Source of the DNA: an uncultured virus (IMG/VR IMGVR_UViG_3300007538_000001)
Lineage: Duplodnaviria > Heunggongvirae > Uroviricota > Caudoviricetes > Crassvirales
Reading direction: 5' to 3' (one strand)
Virus record (IMG/VR): IMGVR_UViG_3300007538_000001
DNA: 64,000 nucleotides
Every line of letters begins with the position of its first letter. The first letter of the stretch is position 1. This document shows, in pieces, positions 1 to 64,000 of this stretch. Both the position numbers and the translations under genes were made by a program. The notes beneath the pieces were generated by a model that ran no database searches, was not told the DNA's origin, and was given only the letters and a program-made list of their open reading frames with translations.

Positions 1-306
1 ATTGTTTTAGATAGTTTAGTTTTAAAATCATCGAGCATTATGATGATGGGAGCTGAATATACATTATCAGAGATTGCAGTAGCCGCAGCTTGTATAGTTG
101 AAATTTATAGTATATATGAAAATATGGAAGCTGTAAGTGGAAGAAATATGTTAAAAAAAGTACAATTTCTTTTTCCAGAATGGTTAAAGAAACTGTTAGA
201 AAACAAACCAAAAATAAATGTGGAGACTGCTATTAATATTCATCAAGTCATTAAAGAGGAAGAATCCAAAGAAGACAACAACAAGTCAACCCCTGAAGAA
301 AGATAA
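1..306 (+). CDS. Putative holin, 5'-truncated by the window edge
   Basis: Frame 1 is open from base 1 (IVLDSLVLKSSSIMMM...). A hydrophobic segment is followed by VEIYSIYENMEAVSG, resembling the E-x-x-S-I-x-E-N motif of holin_4-type holins, then a charged C-terminal tail. It lies directly upstream of the endolysin. Confidence 0.65.
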   Translation: MVLDSLVLKSSSIMMMGAEYTLSEIAVAAACIVEIYSIYENMEAVSGRNMLKKVQFLFPEWLKKLLENKPKINVETAINIHQVIKEEESKEDNNKSTPEER

Positions 307-319
307 AATAGAAAAGAAT

Positions 320-793
320 ATGGGATTCAAATTTAGCAACAATAGCGCTTCTAAATTAGCTACATGTCATGTAGATATACAAAAGGTTTTAAACCTTGCA
401 ATATCTAGAAGTAATGTAGACTTCGGAATAGCAGAAGGATATAGGACTGTTGAGACTCAGCAATCATATTACGCGATAGGTAGAACAATACAGCTACATA
501 GAGGAACAATAACTAATGTAGATGGTATTGTAAAGAAAGGTAAACATAATTACAATCCATCACAAGCAGTTGATATTTATGTGTGGCACGATGATGCTGA
601 TACTAGAAAGAAAATATCATACGATGGAATGCACTTAGCATATGTTGCGGGAATTATAGATTCTTGCGCAAGAGAATTAAAAGATAAGGGAGAAATTACA
701 CATAACATAAGATGGGGAGGAAATTGGGATTCAGATGGTATAATTATATTTGATCAGAGTTTGGATGATATGCCACATTTTGAAATAAAATAA
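320..793 (+). CDS. Endolysin, M15-family (L-Ala-D-Glu-type) Zn peptidase
   Basis: Likely start is MGFKFSNNS at ATG 320. Motifs: EGYRT..Q...YA.GRT, H......AVDI, RWGGNW and D.PHFE. Confidence 0.88.
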   Translation: MGFKFSNNSASKLATCHVDIQKVLNLAISRSNVDFGIAEGYRTVETQQSYYAIGRTIQLHRGTITNVDGIVKKGKHNYNPSQAVDIYVWHDDADTRKKISYDGMHLAYVAGIIDSCARELKDKGEITHNIRWGGNWDSDGIIIFDQSLDDMPHFEIK

Positions 794-794
794 A

Positions 795-1439
795 ATGGAG
801 AAGATAAAAAATTATGTAATAGTAGGGTTGGTCATTGCTTTAGCAGTAATGATTTATATTAATACTAGGCCGGAGCCAATTCCAGATCCTATTACAATTA
901 CTATTCCTGGATCATCAGGATCTTCAGGAGTTGTTAACATTGATAATGATAATGATTCTATTCCTGATCCGGAAGTTATTGAGGTGCCTGTATACATAAA
1001 AGGAGACACTGAGATTATAGTTGATCAAGAATACAAGAATAAGTACGAAAAAGCTATAAAGGAGAAGGATAGTATTGAGGCTCGTAATCTATACTTAGAA
1101 TCTATTCAGATTAAAGAGTACAATGAGGTTGCTATTGATAACGACACTATAAAGGTTGACTTGTACGCTAAGACGCGCGGGTCATTATTAGCCTACCGTG
1201 TTAATTATGATATTAAAGAGAAAAAATTTACATACACTCCAGAAGTAATGCATGTTAGACCAAAGATGACAGTGCTAACTGGATTAGAATTAGTTTTACC
1301 ACCAACAGGAACAAGTCAGCCTGATATTAAGTTTGATTTATACTTTCAAACACAGAATGGAAACGCTTGGGGAGGCGGTATAGACACTCAAGGAAACAAG
1401 TATATTGGCTTTAAAAAGTCATGGACAATACTAAAATAG
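795..1439 (+). CDS. Membrane-anchored lysis accessory (spanin-like) protein
   Basis: It has an N-terminal TM helix (YVIVGLVIALAVMIYI), a Pro-rich linker, a helical segment and a beta-rich C-terminus. It is the third gene of the lysis cassette. Confidence 0.5.
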   Translation: MEKIKNYVIVGLVIALAVMIYINTRPEPIPDPITITIPGSSGSSGVVNIDNDNDSIPDPEVIEVPVYIKGDTEIIVDQEYKNKYEKAIKEKDSIEARNLYLESIQIKEYNEVAIDNDTIKVDLYAKTRGSLLAYRVNYDIKEKKFTYTPEVMHVRPKMTVLTGLELVLPPTGTSQPDIKFDLYFQTQNGNAWGGGIDTQGNKYIGFKKSWTILK

Positions 1440-1526
1440 TAACGTTTTAGCTATAATGCGTGCTATAAAAACAGTGATTGATTGCGTATTTTCGCATGTA
1501 AGGAGAATTATTATATATAATAAACA

Positions 1527-2624
1527 ATGGAAGGATTAACATTAAATGATCTTGCTTTTGATGACAACAGTACAGACGGACTGTTTGAAGAGTTTACAAC
1601 TGCAAGTGACAAAGAATTAGAAGACTTAGGCAAGGCCCAAGACTCAAAAGAAAAAAATAAACCCACTGGTGAGGATCAAGATGATTCAGAGAGCGTAGCT
1701 AAGGGAAAAGAAACACAAGTTCAGGGAGGTAAAACTTCAGGTGATGATGCGGGAAGCAATTCTTCCTCTCCTAAACCGAATGATACTGAACAGCTTTATT
1801 CAAACCTAGCTAACCAATTCAAAACTAGCGGAGTTTTACCTGGACTTGAAGATACAGCAAGTATTAAATCGTTAGAAGATTTAAATGCTGCAATTCAAAA
1901 AGAAGTGGATTCGAGATTGACTGTTACACAAAAAACAATCAAAGAAGCTTCAGAAGCTGGCTTAGATGCCACAGCAGTTTCGAAACAACTTAACGTTGTA
2001 GAGAAATTAAAAGGAGTTTCAGATGAATATATTGAATCTGATGCAAACTTAGAATTCCGTAAAGGAGTTATTGCTCAAGATTTCTTGAGTAGAGGATACA
2101 ATAAAGAAAGAGCTGATATTTTAGCTCAAAGAAGTATTGATTCCGGATCTGATATAGAAGATGCTAAATTAGCATTATCATCTATTATCGGAATAGAAGA
2201 AAAGAAAATAGCTGATGCAATCCAAGCAGCTAAAGATGACGAGAAAAATTCTATCAATGACATTAAGTCTCATCTTGAAAAAACTGAAGAAATAGTTCCT
2301 GGTATTAAACTCAACAAAGAACAAAGAGATGAGTTATATAAACAGATGACTACTGATTTAGGGAATAAGGAAAATGCTTTCATTAAAGCTCAAAAACAAG
2401 ATCCTATTGGATCTCGTATTAAGTTAGAAGCAATTTTCTTTGTAACAAAGGGATTAACTGATTTCTCAGTATTTGGTAATGCTAAAGAAACAGATATCTC
2501 TAAAAATATTGAAACTCTCTTAAGAGGAGCTGATTTCACTGAAAATGGACGCATCAACACAGATGTACCGGATGATGATGGAACTTTTACATTAGCTGAT
2601 CTTAAAGATTTACAAATAGAATAG
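1527..2624 (+). CDS. Acidic capsid-assembly (scaffold-like) protein
   Basis: Very acidic, disordered N-terminus and helical remainder. It sits immediately upstream of the MCP, as in crAss-like phages. Confidence 0.65.
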   Translation: MEGLTLNDLAFDDNSTDGLFEEFTTASDKELEDLGKAQDSKEKNKPTGEDQDDSESVAKGKETQVQGGKTSGDDAGSNSSSPKPNDTEQLYSNLANQFKTSGVLPGLEDTASIKSLEDLNAAIQKEVDSRLTVTQKTIKEASEAGLDATAVSKQLNVVEKLKGVSDEYIESDANLEFRKGVIAQDFLSRGYNKERADILAQRSIDSGSDIEDAKLALSSIIGIEEKKIADAIQAAKDDEKNSINDIKSHLEKTEEIVPGIKLNKEQRDELYKQMTTDLGNKENAFIKAQKQDPIGSRIKLEAIFFVTKGLTDFSVFGNAKETDISKNIETLLRGADFTENGRINTDVPDDDGTFTLADLKDLQIE

Positions 2625-2650
2625 TAACAACTTTTTTAAACAATTAATAA

Positions 2651-4150
2651 ATGCAATTAGGTAGATTTCAGGTAACTGACGCAAAAGCTTTTGCAGGAAT
2701 GATAAATCCAGAGAACACTTTAGGTGCAATTTGGAAAGCAGCTCCTCAAAAGATCAATGACGCTATGATCAAACTTTTAGCTATCCATAGAGGTAAATCT
2801 CTTGAGAATATGCTAAACATGTTTGAGACTAAGTATGTAGAAAATGACAATGAATTCTATTGGGAACTTATAGGTAGCTCTCGTAGAAATATTCCATTGT
2901 TCGAAGCACGCTATAAAGGTGCAGCAGTAACATCAGGAACCAACAACGTTGGTGAAGGTGGAACAACTTTCGAATTAGCTTTCCCAGAACAATGGTTCTT
3001 CAAAGGTGAGATAATCGTAGGTGAGAAAAATGAGGTATATCCTATCCGAGTAATTGATGATGGCCAAGCAGAAGGTAACCTTTGGGTTTACACTTGTGAA
3101 ACAGCTGGATCAAGCAGAGATGGTATCCCAGGTGAAGAATTAGTATCAGGTAAAAGATTCAACGAAGAGTTCGCTCCAGTTGGAAAAGGTCTTTCCAGAG
3201 AAGTAGGTGGAGTTCGTAGAGTTACTCCTGTTTCTATGAGAGGTGAGTTAACCACTATTAGAATTGACCACAAATTACCAGGTGATGCAACAGGCAAGAA
3301 AGTAGTTATGGGTATTCCTGTACTTACTAAGTCTGGTGAGAAAAAAGTTTTCCCAACATTAGCTCTTTACGAAGACTGGTTGGTTGAGCAAGAATTCTCA
3401 ATGTACAAAAACAAATATTTGCTTTATGGTAAATCTAACAGAACTGCTGATGGTGAATACCACAACAAAGATGTATCTGGAAGATCTATCAAAATCGGAT
3501 CTGGTATCCGTGAGCAAATGGAGCAATCAAATACTTACTACTACAATGACTTCTCTATCGAGATGTTAGAAGAAATCCTTTTCGGATTATCTGAAGGTAA
3601 ATTAGGATTTGACCAACGTGTATTCATCTTGAGAACAGGTGAAAGAGGTGCCGCTGAATTCCACAAAGCTGTCTTACAGACAACTTCAGGATGGGCAACT
3701 AACGTATCTACTCCAGGAACCAACGCTCAAACTGTAAGTTCAACTACTTCTCCATTACATAGTAATGCCATGAAGGCTGGATTCCAGTTCACTGAGTACA
3801 TGGCGCCAAACGGTGTAACAGTTAAATTAGAGGTTGATGACTTCTATGATGACAAAGTACGTAACACAATACGTATCCCAGGAAGTAATGGTGTAGCTGA
3901 ATCTTATAGATTCGATATATTCTACATCGGAACTCCAGAAGAGCCAAATATCCAAACTGTGAAAGTTAAAGGTAAAGAAGAAATCAGAGGTTACCAATGG
4001 GGCTTCAGAAATCCTTTCACCGGAGCTATCAACAATGGTAACATGGGTACTTTAGAGGATGCTGGTACAATCACTAAGTTCTGTCAGTTAGGTGTCGTAG
4101 TTTACGATCCAACTAGAACAGCGCAATTGATACCTTACGTATTAGCGTAA
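2651..4150 (+). CDS. Major capsid protein (crAss-like, HK97 fold)
   Basis: 499 aa, with WELIG..RRNIPL, EQWF..GE.I.GE, LLYGKSN, G.GIREQ.E and TGERG...FH segments typical of crAss-like MCPs. A strong terminator follows. Confidence 0.9.
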   Translation: MQLGRFQVTDAKAFAGMINPENTLGAIWKAAPQKINDAMIKLLAIHRGKSLENMLNMFETKYVENDNEFYWELIGSSRRNIPLFEARYKGAAVTSGTNNVGEGGTTFELAFPEQWFFKGEIIVGEKNEVYPIRVIDDGQAEGNLWVYTCETAGSSRDGIPGEELVSGKRFNEEFAPVGKGLSREVGGVRRVTPVSMRGELTTIRIDHKLPGDATGKKVVMGIPVLTKSGEKKVFPTLALYEDWLVEQEFSMYKNKYLLYGKSNRTADGEYHNKDVSGRSIKIGSGIREQMEQSNTYYYNDFSIEMLEEILFGLSEGKLGFDQRVFILRTGERGAAEFHKAVLQTTSGWATNVSTPGTNAQTVSSTTSPLHSNAMKAGFQFTEYMAPNGVTVKLEVDDFYDDKVRNTIRIPGSNGVAESYRFDIFYIGTPEEPNIQTVKVKGKEEIRGYQWGFRNPFTGAINNGNMGTLEDAGTITKFCQLGVVVYDPTRTAQLIPYVLA

Positions 4151-4165
4151 TAGTTTTATAATAAT

Positions 4166-4191
4166 CCCTCTCTTCGGAGAGGGCATTATTT
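4166..4191 (+). terminator. Intrinsic terminator after the MCP gene
   Basis: CCCTCTC-TTCG-GAGAGGG hairpin (cUUCGg tetraloop) followed by an A/T-rich tail. Confidence 0.8.
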
Positions 4192-4277
4192 AAGTTTTAG
4201 TGGAATATTGAACTTTATCAAATCCACATTATTATAAGGAGAATTAGGAAGAATTATTTATATTAAATTTAGGAAGA

Positions 4278-5174
4278 ATGAGCGCGAAAGCAAAAGTATC
4301 AGAAGATGCTGTTAAGGATACAACTCCTGTAACAGATTTTTTAAGGAATGAAACAGTGACTGTTAAGTATTTAGTAAAGACTAGTACTAACATCAAGGAT
4401 CCAAAGCATGTTGGCTATGGAGGATTATTTAACGGAACAGAGATAGCAATACCTGCTCCGACGTTGGACAATAAGAAGATGAAAAATGTTCTTACCAACA
4501 AAGAGAAAGAAGGATTAGAATTCGTATTAGGTGGAGTTAATCTATCTATTTATTCAGACTTCTGGAAAGAAAGTAATAAGGAGAATGGTATTTTCCCAAT
4601 TTACTTAGGAAAAGATGATATGGTATTGGATCTTTCTGATCCGTATGATTATATCAGATATAAAGTCTTAAAAGTTAGTCCTTTAGTGGCTGGTAGCCTT
4701 GACGAAATTAGAGACAAAGCTACTTATAGGTTTGTATTAGTTGCAGAAGGAGAGCAAACTTTAAAAGACAAAGCTGCTGTTGGAAACAAAGTATTAGCAT
4801 TTGAAAAATATGTTGAATACAAGAACAACAAAGCTGTATTGAGATACATCTTGAGAAACTTAGGTAGATACACTGCTAAGAATCAGAAATTAGATTTCTT
4901 ACAGATTGAAACTGCTAAGATGATTGAAGCAGATCCTAACTTGTTCGTAGCAATTACGAATGACAAATTCATCACAACTAAGGTTCTTATTGAAGAGTGC
5001 CATGAGCACAATGTGATTGATAAGAAAGACAAGAAGTTCTATACTAAAGAAGGAGAGCCACTTTCTGAGGGAGATACTCCAACGTTAGAAGTAGCGGCGG
5101 CATATCTTGCAAGTCCACTAGGACAAGAGATGAGGTTGACTTTAGAAGCAAAATTAAAGAATACTAGAGAGTAA
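4278..5174 (+). CDS. Conserved crAss-like morphogenesis protein following the MCP
   Basis: LDLSDP.DYI.YKVL segment; conserved position downstream of the MCP. Confidence 0.65.
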   Translation: MSAKAKVSEDAVKDTTPVTDFLRNETVTVKYLVKTSTNIKDPKHVGYGGLFNGTEIAIPAPTLDNKKMKNVLTNKEKEGLEFVLGGVNLSIYSDFWKESNKENGIFPIYLGKDDMVLDLSDPYDYIRYKVLKVSPLVAGSLDEIRDKATYRFVLVAEGEQTLKDKAAVGNKVLAFEKYVEYKNNKAVLRYILRNLGRYTAKNQKLDFLQIETAKMIEADPNLFVAITNDKFITTKVLIEECHEHNVIDKKDKKFYTKEGEPLSEGDTPTLEVAAAYLASPLGQEMRLTLEAKLKNTRE

Positions 5175-5178
5175 TTAA

Positions 5179-5919
5179 ATGACAGTAGCAGAATTCAGAT
5201 CAGAATTTGACTTACTATATAATAACACATTAGGAGAAGGTGCACCGGGTCTTGATAATTATGAAAGATCCGTGTATCTAACCACAGCGCAAGAAGAGTT
5301 GGTAAAGTCATTATATACAGGAGGCAATCCTTCAAGACAAAGTTTTGAGGATTCTGAACACCAGAGAAGAGCTCTTAATGAGTTAGTGAAAGATTACAAA
5401 GCAACTGATGTTGTTGCCTCAAATAGAGGTTTAGTGGAAGACTCTAAGATGTTTTCTCTACCAAATGACATTATGTTCATTGTTGCTGAAACAGCTACAA
5501 TATCTAGCTCAGTATCATGCTTGAACGGAAAAGTAGTGATAGTAAAGCCAATAACTCACGATGAGTTTATGGTAAGTTATAAAAATCCTTTCAGAAAACC
5601 TAACACAAATAAAGTGTTTAGAGTTGATATTTCTAAAGAAAATAGCTCAAATACTGTTGAATTAGTGTCTTCTGAAAATTTAAGTCAATATAATATAAGG
5701 TACGTAAAGTACCCTAACCCAATCATCCTCAGTAATTTAACTACTGATACACAAGTTGGAGGATTAGGTTTAACAATAAATGGTGCAACAAGTGTTGCAG
5801 GATCCGAATTAAATTCGTATCTTCACCGTGAGATTGTAAATAGAGCAGTGGAATTAGCTGTAAGAGATTACAGAGAAAACACACTACAAACTAGAATACA
5901 AACAAATAATAGAGTATAA
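5179..5919 (+). CDS. Tail ring/adaptor protein
   Basis: MT..EF..EFDLLYNN....APGL..YE.SVYLT.AQEE N-terminus, plus Y.IRYVK.P.PIIL and LH.EIV.RAVELA segments, typical of crAss-like ring proteins. Confidence 0.75.
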   Translation: MTVAEFRSEFDLLYNNTLGEGAPGLDNYERSVYLTTAQEELVKSLYTGGNPSRQSFEDSEHQRRALNELVKDYKATDVVASNRGLVEDSKMFSLPNDIMFIVAETATISSSVSCLNGKVVIVKPITHDEFMVSYKNPFRKPNTNKVFRVDISKENSSNTVELVSSENLSQYNIRYVKYPNPIILSNLTTDTQVGGLGLTINGATSVAGSELNSYLHREIVNRAVELAVRDYRENTLQTRIQTNNRV

Positions 5920-5939
5920 ATTAAAAACAATTAAACATT

Positions 5940-6905
5940 ATGGGATTAGCTGGGCAAAACCAAGTTAGACATTTTTATTCAGGATTAGCCACTCCTGGAC
6001 ACACAAGTATTACAGCTTTAAAAGCTGGAACTGCTGGAGACATCGTAGTATTATCTGCTGATGGAACTGACGTTGCAGCAAACACAGCTTGTAAGCTTTA
6101 CAAGAAAAACGCAGCAGGTAACATTGTTGCATCAGACACAATCAAACCAGGAAACTTAATCTATGCAAAAGCAATAGAGTATGTGGCTCCTACGTTAGGT
6201 GTCGTAACATTTAGCGCATTAGCAGCTCCGGTTGTTGGTGAACTAGTAACAGTAGAAATAGTAGTCAAAGGGTTTGGCTCTTATTCTCCTGAAGACGAAT
6301 ATGTAAAGAAAGCTTTTTACAAAGTAGTTACTGGTGATAATCGGGAAGCTGTTGTAGATGGGCTTATTACATCATTAAATCGTAATTTCTCACGTGAGGT
6401 TGGAGCAACTGCTTCTACAAATCCTTACTTTACTTTTACTAAAACAGGAGCTACAACTACTGCCGCTTTAGTAATTACTGAGAAAGATCAAGTTGACAAC
6501 TATGTTGTTGGTAAGAAAGAGAAAACAAACATTGATTTCTATGCTGATTTAAAGATGACAACTTTACCTACTAAAACTGTTGTTGCATCTGACCCTGGAA
6601 TTGGATCAGGTAAAACAGTAGCTTCTATGGAATGGTATTTAAAAGGTGAAAGAAATGATTTCTACCGTGAGGCTGGATATCCACACAACTTTGAGAATAC
6701 TTATGAAACTAGTAAGACTGGAACTTACAATATTATCGAACTTGCGTACTTTGATGAAGGACGTGATGAAGCTAAGAAAAGTAAGAAACAAATTACTATC
6801 GCTATTCCTTACACTAACCTAGCTGGCCAAGCCGCTACAAACGTGTTGATTAATGACTTAAACACAGCTTTAAGCGCAGGAATGACTACATTTGCAGTAG
6901 CGTAA
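5940..6905 (+). CDS. Auxiliary capsid (decoration) protein
   Basis: QNQVRH.Y start, G.GK.VA.MEW...GER.D.YR segment and K.S.K.ITI near the C-terminus. A terminator follows, suggesting a high-copy protein. Confidence 0.7.
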   Translation: MGLAGQNQVRHFYSGLATPGHTSITALKAGTAGDIVVLSADGTDVAANTACKLYKKNAAGNIVASDTIKPGNLIYAKAIEYVAPTLGVVTFSALAAPVVGELVTVEIVVKGFGSYSPEDEYVKKAFYKVVTGDNREAVVDGLITSLNRNFSREVGATASTNPYFTFTKTGATTTAALVITEKDQVDNYVVGKKEKTNIDFYADLKMTTLPTKTVVASDPGIGSGKTVASMEWYLKGERNDFYREAGYPHNFENTYETSKTGTYNIIELAYFDEGRDEAKKSKKQITIAIPYTNLAGQAATNVLINDLNTALSAGMTTFAVA

Positions 6906-6929
6906 TTACTGATTAAAAATCAAATAACC

Positions 6930-6966
6930 AAAAGGGGTAAGGAGTTAATCTCTTTATCCCTTTTTT
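6930..6966 (+). terminator. Intrinsic terminator
   Basis: AAAAGGGGTAAGGAG-TTAAT-CTCTTTATCCC-TTTTTT hairpin (with G-U pairs) and a U-tract. Confidence 0.75.
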
Positions 6967-6977
6967 AATACAAAGAA

Positions 6978-7550
6978 ATGGCTATAACAGTTAATACATT
7001 TTTAGTTTCTAATGACAAGACAACAATAACAGTTGTACTTGATGCAGGTGTCGGTAATTTAATTACAGGAGCTACTCTGTGGACAGAAGCTACATATAAA
7101 GATCCTAATAATGGAGTTGATTTATCTTCATTGTTGTCAGGGATTAATAATAATGAATCATTTACTATTACCACTGCAATTGCAGGTGTTGATAGTTTCG
7201 AGGGTATTTACTTCGGAGAATTCACATCAAATGAACCAGACGCAGCTATTGTTGCTACGGCTCCTATGGCCAAATACTATGCTGTAATGGCTAAGCTATT
7301 AGCTGAGGTTGACCTATCATGCTTGAATTGTAATGAGAATTTTCAAAACGCGCTCTTACTAGACTTATATGTTGAATCAATGAAGAATGCCTTACAACTA
7401 GGTAGATTTCAAGATGCAATTACATTCCTAGATAGAGTTAACCTATACACATCAACATCATGTGATTCTTGCGATAGTATAAATCCAGTAGTTTCATCTG
7501 CCGGAAGTATAGTTTCAATAGGTGTTATTGATTGTGTCTTAACAGTTTAA
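6978..7550 (+). CDS. Putative tail hub/collar protein A
   Basis: Synteny after the auxiliary capsid gene; beta-rich N-terminus and helical C-terminus with CxxC motifs (CLNC, CDSC). Confidence 0.5.
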   Translation: MAITVNTFLVSNDKTTITVVLDAGVGNLITGATLWTEATYKDPNNGVDLSSLLSGINNNESFTITTAIAGVDSFEGIYFGEFTSNEPDAAIVATAPMAKYYAVMAKLLAEVDLSCLNCNENFQNALLLDLYVESMKNALQLGRFQDAITFLDRVNLYTSTSCDSCDSINPVVSSAGSIVSIGVIDCVLTV

Positions 7551-7554
7551 TAAT

Positions 7555-8511
7555 ATGACAGATAATAATGCAAATGTATTCGTATCATCAATGCTACGAA
7601 TAGACAAAAGATTTAAGTTTTATGGAGCTGGCTCAATAGCCAACATTTCATTACTTAAAATGATATATAAATACGCTTGCTATTCTGATACGTATGTTAC
7701 TCTTCAAAAGCTAGACGTAATGGTTAGTCTTCTTCAACAAAAAGATCCAGATATCTGTATGAACACAATTAATGTGACAGGATCAGGTTTCTTCCCAGAA
7801 GATTCACCAGTAGTTGATATACCTGATAACGCAAGTAATACAGCTCCAACAATAAGTGCCAACACTATTACAGTGCCTGAGGCCATATATACATTTGCTG
7901 CTTCAGAATTCTTAGTTGGATTCGCTGATGCTGATGGTGATGGTAGTGGAAATATAGTTATAAAAACTTTACCCGGGGCCGGTACATTAAAATTAAGTGG
8001 AGTTGCAGTGACTGCTGGCCAGGTGATAACACAGGCTAATATTTTAAACTTAACGTATACAAGAAACGTAGATACAGCTTATGGAACTTCATTCACTTGG
8101 AGTGTATATGACAACAATCAGAATCCTATGCAATCTTCTCCAGCTACAATGACAGTTACAGTTCTATCTAATACAGAGAATGCTACTGCTGTGATAGGTG
8201 ATAATACCATCTATCCTGCAAACAGAGCAATAACAACTCTTACATTAGCTATGTTCACAACTGAGACAACTGATCCTTATTCTGACGCAGAAGGTGATTT
8301 ACTTGCTGCAATTAGAATAGATGAGATTTCATTAGAGAATTCTGGAGTATTTAAGATAGCAGGAACACCAATAGTAGTTGGTGATATAATAACAAGAGCA
8401 CAACTTTCAGCAGGAGATTTTACTCATGAGGGTCCTGATCAAGATTCAGTTAACTCAGATGTATTTGCTTACTCTGCAAGGGATGAAGGTTCTTTAACTT
8501 GGGTTCAATAA
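7555..8511 (+). CDS. Putative tail hub protein B fused to two cadherin-like (Ca-binding Ig-fold) domains
   Basis: Short helical N-terminal domain, then two repeats carrying N.AP, F.DADGD and YSDAEGD..AIRI..I...G.F.I.G..I..G..I motifs. Confidence 0.55.
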   Translation: MTDNNANVFVSSMLRIDKRFKFYGAGSIANISLLKMIYKYACYSDTYVTLQKLDVMVSLLQQKDPDICMNTINVTGSGFFPEDSPVVDIPDNASNTAPTISANTITVPEAIYTFAASEFLVGFADADGDGSGNIVIKTLPGAGTLKLSGVAVTAGQVITQANILNLTYTRNVDTAYGTSFTWSVYDNNQNPMQSSPATMTVTVLSNTENATAVIGDNTIYPANRAITTLTLAMFTTETTDPYSDAEGDLLAAIRIDEISLENSGVFKIAGTPIVVGDIITRAQLSAGDFTHEGPDQDSVNSDVFAYSARDEGSLTWVQ

Positions 8512-8696
8512 TGTTTAGTAGATTAATAACAAGTAGAAAATTATGGGGCGCTCTAATAGGGAGCGCCTGCATAATGATATTAGTAGTAATAACTCCTGAA
8601 AGCTCTATTGGAAATGTAGTAGCAATTGTAGGAGGATTATGGATGGCAGCAATAGGTGGCCAAGCAGTATCTGACGCTTTAAAGAAAAAAGAATAA
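8511..8696 (+). CDS. Small two-TM membrane protein (holin-like)
   Basis: Likely ATG at 8511, overlapping the upstream stop. SRKLW is followed by two hydrophobic helices and a basic tail (LKKKE). Confidence 0.55.
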   Translation: MFSRLITSRKLWGALIGSACIMILVVITPESSIGNVVAIVGGLWMAAIGGQAVSDALKKKE

Positions 8697-8992
8697 TGGC
8701 ATTATTTACAATAACAAATAACGGAGGTAATCTTACAGAATTTAGTGTAAGCGCTATAACTGGTAATGGCTGTGCTTTAGCTGATCTTTCTCCATACAGT
8801 GCGTCGTTATGGCACAATGGGTTTGGTTCATATCCTGTAATAGGTGATATTATTTATACAACTAGTACTGGCGCAACAAAGGCAGTTAGTATTGGAGGCG
8901 TATTCAATGATAGTCATCTTCAAATGGGAAATCTCGAGTATTTAAAAACAGATGCTTCTGGAATAATGGTAGCTTTACGCTGTGAAGCATAA
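8696..8992 (+). CDS. Small beta-rich putative virion appendage protein
   Basis: Translationally coupled ORF with a G.YPVIGDIIYT...G segment. Confidence 0.5.
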   Translation: MALFTITNNGGNLTEFSVSAITGNGCALADLSPYSASLWHNGFGSYPVIGDIIYTTSTGATKAVSIGGVFNDSHLQMGNLEYLKTDASGIMVALRCEA

Positions 8993-9002
8993 AATAAAAA
9001 AA

Positions 9003-9746
9003 ATGGCAATATTTAATGTAACAACAGGAGGAAGTGTAAACCTACCTCCAACACAAGTAGGTGATATAACTATTGACTTAACGTTCAATGAGACTTACGT
9101 ATTTACAATAGCTGATTTCACAACTCTAACCACTCCAGTTTATTCTGACCCGGAAGGAGACAGCGTACAATCAGTTAAGATATTAACTCTTCCAGCTGTT
9201 GGAGGATTATTATTATCTGCTGTTGCGGTTACTGTTGGTCAAGAAATAGCTTTAGCTGACATAACAGGTGGAAACTTAACGTATGTTGCCGATGTAGCAC
9301 AAACGGCTGGATATACTGATTCAGCAATGACATTTAATATAGCTGATGATGGATCTGGTTCATATGGAGCAATAACTCCAGGAGTAGTTACATTTACAGC
9401 TGAAGCAGAGGTTAATCTTCCTCCAAGTTCAATAGGAAATCTTACAATAAACCTTGTTTACGGTGAGTTCCATGTATTTACAAGAGCTAATTTTACAACA
9501 GAAACAACACCAGCTTATGTTGATCCAGAGGGAGATCCCGCATTGAATTTAAAGATATTATCTTTACCTGCAACTGGAAATTTGAAATTAAGTGCAGTAA
9601 ATTGTACTGTAAATCAAGTTGTGCCATTTAGCTCTATTGATAGCGGACTTTTTACTTATGCTCCTAATGTGGCTATAACAACTGTACAAAATTTAACATT
9701 TGATTTTGCAATTGCTGACTCTGGTTCATTGCAATATTCATCATAA
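9003..9746 (+). CDS. Protein with two tandem cadherin-like domains (putative adhesin/appendage)
   Basis: Likely start is MAIFNV at ATG 9003. Internal duplication: NLPP..VG.ITI.L...E..VFT.A.FTT.TTP.Y.DPEGD....KIL.LPA.G.L.LSAV..TV.Q occurs twice. Confidence 0.7.
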   Translation: MAIFNVTTGGSVNLPPTQVGDITIDLTFNETYVFTIADFTTLTTPVYSDPEGDSVQSVKILTLPAVGGLLLSAVAVTVGQEIALADITGGNLTYVADVAQTAGYTDSAMTFNIADDGSGSYGAITPGVVTFTAEAEVNLPPSSIGNLTINLVYGEFHVFTRANFTTETTPAYVDPEGDPALNLKILSLPATGNLKLSAVNCTVNQVVPFSSIDSGLFTYAPNVAITTVQNLTFDFAIADSGSLQYSS

Positions 9747-9792
9747 TTGTTTATAACTAATTCTATGTATCAATAGTTTATGATACTATTTC

Positions 9793-9823
9793 TTGACTTA
9801 TATACATAAAATGCGTATATTTA
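9793..9823 (+). promoter_or_regulatory. Bacteroidota-type promoter, TTG-N20-TATATTTA
   Basis: TTG at 9793 and TATATTTA at 9816, resembling the TTG...TAnnTTTG host consensus. The same motif recurs at 17323, 45477 and 49971. Confidence 0.6.
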
Positions 9824-9845
9824 CAAAAATCAATATATATATTTT

Positions 9846-10949
9846 ATGAGTTCAGATATCAATAAAATTAAGGATTTTTTAGGGAGAAGAAACGGGTATT
9901 TAAAATGTGGCAATCAGAGGATTTCTGATGCATTAGACGTTGAATACGGAGGTTCCGGAACCTTTACCTTAGAAGATATTAAAAAAGCAAAAAAAGAGGT
10001 TAAAAAGCATCAGGCAGCTCCTGAGATTAAACCTCTAAAAACATTAAGTCAATCTCAAGAGAGTGAATTGAAAAAGCAACTTGAAGAGATGGCGCAAAAA
10101 ATGGGTTTAACTTTAAGCCCAGTGGTAAGTGCAAATAATGCGCCAACCACTTTATTAAAAAAGAAAGTTAATTTACATGCAGTGCAAACACCACCGTTGG
10201 CAAATCAGGTTGGAATGCACATTGTATTAGGATGTAATCACGTACCTTTCCATAATGTCAGAATGCATGAAGGCATTAAGGAATTATTAGCTGATTACAG
10301 AAGTGAAATAAAAGGGTTCCATTTAATTGGTGATTTTTTGGATATGAATACTCTGTCTTCTCATGATAAAGGAAGATTCACCGCAGTACCGGGTTTAACA
10401 CTTGACGATGAATACGAAGTTGGCAATGACATATTAGATGAATATGAGGCCATACTTCCAAAGAAAGTGTGGAAAACTTACCTTTATGGTAACCATGAGG
10501 ATAGGTATAACAGATGGATGAAAAATATGGACAACGCTAAGACACCATTAGATTCACCTACTGAAGCCTTAAGATTATGGGAAAGAGGGTTTAATGTGAA
10601 AGAGTCTTGGCAACAAGATTACTTTACGCTTGGAAAACATCTAGACATATTCCACGGAATATATTTCAATGTTCATTGCGCTAAAGCTCACATGGATAAA
10701 CTAAGAGGAAGTTGCATGTTTGCACACACTCATAGAATTCAGACCTACATAGAAGGTAACACTGGTAGTTTTAATATTGGTGCTTGCGCTGATTTTAATA
10801 GCAAAGCTTTTAATTATGCCAGTAGAGCAATGAAGTCACAATGGCAAAATGGTTTCTCGATAGTAATGATAGATTCAGACGGAACTTATCACACAACTCA
10901 AATCATATGTCAAGACGGAGGATTTTTCTTTGGTGGAAAGAAATATTAA
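9846..10949 (+). CDS. Calcineurin-like metallophosphoesterase with an N-terminal extension
   Basis: Metal-binding motifs (C/D)xH.P, GDFLD, GNHE, HG and HTH. Confidence 0.82.
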   Translation: MSSDINKIKDFLGRRNGYLKCGNQRISDALDVEYGGSGTFTLEDIKKAKKEVKKHQAAPEIKPLKTLSQSQESELKKQLEEMAQKMGLTLSPVVSANNAPTTLLKKKVNLHAVQTPPLANQVGMHIVLGCNHVPFHNVRMHEGIKELLADYRSEIKGFHLIGDFLDMNTLSSHDKGRFTAVPGLTLDDEYEVGNDILDEYEAILPKKVWKTYLYGNHEDRYNRWMKNMDNAKTPLDSPTEALRLWERGFNVKESWQQDYFTLGKHLDIFHGIYFNVHCAKAHMDKLRGSCMFAHTHRIQTYIEGNTGSFNIGACADFNSKAFNYASRAMKSQWQNGFSIVMIDSDGTYHTTQIICQDGGFFFGGKKY

Positions 10950-11246
10950 ATGGATAATGACGTAATAATAGGGTCAATAACAATACCATATAGCCTCTCA
11001 AATAATGAGAGGCTTTTGTGGTTAGAGGATTGGATATATGCTTCATCTGAAGGTTTGTTATGTAGACGTATAGTTGAACTTATATTTATACAAGAACATC
11101 ATATATCAGATTCTATAAAATATTTAATGGAATGCAAGAGGTGGATCTATATTGGCGGTAATGAATTTTACGCTCCTAATGGAACTATTGCTAGGTTCTT
11201 ATATGATGAAGAAGCTGACAAATTACTAAATGAAATAAGAAGATAA
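10950..11246 (+). CDS. Hypothetical protein
   Basis: 98-aa ORF abutting both neighbours; it contains an internal terminator-like hairpin. Confidence 0.45.
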   Translation: MDNDVIIGSITIPYSLSNNERLLWLEDWIYASSEGLLCRRIVELIFIQEHHISDSIKYLMECKRWIYIGGNEFYAPNGTIARFLYDEEADKLLNEIRR

Positions 11247-11929
11247 TGACAAAAAGAGAATTAGTCTATACAGTTTTTGAGAAACTTAAAATTAACAGTG
11301 ATGACATGGACATCTCTGAAGAATTAGTTTCCTTCCTTATAGATAGCAAAAGAGCAATGTTGCTTAAACAAAGATTTGACGCCAAGCCTTGGGCTATGCC
11401 AGTTGAAACTAAACAAGAATTATGCTTAAGTCTTGAAGTAGCTTCTGTTATTAATGGATATCCTTGCTTTGGAAGAATTTTAAGAACTACTGAAGCTTTA
11501 CCTTCTAGTATTAAGATTAAAGGAAAAGAGGGTCCAATGACTGTTAGGAAATATGACAGCTCGGCCATACATGTAAATATAATCCCATTAGAAAGAATAC
11601 CTTTCATTGGACACAATCACTTTACAGCTCAGATGATATACGGAACTGTTGATTATGATAATAAATTCTATTTAGTCTCAGGATCAAATAAGTTAAAGCT
11701 TATGACTGAAATTAAGATTGCTGACATATTTGAGAATCCTGATGATGCTCATGCATTAAAATGCACAGCTGCTAATGAAACAGCATGTGAAGCATGGGAT
11801 AGAGCATATCCGGTAGAATTATCAATGGTTGATGACATTGTAAAACTAGTTGTACAAGATTTATCAAGAACTTTAAGTATTCCTGATGATAGTACTAATG
11901 ACGCAGATGGAGAAAGAAAAGGACAATAG
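11246..11929 (+). CDS. Tail ring protein
   Basis: MT.RELVY.V...LKI.SDD...SEE...FLI..KRA.LLKQ N-terminus, typical of a crAss-like ring protein; synteny. Confidence 0.75.
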   Translation: MTKRELVYTVFEKLKINSDDMDISEELVSFLIDSKRAMLLKQRFDAKPWAMPVETKQELCLSLEVASVINGYPCFGRILRTTEALPSSIKIKGKEGPMTVRKYDSSAIHVNIIPLERIPFIGHNHFTAQMIYGTVDYDNKFYLVSGSNKLKLMTEIKIADIFENPDDAHALKCTAANETACEAWDRAYPVELSMVDDIVKLVVQDLSRTLSIPDDSTNDADGERKGQ

Positions 11930-12416
11930 AAGTCACATAGTAAAGGCTGACTACGGAACAAATGATTATTATAGATTCTATAAAAAGAAATATAGAACAG
12001 ATGTGTCTAGACTTATTTATGGTAAAATCATAAGAGAGTTTAATGAGCATACAAGAGACAGGTTATCTAGAAAAGGAGCAGGATATATTATTCCTAACGG
12101 ATTAGGAAAGATAGAACTACGTAAGATGAAAACTGAAGTTAAGATTGATGACGACGGTTCTATTATAAACCACCTTCCAACCAACTGGAAAGAAACAAGA
12201 AAACTTTGGAGTGAAAATCCAAAGGCAAGAGAAAAAAGAGTGAAAATTAAGTTTACCAATGAGCATACTGACGGTCATATGTTTAGAATTGTTTACTTAA
12301 GATCCAAAGCAACATATAAAAATAAAAGCGTATATAAGATGAGATTTAATAGAACAATGAAGAGAGATCTTTCTAAATCTATATTTCAGGGTCGTATTGA
12401 CGCATTCTTAAAATAA
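11907..12416 (+). CDS. IHF/HU-like basic DNA-binding protein of the crAss tail module
   Basis: Basic protein with IP.GLG.IELRK and P.NWKET.KLW segments, located between ring genes. The start is probably MEKEK at 11907. Confidence 0.65.
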   Translation: MEKEKDNRSHIVKADYGTNDYYRFYKKKYRTDVSRLIYGKIIREFNEHTRDRLSRKGAGYIIPNGLGKIELRKMKTEVKIDDDGSIINHLPTNWKETRKLWSENPKAREKRVKIKFTNEHTDGHMFRIVYLRSKATYKNKSVYKMRFNRTMKRDLSKSIFQGRIDAFLK

Positions 12417-12422
12417 CAAGAC

Positions 12423-13229
12423 ATGGCACAAACAGGTAGAGTAGTAAGTTTAAAAATAGTAGCTGATAGGCTAATGCAAAATCCAGTTCTTAAGGATCTT
12501 ACTTGGGAGTTTATTGTAGACAAAGCTGTTGAGGTTATGAGTTTACTTGACGCTCCTGCATTGTATATCTCTAAAGAAGATAATATAAAGATAGTAAATC
12601 ACAAGGGTAAGCTTCCGACTGATGTTATGCATGTTAACCAGGTATTTAAAGTTGGTTCAGTTCTAACAGGAACAGCATCATCAACAGGCCTAGATAACAA
12701 TTATTCAACAAGCGCCGCTACATCATCAACATCAACGTCTTCTAATTCAGGATACACACTAATACCATTAAGAACAGGAACTGATACTCTTCATGATCAC
12801 TATGGAAAGTTTAAGTCTGCTTCTACTGGATCAACTGGAGGACAAACATATTCATTGAATAGCAATAACATCTTTACTAATTTCGAATCAGGAACAGTGG
12901 TTATAGTTTACAAAGCTATTGCAACTGATGAAGAGTGTTATCCATTAGTAACAAACAATGCATCATTACTTAGATGTATTGAAAGCTATATAAAATACAG
13001 ATGGTTTGATATCTTAAATGATATGGATCAAATCTCTGATAGAAAATTCAACAAGGCTGAAGTGGACTATTGCGCAAACGTTGCTCAAGCAGACGCTAAT
13101 TTAAAATTACCTTCTGATGATGAAATGGAGACGCTAGTCAATCAAATAACTCAACTAATACCTTCTAGAACTCAATTCCAAGATAGATTTGCATTTCTAG
13201 GAGCACAAGAACACTTACGTATACACTAA
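12423..13229 (+). CDS. Tail tubular/ring protein (portal-proximal, P22 gp4-like)
   Basis: G.LP.D, I.TNF..G.V.I.YKAI.TDEE..PL and AQA.....PS.DEME segments; directly precedes the muzzle gene. Confidence 0.75.
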   Translation: MAQTGRVVSLKIVADRLMQNPVLKDLTWEFIVDKAVEVMSLLDAPALYISKEDNIKIVNHKGKLPTDVMHVNQVFKVGSVLTGTASSTGLDNNYSTSAATSSTSTSSNSGYTLIPLRTGTDTLHDHYGKFKSASTGSTGGQTYSLNSNNIFTNFESGTVVIVYKAIATDEECYPLVTNNASLLRCIESYIKYRWFDILNDMDQISDRKFNKAEVDYCANVAQADANLKLPSDDEMETLVNQITQLIPSRTQFQDRFAFLGAQEHLRIH

Positions 13230-13232
13230 GAT

Positions 13233-16200
13233 ATGATTAAGCAACAATTACTTGGTTATAAAGGTATGTCAAAAGACCTTGCTAAAAACAAGCAGTCTGA
13301 TAAATACTTTGATGCCAAAAACATAAGGATATTAGCTACTGATCAGCAATCATCATTCTCTGTAACAAATGAGCATGGTAATCAGCAGGTATTTACTATT
13401 CCTATTCCGGTATTTAATATTACTGATACACAGATTGATTATACTGTTGGAAGCACAACTAAGAGCTTAGAATATGCAACAGTGACATCTGTTATACCTA
13501 GATGTGATTTAGAATCTAATTATTATGGTTCTGCTGGACCTGTTAAAGTATCAGGAACACAAACTATAATTGGAGTTAAAGCCCTTAGGGATTCAGCTAT
13601 TATAGTATCAACTGACAATGCTGGGTTTGATTGCTTTTGGGAGTTAGTAAATGTTAACTCAGGTCAATTCGACTTGAACTTAATTTACATGAATGATCTT
13701 GGCTTAAGCACAAGTAATCTTGTTCAGATAGAATATAACTACGAAAATTCTGTTATACAAAAAATATATTTTGTAGATGGCAAGAATCAAATAAGAACAA
13801 TGAATATACGTCAGAGTATTGCTAATGGTGACTCTAAGAATTTAATTGATGTTCCTTCTACTTCTATTGATACCGTATCTACATTTGATTTATCACAACC
13901 TACTGTTAATAGCGTAGTGTCTGGTGGTAATCATACAGCAGGAATGATTCAATACGCTTATGGGTTATATATATTGAATGGATCTCAAACCACCATCTCT
14001 CCACTATCTGAACTTGTGTCTCTTGACAAAGGAGTGGGTCTTGGTGGAGGAGATGTTAATGAAAATGTTGGACGCGCTGTTATTGTCAACGTTCCTGATA
14101 TTGACACCTCATTTACTCACATTAGAATATATGCAATTAAATATACTTCATTCAATGAGGAGCCTGAGGTTTCACTTATTGCGGATAAGGAAATAGATAA
14201 TTTCTCAGAACTTACTTATTATGATGATGGATCACAAATAGAATCTGTTGGATTAGCTGCTTTTGTGTTTTTAGGATCAGATCCAATTATACCTAAACAT
14301 ATAGCTACAAAAGACAATAGATTGTTTCCTATTAATATTAAGGAAGATTCATTTGAATTTGATCTTGATACAAGATGTTATGGACATAATAGTGGTGGTA
14401 CAGCTGTTGTGTGGGAGAATGTTTATCTAAACACTTCTAATATTCTTGCTGGTAATTCATTAACTGTTGACGGAACTTACTCAAATGTTCCAGAGAGACA
14501 TGATGCAATAAATAAAGACTACTCTGTATACAAGTATCAAAAGAATGGTACTACATTAGGAGCTGAAGGGCCATACTTTAAGGTTGAGATTGATCAAAGT
14601 ACACTTACTGATGCACAAGCTGCTAATAAACAATTCCTTAAAGATAGAGAATTATACAGAATAGGTATTGAACTATATAATAGAAGAGGTCAAAAAAGTG
14701 AACCAAGTTGGATGTGTGATCTCTTAATTCCAGAGGGAAATTTAGAAGGAAACTACAACAAGCTTAAAGTAACTCTTAAGCCTGAATTTTATGTTTGGTT
14801 AAATGACAGTTCTAACTTTCCTACACCGGATTTTAAGCCTATTGGATATAAAGTGCTAAGAGCTGATAGAACAGCTACTGATAAAACTATACTTACACAG
14901 GGCATTGTTAATCCTATGATTGCTAATTATCAGCATACAAATAAGATTGTTTCATTGGCTCAAAGAAAAGACGCTGTTAATACAAACAAGTCTGACAAGA
15001 TGCCTGGGCCAATAAGAAAATTTCAAACATTACATCCTTTTACTAAATGCAGAGATTATGCTGAGACAGCTTGGGATGGTGATAATGATAGTACATTTAA
15101 TCAATTAGGAAGAGGAAGCAAGAGAGAAGGATTTAAGGCTCCGTCTTCTAAAGATTGGCGTGCTCAAAACTTCCAACACAGTAGACTTATGCAAATGTTC
15201 TCACCTGAGATATTGTTTGATCCTATTAGTATTGATTCATCTTACGAATTGTACACTGTTGGCGTTATGAAAGAAAGCTATTCGGCTAACTGGTCAACAG
15301 AAACTAACCCTACTTCAGGTAATCATAATGTTAACGCAAAATTCTTAAATGGAATTTCACCAGGAACAGCAGGTGTAACAATAAGCCCAATTGAAAGCAA
15401 TGCTAACTATTTAATGGATAATAGCTTCTTTGGCCCAACAAATAGTGATCATGATATAGCAACTCATCAAGTTTATAGAGAATTTACAGGAACATTCCAC
15501 AAAGCAACAGCTAGTGATACTGTTAGAAGAAATGAATTATATGGAACTCCAGAAATAACTGAAAGAGGAGCTGACTTTACTACTTACAATAATGATTTTA
15601 ATGTAAGATATTGTAATCATTATAGATCAATGCTTATTGATGATTGGAGGAGAAGTGATGCTGTAAATAACGATTGTGAAGTTCAAATACTTGGTCTTTC
15701 ATCTGAAGGAGCCAAGTGTGTTACACTTATGGAAGGGCCTGACGACAAATCTTACTCTTTAGCTAACAGAAAGCCAATTGAAACTATATACTCTGAGGCT
15801 GGAATAGGTCAAACAGATGGAGTTCTTGTATGTGAATTTGTTAAAGATAAGAACGCAAAATACATAGGATCTATTTATGGAGGTATGACATTTGAAGCTA
15901 AATCAATCAGTTCGTATATTGGAATTGGAACTTATAACCCAATATTAACAAATGGAGTGCTTATATCTTCACCTGGTGATACTTTTGTAAATACATTTAC
16001 ATTCACTAAGGTAGCTAAAACAGATCTTGAAGAAACATCTCAACAATACAATAGATGGTGTGAGATAGTTTCTGTTAAAGTTGAAACTACTGTTGATCTT
16101 AAAAACAGAAGTGATTTGTCATTATCTGAATGGGATAATAAGTATCAACCAAAATATGAGGATTACCAAAAGTACAATAGAGTTTATTCTCAACAACCTA

Positions 16201-17303
16201 CATTAGTTCAGAATTCTGAAACAGGGTTTAAGTCTAAGAAAATTCAAGAGTTTGATACTAGGATAATGGCCTCTAAAGAGAAAATACCTGGTGAATCTGT
16301 TGATAGTTGGACAGATTTCTTACAGAATGAGACTATGGACCTAGATGGTCAATATGGTCCAATTAACGCTGTAACAAATGCTGGTGATGAAATATACTGC
16401 TTACAAGATTCAGGTGTTGCTCACATATCTATTAACCCAAGAGTTCAAACAACTGGTGAAGATGGTGTAGCAATTGAATTAGGTACAGGTGGTATTCTTC
16501 ATGATTACCAATATGTAACAACTAAATCAGGATGTTTAAATAAATGGGGAGTAGTATCCACTCAAAATGGTTTCTACTATGTTGATATCTTAAACAAAGG
16601 TATCATACAATTTAATGGACAGATTAAAGGATTATCTGATCAAGAAGGATTCCATGCTGAATTTAACAATTCAATGATATACAATGATCTTGTTCAAGAC
16701 AATGTTGTATCAGCTTTTGGAGTGTCATCAGGATACAATAGTGTAAACAATGATGTTTACTTTTCTTTGAAAATGTCACAGGGAAGTTTTACAATTGCTT
16801 TCAATGAAGCTACCGGCAGTTTTGTTTCTTATTATGATTATATTCCCGCCTGGTATATAAATAAAGGGGCCCGAATGATCACTACAAATCCAAATACTAC
16901 TCAAGTGTGGGAACACTTCAAAGGTAAGAAGAATCACTTCTATGGTGTACATTATCCTTCTACAATAGAATTTAATGTAGCTCCTCAAGGAGGAAGAGAT
17001 GTTGTATTTAACAATGCATCATATAAGATGGAGATGACTAATACTTCAGGAACAGACTTACCTTCAGTAGGATTGACAAAAGTAAGAGTATACAATGACT
17101 ATCAAGATTCTGGTGAAGTTACACTAACTCTTCGTGATAACATGTTCAAGAAATTCAGACACTGGAAGGTTAATTTGCCTAGACACGCTGGGTCTCGAGA
17201 CAGAATGCGTAACCCATGGAGTTTCATAGAATTTACATTTGATAACACATCAGGAAACAATATGGTCTTACATGACATGACCATTCATTATACAGAGTAT
17301 TAA
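13233..17303 (+). CDS. Muzzle / tail stabilization protein (P22 gp10-like)
   Basis: 1356-aa beta-rich protein with GM.KDL..K...YFDA.NIRI start, FDTRI..S..K..GE..DSW..F and RDRMRNPW near the C-terminus. Confidence 0.85.
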   Translation: MIKQQLLGYKGMSKDLAKNKQSDKYFDAKNIRILATDQQSSFSVTNEHGNQQVFTIPIPVFNITDTQIDYTVGSTTKSLEYATVTSVIPRCDLESNYYGSAGPVKVSGTQTIIGVKALRDSAIIVSTDNAGFDCFWELVNVNSGQFDLNLIYMNDLGLSTSNLVQIEYNYENSVIQKIYFVDGKNQIRTMNIRQSIANGDSKNLIDVPSTSIDTVSTFDLSQPTVNSVVSGGNHTAGMIQYAYGLYILNGSQTTISPLSELVSLDKGVGLGGGDVNENVGRAVIVNVPDIDTSFTHIRIYAIKYTSFNEEPEVSLIADKEIDNFSELTYYDDGSQIESVGLAAFVFLGSDPIIPKHIATKDNRLFPINIKEDSFEFDLDTRCYGHNSGGTAVVWENVYLNTSNILAGNSLTVDGTYSNVPERHDAINKDYSVYKYQKNGTTLGAEGPYFKVEIDQSTLTDAQAANKQFLKDRELYRIGIELYNRRGQKSEPSWMCDLLIPEGNLEGNYNKLKVTLKPEFYVWLNDSSNFPTPDFKPIGYKVLRADRTATDKTILTQGIVNPMIANYQHTNKIVSLAQRKDAVNTNKSDKMPGPIRKFQTLHPFTKCRDYAETAWDGDNDSTFNQLGRGSKREGFKAPSSKDWRAQNFQHSRLMQMFSPEILFDPISIDSSYELYTVGVMKESYSANWSTETNPTSGNHNVNAKFLNGISPGTAGVTISPIESNANYLMDNSFFGPTNSDHDIATHQVYREFTGTFHKATASDTVRRNELYGTPEITERGADFTTYNNDFNVRYCNHYRSMLIDDWRRSDAVNNDCEVQILGLSSEGAKCVTLMEGPDDKSYSLANRKPIETIYSEAGIGQTDGVLVCEFVKDKNAKYIGSIYGGMTFEAKSISSYIGIGTYNPILTNGVLISSPGDTFVNTFTFTKVAKTDLEETSQQYNRWCEIVSVKVETTVDLKNRSDLSLSEWDNKYQPKYEDYQKYNRVYSQQPTLVQNSETGFKSKKIQEFDTRIMASKEKIPGESVDSWTDFLQNETMDLDGQYGPINAVTNAGDEIYCLQDSGVAHISINPRVQTTGEDGVAIELGTGGILHDYQYVTTKSGCLNKWGVVSTQNGFYYVDILNKGIIQFNGQIKGLSDQEGFHAEFNNSMIYNDLVQDNVVSAFGVSSGYNSVNNDVYFSLKMSQGSFTIAFNEATGSFVSYYDYIPAWYINKGARMITTNPNTTQVWEHFKGKKNHFYGVHYPSTIEFNVAPQGGRDVVFNNASYKMEMTNTSGTDLPSVGLTKVRVYNDYQDSGEVTLTLRDNMFKKFRHWKVNLPRHAGSRDRMRNPWSFIEFTFDNTSGNNMVLHDMTIHYTEY

Positions 17304-17322
17304 CTTTGTATGATAGTCAATA

Positions 17323-17353
17323 TTGACAATTAACGTCTTATTTCATATATTTA
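17323..17353 (+). promoter_or_regulatory. Bacteroidota-type promoter, TTG-N20-TATATTTA
   Basis: TTG at 17323 and TATATTTA at 17346, ending 7 nt before ATG 17361. Confidence 0.6.
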
Positions 17354-17360
17354 CAGTATA

Positions 17361-18077
17361 ATGGTAACAAGAGAAGAAAAAAAGGAAGCAAAAAAGAGAT
17401 GGTTTAAAGGTTTCTTTTGGTTAGGAGCATTAGGATTTTTAACATCTTGGTTTATGTTCTTCCCAGCTTGGTGGAGCAGGAAAAGAGGTGATAGGAGCAT
17501 GTTCTGGGGATGGATGGATGATTCAAGACTTGATGATAACACATCACACGGATATTCAATGGACTATTATTCTTTCTTATTGAGATACAATAAGACTAAA
17601 GAGGATATCTGGGTTGCTTACAAATGGCACAAAAGAAATGCTTGTTGGAATTTTAAAGAAAGACTTGGTGGAGGATTAGACACTTCTTTTCCTAATCATG
17701 TTGGAAATAATAACATCATTCCATTAGAAATTGAAATAGACAACCTTCATACGTATGATGGTACAAAGTTAAGACAAGATGGAGCTTGGGTAATAAAGGC
17801 TGGATTAAAGTATATTCCTCAGGATCCTTCAGAAGACATCTGGCAAGTAATGCAAGGTGACGAAATGTCAAAAAAGACTTCTATAATTGGAGAAGGATTA
17901 ATATGGTATAAAGTGCATGGTTCTGACTTGTTGTATTTCAGATACTCTGAGTGTAAGATTGTTGAATACAAAATATTCGGCATTACAATATGGAAAGGAT
18001 GGAGAACAATAGCTCAATCAACAGGAAAAACTATTGGTATGAACTTTAAACACCAGAAAATTAAACCCTGGAAATAA
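17361..18077 (+). CDS. Trp-rich membrane-associated hypothetical protein
   Basis: N-terminal hydrophobic helix (FFWLGALGFLTSWFMFFPAWW) and a Y.W..RN..WN segment; has its own promoter. Confidence 0.6.
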   Translation: MVTREEKKEAKKRWFKGFFWLGALGFLTSWFMFFPAWWSRKRGDRSMFWGWMDDSRLDDNTSHGYSMDYYSFLLRYNKTKEDIWVAYKWHKRNACWNFKERLGGGLDTSFPNHVGNNNIIPLEIEIDNLHTYDGTKLRQDGAWVIKAGLKYIPQDPSEDIWQVMQGDEMSKKTSIIGEGLIWYKVHGSDLLYFRYSECKIVEYKIFGITIWKGWRTIAQSTGKTIGMNFKHQKIKPWK

Positions 18078-20749
18078 TGTCGGATAAGAAGAATATAAAG
18101 AAAGATTTTGATAGAGAAGCCTTTAAGAAGGCTATTGCTCATGTTGAGTCTAGTGGAGGTAAGTTTCTAGAAAATACAACTAGTTCTGCCGCCGGTAGGT
18201 ATCATTTTTTGTATAGATATATTCAGGATATTCCTTTATTACGCGGCGTAACTAAACGTGAGTTTATTAACAGGCCTGAGCTTCAAGAGCAAGTAATGGA
18301 TATGGCCATAGATGGTACTCTTCCTGGATTTCCTTCGTATAAAGAATACGCAAAGGAACTTCAAGGTAAGTATAGAACAAATTTAGGATTACATGATATT
18401 GCTGCACTAACACATTTCTTAGGTAAGGGTGGTGTTAAAAAGTACCTATCTAATCCTGATGGATTTGTTGTTCCAGGTAAGAATGCAAGCGTATTACAAT
18501 ATATAAATAAATTTAGAAAAGCTTTTGGTCCAGACTCTACTATTTCAGATCAAGATATTGCTAAAAACAGTCCTGCTGAAGCAGGATTAAATGTAAAAGT
18601 TCAAGACAAGACAGCTGTTGCTCCTAAGGTTATTAAAGAAGAAAAGTTTAACTTTAAAGACTCAGGAAGAGATTATATAGACTATCTTAATAATGGAGAG
18701 TTATATGATAAAGCTCCTGTTGAAGCTGAAGGTACTATTAAAGCAGTTGAAAATACAGATGAAGCTCCGACAGAAGCTCAGTCACAAACTCCGACACAAA
18801 CTGGGTCACAAGTAGGTGAAGGCACTGTATTAGCAGAGGATCCTAAAAAAATATTACCAGTAACAGGTGAGCTTGCGGGCAAACCAATGGATGAGCATTT
18901 AGGTTTCTTAAACACTCTTGCAATGGGAGGTTTCTTAAATCAACATGGTGCTCAGGATATTATACCTATTGAGAATGGTGGTACACATGAAGAGAATCCT
19001 TATGGTGGCGTACCTATGGGTATAGGCGCTAATGGCAAAATGAACACTGTTGAAGAAGGTGAAGTTAAATTTGGAGATTACGTTTTTTCAAATAGACTAT
19101 CACTTGGTGGACCAATTACTCAATTAGGTACAAAAGCAAATACATTTGCTGATGGAGGTGATCTAAATAAAGAAAAAGATAAAGAAAAAGATAAAGAAGA
19201 ACTATCTGAATCTGATTTATCAACCAAAATTCTTAGAAACATTTTACCTATTCCTAATAACGCGGCTCAATTAGTCTCAAGTCTTGCAAATAGTGACAGT
19301 AAGTTTAGTACTAAAGATTCAAGCTCGGCAGCTAATAAACACCTGTATAGAAGCGTACTTAATGCTATAAAAAGAACTGGAAAGACCCAAGGTGGCACAG
19401 AATACGAAGATTACAGCAAGGATATAAGCAAAGATCTCAATGGATTGTCAATGAAATCTCCTAATATGATTGCAGGTAGTTTTGTATCTCCAGAACTTGA
19501 GGCTGCTACTACATTTGGAAGAGTCTCATATAAGCAAAATCCTGAAACAGGAGAGATAGAAATATACGATTCTTATGACTTTAGTAAAACTGGTGATAAG
19601 AATAATGTTTATGCAAAAATAAGAAAAAAAGCTGGAGATGTTTCTGATGGAAAATTAGATTCAAAACCAAAACTTATAGGTAAATTTAATCCTAACGAAG
19701 AAAAAGATTTTATTGGTAAAATAGGTGATTTTATGGACAATGTACTAAATCCAATAGATAATTTTAATATACCTTATTCTTCTGTAAAAAAAACTAGTGA
19801 TGCGGTATATAATTCTGGAAAAAACGCGTATGATTATGGAAAAAAAATAATAAATGAAGGTTTAGATTCTTTGTCTAATATGTTCGATAAAGGCGGAGAC
19901 TTGACAGGTCCAACAGACCCAAAGAAAAAAGAATCTAAAAAGAACTCTGATAATCCTGTTACTGATCCGGTGTTTGGACCTGTACTTGAGGATAAACCCT
20001 TAGAATTTATAAAAAATGAATGGCAAACAACTGGATATGGAGGGCTGAAAAAAGTTTCAGAGACATTTGAAGTTCCTGATGTTAGAGAAGACTACATGAT
20101 AGATAATTATGTCACTACACAGAAAAGTGATAAGGTTAACTTTGACTTAGCTATTAATGATAAGAATGCGCTAGAGTTTCTAAACAGATACAATAATCCA
20201 TGGTCAAGACAAAAATTAGCTGAGCAAGCTGGGCTAAGTCCTGAGGATATAGATAATATGATATTAAAAGGACTTAATGTAGACAAAGAAATTGGCGGAG
20301 AAGTTCTTGGATCTAAAGCATCTTATGATGCGTCAAAAAATAAAATTAATATGGGCCCTGAATTTGAAGGTAAAACAGGTGTTGAGACCCATGAAAGAGT
20401 TCATGCTAGTTTATTTGATGCAGCTCAGGGAGAAAACTTAATGAAGATATTAGGCAATCCTTTTCAACAGGAAACTAGAAGCTTCATGAAAAAGCATTCT
20501 CCTGACACTGTTCGTTATCTTAAAAAGCCACATGAGGCTTATGGTAATTTTGTAGAGTTTAGAGAAAAACTAGGATTAAAGCCTGGTGAGCAGATTGATG
20601 AAAAAGAACTAAATAAAAGAATAAAAGCAAAAGGCCTTACAAATGAAAACTTTATTAGAGTTTTCGATGATAGTAAAGTAGTAGAAGCATTAAACACAAT
20701 TGCCAAAGTAGATACAAAACCTACAATGGACGAATATAGAATAGCATAA
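18077..20749 (+). CDS. Multidomain virion cargo protein: lysozyme-like domain, crAss cargo motif and C-terminal HExxH domain
   Basis: AIAHVESSGG...SSAAGRYHF (lysozyme/SLT-like catalytic Glu region); GGTHEENPYGGVPMG...N.VEEGEV (crAss cargo motif); HERVH...PHE.Y (zincin-like). Confidence 0.7.
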   Translation: MSDKKNIKKDFDREAFKKAIAHVESSGGKFLENTTSSAAGRYHFLYRYIQDIPLLRGVTKREFINRPELQEQVMDMAIDGTLPGFPSYKEYAKELQGKYRTNLGLHDIAALTHFLGKGGVKKYLSNPDGFVVPGKNASVLQYINKFRKAFGPDSTISDQDIAKNSPAEAGLNVKVQDKTAVAPKVIKEEKFNFKDSGRDYIDYLNNGELYDKAPVEAEGTIKAVENTDEAPTEAQSQTPTQTGSQVGEGTVLAEDPKKILPVTGELAGKPMDEHLGFLNTLAMGGFLNQHGAQDIIPIENGGTHEENPYGGVPMGIGANGKMNTVEEGEVKFGDYVFSNRLSLGGPITQLGTKANTFADGGDLNKEKDKEKDKEELSESDLSTKILRNILPIPNNAAQLVSSLANSDSKFSTKDSSSAANKHLYRSVLNAIKRTGKTQGGTEYEDYSKDISKDLNGLSMKSPNMIAGSFVSPELEAATTFGRVSYKQNPETGEIEIYDSYDFSKTGDKNNVYAKIRKKAGDVSDGKLDSKPKLIGKFNPNEEKDFIGKIGDFMDNVLNPIDNFNIPYSSVKKTSDAVYNSGKNAYDYGKKIINEGLDSLSNMFDKGGDLTGPTDPKKKESKKNSDNPVTDPVFGPVLEDKPLEFIKNEWQTTGYGGLKKVSETFEVPDVREDYMIDNYVTTQKSDKVNFDLAINDKNALEFLNRYNNPWSRQKLAEQAGLSPEDIDNMILKGLNVDKEIGGEVLGSKASYDASKNKINMGPEFEGKTGVETHERVHASLFDAAQGENLMKILGNPFQQETRSFMKKHSPDTVRYLKKPHEAYGNFVEFREKLGLKPGEQIDEKELNKRIKAKGLTNENFIRVFDDSKVVEALNTIAKVDTKPTMDEYRIA

Positions 20750-22278
20750 TGAAAAAGAAAGAAAGCAATAGCATAATGGAGATGTTCAATTTACCTTCGT
20801 ATACAAAAGGTAAAACTTTTGCTGAAGCTAGTAAACTAATTGCCAAGAAGTTTGAGGGTAGAACAGATAAGGAGTCTGTTGATACTCTTCAAGATCTACA
20901 AGGAAGGTTACAGCAAGCACAAGAGTACATTAAAAAGCAGTCTCAGCCAACTGAGCAACCACAACCACAAGCTCCTGCAATGGGGCCTACTAATGATCAT
21001 TTCCTAGGAGGTATAATGAGTATGTTAGGTGGTGCTGGTGGAGCTGCCGGTGGGGCAGCAAGCGCCGCTGGTGCGGCGGGCGCAGCAGGAGGAGCAGCAG
21101 GTTTATTAGGTGGAGCGTCGTCTGCAATACCTGGACTAGGAGCTCTGTCTAAAGCTCCAGAAGCTATTAATCATTTTAAAGAAGGTAATGCCGCTAAAGG
21201 TATTATGAGTGCAGCAAGTGGAGCTGCTAGTATGATACCTGGTGTAGGCGCAATAGCTTCTCCAATTCTTGATATAGCAGGAAGTTTTATAGGTAATGGG
21301 GCCGCTGAAAAAAAGGCACAAGATATAGCTGTAAATAATACTGCTACTCAGGCTAAAGCATTTAATAATAAATATGCAGGTGGAGGATTTATGGATAATA
21401 TAGATCCTAATGAATTGGTAAGTATGTTGAAAGCACAAGGAAATACATCTCTTACAACACAAGGCCCTATTGGAGGTCCTGTAATGAATTCAGCTGGTAG
21501 AGAAATACAACAAACAGTAAATGAAGGAATCAGTCCTTCTGGAGTAACAGGAATGAGAGGTTTACCAGAAACATCTGTTAATGCTGGTATTGAAGCTCAA
21601 GGATTGGCTCAAGTAGGACAATCTGCTGAAGAGCAATTAAGATCTAGTGCTTTAAAAGGACTAGAACCACTTACTAATTCAGCACAAGGTACAGAACAAG
21701 ATACGGCACAAGAAGGCGGATATGATCCATCTACATTATTAAGATATGCGCCTGCTGTTACTGATGCTTATCAATTAGCTACTCTTGAGAAACCTGATGA
21801 AGTATCAAGAGGTAGACTTGGAAACAAGTATCAATCACAACAAGTAGACGAAAGAAGTTTAGTTCAAGGAGTTCAAGAAGGTATAAATAACAACAGAGAT
21901 GCTATATTAGGTTCATCTGGTGGTTCTGGAGCAGCTGCTCGAGCTAATTTACTAGGATTAAGTCTTCAGGGAACAAAAGCTTTATCTAGCGCTATGCAAT
22001 CAGCTGGTGAAGCTAATAGACAAGATAATAGAACTGGACAACAGTTTAATTTAGGTGTTGATCAAACTAACTTACAGCAATCAAATGCTGAGCAATTAGC
22101 TAATGAGCAAAATCAAGGTGCTTATGATACTCAGAAGAGTCAATTGATTTCTCAATTAGGATCCAACCTTGGCGAAGTAGGAAAAGAACAATTATTCAAA
22201 AAATACCCAGAGCTAATGGGAATGGACTTTGATGCTCTTGGCAAGTATATGAACGGCAAGAAAAAAAAGAAAAAATAA
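20749..22278 (+). CDS. Virion cargo/ejection protein with Gly/Ala-rich membrane-inserting segments
   Basis: TFA.ASK.I segment, a long Gly/Ala hydrophobic tract, LRYAP, SGG..AA.RANLL and a Gln/Asn-rich helical region, as in crAss cargo protein 1. Confidence 0.7.
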   Translation: MKKKESNSIMEMFNLPSYTKGKTFAEASKLIAKKFEGRTDKESVDTLQDLQGRLQQAQEYIKKQSQPTEQPQPQAPAMGPTNDHFLGGIMSMLGGAGGAAGGAASAAGAAGAAGGAAGLLGGASSAIPGLGALSKAPEAINHFKEGNAAKGIMSAASGAASMIPGVGAIASPILDIAGSFIGNGAAEKKAQDIAVNNTATQAKAFNNKYAGGGFMDNIDPNELVSMLKAQGNTSLTTQGPIGGPVMNSAGREIQQTVNEGISPSGVTGMRGLPETSVNAGIEAQGLAQVGQSAEEQLRSSALKGLEPLTNSAQGTEQDTAQEGGYDPSTLLRYAPAVTDAYQLATLEKPDEVSRGRLGNKYQSQQVDERSLVQGVQEGINNNRDAILGSSGGSGAAARANLLGLSLQGTKALSSAMQSAGEANRQDNRTGQQFNLGVDQTNLQQSNAEQLANEQNQGAYDTQKSQLISQLGSNLGEVGKEQLFKKYPELMGMDFDALGKYMNGKKKKKK

Positions 22279-22279
22279 G

Positions 22280-22471
22280 ATGACTAGAGCGTATTTATTG
22301 TTACTAAATGTAGTTGACAATGATGATATTTATATTGATCATAGGTTAAACAGATTCGTAATCACTTACAATAATGAAAGAATTATCATTAAATGTGAGG
22401 ATGTTAAGGATTTTATCACTATATTTATGAATGATAAGAATGCGATGTTAACAAAGCTTAACGACAAATAA
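22280..22471 (+). CDS. Small hypothetical protein
   Basis: 63-aa ORF tightly packed between cargo genes. Confidence 0.5.
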   Translation: MTRAYLLLLNVVDNDDIYIDHRLNRFVITYNNERIIIKCEDVKDFITIFMNDKNAMLTKLNDK

Positions 22472-22472
22472 T

Positions 22473-24740
22473 ATGAGTAACAGATTTTCACAAACTACAA
22501 CAGCAGGATTTAAGGGTCTTTCCTTAGATGAGATAATGGCTATTCCATTAGCTAAACAAACTCGTCAGGATGCTTCATTGGCGGCAACTGATGAATTACA
22601 AGCGCTAGAAGCTAAAAGACTTGAGAGTGATGCTCCTGTCGTTGATGCAGAATTAGAAAGAATTAGAAAGGAATCAGAACAGATTTCAAAAGACTTAATG
22701 GAAAGAGGTGTAGATAGAAACTTATCTAATAAACTTCGTAGTCTTAGATCATCTCAAAAGAAATCCTTTGGTGCTTCTGGAGTTGTTGGTCAATCTGAAG
22801 CTAACTATAAAGCGGCTCAGTCTTATATTAATAATCTTGCAACTAAGAAAGAACAACAAGCTGGATGGTCACCTCAACAAGCTAAAATATGGGCTACCTC
22901 ACAGGTTAGTAATTTTGGCAGTTCATTTGATGAATTAGGTAATTTTAGACAGTTTCAAGGAGCAGGTATGTCTCAAAAGGTAGAGAGTAATGATTGGATT
23001 AATAAAAATCTAAAACTTATTGCTTCAGATACTAATCAAGAGATGATGAAATATGCTGGTAATTTAGATCAATTCAATGAAGCATATGCCTCTGGTCTAG
23101 TTACAGAGAAAGACTTCAATAAGATTATGTCTTCCTTAACCATTATGGCAGCTAATGATCCGGATTTACAAGCATCTCTAAAACAACAACAATTCTTTGA
23201 CCCCAATGCAGGTGATCCAAAAAATATTGGATCATGGTCTGTAAAATACAGAGAAGATGGTACAAAGACTGACGTATTTACACCTGGTAATGAATTTGGT
23301 AGACAATTGTATGGCGCCGCATTAGGAGTTAAATCAATGGATAAGACATATAAGTTTCATTTTCAAACTGATATTGCTGCTAAAGCTTTATTTGAAGCTG
23401 GCCTTGAAGAAAAAGAAGCTAATGCATTAGTTAGAGCTGCTGATGGTGTATTGAATACTATTACTCCTGATAATATTGATCAGATTAGAGAAAATACAGA
23501 TTTAGCTTTAAAAGAACTTGATAGACAAACTGGTGCTTTAGCTGCTAACTGGACTCCAGAGAGAATAAAGGCTAATCCTGATGCGTATGCTTTAGCTCAA
23601 AAGAGTCTTAATGATTCTAAAGTTAAGTATTTTAATCTCCAGAATAGAATTAAGAGTATAGAAAAAGAAACATTTAAAGAGCTTACTCCTGTTGAACAGG
23701 AAGGAAAAGTTTTATATGATAAATTAAGAGAGGGTATTCCAGGTTATGAACAAGCTAAAAATCAAGATGAGGTTATAACATCTTTAACTGATGCTATTAG
23801 AAAATTACCTGGCGGAAAAGAAGTTGTTGGAGAAAGTGGTACTTTAAGTGAGAGCGGAACAGGAAGTGATGAAATGGAGAATTTCTTAACTTCTAAATAT
23901 CTAGAACTTAAAGGTGAGAAAGTTAACAAAAATTCAAGAGCAAATAGAAGTATATTTAACTGGGTTGGTAGTGAAGACTTAGCTTATGATGATGGTATTG
24001 TAGATAAAATGAAAGATGGAGCAAGGGCCCTTAAAGATAAATCTAAAAAATATCTTGAGCAAAACCCTTATTCTGAATCGTATACTGAATTCGGAGCATT
24101 AAACTCTGGTAAGTATTCTAGTAGAATTGGTGCTATTAACCAAAATCTAACAGATAATTTCCAAGGAGCTGGATACTCAGAAGCTTATACTGGTATGTCA
24201 ATAAACCAATATGTTCAAGAGAATTATCCAACTGACCCTTCTTCAACTGAAGCTAAATATAACTTTGAAATAAGAGTTACGGATGGACTAGATGCCATGG
24301 GTTACCCAATTGAACACTTAGTTATTAAGGACAGAAATGGTTCTGTAATGGAAGTTAAAAGTGTAACAAGAGGTGAGGCTGGTAGAAAAGAACAAAGAGA
24401 AACTGGTATTGAGTTGATGAAATCTACTGATCCTACTCTACAAAAGAAAGGTAAACAAATGCTTGCTAATGATACTATGATGCCTATGATTAAACAAAAT
24501 GGTGGACTTAGAACAGGAGCTGTTGAAGGTCAGTTTACAGGAGAATACAGTAAAGTTGATGTAGATGGAAAGGAACTTCCAATAGTTTGGACTAAAGAAG
24601 AAATAGGTGGTCAAGAAATATGGAGAGTAAACGTTGGAGGATTTAAATCAAGAGAAATACACGGCGAAACAGATATGGCTTCATATCTTGCCGATGAATT
24701 ATTAGCAGAAATAGATAAATATGGTACAGGAGACAATTAA
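22473..24740 (+). CDS. Virion cargo/ejection protein
   Basis: MSNRF N-terminus with an L..DEI...P segment; helical and Cys-free; synteny with crAss cargo genes. Confidence 0.65.
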   Translation: MSNRFSQTTTAGFKGLSLDEIMAIPLAKQTRQDASLAATDELQALEAKRLESDAPVVDAELERIRKESEQISKDLMERGVDRNLSNKLRSLRSSQKKSFGASGVVGQSEANYKAAQSYINNLATKKEQQAGWSPQQAKIWATSQVSNFGSSFDELGNFRQFQGAGMSQKVESNDWINKNLKLIASDTNQEMMKYAGNLDQFNEAYASGLVTEKDFNKIMSSLTIMAANDPDLQASLKQQQFFDPNAGDPKNIGSWSVKYREDGTKTDVFTPGNEFGRQLYGAALGVKSMDKTYKFHFQTDIAAKALFEAGLEEKEANALVRAADGVLNTITPDNIDQIRENTDLALKELDRQTGALAANWTPERIKANPDAYALAQKSLNDSKVKYFNLQNRIKSIEKETFKELTPVEQEGKVLYDKLREGIPGYEQAKNQDEVITSLTDAIRKLPGGKEVVGESGTLSESGTGSDEMENFLTSKYLELKGEKVNKNSRANRSIFNWVGSEDLAYDDGIVDKMKDGARALKDKSKKYLEQNPYSESYTEFGALNSGKYSSRIGAINQNLTDNFQGAGYSEAYTGMSINQYVQENYPTDPSSTEAKYNFEIRVTDGLDAMGYPIEHLVIKDRNGSVMEVKSVTRGEAGRKEQRETGIELMKSTDPTLQKKGKQMLANDTMMPMIKQNGGLRTGAVEGQFTGEYSKVDVDGKELPIVWTKEEIGGQEIWRVNVGGFKSREIHGETDMASYLADELLAEIDKYGTGDN

Positions 24741-27700
24741 TGATCCTTTAGACTTAAGCATTGTAGAGAACGCATCAACAGATGAGACGTTAATGCAAAA
24801 AGATCCTCAAGAGGATACTAAGCCTAAGGCTAAAGCTAAGTTTGCTAGTGTTGACCCTACTGAAGAAGTTGTAGCTGATGACCCTAATAACGGTAAAGCT
24901 AAATTTTCAGGTGGAGGCCCACAGGTTGTTCAAGATAAAATGTATAAAGGATTAGATATCGAAGATTATACAGACTATCTTGGATCTAACATCTTTATGC
25001 CTACTGGTGGCGTTGACGCTTTAAATAAGCAACGCGCTATGAATCAATCCGGTTGGGAGCAAGCAGGTAATATGCTTGGTCAAGCTGTTGTTGGTGAAAT
25101 TGTAGGTGGTACTATTGAAGGTTTAGGTTACATCTTAGATGTTGGTAGCGCACTGGATTATATGACTGGTAATGAAAAGGACTGGGGTAACTTTATGACT
25201 GAAGCTGGTAAAGGATTAAGAACATGGAGTCAAGATGCAATGGCTATACATACTGTTAATCCAGGTAAATTTGATCCGGGAGATTCAGGATGGTGGTTTA
25301 GTAACGGTGTTAGTGTAGCTTCTACATTAAGCATGCTTATCCCTTCTATGGCTGCAACCAAAGCATTAGGCTTCTTGGGTAAGGGAGCAAGTAAGCTTGG
25401 TGGTAAATTCTCTAAGATACTTGATGTTGCAGGAAACATGGGTAAACAAGCTACATGGATGACAGAAGGTATTTCTCAAGCAATAGTATCTAGACATATA
25501 GAAAATTCTATGGAAGCTAGTGGCACATTCGAAAGTGCAAAAGCTGATTACTTAACAAGAACAAATAAAGAAACAGGATTACCATTTACTGAAGAAGAAG
25601 CAACTAAATTAGCTTCTGAGGCCGCTGCTTCTAACTACAATAAAGGCTGGGCCATGTTACTTCAAGATATACCCCAGTATTTAGCATTAGGTAAAATCTT
25701 CAATCCTCACACAGGTAGAATGGAGAATGCTTTATCTAAGGCTTCTCAAAAAGGTAAACAATTAAAATTAAAACCATGGCAACAAAAAGTTGGTAGTGGA
25801 ATTGGAACATTCTTGTCTGAAGGTTTTGAAGAATCTTACCAATATTATATTGCAGAACAAGGTAAAGCACTTGCTGATCTAAATGCTGGATTAATCACAA
25901 GAGATAAGTATAATGAGATCATGTCTGACGCCATTGGCTCTGACGAGATGATGACTTCTGCATTCTTTGGTGGATTAGGTGGTAATTTATTTCAAATGGC
26001 AGGTAAGGGCTTAAATGAGCTCGGAAAAGGAAAGAAAAGAAGAGAATTCGAAAGCAATTACGAGGAAACTTATAGGTCTACACTTAATGATCGTGCTAAG
26101 AATTTCATGTCTATGCAACAAAGGCTAGCTGATGCTGACAACAACGATAATGTTGAGGCCAGAGAGATGGTATTAGATGAAATGATGTTGATGATGACTA
26201 CTGATGCACTGCACCGTGGTAAATTTGATCAACATATTGAATCTCTTCAAGGTATAGCTAACATGACTAAAGAAGAAGCTAAAGCTTTAGAACAACAAGG
26301 TGGTGGTGAATTCAATTTAGAATTAGCTAAGAAGAGTATTCCTGAAATAATCAAAAAGTCTGAAGAGATGAGATTAGATTATTTGAAGTTCTCTAACAAA
26401 TACGAAGGTAATATTGCGGCTAAAATGGCCCAAAACAATTACAGAACTAAAAGATTTGTTGAAAACTCAAAGAAGATGGATGAAAAAATCCAATCTACTA
26501 CTTATTCTGTTCCGAATATTAATGCTATGTCTACAACTCAACTTAATAAAGTTGAAGGAGTAATTAAGTTAAGAGCTTTAGCTGAAATGAATCAAGCATT
26601 TAAAGATCAACTTAAATCAGGTAAAGTAAGTGAGTTAAGAAAACCACATATTGAAAAAATCATAAAAGAAAATGAGGCTAGAATATCTAAGCTAACTAAA
26701 CAATATGATGCTGAAAATAAAGATGATCCAAGAGATGCTGACAAAAAGAGAGAAGATTCTAGGATAGCGCAAGGTTTCACAAAAGATATCACTGATGAGC
26801 TTGTTCAAGCTAATATGGTTAAGGAGCGTAATAACGCAGAGATAATGCTTAATCAATTAGAGAATGATGCTATTCGTAGTGAAAGTTATAGAAATGGCCT
26901 TAAAAAAGAAGCTTTAAAAGAAAAGGTTAACTCTAAAATAGAGAATGAAGAGCAAGGTGAGGCTATTAAGAAGGAAATTGAAGATGCTCCATTCTTAACT
27001 AAGGATGAAAAAGCTGCTGAACTTGCTACTGTTAATGAGAATATAGAGGAATTAGCTAATGAGGCTGCTGTTGCTCAAGAATATAAGAATGATGAGGCTA
27101 GAGAAGCTGAGAAGTTAGCTGCTGTTAATGAAGCTAAGAAAGATACTAAGACTATAACCAATGCTAACAATGCTAAGGTTAATGATAACGTAGAAGATGA
27201 GTTCGCTGAGGAGCAAACTACTGTCTCTAAGATTACTAAAAGCAAAGAGAAGTCACAAGATAGAGCTATTAATACTAAAGCGTATAAGAACATAAAGGTT
27301 CCTATGTATGCTAATCTTAATGGTCCTGGTTGGAAAGACTGGGTGTTTAATGGTAAGGACAAAACTGGAATCAAGGATGGCAAACCAGTCATTTTAGATT
27401 TTGTAATAGGTGATCCTGGTGGAAAATATTCGCAATTAGCCCAACAGGCAATTAATATTTACAACAGAGCTAAGGCTAATCCTAAAAACAAGCTTACATC
27501 TGAGGAAAAAGATATTTTATTTAATCATCTTCCTATAAAGATTCAACTTACTGAAGAGATTTGGTCATATATACCTGCATTCTCTCCATCAAATACATTC
27601 TTTAAAACTAATGAATTGCCAAAAAGAGAGGCTATCATTAGACAGATGTTTAAAGGAAACACTAAAACTCAAGTTACTTATCAATTTGGAGGAAACTTAC

Positions 27701-30414
27701 ATGTTGAAGAAACTGAAGATAACACTGTACCTGAAAACAATATAATGGATTTCCCATTTATTGATGGTAATATGGGTAAAGTAGACTTAATGGTCACTAA
27801 TGAAAATGGTACTTTAGTTAAGGCTAGTGATAAAACAGATCATCCTGACTTTGAAGGATTACAAATAGATGTATTAAGAACACAAGATGACAAAGGAAAT
27901 CCAGTGCCTTACAAAGGTGGTGTATTTTTAAATGTTCCTAAGGCTAATGGAGATCCATTTCCTTTAAAACTTAACCTAAGACGTCCAACAACAGTAGAAG
28001 CTACATTTGTTGCAGACTTACTTATAGCTGTTATTACCAAGAAGCTTGGTAAAGAGGCTAGATTAAGTGAACATCCTGAGTTATTTAAAAGATTTAAAGA
28101 AGATCATCCTTCTGAATTTGCTGTATTAGGTAAAGATGCTAAAACAATGGATGTTGCTAAATTATTTGTACATATGACAGCTGAAACAGCAGGTAAAGAA
28201 ACTCATTTACACTTAACAGGTGAATGGATTCATTATGGTACAGATATGAAAGCTGCTGTTACTCCTAAAAATGTAGTTGACAATAGAGATGCTCTTATTG
28301 GATTTATACAAGACTTCAAGAGACGTCAACTTAATCTTAAACAATGGAATGATGCTGTAATAGGTCCTAAGTATAGAGAAATGATGACTAATGGTGTAAT
28401 GTCTACTGACGCTGTTGTTGGTACTGAGAAGCCATTATTTAATGAGAATAAAACTCTTGGCCGTGACAATGGATTACCTCCATTTAAGTTTGATATAGGA
28501 TTTGCTGTGCCTGAAGATACTCCCGAAGTTACTGAAGTGAGCCCTAAGGAAGCAACTAAGACTAACAAAGATATTGATTCTAGACAAGCAGCTTCTGATA
28601 ATGCTGGTGTTGTTGATGAAAGGGAAAAAGGCTTTGCCGGCGTATTCTTTGATAAAAATAGAAAAAGAATTCCAGTATACGGTAAAAATGCTGACATGGT
28701 TCGTAAGCTAATAAAGGAAAGATATGATGCTGAAAGATTATCTCAACCTGCTCAAAAAGCAGCTACTGTTATTAAGGAAGTTCCTACTCAAGAAATAACA
28801 ATAGATCCATTAAGTAAATCAATAGATGCACAAAAAGCTGAAATAGAAAGAAGAAGACAAGAAGAGTTAAAAGATACAGGGGCTACAGACAACAATCTAA
28901 CAAATGGAAGTAAATGGAGAAAAGTCGAAGTCAAAGAAAATGGCAAAATCATCCCATTTAATAACTTTACTGTTAAACTAGATGAAGCTATTAAGCTAGC
29001 ATCTGTAATGGATATAAATAAAGATTTTGGTAAAGATGATAAATTTAAAGGGTATGGGTGGAAAGCATACATTGCATTAGGGAAAGAGTTAGATAAGTTA
29101 GGTTATAGTTTTATAGCTTCTAAAAATTTATCAGATGGTGCTATTAAAACTTGGGATAAGTTAGTTGAAAAAGGATATGCTTATAAAAGAGGAGATAGAA
29201 GTTATAAATTTCAAAATAAAGAAAATTCTTCTAATAAATACAATAAATATTTTGATACATTAAAAGAAGCTGCTTTTAACCAATTAAATAGTATGTTTGG
29301 TAATATACCGTACAGTTCTATTGAAGATTATAAATCTGTTATTGATGTTGAAAAAGACAATAATAAAATGGCAGAAGGTTTAAAAAGAACCCTTTCTGCT
29401 TATGATGCTAAAGATTATAATATTATAGAGGAATATGGATATAAAAATATAATAGACGATATATCAAATAATGACCTTTCATTTGAAAAAAGTAACAAAA
29501 ATGATAATCTAAATTTAGAAGTAGAGTTGATTGAAGATAAAAGATTTGATAAAATCAACGCTAAATATGATGCTGAATTAGCTGCTTTAGAAAATAATGA
29601 AAAAGCTAATATAGAAAAAAGAAGACAAGAAGAGAGGATAGTACACACAGATATAGATAAAAAGGGGAGAAAACATACTTATTTTACAAAAACTACAGAA
29701 AAAGACGGGTTAACTAAAACAAAGTTTACTTTCAATAGAAGTGATAAAGATTCTACACAAAGAAACACTGCATCTGTACCTACAGATATTGCTTTAGGGG
29801 ATAAATATGTAATACCAAAAGAAACAAAAAATGCTGATGGAAGTATGTCTGACCAAATTCCTGAAGACACTATTGTACATTCTGTTTTAGAAATAAGAGA
29901 AGGAGATGGTAAAATAGGAGCTACTGTAATGTTTCAAGGTAAAAATGACCCCACTATAAGGTGGAAAGGAGATATTGTTTTAGAAATCAATGCTGAATAT
30001 GATGCAGAAATAGCTGCTTTAGGTGATACTACTGTTGAAGATTCTTCAACTGATCCTGTTTCTAATGGTATTTGGAAAAAGTTTATTGACAAAGGCGATG
30101 TATCTAAAATTCAATTAAATAAGATTGCTAAAAAAATTGCTTCAAATGATTTGCTTTCTTCAAGAGAAAACGCTATCTTTACAGGCAAGACTGCTGAGAT
30201 AAATGAAATTCTTGTAGATTTACGCGCTTCAGAAGAAGTTAAAGCTAGAAATAAAATGGCACAAAGAGAATTAAAAGCTAATAAGAACGTAGAAGTAGAG
30301 TCTTCTGAAGAAGCAAAAGATGCTGAGAAGATTGATAAAAAACAAAACACAAAAGAAATAGATCCTAACGTAATTAAAACTGAAGAACAGGGAGACTGGG
30401 ATTGTATAATATAA
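24721..30414 (+). CDS. Large virion cargo (polyvalent) protein with inserted domain cassettes
   Basis: 1897 aa. RA.NQS.WE, hydrophobic Gly/Ala helices and SEG.EE..QY occur in the N-terminal part. Repeat-bracketed variable domains occur near the C-terminus. It lies immediately upstream of the vRNAP. Confidence 0.75.
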   Translation: MVQETINDPLDLSIVENASTDETLMQKDPQEDTKPKAKAKFASVDPTEEVVADDPNNGKAKFSGGGPQVVQDKMYKGLDIEDYTDYLGSNIFMPTGGVDALNKQRAMNQSGWEQAGNMLGQAVVGEIVGGTIEGLGYILDVGSALDYMTGNEKDWGNFMTEAGKGLRTWSQDAMAIHTVNPGKFDPGDSGWWFSNGVSVASTLSMLIPSMAATKALGFLGKGASKLGGKFSKILDVAGNMGKQATWMTEGISQAIVSRHIENSMEASGTFESAKADYLTRTNKETGLPFTEEEATKLASEAAASNYNKGWAMLLQDIPQYLALGKIFNPHTGRMENALSKASQKGKQLKLKPWQQKVGSGIGTFLSEGFEESYQYYIAEQGKALADLNAGLITRDKYNEIMSDAIGSDEMMTSAFFGGLGGNLFQMAGKGLNELGKGKKRREFESNYEETYRSTLNDRAKNFMSMQQRLADADNNDNVEAREMVLDEMMLMMTTDALHRGKFDQHIESLQGIANMTKEEAKALEQQGGGEFNLELAKKSIPEIIKKSEEMRLDYLKFSNKYEGNIAAKMAQNNYRTKRFVENSKKMDEKIQSTTYSVPNINAMSTTQLNKVEGVIKLRALAEMNQAFKDQLKSGKVSELRKPHIEKIIKENEARISKLTKQYDAENKDDPRDADKKREDSRIAQGFTKDITDELVQANMVKERNNAEIMLNQLENDAIRSESYRNGLKKEALKEKVNSKIENEEQGEAIKKEIEDAPFLTKDEKAAELATVNENIEELANEAAVAQEYKNDEAREAEKLAAVNEAKKDTKTITNANNAKVNDNVEDEFAEEQTTVSKITKSKEKSQDRAINTKAYKNIKVPMYANLNGPGWKDWVFNGKDKTGIKDGKPVILDFVIGDPGGKYSQLAQQAINIYNRAKANPKNKLTSEEKDILFNHLPIKIQLTEEIWSYIPAFSPSNTFFKTNELPKREAIIRQMFKGNTKTQVTYQFGGNLHVEETEDNTVPENNIMDFPFIDGNMGKVDLMVTNENGTLVKASDKTDHPDFEGLQIDVLRTQDDKGNPVPYKGGVFLNVPKANGDPFPLKLNLRRPTTVEATFVADLLIAVITKKLGKEARLSEHPELFKRFKEDHPSEFAVLGKDAKTMDVAKLFVHMTAETAGKETHLHLTGEWIHYGTDMKAAVTPKNVVDNRDALIGFIQDFKRRQLNLKQWNDAVIGPKYREMMTNGVMSTDAVVGTEKPLFNENKTLGRDNGLPPFKFDIGFAVPEDTPEVTEVSPKEATKTNKDIDSRQAASDNAGVVDEREKGFAGVFFDKNRKRIPVYGKNADMVRKLIKERYDAERLSQPAQKAATVIKEVPTQEITIDPLSKSIDAQKAEIERRRQEELKDTGATDNNLTNGSKWRKVEVKENGKIIPFNNFTVKLDEAIKLASVMDINKDFGKDDKFKGYGWKAYIALGKELDKLGYSFIASKNLSDGAIKTWDKLVEKGYAYKRGDRSYKFQNKENSSNKYNKYFDTLKEAAFNQLNSMFGNIPYSSIEDYKSVIDVEKDNNKMAEGLKRTLSAYDAKDYNIIEEYGYKNIIDDISNNDLSFEKSNKNDNLNLEVELIEDKRFDKINAKYDAELAALENNEKANIEKRRQEERIVHTDIDKKGRKHTYFTKTTEKDGLTKTKFTFNRSDKDSTQRNTASVPTDIALGDKYVIPKETKNADGSMSDQIPEDTIVHSVLEIREGDGKIGATVMFQGKNDPTIRWKGDIVLEINAEYDAEIAALGDTTVEDSSTDPVSNGIWKKFIDKGDVSKIQLNKIAKKIASNDLLSSRENAIFTGKTAEINEILVDLRASEEVKARNKMAQRELKANKNVEVESSEEAKDAEKIDKKQNTKEIDPNVIKTEEQGDWDCII
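28834..30022 (+). repeat. Two pairs of imperfect direct repeats (A...B-A...B) bracketing in-frame domain cassettes
   Basis: Repeat A: 28834-28866 vs 29602-29634 (30/33 nt identical; KAEIERRRQEE/KANIEKRRQEE). Repeat B: 29551-29590 vs 29983-30022 (35/40 nt identical; KINAKYDAELAAL/EINAEYDAEIAAL). Confidence 0.9.
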
Positions 30415-30439
30415 TAAATTTTAAAACGCTATAAAGCAA

Positions 30440-33400
30440 ATGGGAAAGAATTCGAATTGTATAGGCGCCATGAAGTTTGAGGAAAAGCTAGTTACCATTT
30501 TGGGAACTCAAGAACTAGCTAATGCAGAAGCACGAAGAATTGCTTCTGATTCATTCAAACAAGTATTCGGCGATTGGGAAAACAATAAAGACGCTAAATG
30601 GACTGACAAACAAGGTGCATTAAGGCAAGATGATAATGGTTATCCTAGATTATTTAAATCTGGTAACCAATTCTACTATAAACTTAAGAATGGCAAGAAA
30701 GACTTCTTAAACAAGATTAAGTTTCCAGAAATAGATCCAGACGACGTATTTGAAATCACTAATCAACTTAGATATGAGCTATTCTCAACTAAGGAGGGAT
30801 TTGATTTTAATAACATTGAGAACATAAAAGGTCTCAAGATAGCTGAGTCTATTCAATCTAGCATTGATGCTTATAGAGCTGAAAATGTAGGAGATCCTGA
30901 TGCACAAATGCGTGCAGATCTTATTGAAAAATATAAGGAAGACTTTGTTATTGAGGTAAGAACTCAAATTGAAGACATGGGTCTTACATCAAGTAAGCGT
31001 ATTAAAGCAGGTGCTAGAAAGGATCAAATTGTTGACTTAACTGATGAGAATGGAAATCCAGAAGGGGAAATGGCTGAAGAAGACAAATCCACTGGAATGA
31101 ATTTCGCCGAAAGCTTTACAAAGAATTCTAAAGACACTGCGTCTGTAAATGTAAAGTTATTATTATCCACTGTATTAGATACTAAAAGAGAGCTTAGGAA
31201 AAATCCTGACGGAACTCCGTATGTAAATGAGAACGGTAAAAATGAAATGGTTATTTCTACTGTTCCTGGTAGGTTTTTAGGTAAGCCACAATTTGTTGAA
31301 TTTGATGACGTATGGACTACCTTGGAGCCAATGCTAGCTGACTTAGTTAACTTTAACCTAGGAGGAGATGTTCAGGATGTATTTGACTTAATGGTTGAGA
31401 AGCTTGAGGGCTTAAAACTAGTTAAGCCATGGACAGAAGGATTAGTAGACAGACTAAAAGAATTAAATACTTCAGAGAAGATTGGTGAAAGAAATAAAAT
31501 TACAGAATTTTTCCAAGCTTTCTCCAAAGCTCAACTTGATTATTATGTAACTGAAGTTAACGGTCGTAATATAAAAGTAATCAATGCTTCTTCTACAAAC
31601 TCGAGATCTAGTAAGCTTAAAGCTGAATGGGGCCGTAATTTTAGAAAGAAATTCTTAACCAGCAAGGGTAAGATGAATAAAGCTGTCGATGTTGAACAAA
31701 TATCTGACATGATTACTGAGTCAAAGAAAAAGTTTATAAGCCAAGTAGGCACAAGAGGAACAACAGCCTCTAAAATTAAAAGTATCAGTGAGAATCTTCC
31801 TATTCTAATGGGAGCAATGAATGCGCTTGGTATCAACGTTAACAACCTTGATATGCGTAACTTTATTCTTCAGGTTAGTGATCCGGAAAAAAGATATGGT
31901 GAAGTAAAAGCTTTATATGAAGGTATGGAAAGAACCATGGCTATCATAAAAGATGATAAAGCTCCATTTGTTGTAGCTGGTGAATTTAAAAATCCATTTG
32001 ATGATCAATTGGTATTAGGTAGATTAGCTACTGCAAGAGGATTGAGCGCTATTCAATTATCTGAGAATACAATTGTTGGTAATGAAGGTAAGACATATTG
32101 GACCTATTCTTCATTAAGTTATTTACATAACAAGCTTAATGCCTGGAAACAGCAAGCTGGTGTAGATGATACTATGGATATACAAGCTTTAGCTAGCTTA
32201 ACTTATAACAAGAATTCTAGATGGTTGAAATACTTATTAGCTGCTGATATTGTTAATGACAGTGAGCGCGAAGCTAAATCATTAGAAAGAATTCAGGATG
32301 TTCAAATAGGCTTGTCGAGCTCTATGAAATCCAAAAATAAGAATGACGGTGTTGATAATACTAAGATAACAATTGCTGATGCTATTAATGATAGTATGGT
32401 AAAAATTCTTGGTAAGAAAGCTTCTGCTCAAAAGTCATTATTTCCTACTATTGTTCCGGCTGATAAATCCCGTAAAATGGATCTTGCAGGTTTCGAAATG
32501 TTTGAAACAGGTATCGTATATACTAATGGTAAAGGAACAGAGGTTGATGATGCTACATCTGATATCTTTATAGATTACTTTGAAGATGAATTCAACAGGA
32601 TGGCTGAGGCAGCTGATGAAATAGATAATCTTCCTGATTCAGAAAAGATAGAGCACTATCATACTAAGAGTATGAATGCGCTTCAGTCTCAATTGTTTCC
32701 AGAATTCTCACCTGCTGAAGCTTCTAAGGAAGTTAAAGCTATCTTATATGATAAGAACCGTCCTAAAAAATCTACAATTTCTGGATTATCTAAAACTCAG
32801 AAAGAGGCTTTAAGACCATTTGTTGTACAAGCTATCAAGGATAGAATGAAAGAAACTCTTCAGGAGTTAAGAAAAAATAAAATTATAGAAGTTGATCCAA
32901 AAGAAAAGGGTGGATTAAAGGCCCTTACTATTGATAAATCTTTAATGGCTTCATATGAGTCTCAAAGTTCACCAGTGCATACAATGGTTGGTGATTATGT
33001 TGTTAATGGACTTATTTCTACTATTGAATATACCAAGTTATTTTCTGGTGATCCTGCTTATTATAAAAATCAAAGTGATTTGATTAAAAGGATTCCTGCT
33101 ACCTATACTGATGGATTGCAATTAAGACTTAGTGAGAATGATCACAAGTATTTTAATCAAGCAACAGTTAATGGTGTTGAGGTTGCTTCTAAGTATATGA
33201 AAGAGATAAGAGATTCTCTTACTGACAAGAAATTAATAGAAGCTTATAAAAATGTAAATACAACTGATGCTCAAGCATGGATAACTCCTCATAGATGGAA
33301 GTTTCTTAAAGAGAGATTAGGCCAATGGGGTGCTCAGCATGAGAAAGTATTCAAGAAAATGATGGATGGTAAAGAGTTAGAGCCTAAGGAACTTAAACTT

Positions 33401-36400
33401 GCTGCTCAACCATTGAAAGGTGTGTATTTCGAAGTTAATGACGGACGTCCTGTATATTTAAAATATTCACAGGCCGTACTAGTTCCTAGTTTAGTTAAGA
33501 ACACTCCGATGCAAGCTCTATATAATAAGATGACAATAGATCCTGCAACAGGTGAGCCATTTGAAAATAAAAAAGATGAACTTCATGAAGTTATTACTCG
33601 TGACGGTGTAAAAGTTGGAGCAAAAGGAATAACAGATATTCACTCTAAAGACGGTGAGTTATTGGCAGAGTTTGAATTAAATTCAACTCCTTTAATTAAT
33701 TCAGGTTGGAAATTACAACAAGATCTGCCTACAAAGCTTATTCATGATACTCTTACTGGATCTCAAATCCAAAAGAACATATTAGCTGGTATTGACTTAT
33801 CTTCTAAATTAGCTAACTATGAACTTAATGGTGAACCTAAAACTGGTAGAGAAATCATGCAAATGATTCATGATACTATTGGATCATTAGTTGGAGAAGG
33901 AAGAGAATCACTTGTAAATAAGTTCGGAATAGGAGAAGATAATAAGATTACTAATATGACGGCAGTCTATGAAGCTCTTATTGACGAATTTAAATCAAGA
34001 GGTGGAGATGAAAATATTATCTCAGCCTTAGAAAAAGAGATGTCATTTGATGCTATTCCTCAATTAGCAGGAAGAGTACAAAGTATCTTTATGTCTATCT
34101 TTAATAAAGAACTTATTAAAGTTAAGACTAATGGAGGTTCTTTTATTCAAGTATCACCATTTGGACTTGAGTCTGTTCAGGAAATTGTAAAAGATGACTC
34201 CGGTGAAGGTCCAACTAAAGTTCTTAGATCCGGTATCAAAATAGTATCTGATAACTATGATCCAAAAGGATTAAAGCCACCACGTATTGATAAAAAGACT
34301 GGAAAAGTTTTACCTGGTCAAGCAATGTTACCATATAGTGCAATAAGAAGCGCTATTGATAAGTATAACAAACAATTTAAAAATGAGAATGATCCACAGA
34401 GAATAAATCCATGGAACATGTCAGCTGCTAAGCTTAAGGAAATTTTAGATCCTAGTGCACTACAAATGGTTGCTTATAGAATACCTAACCAAGGAATGTC
34501 TTCTAATGATCCTTTAGAGATTGTTGGTATACTTCCTCCTGAGTTAGGAGATAGTATTGTTGCTTACGATGCTGTACCTGGTAAGACTGGTAGTGACTTT
34601 GATATAGATAAGATGTATGTCATGACGCATCACCTTGAAGTGAGAGATGGAAAAATCCAAAAGGTACCAAGTAACATGGACTCCAAAAAAGGTAAGCAAA
34701 ATATGCTAGTAGATTTATATACTAGTGTTCTTACTAGTCCTCATACTTACGATCAAATGATGACATCTATTGATGCTGGTTTCTTAAAGAATGATATCGT
34801 TGACTTATTTCCTCCAAAGGAATTAGGAAGCTTACAGTTTATGAGCCCTATGCAACAAATCAAGACTAAGTTTGAATACTTGTCTGGTAAGTTCGGTGTG
34901 GCCCAGACTGCAAACCAGTTAGTGGACCATGCAAGCAACCAAAGTTTAAACATTAGACTTAACGGATACTTAGGTATTGGACATAAAGACTCTAAAGGCA
35001 ATACAAAGTTTGATAACATTACAGACACAGATGGTAAGAATAGCATTAGTGATGTACTATCTGCATTCTTAAACGCGTATGTTGATATTGCAAAGGATCC
35101 TTATATTTCTCGTGGTAACCACAATGTTAATACAGCAAGTATTACATTTATGTTGTTACGAGCAGGAGCCCCTGTATCATGGGTTAACAGGTTTGTAGGT
35201 CAACCTATTCTTAAAGATTTAGTTGATGTTATAAACATGTCTGATGGCAAAACTGCAAGAAGATTAACTTTTGGAGACTCAGGTAAGACTGTAACTCCAA
35301 TTGAGTATATTAGATTGCAATACGGTGTTAAGAAAGGTGATGCTACTGAAACTGATGTTGCTGCTTTAAGCCCATCTAAGATGGAGACTGCAATTAAAAA
35401 AGAAGGCGCCCTTACTACTGAAGAGAAAATTGAACAAGGTAAGATCCTGGATGTATTTGAATTCCTTCAAGATCATGCACGAGCTTTCAATGCCAGTGTA
35501 TCTGCTGCTAAGGCTGATACCAAAGGTAATGGAGGTGGAGTTCTACCTTTACATATTGCTAAAAATAAAGTGAATGCCGTTCTTAATGCTAAGAAAATAT
35601 TAGGATATGCTTCTAAAGGGTTTACTGATGCACATGCTACCTCTACTATGATGGGTCATTACTATCATAACGGAGTGTTATGGGTTAGTAAAGTTTTAGA
35701 ATCTAGTGATTTATTCTTAGCTGGTAAGCAAGAAGTATTACATGCTTTTGACGGCGTATCTGAAGCTTTAGGAAAAGGATTATTAACTGATCCTGAATTA
35801 GGAAGAGTGTTAGAAAATTCTTTTAGATCTTACTCTATGTCTGGATTATCTGTCTTTAAAGATAACAACTCAGATCATGACTTTTTATTTAAAGTTTTAC
35901 CAGAACAAATTTCTGCACTTAAAGAAACTAATGATAATTTCTTAATCCAAGAACTTAGAATAGAGACTTCAGGTGGATACGAATTCTTAGGGATAGATTC
36001 TAGAACAGCTACAAAAAGTTTTAACAATAGAATATATAGAGCGTGGTCTCAACTACTTAATTCTTCTGATCCGGCCGAAAGAAAGCTTGGAGTGGATTTA
36101 ATAAGATACGCGTACTCACAATCTGGATTTAATAATAATTTAAATCAATTCTTTTCACACATCCCACATAATTTCTTTGCAGAACAAGGTATTGCATTTG
36201 AGATTGATGAGATGTTTAGAACTATTGACAATATGGTTGCAGGTGAAGACTTTAAAGATCAAATGCTAAGACATCAATGGGATAATAAAACATTGGGTTC
36301 TAAATTAGTTCCTGAGCTTAGAGCTGATAAAATAAAAGGTTTCGGAGGTTTATTTAGTCTTGGAACCGGATTTATCAGTGACGAAGAAAAATATTCTGTT

Positions 36401-39400
36401 GCAGTTGATGTAGATTTTATGGGTAATAAAACATTCCCTAAATTTACAAAAGTAATGCTTAATCAAAAAGAAGTATATGATAAAGGTGCTATTCCAAATT
36501 ATGGTTTATTCATATTAAGAGGAGAAGTTAATGGAAATCCTGTATATACTCGTACACATAAGCTTGGACACAAATCTAGTAAAGGTAGTATATTCGAATA
36601 CAATGAAAAAGAAGCTCCTACTAAGTCTGTTGTTGAAGGAAATAATGTTCCTACTAAGATTAAGGGTGAGATTAGAGATATAATGAAACAACTTAGATCT
36701 GATCCTGGATTTATTGAGGAAAAAGATGCAATTACTATTCAAGAAAGTACTCCAAGTGAGAATGTTCGAGAAGTATCTAAGAAAATCATTAGTGATATTG
36801 ATATAGCTTCATTTAAGAAAAGAATTAAAGATGGACAATTGCCTAGTGAACATTTTACTAATGACAGTGTATTTGCTGAAATCAAAAATTCTAAGACTGA
36901 AGGAAAAGGTAAAATGCCTCAGGATCACATGTGGATTAAAAATTCAAATGATAGATACGATATGATTGGTCAACAATCTGGTGAAATTATTGTTGCCAAT
37001 GTTGACCTTGAAACTGGATTACAATATACAGAGGTAAATATAGATAAAGCAGATAAAGCTCAAGAAGAAAGAATATTACCTAGTGATGACTATCAATTTG
37101 AAGAACTTCAAGTGTTTAATGCTAAGATAGCTCACTTACAAAGTAAAATGAACGTAGATGTTATTATGGATAGCACAGTTCCTACATCAAGAGTATTAGG
37201 AGCTTCAGATCCTAGAACAATTGCTGCTGGTAAACCTGTTATCTTAATTAATCCTAAGGCTATCTTTAAAACTACTGCTATTCACGAATTTGCGCATATC
37301 TTTATAGATGCATTTCCTGGTGGCTTAAAGAACAAAAGATTGCAGAAGGCATTACAAGAGCTTAAGAGAACAGGATTGTACGATGAAGTAAAAGAAGGTT
37401 ATCCTGAGCTGAGTGATGAGATGTTTGAGAAAGAACTTTTGGCCACTGCAATTGGTAGAGAAGGTGTTGACATTTGGGATAGCAATGAAAAAGCTGGAAT
37501 GTGGACAGCATTTAAAAATTGGTTCTTTGACTTCTTAAGAAGAGCTTTTGGATTAAATCAAAGCGAAGTAACAAGCTTAACAAAAGAGTTATTAAACAAT
37601 ACTGTTAAGACTGATTTGCTAGCAAACTTATCGGAACAGGATCAACAAGAGAAGAATTTCGGACAACAAGAAGAAAAAGATGAAGAAGTTGTTGAACTTG
37701 AAAACACTTATAATCAAATTGTTTCTTCTATTGCTAACTTGAGACAAGCTATTGAGCCTCGTACTAAAAAAGAACTTAAGGTTGAAGAATCTAAAAAGGC
37801 TGGATTAGAGAAAGGTGAGAAAACTAAATATCAAGAAGTTAAAGCTTTAGATGAGAAATTAACTGATGAGATGAGTAGGCTTAATGAAACAGCTAACTCA
37901 AGAGCAATGCTTAGATATGTTGCATTTTCACAGAAGAGTGTTAATGAATACAAATCACTTGTTAGTAGGTTAACTGAAAGAGGTAAATTAACTCCTGAGG
38001 ACATCAAGAATATTAAATTCTTTACATCTGTATTCACTATGATTCCTGATGTTAAGCAATTGATGTTAGAGCAATATGAAAAAGGATATCTTAAAGATAA
38101 CAATGGTCAAAAGAAAAAGAGAATGGCCGTACTTGATAAGATTATAGCTGATTATGATACTTTAAATCAAGAGATGTTAGGTGTTTCAAGAAGAATATAC
38201 GCGCAAACAATGGTAGAGCATTCTAATGAGCACGTAACTGCTTGGAGAAAGAAATTTGAGAAGCAATATGCTGATCTTGAGTCTAGAAATGCTACTCCTG
38301 ATGAGAACATGTATGTCTGGGTTAACGCTAAGATGACAGCAAATAAAGATAAGATTGAAAGTGAAGCGCTTAAGTTCTATGAGAACCAGGCTAAGAAATC
38401 TTTATCAGATATTCATGCATCCACCGGGTGGTTGGTTTCTGAAAAGAACATAGCTAATGCTGAAATTCAAACAGTTTCTAGAATGATAGATGCTGCTGAT
38501 TTTGAAGTTGACAGATGGGTCCAAGCTCAAGCAAAAGAAGTAGAAGATTCTTATAAAGAGTTCTCTAAAGACTATGCTAGCTCACTCGGAACAGAAGGAA
38601 GATATAAGAAATTTGTTGATCAAACTGATGAAGGATCTTATTTGATATCAGAATACAAAGCAGATTTCTTAGCTAAATACTATGAGGCTAATTCGTGGAT
38701 GAATAAAAATGTATACGAGGAAAAGTTTGCAGGAATAGAAGTTACGAAAGATGGTAAATATACATATAATGGAGAAACTAAAGAACTTCTTTTACCTCGT
38801 AATGGATTAAAAGTCGAAGGTACTCATGTGTTTTATACCGAAGCTGGAATAACCCACTCAATGACACTTCAAGAGGCTATTGGAAAGAGTGAGCGTGCTT
38901 ACTGGGTTGAAGAGAATACTGATACTCAAAAGACATCATATGGATTGGATCTTAAGCCTAAGAAATCAATATGGGCTAATCCTGCTTATGAAGAATTATC
39001 TGTTAAAGACAGGGAGCACTTGAAATCTATGAGAAAAATGATATTAGACGCGCATGTCTTAACTGAAGGTAAGCAAACTCTAATTGAAAAAGCAGGTGTT
39101 GCTGATTTTTATAGATTACCAGGCGTAACAAGATCTAGTAAGGCTAGAGCTCTTGCAGGTGATTTAAAATCTCTTGTTAGTGACAGTGTAACTGACATGT
39201 TCAAGAAGAAAGAAGATGAATTTGAATTAGAAGCTGAAGGAACTAAAGCTGCTGACAAAGGAAAGAATTCTATTCGCAGAATGGCTGACCTTACTAATAA
39301 GCAGAAGTATGATGTTCCTATTCCGTTCAGAGCTAAGCTTAGCAAAGCAGATCAAAGTCTAGATATTCACACTATCTTACTTATGAATTTGAAAGAAGCT

Positions 39401-40990
39401 AAGAACTATGAGCAAAAGAAAAAGCTTGAAGCTCAAGTGCATGTTATGATTGATGTTATGAGTAATAGACTTATTCCTAACCATTCAGGATTACAGAAGC
39501 TTGCAGTTATGCACGGGTTCAGTAGAGATAAAGAGATTCAAATGCATTTACCTAAGGAGCAATTGCCTGAGGATGTTAAGACTCTTATTTCTATAATGGA
39601 AAGTAGAATCTATGGAATAAAAGAGAAAGATGCAGGGTCCGCTGCTGGCGTAAATATGCAAAAGGCCACAACAACTCTCTTAAAATACGCAGGTAGTGTA
39701 GCTCTTATTGGTAACTTCGTTAACTCTTTTGTTAATGCAACTACTGGTACAGTTAACAACTTAATAGAAGCATGGGGTGGTGAAACATATAATCTTACTA
39801 ACTGGAAGAATGCTGGTGTTAAATACTGGAAAGATTCTAAAGGATTAGTAGATGATATTGGATCTAATGTAAACTCTTCAAGAACTAACATGATGTTGGA
39901 TGTATTCAACGTATTAGGTTCAAGAGAAAGTTTAAATAACAATTTCGAAGATAATAGTAGATTAAAATCTATGATGAACACTAGTAAGCTACGTCCAATA
40001 GCACAAGGCGGTGAGCATATGATGCAATCTAAAGTGATGTACGCAGTCTTGGATAATATTAAAGTTCTAAACAAGAAGGGGGAATATCTAGATAAAAATG
40101 GTAACGTGACAAAAGATGTCGCCAAGGCTGCCACTTTAGATGAAGTTATGTATTTTGAAAGAGATAAGAAAGGAGAATCAGTAGCTAAGCTTCCTGCTTG
40201 GGTTGCCGCAACTACTTTTTCACCTCAACCGGGTAAGCAGGATGAAATACTTGTTGACGCGAGAGGCCTAATTAAGAAAAAAATCATAGACTTACATGGT
40301 AACTATGATAATGATCTTAAGAATAAAGCTCAACGTGAATGGTGGGGTAAACTATTATTCTTCTTGAAAAAATGGATGGAGTCAACTACTCTTCGTAGAT
40401 TTAGAGGCTATGCAACAGCGCTTAAGAAATCTGAAGAATTGAGAGATGTAGATAAATATTACTCTGAAGATATGAAACAATATCAAGAGGGATATTATAT
40501 TACAGCTGCAAGGTTTATAAAGAATTCTTTATTACCTGCTGCAAAAGAACTTAAGTTCGAAGCTATAACAGCTGATTACAAGAATATGTCTAAACATGAG
40601 AAAGCTAATATGAGAAGATTAGTTGCTGAATTTGGTATGATGACATTGACGCTATTGGCTTATGCAGCCATGGGAGGATTTGACGATGAGCCAGATGATG
40701 AGACTTTAATGGCCAGATACTTCTTAAGAAGAGAGTTATCAGAACTAACGTTCTATTTAAATCCTGCTGAAACTATTAAGTTGATGAAGAATCCAACAGC
40801 CAGTGTATCTGTTATAGAGAGATACACTAAAGTTCTTGGACAGTTCATGTCACCAACTGAGCGTTATGAGCAAGGTAGAAATGAAGGAAGGCTTAAGTTA
40901 TGGGTGAAGACTAAGAAAGCTTTACCTTATTGGGCCCAAACTGAAAAAGATTATAAAGCATCACTGCGTTTCTTGCAGATTATGGATTAA
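30440..40990 (+). CDS. Virion-packaged RNA polymerase (crAss-like double-psi beta-barrel type), fused to zincin-like and C-terminal domains
   Basis: 3516 aa. TTDAQAWI, LKYS, YRIPNQG and catalytic GSDFDIDK (about 34595-34609), plus AYVDIAKDP; HEFAH zincin motif at about 37283. Confidence 0.92.
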   Translation: MGKNSNCIGAMKFEEKLVTILGTQELANAEARRIASDSFKQVFGDWENNKDAKWTDKQGALRQDDNGYPRLFKSGNQFYYKLKNGKKDFLNKIKFPEIDPDDVFEITNQLRYELFSTKEGFDFNNIENIKGLKIAESIQSSIDAYRAENVGDPDAQMRADLIEKYKEDFVIEVRTQIEDMGLTSSKRIKAGARKDQIVDLTDENGNPEGEMAEEDKSTGMNFAESFTKNSKDTASVNVKLLLSTVLDTKRELRKNPDGTPYVNENGKNEMVISTVPGRFLGKPQFVEFDDVWTTLEPMLADLVNFNLGGDVQDVFDLMVEKLEGLKLVKPWTEGLVDRLKELNTSEKIGERNKITEFFQAFSKAQLDYYVTEVNGRNIKVINASSTNSRSSKLKAEWGRNFRKKFLTSKGKMNKAVDVEQISDMITESKKKFISQVGTRGTTASKIKSISENLPILMGAMNALGINVNNLDMRNFILQVSDPEKRYGEVKALYEGMERTMAIIKDDKAPFVVAGEFKNPFDDQLVLGRLATARGLSAIQLSENTIVGNEGKTYWTYSSLSYLHNKLNAWKQQAGVDDTMDIQALASLTYNKNSRWLKYLLAADIVNDSEREAKSLERIQDVQIGLSSSMKSKNKNDGVDNTKITIADAINDSMVKILGKKASAQKSLFPTIVPADKSRKMDLAGFEMFETGIVYTNGKGTEVDDATSDIFIDYFEDEFNRMAEAADEIDNLPDSEKIEHYHTKSMNALQSQLFPEFSPAEASKEVKAILYDKNRPKKSTISGLSKTQKEALRPFVVQAIKDRMKETLQELRKNKIIEVDPKEKGGLKALTIDKSLMASYESQSSPVHTMVGDYVVNGLISTIEYTKLFSGDPAYYKNQSDLIKRIPATYTDGLQLRLSENDHKYFNQATVNGVEVASKYMKEIRDSLTDKKLIEAYKNVNTTDAQAWITPHRWKFLKERLGQWGAQHEKVFKKMMDGKELEPKELKLAAQPLKGVYFEVNDGRPVYLKYSQAVLVPSLVKNTPMQALYNKMTIDPATGEPFENKKDELHEVITRDGVKVGAKGITDIHSKDGELLAEFELNSTPLINSGWKLQQDLPTKLIHDTLTGSQIQKNILAGIDLSSKLANYELNGEPKTGREIMQMIHDTIGSLVGEGRESLVNKFGIGEDNKITNMTAVYEALIDEFKSRGGDENIISALEKEMSFDAIPQLAGRVQSIFMSIFNKELIKVKTNGGSFIQVSPFGLESVQEIVKDDSGEGPTKVLRSGIKIVSDNYDPKGLKPPRIDKKTGKVLPGQAMLPYSAIRSAIDKYNKQFKNENDPQRINPWNMSAAKLKEILDPSALQMVAYRIPNQGMSSNDPLEIVGILPPELGDSIVAYDAVPGKTGSDFDIDKMYVMTHHLEVRDGKIQKVPSNMDSKKGKQNMLVDLYTSVLTSPHTYDQMMTSIDAGFLKNDIVDLFPPKELGSLQFMSPMQQIKTKFEYLSGKFGVAQTANQLVDHASNQSLNIRLNGYLGIGHKDSKGNTKFDNITDTDGKNSISDVLSAFLNAYVDIAKDPYISRGNHNVNTASITFMLLRAGAPVSWVNRFVGQPILKDLVDVINMSDGKTARRLTFGDSGKTVTPIEYIRLQYGVKKGDATETDVAALSPSKMETAIKKEGALTTEEKIEQGKILDVFEFLQDHARAFNASVSAAKADTKGNGGGVLPLHIAKNKVNAVLNAKKILGYASKGFTDAHATSTMMGHYYHNGVLWVSKVLESSDLFLAGKQEVLHAFDGVSEALGKGLLTDPELGRVLENSFRSYSMSGLSVFKDNNSDHDFLFKVLPEQISALKETNDNFLIQELRIETSGGYEFLGIDSRTATKSFNNRIYRAWSQLLNSSDPAERKLGVDLIRYAYSQSGFNNNLNQFFSHIPHNFFAEQGIAFEIDEMFRTIDNMVAGEDFKDQMLRHQWDNKTLGSKLVPELRADKIKGFGGLFSLGTGFISDEEKYSVAVDVDFMGNKTFPKFTKVMLNQKEVYDKGAIPNYGLFILRGEVNGNPVYTRTHKLGHKSSKGSIFEYNEKEAPTKSVVEGNNVPTKIKGEIRDIMKQLRSDPGFIEEKDAITIQESTPSENVREVSKKIISDIDIASFKKRIKDGQLPSEHFTNDSVFAEIKNSKTEGKGKMPQDHMWIKNSNDRYDMIGQQSGEIIVANVDLETGLQYTEVNIDKADKAQEERILPSDDYQFEELQVFNAKIAHLQSKMNVDVIMDSTVPTSRVLGASDPRTIAAGKPVILINPKAIFKTTAIHEFAHIFIDAFPGGLKNKRLQKALQELKRTGLYDEVKEGYPELSDEMFEKELLATAIGREGVDIWDSNEKAGMWTAFKNWFFDFLRRAFGLNQSEVTSLTKELLNNTVKTDLLANLSEQDQQEKNFGQQEEKDEEVVELENTYNQIVSSIANLRQAIEPRTKKELKVEESKKAGLEKGEKTKYQEVKALDEKLTDEMSRLNETANSRAMLRYVAFSQKSVNEYKSLVSRLTERGKLTPEDIKNIKFFTSVFTMIPDVKQLMLEQYEKGYLKDNNGQKKKRMAVLDKIIADYDTLNQEMLGVSRRIYAQTMVEHSNEHVTAWRKKFEKQYADLESRNATPDENMYVWVNAKMTANKDKIESEALKFYENQAKKSLSDIHASTGWLVSEKNIANAEIQTVSRMIDAADFEVDRWVQAQAKEVEDSYKEFSKDYASSLGTEGRYKKFVDQTDEGSYLISEYKADFLAKYYEANSWMNKNVYEEKFAGIEVTKDGKYTYNGETKELLLPRNGLKVEGTHVFYTEAGITHSMTLQEAIGKSERAYWVEENTDTQKTSYGLDLKPKKSIWANPAYEELSVKDREHLKSMRKMILDAHVLTEGKQTLIEKAGVADFYRLPGVTRSSKARALAGDLKSLVSDSVTDMFKKKEDEFELEAEGTKAADKGKNSIRRMADLTNKQKYDVPIPFRAKLSKADQSLDIHTILLMNLKEAKNYEQKKKLEAQVHVMIDVMSNRLIPNHSGLQKLAVMHGFSRDKEIQMHLPKEQLPEDVKTLISIMESRIYGIKEKDAGSAAGVNMQKATTTLLKYAGSVALIGNFVNSFVNATTGTVNNLIEAWGGETYNLTNWKNAGVKYWKDSKGLVDDIGSNVNSSRTNMMLDVFNVLGSRESLNNNFEDNSRLKSMMNTSKLRPIAQGGEHMMQSKVMYAVLDNIKVLNKKGEYLDKNGNVTKDVAKAATLDEVMYFERDKKGESVAKLPAWVAATTFSPQPGKQDEILVDARGLIKKKIIDLHGNYDNDLKNKAQREWWGKLLFFLKKWMESTTLRRFRGYATALKKSEELRDVDKYYSEDMKQYQEGYYITAARFIKNSLLPAAKELKFEAITADYKNMSKHEKANMRRLVAEFGMMTLTLLAYAAMGGFDDEPDDETLMARYFLRRELSELTFYLNPAETIKLMKNPTASVSVIERYTKVLGQFMSPTERYEQGRNEGRLKLWVKTKKALPYWAQTEKDYKASLRFLQIMD

Positions 40991-41012
40991 TCATTTTTAA
41001 GTTTCATGTAAT

Positions 41013-41054
41013 AAAAAAAAACTCCTGTTGGTCATTAGCCTTCAGGAGTTTTTT
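41013..41054. terminator. Bidirectional intrinsic terminator at the convergence of the late and early/middle modules
   Basis: A9-CTCCTG...CAGGAG-T6 hairpin flanked by A- and T-tracts. Confidence 0.85.
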
Positions 41055-41086
41055 ACGCGGTCTTTCAAAACACAGCCAAGGAGATG

Positions 41087-41330
41087 TTACTCTCCGAGTA
41101 TACTATTAATGTTAGTTATAACATTTTCATTAGCAATCACTTCAGCCTTAAGGCTGTCTTGTGCTAATTTTAATTCTTCTGCTTGTTTACGTAAGTTGCT
41201 ATCTTCTTCTAACATAGCCTCATTACTTTTACTTAAATTATTTTTCAAAGCTGCAAAATATTGATTTGTGGCTTTGAGATTTAGAGATTAATTTCTCTGC
41301 TGTACTTGTATTTGTTGTTGTATTAAACAT
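41087..41330 (-). pseudogene. Small coiled-coil protein gene broken by one frameshift
   Basis: MFNTTTNTSTAEKLISKS... stops early. The +1 frame continues KATNQYFAALKNNLSKSNEAMLEEDSNLRKQAEELKLAQDSLKAEVIANENVITNINSILGE*. Confidence 0.6.
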
Positions 41331-41337
41331 TTTAATT

Positions 41338-41820
41338 TTAATTTTGTTTATTGAATAATTTCTTTATTAATAATCCTTCTCCTGTTGAGGGAGGTGTGTG
41401 CGGTGGTTGAGGTATTGATGTTACAGGTGTGGTAGCATGAACTATTCCTTGTGTGTTCTTTGTAATACCCATACTCTGCATCATCTTTTGAGCAGTTTGT
41501 TCAACATCCCTGTCTTCTGCTTCTTTCACCAAACCACCTTCTTTCATATCAGTCCACGTTTGCTTGTGTTTTAAAAACACTATCTTACCAGTTTTTGATC
41601 CAATAACAGCATTGTGAAGAGACATTACACCGAAGTGTTCGTCATCTAAGGCTAGTATTCCAGTCTTAGGCTCATACCCGTAGATTCCTTCAGGTATTCC
41701 CATAAAGGTTTCTGTAACGTGCATGTGTGTAACATCAAATGGTTTTGTAACTACTTGACAGTCTTCTAAGAAGTAGTCAATATACGCTCCATATGATTTC
41801 TTTGCTTTTTTATTTAACAT
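41338..41820 (-). CDS. Hypothetical protein
   Basis: 160-aa ORF in a tightly packed operon. Confidence 0.7.
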   Translation of the reverse strand: MLNKKAKKSYGAYIDYFLEDCQVVTKPFDVTHMHVTETFMGIPEGIYGYEPKTGILALDDEHFGVMSLHNAVIGSKTGKIVFLKHKQTWTDMKEGGLVKEAEDRDVEQTAQKMMQSMGITKNTQGIVHATTPVTSIPQPPHTPPSTGEGLLIKKLFNKQN

Positions 41821-42134
41821 TTATCTTTTTTTATTATTGGTAAAAATCCTAATTCTCTTAATGATTCATGATCAGATGGAAATGTATGAGTGTCATATCC
41901 ATCCTTTATGCAACATTCGCTTACAACAATAATTTGCCCATCCTCTCTTCCTGGGCTTCTAAAACCATCTATCTTATAGGTTCTTCCTGCAATTGCGTAA
42001 GGAACAGGATTACCATCATCATCTACATCGTCATCCATATAACCTGTCTTGGTACAAAGAAGATGTGTAGCATTCCTTGTGTTAAGAGCTATCTTATGAA
42101 TTATGCTTTCTTTCTTTTTACCAATTATCCCCAT
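41814..42134 (-). CDS. Hypothetical protein
   Basis: 106-aa ORF overlapping its neighbours. Confidence 0.65.
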   Translation of the reverse strand: MGIIGKKKESIIHKIALNTRNATHLLCTKTGYMDDDVDDDGNPVPYAIAGRTYKIDGFRSPGREDGQIIVVSECCIKDGYDTHTFPSDHESLRELGFLPIIKKDKC

Positions 42135-42313
42135 TAGAACAAGTTTATAATGAAATCTTGTCTTGCTTTTTGAGCTTGTACTAATGTATCATATTCTCCT
42201 ACGTACATTGAGTGTTTTGTTGCATTAGAGCTTTTACCTCTGTAATCTACTCTTGCTTCAAATTTTCCTTTGGATAAAACTCTTATCCCTTTACTTATAG
42301 CTGTCTTTGCCAT
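42134..42313 (-). CDS. Stand-alone AP2-like DNA-binding protein (59 aa, absent from the ORF track)
   Basis: Translated by hand: MAKTAISKGIRVLSKGKFEARVDYRGKSSNATKHSMYVGEYDTLVQAQKARQDFIINLF*. It matches the AP2 pattern KGI...GK..A.....Y.G.Y.T...A..AR. Confidence 0.7.
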   Translation of the reverse strand: MAKTAISKGIRVLSKGKFEARVDYRGKSSNATKHSMYVGEYDTLVQAQKARQDFIINLF

Positions 42314-42369
42314 TTTTATTTAATTTTAATTTAACAATCATTATATCTGTCCTCAAAGTCTTGAAGTTG

Positions 42370-42593
42370 TCATTCAATATCTAAGTCAGGTTCTATCTTA
42401 TCTTTTATTTTTCCAGGACTGCACATTGCGCAACTACATGGTTTGCCTGTTGTCTTATATATGTGTAATTTATGTTTTTCATTATCAGATAAAGAGTCAA
42501 TATTTACATGTAGATTTTTTTAATTCTCTTCTTTTGTTTTAGCCTTCCAAGCTCTCTTCTTCTTTCTTTATTTATTTTATTCATTTTATTCAT
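42370..42593 (-). pseudogene. Small basic Cys-motif protein gene frameshifted at an A7 run
   Basis: MNKMNKINKERRRELGRLKQKKRIKK, then after a shift at 42515-42521, NLHVNIDSLSDNEKHKLHIYKTTGKPCSCAMCSPGKIKDKIEPDLDIE*. Confidence 0.55.
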
Positions 42594-42595
42594 TT

Positions 42596-42913
42596 TTAAA
42601 AAGGTATATTTTTTCCATACTCTTCAGGTTTAATATAACCCTTAGCTATTTTACTTTTTCTGATCCAATCTTTTGTCTTTTGAGACATAGATGAAATACA
42701 TCTTCTTTCATTTTCGGGGTCGAACATGTTTAATATGAATAAATAATTGTCATCGTGATTCTCAATACCATCTATTCTTTCTACTTTTCCGGTCACATAT
42801 CCATGTGTATTGTCAAAATTATCAAACCAGTATTGCCTAGCTCTGTTTTTAACCTCTGCAAACACATCATCCGGAGGAGCAGTATCATATATACTTCTCT
42901 TCTTCTTTAACAT
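42596..42913 (-). CDS. Hypothetical protein
   Basis: 105-aa ORF in operon context. Confidence 0.7.
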   Translation of the reverse strand: MLKKKRSIYDTAPPDDVFAEVKNRARQYWFDNFDNTHGYVTGKVERIDGIENHDDNYLFILNMFDPENERRCISSMSQKTKDWIRKSKIAKGYIKPEEYGKNIPF

Positions 42914-42917
42914 ATAC

Positions 42918-43217
42918 TTAATTTTCTTTTTTTAAATTATATATTCTCTCATATTCAGCATCAATTGCCGCAATATAAGCTATTACATCATTAGGATCTT
43001 TTTGATCATAAAGTCTACTGCTTAATGGTAAGAATTTCTCTCCCTTCTGTTTAAATACTTTTACCATTTGAGTATTACGAGATTGAGCAGCAGCATATAA
43101 GGTAAAACCTTCTTTATTACACCACCTCATAGCGTCAATATTCCTATGATAAAATCTCCTTCTGTTCTCTTTTAACTCAGCCTCTTTCTTAAGGCGTTGT
43201 TGTTGTTTGTTTATCAC
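42918..43217 (-). CDS. Hypothetical protein
   Basis: 99-aa ORF in operon context. Confidence 0.7.
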   Translation of the reverse strand: MINKQQQRLKKEAELKENRRRFYHRNIDAMRWCNKEGFTLYAAAQSRNTQMVKVFKQKGEKFLPLSSRLYDQKDPNDVIAYIAAIDAEYERIYNLKKEN

Positions 43218-43218
43218 A

Positions 43219-44001
43219 TCATCTTCCTTTTGCTTCTGGATATAAATCTTTTACAAAGTCTGATTGCCAGTACTCTTTAGTATTTATGTCCATTATTGTT
43301 AATTTTCCTCCCCAGCCTCCACCGGTGTCTACGTTCCAAACATTTTGTCTGTTCATAGGTACGTGAATTCTATCACCAGGCTTAATTACATCTGCTTCTG
43401 GATAATGTGCTTTACATATATTAGCCATCGTAGTGGTATGTCCAATAAATACCTCTTTATGAGCATTTACTTTAGCACCAGATAAAACTTGCTTCCACAT
43501 GTTTCTATCCCACACTCGTAAGTATGGTATTGTGCCTGCTACGCCTTCTTCTCTATTGCATCCTGCATGAACAAATGCTTGGTCTTTGTTGGTTACATAA
43601 TATGGATGAAGTGCCGTTAGAAACGCTCTATGAGCGTCTAGACTTCTTGGATCATTATCATTGTCTGCCCAAAAGGCTGTATAAGACTCTAATGTTGTAT
43701 ATCCACCATTTTGTAGCCAATCTGGTTGAGCTACTCCCATGTTTAAGAATTCTCTTAACCATCCATCGTGGTTTCCCTCAATGCATATGATTGCATCTTC
43801 ATGTCTTTTAAGATCCTTAATTTGTTCTTTTAATTTAATGATGTAGTCAACTACACCAGCAGATTCTGGCCATCCGTCAACGTAGTCACCTACGAAGATT
43901 AAATTATCTTTCTTTATATTATATGCACAGCGATCAAGCACTTGTATTAATGCTTTAAGACCGCCATGCACATCTCCAATAACTAATGTTCTAGCTTGCA
44001 T
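43219..44001 (-). CDS. Metallophosphoesterase (Ser/Thr protein phosphatase-like)
   Basis: Motifs GDVHG, GDYVD, GNHD, HAG, GHT and DTG. Confidence 0.9.
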   Translation of the reverse strand: MQARTLVIGDVHGGLKALIQVLDRCAYNIKKDNLIFVGDYVDGWPESAGVVDYIIKLKEQIKDLKRHEDAIICIEGNHDGWLREFLNMGVAQPDWLQNGGYTTLESYTAFWADNDNDPRSLDAHRAFLTALHPYYVTNKDQAFVHAGCNREEGVAGTIPYLRVWDRNMWKQVLSGAKVNAHKEVFIGHTTTMANICKAHYPEADVIKPGDRIHVPMNRQNVWNVDTGGGWGGKLTIMDINTKEYWQSDFVKDLYPEAKGR

Positions 44002-44053
44002 GATCTTCGCATATTTCTGTTCCTTCTATATCTATAAATCCTTTCATTTTTTT

Positions 44054-44356
44054 TTATTTTATTACTCTTAATTTTCTTTGAGAAGTCATTGTTCTGGCAT
44101 GAGTGCCCTTCATTGATGACGTAACCCACTTGCTTTTTCCATAATGGAAGTACATTCTATCAGGACCATCTATAATTTTATAAAATACAGAAGCATAAGA
44201 ATGCCTTGTAACTATTGCTTCATAAAGATTGCCGTAATAAATTACAGAAACCTTATCTCCTGTGTTAATCTTCCTTCCTTTTATGTCTAGGTGGCCTGTT
44301 TTTTCTTTCTTGATTATTGACTCTGGAGTCTGTTTCTTTTTTTTTAATAATAGCAT
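44054..44356 (-). CDS. Hypothetical protein (SH3-like barrel possible); the true start may be 44405 via an A9 frameshift
   Basis: DIKGRKI..GDKV segment. The upstream frame MGKQLTLDDVIKICEEDAII joins this frame across the A9 run at 44337-44345. Confidence 0.6.
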   Translation of the reverse strand: MLLLKKKKQTPESIIKKEKTGHLDIKGRKINTGDKVSVIYYGNLYEAIVTRHSYASVFYKIIDGPDRMYFHYGKSKWVTSSMKGTHARTMTSQRKLRVIK

Positions 44357-44389
44357 CTTCTTCGCATATTTTAATCACATCATCTAATG

Positions 44390-44836
44390 TTAATTGCTTT
44401 CCCATGTTAGCGGAATGTTTTTTCTGTTTAACTCGTAATTATAATTATGATATTCAAGCGCTTGTTTTAGTCTATTGTAATTAATAGCTTTAACACTTTC
44501 TCTTTCTTTCCATCCACTGATAAGTAAAACTAATTTACTTTTATCAACAGTGAATGATTTCTTCTTTTGGGCACATAGCATTGCTTTTTCTGCCCAATAA
44601 CCGTCTTCGTCAAATGATATAGGTACTACTCTTAAGAGTCCTTCTGTATCAAAAACTTTATTATCAACTACATATAGTAAATCAGCGTCAGCAAGATGAA
44701 TGAATTTTTGATTCCATGTTTGACCGTTGTTTACTGTATAGTTTTTTTGTTGTTTCATTTCATTTTTAAGATCATTTGGTATCGTACAAAATGACCCTGG
44801 ACCAACTGGCCTCATTGCTTTTTTACTTAAAAACAT
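44390..44836 (-). CDS. Hypothetical protein
   Basis: 148-aa ORF. Confidence 0.65.
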   Translation of the reverse strand: MFLSKKAMRPVGPGSFCTIPNDLKNEMKQQKNYTVNNGQTWNQKFIHLADADLLYVVDNKVFDTEGLLRVVPISFDEDGYWAEKAMLCAQKKKSFTVDKSKLVLLISGWKERESVKAINYNRLKQALEYHNYNYELNRKNIPLTWESN

Positions 44837-44853
44837 TTTCTTTCTATCATATT

Positions 44854-44884
44854 AAAAATGAGGTGGCCTATTTGACCACCCCAT
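44854..44884 (-). terminator. Intrinsic terminator after the RNR/HNH genes
   Basis: Minus strand ATGGGGTGGTC-AAATA-GGCCACCTCAT followed by a T-tract. Confidence 0.7.
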
Positions 44885-44899
44885 AAAATTAAAATTTAC

Positions 44900-45472
44900 T
44901 TACTTAAAACTTGCTATTTTTTTACAAGTTTCTACAAAGAAGTTATGTGTGAATTTATTTTTCATTAGATTAACATGTTGAGATACAAACTGAACATTTC
45001 CAGGGATATACCCTTTAGAAGAATCAATTCTATCTACTGACGCTGTATAATCTTCATCATTCCACTTTTTAGGAAGAGTTAATTTTTCATTAGTATAAGC
45101 ACATTTACCTTTCTGTTTATTCCATAAATCATCAAGATATTTTGCATCAATAGTAACGTCTAATTTTCTTCCATTTTTACTTCTTCTTTTTGCACTTTTT
45201 TTAACATGTTTGCCAAAAAAGTTACCACTAATATTACCAGAGCCTTTCCAGGAGGCGTTACGCTCACCCGTTATGTTGTTATTATTTAAACAACCGCAAG
45301 ATCTGATATTATTATTTTTCCTATTTAAGTGCCTTGTGGAAACAAGCTTTTCATTTCCACAATTGCACTTACACTCCCATAGTTTACTGCCTCCACGACT
45401 AGATCCAGCCAACTTAACTACTGTTAGTTTGCCGAATGTTTTTCCTGTCAAATCAACTTTTTTATTTCCCAT
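44900..45472 (-). CDS. Free-standing HNH-type homing endonuclease
   Basis: Start MGNKK at ATG 45472. N-terminal domain DLTGKTFGKLTV...W.C.C.CG...SCGC; nuclease domain GKCAYT...SVDRIDSSKGY..GNVQ.V...VN.MK. Confidence 0.8.
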   Translation of the reverse strand: MGNKKVDLTGKTFGKLTVVKLAGSSRGGSKLWECKCNCGNEKLVSTRHLNRKNNNIRSCGCLNNNNITGERNASWKGSGNISGNFFGKHVKKSAKRRSKNGRKLDVTIDAKYLDDLWNKQKGKCAYTNEKLTLPKKWNDEDYTASVDRIDSSKGYIPGNVQFVSQHVNLMKNKFTHNFFVETCKKIASFK

Positions 45473-45476
45473 ATTA

Positions 45477-45507
45477 TAAATATACAAAAAATAATTCAAT
45501 TGGGCAA
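45477..45507 (-). promoter_or_regulatory. Promoter TTG-N20-TATATTTA in front of the HNH gene
   Basis: Minus strand TTG (45507-45505), a 20-nt spacer, then TATATTTA (45484-45477). Confidence 0.6.
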
Positions 45508-45513
45508 ACAGGC

Positions 45514-47424
45514 CTATTTCACGGGACAGCCACCAATCCCACAAGCACCTAAATCTTCAAAGTCTTCCTCATTAATCACTACGGATTCAATAGGCTTAAC
45601 TCTTGCAATTAAGTACTCATACTGTTCTTTACTAATAGGTTCTTCAGGTAATTGTTTGAAACCTGAAGTGCTTCCTTGAAGTAAGAAACTAAGTGTTTTA
45701 AAATTCTCAGCAAAATTCTCTTCAATGTATTCTTTAAGAGCTGGCAAATCCTCTTTAGTGTAGTATGCTGTTACTGATACAGAGTTATCTGACCAATTTT
45801 TCTGCATAAACTTCACTGTTTCGAGTTGCTCAAATACAGTAAGATCATCAAATGATGGAACACCATCTGGATATTTACAAGGGAATTCTACAATCATACT
45901 AGATCTGTCAAGAGTACCGTCAAAGTTCTCTTTAAATTCTACATGAAATCCATGAGTTTTGCAAACCTCTATTAAAGGTGAGCTTGAGCTTATGGTTATT
46001 CTTCTTATATAATACTGTCCAGCCACTGATGGATGAACTCCTGGTGTTACACCTGCCAATAGTGATAATGTGCCACTTGGTTTTACCGTGGTAAGCTTTA
46101 TACTTACCGGGAATCCCATCGCCTTAGAGTATGTTTTATCATATTCTCTTAAGTACGAGTATCCTGGATCTAACCAACTTAATTGCTCATCTGAAGCCAT
46201 CATCACTCCTGTAATGCCTATACCCATTCTCATGTTATTGTTAACAACTTCTTGAGTTTCTGGGTGATGACACTTTAGAGCTAATGAATGCTTATTAACT
46301 CTATACAGCATTGTTATTACTTTCTTAAACCTTTCATAACTAGTTATGTTAGGCAAATAGACTTCTGCTAGGCAGCAAGTTTCTTTGTCTTCTAAAGACT
46401 GCTCTGCACAAGGATTAAACCCTTCTACTCTCGGATCAGGATATTTATACTCACCAGTTCTACCAACTTTCTTAGATAAAGCTATGTTTATCAATCCGTA
46501 TGGTTCTCCCTGTTGATAAGTATCCCAAAACTCTTGTGGAAGTAACTTTGCGTCATAACAGTCAACAGAGTTATTACTCATTCCTCTCCAGTTTGGAATA
46601 GGACCTAAATCCCATCTCTTAGCTTTTAAGAACTCTAAATCATCATAGTCTCCTATGGCAATCTGAGCTGAGCGTCTAACATTACCTGCTACTACTATGC
46701 TCCCAATGATGTTCATAATATCTAAACAATCAATAGGACGTAATTGCTTACCTCTTCTATTTTGAATCACTTCGGTGATTTTATCAAGACCTTCAACAAG
46801 GATAGTGGGTCCAGAGGCAACCCCTCCAAACCCTTTTATATCCTCACCATAACCCCTAATCAATTGGCAACTATATGTGAAACCTTCTCCTGAGTAAAAG
46901 TGAGCTTTTAATACTTTTCCAAGTAATTTAACCCACCCCTCCCGGGTATCTGGCACTATAAAGTCAGCTTGCTTATCATCAAACCTTTCTATTTTTAACT
47001 TTTTATTAACCACCTTCGGTAGTTTAAATACGTGTTCGCGTTTAATTGAGTATCCTACTCCTGAACCAAGCATCAACATGTCCATTGTCCATGTAAAAGG
47101 CCTGATAGGGTGATCTACAACAGTAAATGCACAGTTCTGTAAACTAGGTAAACCTAATTGATCAACTGTTTTTGTGCCTAACTGCCACATAAAACGTCCT
47201 GCAACAGAACCTTCCATATTGTGTCTCATATCACGATAAAACTCTTTCTCATCTTCTGTGAGATTAAGTTTCAACTGTTTGGAAATTCCGGACAGTTCAC
47301 GCTCTACTCCTTCCGTAAATGTTTCTTTTGTTCCATCTTTTTTTGTTCTAGAATATGTTCTAGCGTGGGTGATGTAGCCTAATGGGCCCCACTTAACTTT
47401 CCTTTCCGTCATTTTCACTTTCAT
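45514..47424 (-). CDS. nrdJ: Class II (adenosylcobalamin-dependent) ribonucleotide reductase, monomeric RTPR type
   Basis: RTYSR, AGR..W, QNC, G.GVG, V.AGNVRRSA, NPCAEQ.L..E.CCL.E, TTVKPSGT.S.L, W.DNSVS.T and C-terminal C..G.CP. Confidence 0.92.
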   Translation of the reverse strand: MKVKMTERKVKWGPLGYITHARTYSRTKKDGTKETFTEGVERELSGISKQLKLNLTEDEKEFYRDMRHNMEGSVAGRFMWQLGTKTVDQLGLPSLQNCAFTVVDHPIRPFTWTMDMLMLGSGVGYSIKREHVFKLPKVVNKKLKIERFDDKQADFIVPDTREGWVKLLGKVLKAHFYSGEGFTYSCQLIRGYGEDIKGFGGVASGPTILVEGLDKITEVIQNRRGKQLRPIDCLDIMNIIGSIVVAGNVRRSAQIAIGDYDDLEFLKAKRWDLGPIPNWRGMSNNSVDCYDAKLLPQEFWDTYQQGEPYGLINIALSKKVGRTGEYKYPDPRVEGFNPCAEQSLEDKETCCLAEVYLPNITSYERFKKVITMLYRVNKHSLALKCHHPETQEVVNNNMRMGIGITGVMMASDEQLSWLDPGYSYLREYDKTYSKAMGFPVSIKLTTVKPSGTLSLLAGVTPGVHPSVAGQYYIRRITISSSSPLIEVCKTHGFHVEFKENFDGTLDRSSMIVEFPCKYPDGVPSFDDLTVFEQLETVKFMQKNWSDNSVSVTAYYTKEDLPALKEYIEENFAENFKTLSFLLQGSTSGFKQLPEEPISKEQYEYLIARVKPIESVVINEEDFEDLGACGIGGCPVK

Positions 47425-47980
47425 TTAAAAACTGTTCAATCTTAAACTTTGTCTCACTGCAAAAGTTTATGAAATTCTCATTATGCATGTCAGGCTTACT
47501 CGATAATTCATCATTTGGGTCAATCTTGACACCTAATGCTTCATTCATCTTTATTCTTAAACCTTCATCTCTAGCGAGTATTTTCATAATTTTAGAGCCA
47601 TTACTAGCTCCTTTCCTTTTTAAAAAGTCATCTATTGCAGCCTTATGTTCATCACTGAACATACTATATTTTCCATTAACAAACAATGTTCTAGCATCTT
47701 TCATATTTTTAGATAATCTGAACTTATAAAGTACCAAACTATCATAGTCTTCATGACCAACATAAAGATGATTTTCCATTAACTGTTTCTCCCAAGCTGT
47801 GTATTGTGGATTTGCACTCCATTCATACAGCACACAAAATTCATCTTCATCACCATTACTTAAATAAGAATTTCTTAATAAGTGAATGTATTTAAAGTGA
47901 ACTTGTGAGTCAACTAAGGGTAGAAAATATGTAAGACTCTTGTTAAGAATGATTTCGATTTTGTTCTTTCGTACTTTCAT
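47393..47980 (-). CDS. Conserved crAss-like hypothetical protein
   Basis: NKS.T..LP N-terminus, with GKYS.FS and ELSSKP segments. Confidence 0.65.
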   Translation of the reverse strand: MKVRKNKIEIILNKSLTYFLPLVDSQVHFKYIHLLRNSYLSNGDEDEFCVLYEWSANPQYTAWEKQLMENHLYVGHEDYDSLVLYKFRLSKNMKDARTLFVNGKYSMFSDEHKAAIDDFLKRKGASNGSKIMKILARDEGLRIKMNEALGVKIDPNDELSSKPDMHNENFINFCSETKFKIEQFLNESENDGKES

Positions 47981-49061
47981 TGTTTACTATTCCGTCTAAC
48001 ATTATTCTTCCTTCATTTTCATAAACCTCTTGCAGGTACTCACAATATCTGCCTTCTTTGCAGTTATAGTAATCATCTAACAAGTCTCCAACTCCTCTGT
48101 GTACATACCCGAAAACATCTGTAAATCCATTCATTGCATGGAAGTGTAGTTCCTCAGGCATAACCCAAACGACAGGTTTATATGGATTCATTTTTGAGAT
48201 ATAAAGAAACTCAAAGTCTTCTACTGTATATCCTTTTAAGTCAGGGTCATTAGCCACAATATTCATTAAGGCCTCTTTGTAGAGCGCTCCTTGAATGTAA
48301 TATTTATGAATAAGTATAACTTCATTGAATTTTTCAGCAGGAGATTCTCCTGTCTTTAAATCTACTGGATAAATTTTCTTTTCATTGTGATCTATCCTAA
48401 CACAATCTAACATTCCTTTGCACTTCAACCCTCTAACTTCAGCAATGAATTTATATTGATATATAAGTTCAATACCTTGTTGAGTTTGATCAAAATATTT
48501 CGAAGAAAAATCATGAGTGATAAGAGTCTGAGCTGTTTCATAGGCTAAAGCCCACATCTCAGGTTTAATTAATATCTTACCTCTTGCATTTAATCTATCT
48601 TTAAAATATTCTTGTCCGGCCTCTTTAACAGTTTGTATCTTCTTAGATGTTGTGTAACTTTTATACACACCTAAACTGTCAGCTATGTCACATATCTGTT
48701 GATGATAATCATCTAGATTATCAGTAACAGTTTGTGCTCTTTTTCCACCTAGCAATCCTTGCGTATTATTAACTGAGCCAATTGGCGCGTCAATAGTCTC
48801 TAATAATGCATCAATTATATTCTTTACATTAGTAGTAGGATTTTTAGGGCTATCTCCAGCGTAATATTTAGAAGACAACGTTAGTGGTTCGAAACACATG
48901 TCATCTACTAAGCTACCGAATTTGAGTACAAATCCTCCCGTCTTAATGCCATTAACTACATCCACACCATGTTTAGATATGGAAGCAATCATACTATAAG
49001 ATGGCAATTCTAAATCTCTATATTCCTCAATAGGAATATTTAAATCATGATCTTGTATCAT
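47943..49061 (-). CDS. PD-(D/E)XK exonuclease (RecE/ExoVIII-like)
   Basis: YR....SYS, FGS.VD, KGMLD...ID...K.I...DLKT and Y..Q..LY motifs. Confidence 0.82.
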   Translation of the reverse strand: MIQDHDLNIPIEEYRDLELPSYSMIASISKHGVDVVNGIKTGGFVLKFGSLVDDMCFEPLTLSSKYYAGDSPKNPTTNVKNIIDALLETIDAPIGSVNNTQGLLGGKRAQTVTDNLDDYHQQICDIADSLGVYKSYTTSKKIQTVKEAGQEYFKDRLNARGKILIKPEMWALAYETAQTLITHDFSSKYFDQTQQGIELIYQYKFIAEVRGLKCKGMLDCVRIDHNEKKIYPVDLKTGESPAEKFNEVILIHKYYIQGALYKEALMNIVANDPDLKGYTVEDFEFLYISKMNPYKPVVWVMPEELHFHAMNGFTDVFGYVHRGVGDLLDDYYNCKEGRYCEYLQEVYENEGRIMLDGIVNNESTKEQNRNHS

Positions 49062-49317
49062 TTTCCTCTATATATTGCGTGACTGCATTATCAAAATTTC
49101 TACAATGTTTGTAGTGATCAAATAACACAAAATCACAGTCTCCTTTAAAAACGCTATCAAGAACTTCTTCTTGAGATAATTCTAACTCTTTTTCTGAAAG
49201 TCTTAAAACCTTCTTCCATTCAAGATAAGAATCCTCATCTATTAAATTAATAACGTCTGGCAATAAGTCTTTCTTAAAAACTTTCACTGCCAATCTTTTT
49301 ACTTGTAATTTATCCAT
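49045..49317 (-). CDS. Hypothetical protein
   Basis: 90-aa ORF coupled to its neighbours. Confidence 0.65.
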   Translation of the reverse strand: MDKLQVKRLAVKVFKKDLLPDVINLIDEDSYLEWKKVLRLSEKELELSQEEVLDSVFKGDCDFVLFDHYKHCRNFDNAVTQYIEENDTRS

Positions 49318-49781
49318 TAGAATATTTTTATATAGACTCCGGGATTCTCTTTATCAACAGAATACCATTCGTCAGTTAAATTATGGATATTTGGTAGTTC
49401 ACCCTTTCTGTTCATCGGAACAGGAATAACATATTTAACATTATCATCTTCTATAAATCCGTGAGCAGTCATTAAATCCTGTATAATCTCTACGCTATTG
49501 CTAAAATCAAATAATCTTTTACTATTCCTTACTTGGTGATATCCAATCACCAATGGGTTAGCTTTACCTTTTTTCATTGCCTCAAACTGAGGTCTTAATG
49601 CTTCAAACAGATTAGGTTTATTAGGATCTACGTATCCTTTCACAATCTTCTTACTAGAAGAAAATGATTGAATACCTAAAGCTCTAATATACTTATTAAC
49701 TGTCTTGGAGGAAAATATTCCTCTTGAAGTCTTTACCTTACTATTTTTTAAGCTTGGAACATTTCCTTTTATAAATATCAT
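49317..49781 (-). CDS. RusA-like Holliday junction resolvase
   Basis: I.GNVPS.KNS, R...FD..N....IQD.....G.I.DDN and D.ENP.V.I. The ORF-track extension to 50000 looks spurious; the start is 49781, or 49813 via an A-run frameshift. Confidence 0.75.
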   Translation of the reverse strand: MIFIKGNVPSLKNSKVKTSRGIFSSKTVNKYIRALGIQSFSSSKKIVKGYVDPNKPNLFEALRPQFEAMKKGKANPLVIGYHQVRNSKRLFDFSNSVEIIQDLMTAHGFIEDDNVKYVIPVPMNRKGELPNIHNLTDEWYSVDKENPGVYIKIF

Positions 49782-49809
49782 ATCTTGAAATTCTTTTGCT
49801 TTTTTTTTG

Positions 49810-49945
49810 TCATATGTCAATTTTTTTGAGAAAATTAATTGTTTCTTTATCTGTAAAATTATTTTTACAAAAATTATACATTTGAGCAACAATTTGAATA
49901 TTGTCATCAGTATACCCTTTGTTATTATTAATTCTGTCTTTTCAT
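49810..49945 (-). pseudogene. Internally deleted HNH endonuclease remnant
   Basis: Hidden frame 49938-49810 reads DRINNNKGYTDDNIQIVAQMYNFCKNNFTDKETINFLKKIDI*, matching the C-terminus of the HNH at 44900. An out-of-frame ATG lies at 49945. Confidence 0.8.
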
Positions 49946-49970
49946 TATATTTTGGTTTTATTCCTGATTT

Positions 49971-50000
49971 TAAATATACTAAAAACCAGGAATAATCCAA
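49971..50000 (-). promoter_or_regulatory. Promoter TTG-N19-TATATTTA inside an inverted repeat
   Basis: Minus strand TTG (50000-49998) and TATATTTA (49978-49971). Flanking arms are TTATTCCTG / CAGGAATAA. Confidence 0.5.
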
Positions 50001-50027
50001 ATATAAGTGTCATTAAAACTTAATATA

Positions 50028-51488
50028 CTATTTAGTTACATAATCGAACCTATTTGCGCCACTATTATATGTAACACATTGTCTCATGCCTTTATAGGTC
50101 TTGAAGGCTCCTTCGCCACCCCAGCCTGAGAAATTTGTTCCACCAACGCCAACCCAGAATATATTCTTGAGGTAATTCTCAACAGAGTCTTCTCCATCAG
50201 TAATTACAACAGAATTCCTTCCGTTAGATGCGCATTGTTTAGTGACATTGTTAAAGTTAGTACCACCAGATCTATCAAAGCCTAAAATGGTAAACTCATT
50301 GATGTTCTTGATCTCATAAATTTTAGTATCAAAGAAATACAACTTGTCTATCATATTCATACGATATAGAACCATAGCAATTCCTTTAACTAGGTCAATC
50401 ATTCTAATATTAGTTCCTTCAAAGTTCTCGTGAGAGCCCATTGAACCTGAGCAATCTAAATATAAATCTAGTTTGCCCTTGTAAATCCTAGTTGCATTAC
50501 CAGGTGAAAGAAGCTCAGCGTTTCTGAATATTGGATGTAGAAATTCTAATCCAAATATATCATCAAACTGCTCTGCTTCAAACAAGGTTTCCTCAACGGT
50601 GTGGAACTTTTGTGAAAAGTAATTTTGAGACTCATCTAGAATCTTAACAAGTACCTGCTTTATGCTTTCTTTGTTAATTGCAACTCTATCTAAGGCTCCT
50701 TTAATCTTCTCAATGCTATTTAAGAAATCAGCATCATTCTCTGCTAAATCAGCTAAAGCAGCTTCTCCTAACTTCTCTGTAAGATCTTTCATAATCTTAT
50801 CAGCGTTATTCATAGCTTGCTCTAATTGTTGCTCATTTTGTGCTTTGTCTAATACTTTATCTGCAATATCATCTAGGTCTCCATGCTTACCTTTACCGTG
50901 ATCTTTCGAAGCGCCTTTGCCACCAGGTTGTTTACCCTGACCATCCTCATCTCCTTCACCATCACCAGGTTCGCCTATACCTTGTCCACCTTCGCCGTCT
51001 TCATCATCATCACCATCAAATGGAGAACCTCCGCCACCTTGGCCGTTCTTTTCCATTTCTTCTTGAAGTTCTCTCTCAATCCTTTGCATATACATAGCAA
51101 GCTCTCGAGTTAAAACTTGTGAGAATAACGGTGAATCTTCTGTTACAACTTTGGTTAAAGAATTATAAACTTTATCAATTACCTTTTGCTTAATAGCATT
51201 GGTTCTGTCAACAGGCTTTCTCTTAACATCCTTATTAACGTACATTGAATATACATCATTAATCATGTGTTGAGGAAGAGTACACTCTTCTCCTGTCTTT
51301 TCAGTTACATAATCCTTGATCTTAGTAAGCCTGCGCTCTTCCCAGCTTGTTACGCCAGGAAGAATTACATGCTTATCTTTTTTCACGCCTAAGAAACCAC
51401 TACCAGCTGAGTTCCATTGTCCATATGGATCCCACTCTGGAGCGTGAAATTTCTCACCACTGTCTTTTCTTTTGCTGAATAAACTCAT
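50028..51488 (-). CDS. vWA (MIDAS) domain protein, partner of the MoxR ATPase
   Basis: DCSGSM, GGT and ITDG motifs; acidic Gly-rich linker. Confidence 0.88.
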   Translation of the reverse strand: MSLFSKRKDSGEKFHAPEWDPYGQWNSAGSGFLGVKKDKHVILPGVTSWEERRLTKIKDYVTEKTGEECTLPQHMINDVYSMYVNKDVKRKPVDRTNAIKQKVIDKVYNSLTKVVTEDSPLFSQVLTRELAMYMQRIERELQEEMEKNGQGGGGSPFDGDDDEDGEGGQGIGEPGDGEGDEDGQGKQPGGKGASKDHGKGKHGDLDDIADKVLDKAQNEQQLEQAMNNADKIMKDLTEKLGEAALADLAENDADFLNSIEKIKGALDRVAINKESIKQVLVKILDESQNYFSQKFHTVEETLFEAEQFDDIFGLEFLHPIFRNAELLSPGNATRIYKGKLDLYLDCSGSMGSHENFEGTNIRMIDLVKGIAMVLYRMNMIDKLYFFDTKIYEIKNINEFTILGFDRSGGTNFNNVTKQCASNGRNSVVITDGEDSVENYLKNIFWVGVGGTNFSGWGGEGAFKTYKGMRQCVTYNSGANRFDYVTK

Positions 51489-51489
51489 A

Positions 51490-52539
51490 TTATATGTCTT
51501 CAGCCATTGCAGTTAACACATCTTCCTCTTTCTTAAGGAATTCAAGTTTATCCTCTTGCTCATCAACTCTGTTCTTGATGTCTTCAACATCGTCTTGAGT
51601 TAATTTACCAGCTTTAAATTGTTGCTCACAAAGAGCTTCAACCTTATCGAACTGTTGTGAATAAGCATCCATTGAGATACATTGACCAATTCCATCAATT
51701 GCATCATAAATAGCACGAAGCTCTTTAGATACTAATGATTTAGAAATAGTTTTTGCAGCTGCTTTATCTACTAATAATTCAACAGTTTTAACAATTGCTC
51801 TGTCTTCATTGTAATTCCACACAACCATTACATTTTTAATGATTGTAGGTAAGAATGATAAACTTCTATCAGACAAGTTAGAATAGATTAAATCTATAAC
51901 TTTCTTAAGTTTGATAGGATCAATTGTTATTGCATCAAGATCAGCCTGCTCAGGAAGCGTGATATTATGATTTTGATCAAATGTTTTACCACCTTTAGCA
52001 TAGTAGTCAAGAATATCAGCTTGACGTAATCTATTAACGTGAAACGTTACTAAGAATCTATCCCAAAACGGTGACCCAATTTCATCATCAGGTATTTTGT
52101 TACAAGTTGCAACAAATGCTTTCCATTGACATGGAACTTTTTCAGATCCATTAAAAAGGATCTTCTCATTCATTACACCTAATAAACTGTTTCTCAATGA
52201 AGCTGACGCTTTGTCAATCTCATTAATAACAACAAATTTTGCTCCTGTAATAGGAGAATCTACTCGATATTTCTGATTTAAAGTTAATTCCTCTAAATCA
52301 ATGTTTCCTTTGATGGCATTACTCCTGGTACCTTCATCAGTTTCCAATAAGAATAAATCCGCATCATCTAGCTGGCCATTACCAGCAGCTTTAGCGTAAT
52401 CAATTACAGCTGCTGTTTTAGCAACTCCCGGAGGGCCAATTAATAGGATTGGCGTTCCAACGGCCTCTCCTAAAGCCATTATTCTAAATGTTTCTAACTT
52501 TTTCAATAAGTTAGTGTTGATTGTTCTCTTAATACTCAT
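51490..52539 (-). CDS. MoxR/RavA-like AAA+ ATPase
   Basis: GPPGVAKT Walker A, INEIDKA...RNSLL..MNE, TCN and FWDRF. Confidence 0.9.
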   Translation of the reverse strand: MSIKRTINTNLLKKLETFRIMALGEAVGTPILLIGPPGVAKTAAVIDYAKAAGNGQLDDADLFLLETDEGTRSNAIKGNIDLEELTLNQKYRVDSPITGAKFVVINEIDKASASLRNSLLGVMNEKILFNGSEKVPCQWKAFVATCNKIPDDEIGSPFWDRFLVTFHVNRLRQADILDYYAKGGKTFDQNHNITLPEQADLDAITIDPIKLKKVIDLIYSNLSDRSLSFLPTIIKNVMVVWNYNEDRAIVKTVELLVDKAAAKTISKSLVSKELRAIYDAIDGIGQCISMDAYSQQFDKVEALCEQQFKAGKLTQDDVEDIKNRVDEQEDKLEFLKKEEDVLTAMAEDI

Positions 52540-52558
52540 CGTTTTCTTAATTTTAATT

Positions 52559-53605
52559 TTAATTTTTATCTGCTTTTAGAATCATAGTCTTGATTAGATT
52601 CTTTGTTATTTCTGCACCAAACTTTTCTCTAAAATCAGAGATATCCTTAGTACCCTTTGTTTCGGGTATTTCCAACTGAATTAGACCATGTTCATCACAT
52701 AGTTTCTTTCCTGCTATTCTTCCCCAGTTTTGTTCCTTGTCGTAATCGTTGTCATACAACACATATATTTTCTCAAACCTAAGTTTAAGCTCATCCACCA
52801 CACTTTCTTTTGCGTTTGTTTTTTCACTTTGTAGTGCACATGAGGTTAATAACTCTCCTGGATATAATGTCTTAATAACTCCTGCGTCTTTTCTACTACT
52901 TGTTATAATTAGGCGCTTTCCTTTATCAGGTAGTTGCGTCCATAATTCCCATGTTGAAAAGTCATTATTATTAATCCATTTCCACTCTCTATTGAGAGGT
53001 TGATAAATTTTAAATGTTTGTAAGCCATCTTTTTCTTCAATGAAAGCATAAGCTAGATCATCTGCTGACCTGCAATAGCTATTAAGGAAGTAGTGTGATA
53101 TAGGATAAATACCTAGATGCTCTAGTTGAGCAATTGTAAATCCATATTTATCAAACCAGTACCTCTTATCTTTCATCTTCCAAGGTCTCGCTTTTACTTG
53201 AATGTCTACTCTATCTTTTTTGACATCTTTGGTTTTATTATTATCAGAGACAAATGATTGTAATATCCTTCTTGAATGTACTTCTTTTGTTTCAAACTGT
53301 GTTAATCCGAAATCATCCGCTATTCTTGAAAATACATCTGTAATTTTACTATAACCTAATAGTCTCATGACAAATACAAAACAATCTCCTGTATCACCTG
53401 TGGCAAAATCTTTAAAGAATATTCTCTGATGTTTATCGGAATAGAATAAGCTAAAAGATGGAACCTTGTCTTGTCTTAAAGGACTACTTATTGGCCTATT
53501 TGGTAAGCCGCCAAGGTAGAATTCAAATATCTGGGAATCTGTAATGCACTCAAGAATGTCTTTTTGATTTGGGAGTTTCTTGTGTTCGTGATTTTTAAAA
53601 CCCAT
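52559..53605 (-). CDS. DNA primase (DnaG-like Toprim)
   Basis: Start MGFKN at ATG 53605. SPLR.D..PSF, FKDF..G..GD.F, IITSS.KD, YDND...G and KDISD motifs. Confidence 0.88.
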   Translation of the reverse strand: MGFKNHEHKKLPNQKDILECITDSQIFEFYLGGLPNRPISSPLRQDKVPSFSLFYSDKHQRIFFKDFATGDTGDCFVFVMRLLGYSKITDVFSRIADDFGLTQFETKEVHSRRILQSFVSDNNKTKDVKKDRVDIQVKARPWKMKDKRYWFDKYGFTIAQLEHLGIYPISHYFLNSYCRSADDLAYAFIEEKDGLQTFKIYQPLNREWKWINNNDFSTWELWTQLPDKGKRLIITSSRKDAGVIKTLYPGELLTSCALQSEKTNAKESVVDELKLRFEKIYVLYDNDYDKEQNWGRIAGKKLCDEHGLIQLEIPETKGTKDISDFREKFGAEITKNLIKTMILKADKN

Positions 53606-53626
53606 AAATTTGACTTTTTTAGTTAG

Positions 53627-53648
53627 AAAAGGGGATGCGAACATCCCC
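53627..53648 (-). terminator. Intrinsic terminator after the SSB-like gene
   Basis: Minus strand GGGGATG-TTCG-CATCCCC-TTTT. Confidence 0.8.
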
Positions 53649-53676
53649 TCTAATAACATGATTAATTAATTAAATA

Positions 53677-54591
53677 CTATCCATTTAACCAATCATCATC
53701 AGCGCTACTTACAGGCTCTGCTGAAAAAGCATCGTCTGCTCCTGGAGCGTTATCTAATGATAATTGTGTTGGAGTAATAGTGTACTCACGAAGAGTTAAG
53801 TCATCTGGACCAAACTCAACGTTACCAAATGCACCATTAGCTTTAGCATCATTGATATCTTTCAATACCCATTTAAACTTGTCAGCTTTCTTACTGTGTA
53901 AGCTATACTGACGTAAAGTTTTTCTGCTAAAGATGGTTTGCATTTGTCCACCATCTGCTTTGGTTTTAACACCAAGCACAACACCAATTTTATTATTGGT
54001 AGAAGCTATAACATCACGGAAGATTTTAACATCTCCTGAGAAAATAGCTTTCCATTCCTCTTTGCTAATTTTAGCATAAGCATCAGACTTGTCATCAACT
54101 TTACTCAAATCGAAAGGTAAGTTTAGTAAATTAACTAAAAAGTCAATTACTTCTTCCTCTCCTCTTTTCGCAACTTTAACTCCTTGCATTGAATACCATT
54201 GCATATTAGCTGGAGCATCGCCAGAGGCAACATCCTCTTTGGTCAACCAAGTGGTGCGTCCGTAATCATTGATTACTTTAACTTTACCAGTTTGTGACTT
54301 GTGATGCGTATCAGCAACATAAAATGAAGCTTTAGTGTTAATAGGATTATTAACATCTTCATTTGTTAGATAAAAATCTAATCTTATTTGATTAACTTCT
54401 CTCTCTCCATCTCCATCAGACACTGTTGTAGTGCCTGTGTACTCAGGGTCATAATTTAACTCACGCCCATAAATAACTTCTAACTCTGCTTTCGAAGGGT
54501 TAACAGCTACTACTTTGAAATTCTCAACTCCAGTAAAAAGCTTTCTAGCTCCACCTTCACTAATTTCTTGTCCTTTTCCGAAATTACTCAT
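53677..54591 (-). CDS. Putative single-stranded DNA-binding protein (crAss-type)
   Basis: K.FTGV....V.AVNP.K.EL, S.TGK...IN..G.T.W and R.GEE....F segments. Acidic tail ending DDDWLNG; located between the ATPase and primase genes. Confidence 0.65.
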   Translation of the reverse strand: MSNFGKGQEISEGGARKLFTGVENFKVVAVNPSKAELEVIYGRELNYDPEYTGTTTVSDGDGEREVNQIRLDFYLTNEDVNNPINTKASFYVADTHHKSQTGKVKVINDYGRTTWLTKEDVASGDAPANMQWYSMQGVKVAKRGEEEVIDFLVNLLNLPFDLSKVDDKSDAYAKISKEEWKAIFSGDVKIFRDVIASTNNKIGVVLGVKTKADGGQMQTIFSRKTLRQYSLHSKKADKFKWVLKDINDAKANGAFGNVEFGPDDLTLREYTITPTQLSLDNAPGADDAFSAEPVSSADDDWLNG

Positions 54592-54631
54592 AAAATTCTT
54601 TTATTATTATTTATTATTTACTTCTGAACAA

Positions 54632-55231
54632 TTACTCTACAACTGGTTCAGATTCAGTTCTTCTCAAAAATGACATATCAACTTCATTTTCAGTTTCTTC
54701 TACTACTTCTGCTACGTCTGCAACAGTATCAGTAACAGTTTCTTTAACTGGAACATCAACTGGAACAAATTTAAATGTATCAGAAGGTAAACCTCCATCA
54801 ACATCAAATGGTTGTAAAGCATATTCAACTTCTGTGTCCTCATCTAAATCAAGAAATGAAATCATTTCTTTAGTCAAGGCGGCTGAAGATATAGCTTTAC
54901 CTTTCTCTTTTGTGTTATCAAAAGATACTGGATTCTTTGACGTCTTGTAAGTTGTCAAATCTTCAATGTTTGCTAAGTTGTTAGCGTTAGCAATTAAAAT
55001 AGCTCTATTGCCATTTTCATCAGCATCAATAGTTCCGAATACAATTTCTTGTACGCTACCTTTCTCAAGATTCATCTGCTCCATTGCAGTTCTATTGAAA
55101 AGGATTCTTCTGGTTCTACCTTTACCTCTGTCACCTTCAAGAGTCACTACTGCTCTATCTGTGTACTTTTGGAAGCTTTCATAAGCTCCATCTACTTTTC
55201 CTAATTTCTTAGTTCCGAATACTATATTCAT
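54632..55231 (-). CDS. Hypothetical protein with an acidic C-terminus
   Basis: 199-aa ORF in the replication operon. Confidence 0.65.
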   Translation of the reverse strand: MNIVFGTKKLGKVDGAYESFQKYTDRAVVTLEGDRGKGRTRRILFNRTAMEQMNLEKGSVQEIVFGTIDADENGNRAILIANANNLANIEDLTTYKTSKNPVSFDNTKEKGKAISSAALTKEMISFLDLDEDTEVEYALQPFDVDGGLPSDTFKFVPVDVPVKETVTDTVADVAEVVEETENEVDMSFLRRTESEPVVE

Positions 55232-55247
55232 TTGTTTATTCTATTTT

Positions 55248-55988
55248 TTATTTATCTATAAAGACTTTATCCCAATCTATTGTTAAATTGTGATTCTCAT
55301 CACTTTCTGCTAATACTACTTTTTGACCTATTAAGTGTTTTTGACGTGATCCAACAATTAACTTATCAGATGGAGCAAAATCTATAATAGTTTTGTTCTC
55401 TTCTCTATAAATTAATCCAATTGAATCTGCCCAAGCACATAATATATCCTTTGTCTTTCCTGTTAAGTTTATAGATTTCTCCGTGAAGGTGTCTCCTTCT
55501 TTAGTTACATCTTTTTCTTTAACGTGTCCAACCATTATCAGAGTGTCACAATACTTTTCAAATGGCTTAACCATTTTAAAGAATGCTGCTCTTGTATATA
55601 AGTAACCAGCACCATTTGCTAGTGTTCTTACATCGTTACCCTGGAAATTAGCTCCCATAGGTGTTTGCATATAAAGTTGCTTTGCTAAAGGCAAAGACAT
55701 CTCTTCTAATGCAGTTAATGTGTCTAACGCAATAAACTTGTATGGAACTTTTCCATCATTAGCTTTTAATGCGTCATCTAAAGACTTCATTAAGTCTTTG
55801 AATTGAGTTAAGTTGTTAATCTTAACTACCATGGCATCAACATAGTCAGACCCCTCTTCCATATCTACTATTAAGCAATTCTCTAAATGAGCTAAGACTG
55901 TTGTCTTGCCCGTCTTAGGTGCTCCAAATATTAACATACGGTTTGGATCCTTCTTCGTACTGAACCTCCTCTTCATTGGTAAAATCAT
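55248..55988 (-). CDS. AAA_24 / Sak4-like ATPase
   Basis: GAPKTGKTT Walker A, D.E.G, IALDT.T and GAGY...R...GH motifs. Confidence 0.85.
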   Translation of the reverse strand: MILPMKRRFSTKKDPNRMLIFGAPKTGKTTVLAHLENCLIVDMEEGSDYVDAMVVKINNLTQFKDLMKSLDDALKANDGKVPYKFIALDTLTALEEMSLPLAKQLYMQTPMGANFQGNDVRTLANGAGYLYTRAAFFKMVKPFEKYCDTLIMVGHVKEKDVTKEGDTFTEKSINLTGKTKDILCAWADSIGLIYREENKTIIDFAPSDKLIVGSRQKHLIGQKVVLAESDENHNLTIDWDKVFIDK

Positions 55989-56026
55989 TTACTTTCTTCT
56001 TTTTGTTTGTTACTAATTATTTTCAC

Positions 56027-56344
56027 TCAAGGAGCAGCCTTTGTGTCTGGCTCCTTAGACCCTTTTGCTTTAGCTTGTTCTTGCTTCATGTGTTCCATCA
56101 GTGTATTTTTTGCTAATAGAAATGCCAACTCTCTCTTAGAGAAGCTTCTTTCCATTCTATCACATAATAATGCAACTACATTCTGCTTACTTGCGTCTAC
56201 AATAAAGTCATTAAACAGACTTTTATTCCTTTGTCCAAAAGTTATATGTTCTAATCCACACGATTCTATATCGTTATCTGTGTTGGAAAAATCATAATCT
56301 TTTGGCTCTGGAATATCTATCTTTTTCTTCTGCAATATACTCAT
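56027..56344 (-). CDS. Hypothetical protein
   Basis: 105-aa ORF. Confidence 0.6.
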   Translation of the reverse strand: MSILQKKKIDIPEPKDYDFSNTDNDIESCGLEHITFGQRNKSLFNDFIVDASKQNVVALLCDRMERSFSKRELAFLLAKNTLMEHMKQEQAKAKGSKEPDTKAAP

Positions 56345-56390
56345 TTTAAATGTATTATCCTAATTTATAGTCCTTTTTTTGTGATGACTT

Positions 56391-56864
56391 TTACCTGAAT
56401 TTTTCATGTATTTTGTCATAGATTTCTTGCCATTCCGGAAGTGGATCTACACCTTTGTCATCAATATACATGTCTGCTGAAATCTTACGACAATCAGCTT
56501 TATACTTCTTAATTAAATGAGGAAAATTACAATTAACATAATGATAAGGAATTCCATTATCTCTTAGCCAATGCATAGCATCAGATAAAGCATGACCTTC
56601 TCTACAAGTGTTAATTACAATTCCAAATCCTTCTGCGTGTAAAGCTCTAATAATTTTAGCAGCATCTTTACGCATTGGTCCTAAAGCAGGATATTCACTC
56701 ATACATATAGTTAGATCAAAATCAATTGCTAATATATGTTCTGGGTGATCTTGAATAGCTTCAAATTCATCTGCTATTTCTTGTCTTAAGCTATCAGTTA
56801 ATGTTTGAGGTGTTTTTAACCCATCAATCCAATCTCTAAAATCATTACTTGTCCATTTCTCCAT
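56391..56864 (-). CDS. HAD-superfamily hydrolase
   Basis: AIDFDLTI (DxD motif I), NTCR and RKI.AD.YIDD. Confidence 0.85.
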   Translation of the reverse strand: MEKWTSNDFRDWIDGLKTPQTLTDSLRQEIADEFEAIQDHPEHILAIDFDLTICMSEYPALGPMRKDAAKIIRALHAEGFGIVINTCREGHALSDAMHWLRDNGIPYHYVNCNFPHLIKKYKADCRKISADMYIDDKGVDPLPEWQEIYDKIHEKFR

Positions 56865-56995
56865 TAACTAAATATTTTATATAACATGAAACCAAATAAA
56901 CTTCCAAATATAAGTATTGCTACTAATAAAGAGCTTACTACTGCAAAGACCATAAGACCTTTTGCAAAACTAGAATCATTTTTCTTTTTTGTCAT
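56864..56995 (-). CDS. Small single-TM membrane protein (43 aa, absent from the ORF track)
   Basis: Translated by hand: MTKKKNDSSFAKGLMVFAVVSSLLVAILIFGSLFGFMLYKIFS*. Its stop overlaps the next ATG. Confidence 0.6.
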   Translation of the reverse strand: MTKKKNDSSFAKGLMVFAVVSSLLVAILIFGSLFGFMLYKIFS

Positions 56996-57311
56996 TTGTT
57001 AAATTTTTATCAATGTACCTATCATCCATATCCTTCCGGAAAAGGAACATATAAGATAGAAACATTGCATTACATAATATATGACCAACATGTGAAAGCT
57101 TACTTTCTTGGTCATTATCTTCGCCGTCTATGAATGAATTCATATGCCTTTGAAGGCTCTCACATACCTCTGTATACTTGAGCCCTCCTTTCCAATTATG
57201 ATCGTCATATTTTTCGGCACCAAACATTAACACACGCACCATTGGCTCTAAAGCCCTCCATGAAACTAAGCTCCATTTAAGCTTACCTGTATTATATCTG
57301 TCTCCTGCCAT
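56976..57311 (-). CDS. dATP/dGTP diphosphohydrolase domain protein (DUF5664-like)
   Basis: R...GK..W.L....L.....V..FGA.KY...NW..G, S..RH and GE..D.ES...H..H..CN..FL. Confidence 0.85.
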   Translation of the reverse strand: MAGDRYNTGKLKWSLVSWRALEPMVRVLMFGAEKYDDHNWKGGLKYTEVCESLQRHMNSFIDGEDNDQESKLSHVGHILCNAMFLSYMFLFRKDMDDRYIDKNLTNDKKEK

Positions 57312-57491
57312 TTACTTTGCTTTATTATTAAAGTTAACAATGTTTGGAATTTCATCATACAGATCGTATCCATAAGATTCTTGCCATTCATCATCTTTAT
57401 TAAATCTATCATAGACAACGCCTTCTATGTCAAATTTTATTTGAACATAATCTCCGTTAGGAAAAGTTATATATTTATATTCTTCTTTCAT
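57312..57491 (-). CDS. Small hypothetical protein (59 aa, absent from the ORF track)
   Basis: Translated by hand: MKEEYKYITFPNGDYVQIKFDIEGVVYDRFNKDDEWQESYGYDLYDEIPNIVNFNNKAK*. It fills the gap between neighbours exactly. Confidence 0.65.
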   Translation of the reverse strand: MKEEYKYITFPNGDYVQIKFDIEGVVYDRFNKDDEWQESYGYDLYDEIPNIVNFNNKAK

Positions 57492-57796
57492 TACTCAGCA
57501 ACAGTAACTACATTCTCAGTAGGCAAAGTATCAACTATGCTAATTCCGTAGAACTTACATAATTGAGCTAAATCTTCTACCTTTAAAGAACAAATGCCTT
57601 TTTCAATTCTAGAAACTGTTGTGGAAGAAATGTTAACACCATTGTTAGCTAATCTTCTTATCAGTTGCTCTATGTTAATATCAGCTTTCTTTCTTTCTTC
57701 AAGTAATTTGTGACCAATGTAGCCCAATAAACTTACTTCTATCTCTGTAACCTCTTTTGTGATTACTTCTCTTTCTGTTATTATTTTATAATTCAT
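57491..57796 (-). CDS. XRE-family helix-turn-helix regulator
   Basis: IG.KL...RK......QL.......IS..TVSRIEKG......L..LC..Y.I pattern. Confidence 0.82.
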   Translation of the reverse strand: MNYKIITEREVITKEVTEIEVSLLGYIGHKLLEERKKADINIEQLIRRLANNGVNISSTTVSRIEKGICSLKVEDLAQLCKFYGISIVDTLPTENVVTVAE

Positions 57797-57810
57797 TTTT
57801 ATTTGTTTAC

Positions 57811-58932
57811 TTATTTATCTAATCTAAATCCATGCATTACAGGGAACCTAGGGACACCTGTGTCAGAGTATTCAAAGAATCTAAGCTCACAAGTTTTACC
57901 TATGTATTTATCTTGATTCTTTAAAATATCTTCTCTCATTCTATGGTCTAAAGCTAGTCCACAACCCATGATATCATTACCAAGTATGTGTCCTGTTGCT
58001 CCCGGCCAATAGAAATATGGTTTACCATGCCCTGGTACTTTCTCTGAAGGTTCAACTCCCATTAAAGGTAATGCTAAGTCAAAGAATTCTTTAAGCTTAA
58101 GCAAGTTACTGCTTCTGCCATTACATTTATATCCTTCTTCCGTATTAACTCTAACCATTGTTCCCTCGAATCCTAAGTCTAAGAATTCTGAATGATGTCT
58201 CATTACTTCTTCCTCATCGTCAACCAAAAACGTTGGAGATATTTGAGTATGAGTTAATGAGTCTAATCCAAGCTCTGTAAGAGTATCAAACCTTAATGCA
58301 AATGGTAAATCTTGAACAGTATCGTACGTTACGTATTTAACTTGTTCTGTTTGACCTTTTCTATATTTTTTGCATAAACGCATGTTCTCTTGAAAACTTA
58401 AACCATGAGCATATAGCTCACCATCTAAAATAACTCCTTCTGTATACAATGGCATTAATTCTGCCTTAATGTGATCCATAGTTATTATTTCATTTCCAGA
58501 TCTAGACATAAAAGTTATCTCACCATTTTTCATGATTGCAAGACATCTCATTCCGTCATATTTAGGCTGAACGTAAACATTACCTTCTACCCATTCTATT
58601 TTATTACTTTCTTTTCCGTACACTTTTGCAAGCATAGGGAGTATCACTTCATTATTTTCTGCTTCAGCTTTAGTTTTAAAGTAGCCTTCTTTAAGCTTCT
58701 TATCGTACTTAGCTTTAGCAACAAGCCTAGCTTGCTGTACAGGTGATGTTTCATTTGCTCTACCAATATTCTTGCCTTCACAATAACTGTCATTCTGTAC
58801 TTCTGCTCCTCCTACAATTCCACTTTTTTGAGTAACTTTATTGTCCTCAGTGTCTATTATTAGGTATCTTATCTTGCCTTTACTATCTTTCTTATAAAGC
58901 TCATAGTGTTTGGCTTCTTTTTTTACCAACAT
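57811..58932 (-). CDS. ATP-dependent DNA ligase
   Basis: PMLA, QPKYDGMR (adenylated Lys), SR.G, LDGELY, EG.MVR, RS..LLK.K and G.PRFP. Confidence 0.93.
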   Translation of the reverse strand: MLVKKEAKHYELYKKDSKGKIRYLIIDTEDNKVTQKSGIVGGAEVQNDSYCEGKNIGRANETSPVQQARLVAKAKYDKKLKEGYFKTKAEAENNEVILPMLAKVYGKESNKIEWVEGNVYVQPKYDGMRCLAIMKNGEITFMSRSGNEIITMDHIKAELMPLYTEGVILDGELYAHGLSFQENMRLCKKYRKGQTEQVKYVTYDTVQDLPFALRFDTLTELGLDSLTHTQISPTFLVDDEEEVMRHHSEFLDLGFEGTMVRVNTEEGYKCNGRSSNLLKLKEFFDLALPLMGVEPSEKVPGHGKPYFYWPGATGHILGNDIMGCGLALDHRMREDILKNQDKYIGKTCELRFFEYSDTGVPRFPVMHGFRLDK

Positions 58933-58933
58933 A

Positions 58934-59161
58934 TTAATCTTCTTCGTTTTCTATAAATTCATCTTCTGGGATCAATCCGGTGTGTGCTTGGCAATCATTG
59001 CAATAACTATCTTCATCATCACCACAACTACCTGTTATATCTTGTGTGTTTGAATTAACCCACATTTTTTCTTCAACATCGTCAGATCCGCAGTCTTCAC
59101 AAACCCATACTATTAATGGTTCTTCAACTTCCTTCTTCTCTTTTTTCTTCAGTTCTATCAT
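58934..59161 (-). CDS. Small zinc-ribbon protein
   Basis: CEDCGS...W and YCNDC (two CxxC pairs); the exact start is uncertain. Confidence 0.65.
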   Translation of the reverse strand: MIELKKKEKKEVEEPLIVWVCEDCGSDDVEEKMWVNSNTQDITGSCGDDEDSYCNDCQAHTGLIPEDEFIENEED

Positions 59162-59561
59162 CTTCAACCTCTTGTTTTAATTTCTCTAAATAATTAAAAG
59201 TTTCTATGTCAATATATCCCATTTCAGTTCCAATTGGAATATTCAACATATCTTTTGCTACCACATCTTTCATATAAGCTACTCTTCCAGTTTTGTAAGC
59301 GTCACTTACACCCATTTTGGCACCACCTCTTTTTAAAGAGAAACCAGGCGTATTAGATTTTTCAGAATCAATTTCAACAAGAGCAATGTAGCCTTTATCT
59401 ATTTGTTCCTGAACTGATGGAGCAAAACCATAACCAATTATAGTTTTCTTTTCAAAAGTATCTTTCATGGTTCTATCCATAAGGATTTCACCAGTTTCCC
59501 ACTCTTCTCCTGTGATTGGGCATACTCTGTAAGCCATGCCTACATAACTTTTTTCACTCAT
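59124..59561 (-). CDS. Hypothetical protein
   Basis: 145-aa ORF overlapping both neighbours. Confidence 0.65.
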   Translation of the reverse strand: MSEKSYVGMAYRVCPITGEEWETGEILMDRTMKDTFEKKTIIGYGFAPSVQEQIDKGYIALVEIDSEKSNTPGFSLKRGGAKMGVSDAYKTGRVAYMKDVVAKDMLNIPIGTEMGYIDIETFNYLEKLKQEVEDDRTEEKREEGS

Positions 59562-59821
59562 ATTATTTTTACATTAAACAATTTATCTAATTTTTCCATA
59601 AACCTTTTAGCAGTAGCCTCTTTATCAGTAGTACATCCCCACTCTTTTCCACTATCGAGGCAAAGAGTGATTACATATTCATTTTTCTTGTCATCATAAC
59701 GACATCTATAACATATGACAGAATCTCTTCTTACTCTCATTTCATCTAGATCATCAGATATAGTGAACATTTCAGGATTACCATAACCTTCTGGTTTTCT
59801 TTTATCATCTAATAAACTCAT
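59558..59821 (-). CDS. Hypothetical protein
   Basis: 87-aa ORF with ATGA overlaps at both ends. Confidence 0.65.
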   Translation of the reverse strand: MSLLDDKRKPEGYGNPEMFTISDDLDEMRVRRDSVICYRCRYDDKKNEYVITLCLDSGKEWGCTTDKEATAKRFMEKLDKLFNVKII

Positions 59822-61017
59822 ATTCCAAAATTCTTTTTAGGTTTAGGTGCTCCAGTTCTTCCAAGTAAATTATCTGCCGTTGATTCAAACTTAATTAAAG
59901 CTTGAGTCTCATTAGGAGCAGGTAATTCAACAAATCTGTTTGTTGCACCATCAAATAGAAAGTGATGATATTTGTTAGGGGGCCCAAATCTATTCTTCAG
60001 AATAACTACTGCTCTGAAGGTATCTCTAAATCTCCGTATATCATATCCATGATAATCATCAAATCCATATCTATCAGGTGAATAAACACCTATTATTACT
60101 TTAGCATCTCGCTGTATCTCTTTGTTATTTGCAAATCCTGCCAGTGAGGGTTCAGTTTTCTTCTGAATACTTTCACCTTTATTAGTGAATTGTTCTCTCT
60201 CTCCTGATTGTTCTTGTTGTATAACATTTACAACAGCCCAGTTCCAGTGCTTGGTGATCTGCTTTAGAGCATAATCAGTACTCCATTTTGCCATGGTCTG
60301 GTGTTGAGTCATTGTACTACCGGTTTCTTTATTCTTTTCCGGAGTTAATAAACTCATATGATCAACTACAATTATATTTACTTGGTTAGGATCATTAGGA
60401 ACATAATGAGAATATACTTTCACTGTTTCAGTGCTAGTGCTACCATCTTTATGCTTCTTAATAAATTCCCTATCCTCATATACATGTTGTCCATTTTTGT
60501 CTGCGTAATCTCTACAATACTTGTAGATTCCTGTTGGATTATAAACTGAGTCTATTATCTCAACTGAGTCAAGTAGTTTCTCTACCTCATCCATGTGTAA
60601 TTCTATCAAATCCATAGTAGCATCATCTAATGATTGCTGTCTGAATCCTTGAAGAGTTAATAAATCAACTCTAATCTTACACTTGGATGATATGAAATTA
60701 CATATCATTGAATCAATAAATTCTTGCTTAGATTCCTCTAAAGCAAAATAGAATATCTTTAACTTAATGCCATGCTTTATAGCGTATTCTAATGGCTCTC
60801 TCACAGCTAATGCTTTGGCTACTTGGGTTTTACCCACGCCAGAACCAGCTGTAATCATTGTAATCATTCCTGGAACAATACCAGGCACAGAACTTGCAAG
60901 TTTAGGATAATTTTCAAAAGGAATACAAAATATTTTGCCTTGCTCCTTCTCTTGTTTAATTTTCCTAAGTTCAGCAACTCTGCCTTTTACTTTATTTTCA
61001 CCTTTTTTCTCTAACAT
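59818..61017 (-). CDS. dnaB: Replicative helicase, DnaB/SF4-like
   Basis: AGSGVGKT Walker A, FALE, IIVVDH Walker B, IQQ, DA..I.G...P and ILKNRFG. Confidence 0.85.
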   Translation of the reverse strand: MLEKKGENKVKGRVAELRKIKQEKEQGKIFCIPFENYPKLASSVPGIVPGMITMITAGSGVGKTQVAKALAVREPLEYAIKHGIKLKIFYFALEESKQEFIDSMICNFISSKCKIRVDLLTLQGFRQQSLDDATMDLIELHMDEVEKLLDSVEIIDSVYNPTGIYKYCRDYADKNGQHVYEDREFIKKHKDGSTSTETVKVYSHYVPNDPNQVNIIVVDHMSLLTPEKNKETGSTMTQHQTMAKWSTDYALKQITKHWNWAVVNVIQQEQSGEREQFTNKGESIQKKTEPSLAGFANNKEIQRDAKVIIGVYSPDRYGFDDYHGYDIRRFRDTFRAVVILKNRFGPPNKYHHFLFDGATNRFVELPAPNETQALIKFESTADNLLGRTGAPKPKKNFGI

Positions 61018-61030
61018 ATATCTCCTTCAT

Positions 61031-61585
61031 TTATAAATAGTCTTCATCCTCATAACGACTACCTCTTGTATATTCTTCATCAAGTAAGTACGCGTACTTC
61101 TCGTGATAACCTTCATTAAGCCATCTTGTTGCTTCAACCATATATTCTAAGTCACCAGCTTTTTCCATCTGTTTAACTTGTAGCTGAAGTACTTTAATAG
61201 CTTTCTCTTCTTCTTCAATATTCTTTTTGAAGATCTTATTCCATTTAGCCCTCAATCTTTTACCTAATATGGTATCAGGATCTGCTGGACTTAATGCTCT
61301 TGAGCCTCCAAACTTCTTTTTAACGTTAGTTGGATAAGCGTCGAGCCAATCTTCAAATTTCTCTTTTTTAACAGAGAAGAATATTTCAGCCTTGTCTCTA
61401 ATAAACACACCTTCAGATGTAAGTTTAATAAAACCCTTTTTCTCTAATTCTAACAATTGTTCTAGCGTATAGCTGAACTCCTCGGAGATACAGTAATTAT
61501 TTGCTAGGTTGTATAGTATAAGATACTCATTGATTGTTAAACCTACATCTTTCAGTAATGTCATTGGTATTTTAATTTCATCCAT
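61031..61585 (-). CDS. Putative replication initiator / helicase-loader-like protein
   Basis: N-terminal winged-HTH-like region with F..W...YP and .TRWLN segments; adjacent to the helicase. Confidence 0.5.
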   Translation of the reverse strand: MDEIKIPMTLLKDVGLTINEYLILYNLANNYCISEEFSYTLEQLLELEKKGFIKLTSEGVFIRDKAEIFFSVKKEKFEDWLDAYPTNVKKKFGGSRALSPADPDTILGKRLRAKWNKIFKKNIEEEEKAIKVLQLQVKQMEKAGDLEYMVEATRWLNEGYHEKYAYLLDEEYTRGSRYEDEDYL

Positions 61586-61824
61586 TAGCTATTGCCATAA
61601 ATCTCTATTTTATTTGTTTCTAATTCATAATTCTCAATCAAGCCAAAGAAAGCAGATATTTGAGAATGAGTACAGATTACATCAAAGTTTTCAGCTATTA
61701 ACTTCGCCATTTTGTCTGGTGTATTCCTATATTCTCTCTCAAATTCCTTTTCCATTAAGCTTATTGCCCACTCGAGTTCAATATTATCGAACCTATTACT
61801 TGTTTTCTCTTGTTTTGACACCAT
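61585..61824 (-). CDS. Hypothetical protein
   Basis: 79-aa coupled ORF. Confidence 0.6.
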   Translation of the reverse strand: MVSKQEKTSNRFDNIELEWAISLMEKEFEREYRNTPDKMAKLIAENFDVICTHSQISAFFGLIENYELETNKIEIYGNS

Positions 61825-63081
61825 CTAAGCATATGTTACGTATTTATTATCAAAATCTTGCATTGCATTATCAAAGTACACCTCGTCTTGCGTGTCTTTC
61901 ACCACAATTAGATGCATCTCTGGAAATTCATGTCTTAAACACCTACCAAACATTTGAAAGAATGACCCAACGGTACTGTCCAATTGAACAATTATTCCTT
62001 TCTCTATATTAGATAAGTTTATTCCTTCGCGAAGCATTTTAACAGCAAACAACTCACTACAAGAACCATCATTAAAACAGTCTATTAAGTTCTGGTTATC
62101 TTCCCTTGTATTCTTGGAATTAACAGCACTTTTGGAGCCTAACTTTACTGATTGTTCTATTGTACCAGTAAAACAAATAAACCTCTTCTGAGAGCCTCTA
62201 AATTGCTTAACAATGCTGGCTGCTTTATCTGTTTTTACTTTAGAAATAAACTTTTTTCTTTGGGATCCCAAATTTAAGAATTTATTTCGACATGCTTGAC
62301 GTATTTGATAAGAATTATTAGTCTGAGATTGATCTTGATAATAACTCATTTGCTTAGTGATTAACTCATAATACTGAATTTCATTACATTTAACAAGTAA
62401 ACCAGTACCTTTTGGTAATGATTTCTGAACAGTCCACATATCACTATACTTACAAGTGACAGTTTTCTTTCCTTTACCAGCTTTTTTGAATTGAAACTCA
62501 TGATTACCCGTAGGTGTTAAACCCATTTTGTGAACTACAAGTTCGGGTGTTGGCAACAAACCTAAGTCAATTGCTTTCAATAATGGTATTTTATAGTTAT
62601 ACACATTTCCTAAGAGACCCTTTATTAGGTCCTTCTTGTCCATCGGAATAGTAGCAGATAAAAGTATCACCTTTGTTGCAGGGCCAATTAGGCTTTTCAA
62701 AAGTGATACTCTTTTATCCGTTAATGCGTGGCATTCGTCCAGTATAATGAAATCTGGATGCGTCGAGTGATGCTGGTGCTTATGTAAAGAAGCGTAAAGG
62801 AACATAGAAACCTTTTTCATAACTGTTTTTTTCTTATGCTTCACAAACTCATCTTCCCAATTTTTCAAATGGGTTGACTCTTTGCATATTAATAGACCAT
62901 GTGAATTTCTACGCGTACTTAAAATGTCCTCTATTATCCTTATGGATGCAAGAGACTTGCCTACGCCTGTACTCCATTCCAAACACAAGTGTTGATTAGA
63001 CTGAGAAATTTGAACTGCAAGAGATTGTATTTCGGATTTTATCCTATTACTCTCTTCAGTACTAATCCTCGTCTTCTTCAT
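61825..63081 (-). CDS. Superfamily 2 (DExH) helicase
   Basis: STGVGKS, IILDECH, LSAT, L.EGIN and Q..GR.LR. Confidence 0.9.
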   Translation of the reverse strand: MKKTRISTEESNRIKSEIQSLAVQISQSNQHLCLEWSTGVGKSLASIRIIEDILSTRRNSHGLLICKESTHLKNWEDEFVKHKKKTVMKKVSMFLYASLHKHQHHSTHPDFIILDECHALTDKRVSLLKSLIGPATKVILLSATIPMDKKDLIKGLLGNVYNYKIPLLKAIDLGLLPTPELVVHKMGLTPTGNHEFQFKKAGKGKKTVTCKYSDMWTVQKSLPKGTGLLVKCNEIQYYELITKQMSYYQDQSQTNNSYQIRQACRNKFLNLGSQRKKFISKVKTDKAASIVKQFRGSQKRFICFTGTIEQSVKLGSKSAVNSKNTREDNQNLIDCFNDGSCSELFAVKMLREGINLSNIEKGIIVQLDSTVGSFFQMFGRCLRHEFPEMHLIVVKDTQDEVYFDNAMQDFDNKYVTYA

Positions 63082-63679
63082 CTCTTGCGCTATTTATCAG
63101 ACCATCTATCAGGTCATCAATTTCTTCATCAGATGCTTTAGATAGATCATCAATGTTAATACCTTTCATATTCTTTCCAAACTCTTCAATGTTAAGGCCT
63201 ATTCTTTTACCTTTTACATTGCTACCTTTGAAGTTAGAAGTTTTAGGTATTTCTCCATTACGCTGTCCTTCTCTAACTTTATCCATTAAATCGTCAGCGT
63301 AATCTTTTAGATGAGGTTTATGGAATTGTATTGCTTGCGCAACAGCAATCATAGCTTTAGCAAATGTGTCATCGCGCATACCTACTTGCATAAGTATCTC
63401 ACCAATTGATTCATCACTAGCTCTTACGAAAGCACAATCCATGCTTTCTATACCTGATTCTCCTTCTTGAGCATTTGGATCAGCTGTTGCCACAAATGTG
63501 AGAATATGCTGATTCTTATTCAAGTTGTTCTCAAGCACGTATGCCATAAGTTCAAGAGCATGTCTCAACTTACCTTGTACAGTTCCTGAAATTGGTTTGC
63601 TTATTTGTTCACCCTCTGGTGATACGGGTTTTTGCGAACCTTTACCGTTGTTGTTTCCTTTTTTAAATAGTCCAAACAT
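63062..63679 (-). CDS. Hypothetical protein
   Basis: 205-aa ORF overlapping the helicase start. Confidence 0.65.
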   Translation of the reverse strand: MFGLFKKGNNNGKGSQKPVSPEGEQISKPISGTVQGKLRHALELMAYVLENNLNKNQHILTFVATADPNAQEGESGIESMDCAFVRASDESIGEILMQVGMRDDTFAKAMIAVAQAIQFHKPHLKDYADDLMDKVREGQRNGEIPKTSNFKGSNVKGKRIGLNIEEFGKNMKGINIDDLSKASDEEIDDLIDGLINSARDEEDED

Positions 63680-63707
63680 ATTCTTATTGTTTTTGTTTTA
63701 GATTAAT

Positions 63708-63731
63708 GGGAGAGACTCTAATGCCTCTCCC
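63708..63731. terminator. Intergenic hairpin (possible terminator)
   Basis: GGGAGAG-N10-CTCTCCC; weak U-tract. Confidence 0.45.
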
Positions 63732-63826
63732 GAATTTAATAATTCTACTCCTTTATCAGGTGTAATTAACTTGCCTTATGGCAATAAGTTAAAATACATC
63801 ATCTTTTGATTTAGTTTTTGTTAAGT

Positions 63827-63921
63827 TTCCCTTGGGTCACAATTGTCCTTGTTAACAGCTAACGCTAGCACCATAGTTTGTGACACATCGAGTGCTACTA
63901 ATAACCGGCCATCCAAGGGAA
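63827..63921 (-). ncRNA. Candidate structured RNA with a pseudoknot (family unassigned)
   Basis: 9-bp closing stem TTCCCTTGG/CCAAGGGAA, inner stem TAGCAC/GTGCTA and a crossing 7-bp GTCACAA/TTGTGAC pairing; intergenic. Confidence 0.5.
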
Positions 63922-63929
63922 TAACTACT

Positions 63930-64000
63930 TTACTGATGCATGTGAACATGCACCTTATTTCCTCTATTTGTAACTTTTCCGTCTATTTGAAGGATTTTTC
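63930..64000 (-). CDS. C-terminal end of a gene starting outside the window
   Basis: The only open minus-strand frame at the edge reads ...KILQIDGKVTNRGNKVHVHMHQ*. Confidence 0.4.
   Translation of the reverse strand, partial: KILQIDGKVTNRGNKVHVHMHQ

Follow-up and report, generated by a model that had tools for sequence, protein, structure and literature searches.

No phages are more abundant in the human gut than crassviruses, and they pose a puzzle: how do proteins that add up to megadaltons, a complete RNA polymerase among them, pass in the right order through a narrow tail? The locus described here, which lies in a stretch of 64,000 nucleotides from an uncultured member of the Crassvirales (IMG/VR record IMGVR_UViG_3300007538_000001; hereafter the window), encodes two giant proteins one after the other, each with a single cysteine at the end that faces its neighbour. 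Are these two proteins covalently joined through those residues, as an earlier note made from the sequence of the window had proposed?

Cysteine content of the cargo block

Upstream of the polymerase gene and on the same strand, Pfam domains of crassvirus capsid, ring 1-4, auxiliary capsid, muzzle and cargo-1 proteins were recognized. The five ORFs of the cargo block (7,567 aa in total; Table 1) contain 2 cysteines, where 78.5 would be expected from the other 35 window ORFs of at least 150 aa (117 cysteines in 11,278 aa, 1.04%); the binomial probability of finding two or fewer is 1.7e-31. This count confirmed what had been read from the translations in the earlier note, namely that only two cysteines remain, that the 890-, 509- and 755-aa proteins have none, and that neighbouring tail proteins have an ordinary content, as seen for the muzzle protein (12 in 1356 aa). 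The tail-to-head placement it had described was found as well: Cys1895 is the third residue from the end of the 1897-aa protein (..WDCII*), and Cys7 lies in the first residues of the 3516-aa protein (MGKNSNC..). The chance for two randomly placed cysteines to fall this near the facing ends is about 3e-6. The C-end of the 755-aa ORF also faces the 1897-aa protein, yet it carries no cysteine; the 890-aa cargo protein 1 homologue is outside the cysteine-linked chain considered below. We refer to the 1897-aa type of protein as module A, to the polymerase core as module B and to the polymerase-associated part as module C.

Table 1. Features of the cargo block and its surroundings in the window.
Feature	Position	Strand	Length (aa)	Cysteines	Remarks
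Crassvirus muzzle protein	13233..17303	+	1356	12	Pfam PF25731/PF25729; PHROG 28748
Cargo protein 1 homologue	18077..20749	+	890	0	Pfam PF25725 crAss_CARG1, E 9e-23
Cargo-block ORF	20749..22278	+	509	0	no family match
Cargo-block ORF	22473..24740	+	755	0	
Module A, predicted virion protein	24721..30414	+	1897	1 (residue 1895)	
Modules B and C fused, predicted virion RNA polymerase	30440..40990	+	3516	1 (residue 7)	
TGT codon of Cys1895, module A	30403..30405	+			
TGT codon of Cys7, polymerase	30458..30460	+			
Downstream in-frame ATG (MKFEE) of the polymerase gene	30470..30472	+			not likely the start

Identity of the two giant proteins and start of the polymerase gene

No PHROGs family was found for the five cargo ORFs, no Pfam match for module A or the polymerase, and no megablast match for the cargo region among phage records. 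Module A is homologous to phi14:2 gp67 and PhicrAss001 gp47; a search of the PDB with its sequence gave no match, and the model of its C-end matched no PDB fold at E<=0.001. In the polymerase, residues ~1-2100 match phi14:2 gp66 (tblastn, 29% identity, covering 99% of the first 1000 aa) and residues ~2200-3516 match gp65. Its profile retrieved 6vr4_A from the PDB (E=0, profile positions 2-2017), the same and only fold that Foldseek matched with the model of residues 1-450 (8.4e-14). The catalytic DFDxD motif (D1386 F1387 D1388 I1389 D1390) is invariant in 30 sequences, and the pattern GSDFDID retrieved 475 relatives. From these sequence and model comparisons, the 3516-aa protein is the predicted Crassvirales virion RNA polymerase, of the phi14:2 gp66 type.

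The proteins gp67, gp66 and gp65 of phi14:2, and gp47, gp50 and gp49 of PhicrAss001, are the homologues of window modules A, B and C and follow the same cysteine rule; B and C are separate proteins in both phages, whereas they form one gene in the window. These homologues were found in virions by mass spectrometry, according to the annotation notes for phi14:2 and to PMC10172136 for PhicrAss001, and are thought to be ejected; the mass spectrometry covers those two phages, the window proteins being known from their genes. Both phages are in culture, phi14:2 on Cellulophaga baltica and PhicrAss001 on Bacteroides intestinalis, and the PhicrAss001 study includes reduced as well as non-reduced data sets.

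The earlier note had pointed out that Cys7 would disappear if translation began at the downstream Met (MKFEE), and a gene caller indeed placed the start there (P0001, 3506 aa). However, this inner start was not borne out, since two relatives (P0006 and P0007) that have Lys at the position of the downstream Met keep the upstream MG..S.C, and so the upstream Met is taken as the start. The Cys7 column is invariant in two alignments (30 and 26 sequences), and of the 450 N-terminal positions compared in 26 polymerases, Met1 and Cys7 alone are invariant. Among homologues in the protein database, 41/42 have an N-terminal cysteine at residue 3, 4 or 7, the sole protein lacking it being the window's own, called from the inner Met. 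The Cys1895 column of module A is nearly invariant (in an alignment named A4, unrelated to the phage A4 discussed below), and exactly one cysteine, 1-5 residues from the end, was present in 11 of 13 A homologues from the database. The terminal cysteines are kept at identities from 17 to 100%; the residues around them are poorly conserved. The C-end of module A, modelled over 399 residues, is predicted to form a long helix (326-373) followed by the cysteine-bearing tail; this tail and that of Cys7 were modelled with low confidence.

Cysteine pairs at gene boundaries across Crassvirales

A census of 82 Crassvirales loci (56 clusters at 70% identity) was made, scoring a boundary as paired when a cysteine lay within 10 residues on both sides. 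Pairs were present at 27/28 A|B boundaries and at 74/75 B|C boundaries; thus the terminal cysteines, whose conservation and co-variation had been put forward as a way to check the proposal, are conserved and co-vary. Suoliviridae follow the rule where B meets C. No cysteine was seen at the ends that face no other chain member (A N-end 0/26, A+B N-end 0/29, C C-end 0/68), and neither did the C-end of the upstream cargo gene that faces A (0/42 relatives). Internal cysteines in the relatives amount to 0.004, 0.007 and 0.029 per 100 aa in A, B and C, respectively. Shorter polymerase forms of 2068-3005 aa, which lack module C, have a cysteine 0-15 residues from their C-end in 33/34 cases, and stand-alone C homologues (1285-1391 aa) have exactly one cysteine, at residue 3-5, in 42/43.

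Before the tally, L042, L058, L082 and L085 were removed, since module B is interrupted in these four loci; the breaks show no cysteine pair. In L042 an intron seems to split the GSDFDxDK motif, and the breaks in L082 and L085 look like frameshifts, the latter at an A-run; L014 proved on inspection to be an ordinary split with both cysteines. Two exceptions were seen: in L034 the upstream cysteine lies 31 residues from the end, and P0038 has no C-terminal cysteine. PhicrAss001 obeys the rule though the gene of gp47 does not adjoin that of gp50 and lies on the other strand; the junction cysteines of this phage number one in gp47, two in gp50 (plus one internal) and one in gp49.

The terminal cysteines are encoded by TGT in 158 cases and by TGC in 15, and their positions vary (residue 2-7 at N-ends, 0-8 residues from the end at C-ends). 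Since both codons are used and the positions vary, selection acts on the residue. The pattern is not due to chance, and the probability that it is a chance event, an annotation artefact or a by-product of a junction motif in the DNA is negligible: the gene caller did drop Cys7 and both window cysteine codons lie within the same 8-mer, ATTGTATA, but the pattern is kept in the 56 clusters down to ~17% identity, with either codon and at varying distances from the ends, it holds with genes on opposite strands in PhicrAss001, and relatives without the inner Met rule out a wrong start.

Split inteins were considered as another way of joining the proteins and rejected; the Pfam search gave no match of any kind for module A or the polymerase, and cysteines so close to the ends leave no room for intein halves (Hint half-domains).

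Gene fusion and the cysteine pair

Besides the arrangement of the window (A, B+C), Crassvirales encode the modules as three proteins (A, B, C) or as two (A+B, C). The earlier note had suggested examining whether both cysteines vanish when the genes are fused, and the junction pair was indeed missing in fused forms: the N-terminal cysteine is the only one in 7/7 B+C-fused proteins (at least 3380 aa), and the C-terminal cysteine is the only one in six A+B-fused lineages. A tree built from the B core shows at least six changes of fusion state (four at A|B and two at B|C), and the terminal cysteines went the predicted way in 4/4 independent A|B pairs and in about 2/2 B|C pairs. The sign tests on these independent pairs are weak singly (p 0.125 and 0.5), while pooled they give 6/6 (p ~0.03). 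A search for the A|B junction inside fused proteins, made with an HMM built on residues 1-110 of B, gave no usable match (best E 0.058).

Some crAss-like phages reportedly encode the three proteins as one polyprotein, proposed to be cleaved into its parts (10.1101/2020.03.07.982082). The occurrence of the modules in a single chain speaks for a joint action of A, B and C; in contrast to the cleavage proposal, the cysteine rule suggests the opposite need, with the split forms being re-joined.

Precedents in other phages

A disulfide between two ejection proteins of the cyanopodophage A4 (Anabaena phage A-4L), linking Cys1715 of gp27 to Cys5 of gp26, has been seen by cryo-EM (PNAS 2025, PMC12002296). 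We noted that these are the sole cysteines of both proteins (gp27 has 1717 residues, gp26 1114) and that gp29, a neighbouring ejection protein, has none; the available portions of that paper do not mention that the proteins are otherwise cysteine-free. The arrangement is that of the window, where the upstream giant has its sole cysteine near the C-end and the next product near the N-end. Neither A4 protein gave a BLASTP match at E<0.01, and neither was among the fold matches of the module A C-end and the polymerase N-end; thus the window pair would work like that of A4 rather than belong to its family. Unlike A4, whose single link belongs to a five-fold ordered core devoid of polymerase, the window presents a candidate link that involves the predicted virion RNA polymerase, and its Crassvirales relatives have two or three candidate links in series that track gene fission and fusion.

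The ejection operon of Schitoviridae such as N4 and DEV also encodes giant, nearly cysteine-free ejected proteins that include a virion RNA polymerase. N4 gp50 and DEV gp71 have no cysteine, in agreement with what the earlier note had stated for the N4 enzyme, and gp71 homologues contain 0.00075% cysteine against 0.865% for the proteome, a suppression attributed to passage through the periplasm, the rare residues being ascribed to unconserved regions or sequence errors (PMC11445570). These ejected proteins have no retained terminal cysteines, whereas those of the window are the best conserved residues of their termini.

For crassviruses, unfolded ejection of the cargo, also stated in the earlier note, corresponds to the proposal that PhicrAss001 cargo proteins are partly unfolded during extrusion (Bayfield et al., PMC10172136). 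Inter-subunit disulfides are reported in the tail and portal vertex of PhicrAss001 virions; all 7 disulfide passages in the available text of that paper concern tail and portal-vertex proteins, and cargo cysteines are not mentioned there. The phi14:2 preprint (Drobysheva et al., 10.1101/2020.03.07.982082) does not mention cysteine or disulfide, and we found no published description of a terminal cysteine rule in Crassvirales.

A proposed disulfide thread and its alternatives

Taken with the A4 precedent, the sequence comparisons support the reading of the earlier note, and we consider it likely that a disulfide joins the C-end of module A to the N-end of the polymerase. Inside the particle, Cys1895 would bond Cys7, and the two proteins, joined tail to head, would make one chain of ~5,400 residues that is topologically equivalent to a single polypeptide. 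The remainder of both proteins is cysteine-free, which would match, by analogy, the known ejected proteins of N4-like phages, and so no other cross-link could form; since the link would lie within a few residues of the ends, the joint would stay nearly linear. The link may keep the pieces together, in fixed order and in equal numbers (1:1), while they are packaged and then extruded in a partly unfolded state, and the reducing host cytoplasm could then separate A from the polymerase. We infer the bond itself, its timing and its purpose, as well as ordered threading and reductive release, from sequence patterns.

Some considerations count against a disulfide thread. Gut crassviruses replicate in anaerobes, where thiol oxidation is not assured; and relatives with three genes would have four junction cysteines (one in A, two in B and one in C), the right pairing of which needs docking. 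The chain does not explain either an extra cysteine at about residue 1334-1373 of B in 6/42 proteins and in gp50, or the 2-7 internal cysteines of 10/16 A+B-fused clusters.

The disulfide may instead form as a static brace of a folded core, fixing an interface and stoichiometry at assembly, a reading that we regard as unlikely. It draws on the A4 pre-ejectosome, in which gp26 receives the C-terminal helix of gp27 in a cleft, a contact that the disulfide is said to stabilise (PMC12002296), and the modelled C-end of window module A likewise has a long terminal helix before its cysteine tail. However, the pair can be done without in just those cases where a peptide bond takes its place, as expected of a tether more than of a specific folded interface; moreover, the residues around the cysteines are hardly conserved, and the PhicrAss001 maps have no ordered core for these proteins (PMC10172136).

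We find it improbable that the cysteines bond other partners, giving A-A or B-B homodimers or anchors to capsid, portal or tail. A single free cysteine per window protein could equally give homodimers, and the structural proteins of PhicrAss001 are disulfide-rich (PMC10172136), but such bonds predict neither the restriction of cysteines to chain-facing ends nor the loss of both on fusion, and the counts in gp47, gp50 and gp49 are those of a linear chain. A role of the paired cysteines other than a disulfide, such as a metal bridge, thiol chemistry or a recognition step in packaging, appears improbable as well. At the level of sequence, a disulfide and any other cysteine-dependent contact look alike, and both cytoplasm and gut are reducing; nevertheless, one cysteine per side makes two ligands, the alignments have no conserved His, Cys or Asp in the vicinity, and the sole solved case of this signature, that of A4, is a disulfide (PMC12002296).

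Wider scope and annotation

A disulfide thread in the window could be one case of something more general, and we raise this tentatively, as a possibility that we would not yet favour: terminal disulfides may be a general device for re-joining split polyproteins across Crassvirales, with a cysteine pair at each cut of A-B-C. The product would be a covalent, polymerase-bearing thread of at least 0.6 MDa, packaged and injected as one molecule, from which reduction in the host cytoplasm would free, and perhaps switch on, the polymerase; the device would have arisen independently in A4-like cyanopodophages. If true, a conserved covalent tether would be a simple physical answer for cargo order and stoichiometry, and would hint that release is triggered by redox conditions.

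At one locus (L043) an extra protein lies between A+B and C, and it has a cysteine at both of its ends. In annotation, a short N-terminal extension that bears the cysteine can be lost during gene calling, as occurred in this genome.

Cysteine content of the cargo proteins

Pfam identified a crassvirus structural block in the window (major capsid protein, ring proteins 1-4 and auxiliary capsid protein), and downstream of the 890-aa ORF we found ORFs of 509, 755, 1897 and 3516 aa. No Cys is present in the 509-aa and 755-aa ORFs, the sole Cys of the 1897-aa ORF is residue 1895 of 1897 and that of the 3516-aa ORF is residue 7. The counts reported in the earlier note are thus confirmed as stated; the 7,567 cargo residues hold 2 Cys versus ~78 expected (binomial P 1.7e-31), the Cys frequency in the other 35 ORFs of the window being 1.04%. 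Close Cys pairs occur in PhicrAss001 gp45 and phi14:2 g069 (see table); no pair of this kind is present in the 890-aa ORF, the homologue of cargo protein 1 in the window.

Over its first 2,100 residues (module B, the polymerase core), the 3516-aa protein is a member of the gp66 family, gp66 being the virion RNA polymerase of Cellulophaga phage phi14:2 (29% identity by tblastn); the B profile matched 6vr4_A in the PDB with E=0, and a model of residues 1-450 matched this chain at 8e-14. Residues ~2,200-3,516 match stand-alone gp65-type proteins (module C), while the counterparts of the 1897-aa protein (module A) are phi14:2 gp67 and PhicrAss001 gp47; the window displays a separate A, then a fused B+C.

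Terminal Cys in homologues and at gene boundaries

Among 42 polymerase homologues in the protein database (P-numbers), a Cys at position 3, 4 or 7 is present in 41; one additional internal Cys is found in seven. The 7 B+C-fused homologues of at least 3380 aa have the N-terminal Cys and no other, and of the shorter forms, which end without module C (2068-3005 aa), 33/34 have a Cys within 0-15 residues of the C-terminus, P0038 being the exception. Two of these proteins, P0009 (3005 aa) and P0017 (2696 aa), have helicase-type Pfam domains (PF13604, PF13538, PF13245) ahead of that Cys. A single Cys lying 1-5 residues before the C-terminus was seen in 11/13 A homologues, the two without any Cys being the weakest matches. 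Of the stand-alone C homologues (1285-1391 aa), 42/43 carry a single Cys, located at residue 3-5; the exception, P0056, begins at an internal Met and matches part of the interior of the window's fused polymerase at 99% identity.

From 475 relatives, the B profile recovered 80 IMG/VR loci; adding the window and five named phages gave 86 loci (56 clusters at 70% identity); four with breaks inside B were excluded and 82 were counted, with a cut-off of 10 residues for a terminal Cys. The earlier note had proposed as a check that the facing Cys pair be conserved at gene boundaries and vanish on fusion, and both were observed: Cys stands on both sides in 27/28 A|B and 74/75 B|C boundaries, and all B+C-fused proteins have the N-terminal Cys only and lack the pair. 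The exceptions are L034, whose upstream Cys lies 31 residues from the end (A|B), and L086, with a broken C gene whose first piece begins MYKC (B|C); L014 has split genes with both Cys present. At ends with no chain partner opposite, terminal Cys were always absent: the N-ends of A (0/26 loci) and A+B (0/29), the C-ends of C (0/68) and B+C (0/1), and likewise the C-end of the cargo gene that precedes A (0/42).

The C-terminal Cys is the only one in six of the 16 A+B-fused clusters (L027, L031, L033, L043, L045, L065). In a FastTree phylogeny of 58 B-core rows, the fusion state changed 4 times for A|B and 2 times for B|C; terminal Cys were as predicted in 4/4 and about 2/2 independent pairs respectively, sign tests being singly weak (p 0.125 and 0.5).

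The named phages follow the same rule. In phi14:2, the sole Cys of gp67 (1797 aa) is its final residue, gp66 (2180 aa) has Cys3 and Cys2179 only, and gp65 (1421 aa) has Cys3 only. PhicrAss001 keeps the rule despite gp47 lying on the opposite strand to gp50 and gp49: gp47 (2341 aa) carries a single Cys, 2 residues before its C-terminus, gp50 combines Cys5 and Cys2404 (8 from the end) with an internal Cys1334, and in gp49 Cys5 is the only one. In the Suoliviridae cr50_1, cr56_1 and cr4_1, A+B is one gene (4,461-4,774 aa) without N-terminal Cys, with a Cys 1-3 residues from the end, 2-7 additional internal Cys, and a Cys at residue 3 or 6 of the next gene. Fused A+B proteins of gut relatives have 2-7 internal Cys, more than marine ones, and for many gut loci (L052-L089, cr56_1, cr4_1) TAG must be a sense codon for the genes to be open.

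Start codon and selection on the residue

P0001 (3506 aa), the collection's gene call for the window genome and the lone exception among the 42 polymerase homologues, starts at the inner Met; gene calls in relatives use the upstream Met. A start at this downstream Met, which the earlier note had raised against its own proposal, is unlikely, as P0006 and P0007 (69% and 60% identity to the window polymerase in A3, an alignment of 30 polymerase sequences) have Lys in its place and retain MG..S.C. Met1 and Cys7 are the only invariant residues in 26 polymerase N-terminal regions.

Terminal Cys are encoded by TGT (158) and TGC (15), and lie within residues 2-7 of the N-end or 0-8 residues before the C-end. 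This use of both codons at variable positions rules out a DNA motif as their origin and indicates selection on the residue. The 8-mer at the two Cys codons of the window (see table) probably reflects a small peptide context in common rather than a DNA signal.

A proposed disulfide between successive proteins

Cys suppression in ejected proteins has been published for N4-like phages, where the available text ascribes it to periplasm passage and the rare Cys to errors (PMC11445570). The accessible part of the phi14:2 preprint (10.1101/2020.03.07.982082) describes fused polyproteins as "likely cleaved", and that text contains neither "cystein" nor "disulfide". In the accessible sections of the PhicrAss001 atlas, disulfides are reported solely in tail and portal-vertex proteins; reduced and non-reduced samples were analysed by mass spectrometry, and cargo proteins receive no comment there (PMC10172136). 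We found no description of a terminal-Cys rule for Crassvirales in the literature searched. The cryo-EM structure of phage A4 has, according to the available text, a gp27 Cys1715-gp26 Cys5 disulfide (PMC12002296); in the A-4L record the 1717-aa and 1114-aa proteins contain no other Cys, as in the window pair, although gp27 and gp26 have no detectable similarity to A, B or C.

The reading that we find most economical, and fairly probable, is a tail-to-head disulfide that would restore in trans the peptide connection lost when the gene was split. Between A and the polymerase of the window, such a bond would give one chain of ~5,400 residues, which might serve ordered threading, co-packaging or bracing of a core, and might be released by reduction. 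For the C-terminal 399 residues of A, the model (mean pLDDT 60) predicts a beta domain, a helical domain and a long terminal helix, then a low-confidence tail bearing the Cys; the model of the first 450 polymerase residues (mean pLDDT 71.5) has residues 1-5 disordered and Cys7 at the start of helix 6-21. Both models are compatible with accessible termini, without proving them.

The chain idea does not account for the additional Cys of gut A+B-fused clades, for disulfide formation in phages of anaerobes, or for an internal Cys of B, around residue 1334-1373, that is conserved in some lineages, recurring in P0012, P0013, P0015, P0016, P0019 and P0021 and at two loci in the table.

Coordinates of features in the window and in surveyed loci (L-numbers)
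Feature	Locus	Coordinates	Remark
Crassvirus muzzle protein	Window	13233-17303	Pfam
890-aa ORF	Window		Cargo-protein-1 domain (Pfam); 0 Cys
Overlap of 1897-aa ORF, if begun at first ATG, with 755-aa ORF end	Window	24721-24740	20 nt
ATTGTATA, 8-mer common to both Cys codons	Window	30399-30410, 30454-30465	Encodes D-C-I, N-C-I
P0001 start at inner Met (MKFEE)	Window	30440-30472	Cys7 lost
PhicrAss001 cargo protein 1, gp45	L006	26987-29515	Close Cys pair 390/398
phi14:2 cargo-block protein g069	L001	23984-25246	Close Cys pair 369/378
PhicrAss001 gp50	L005	12485-19723, minus strand	Internal B Cys
Polymerase gene	L010	7998-14504	Internal B Cys
1167-aa protein between A+B and C	L043	14423-17926	Cys at residue 4 and 1 residue from end
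Break in polymerase gene	L042	11654-12597	~940 nt, within catalytic GSDFDxDK motif (..TGSD / FDVDKMY..)
Pro-Asn after N-terminal Cys of C (CPN)	L016; L056; L027	12780; 13879; 13837	Examples

The extra protein of L043 looks like an added chain link. The interruption of the L042 polymerase gene, where no Cys pair is present, is probably a group I intron. Pro-Asn often follows the N-terminal Cys of module C, in many loci, and Pro stands directly after the Cys in 26/88 dereplicated N-ends.
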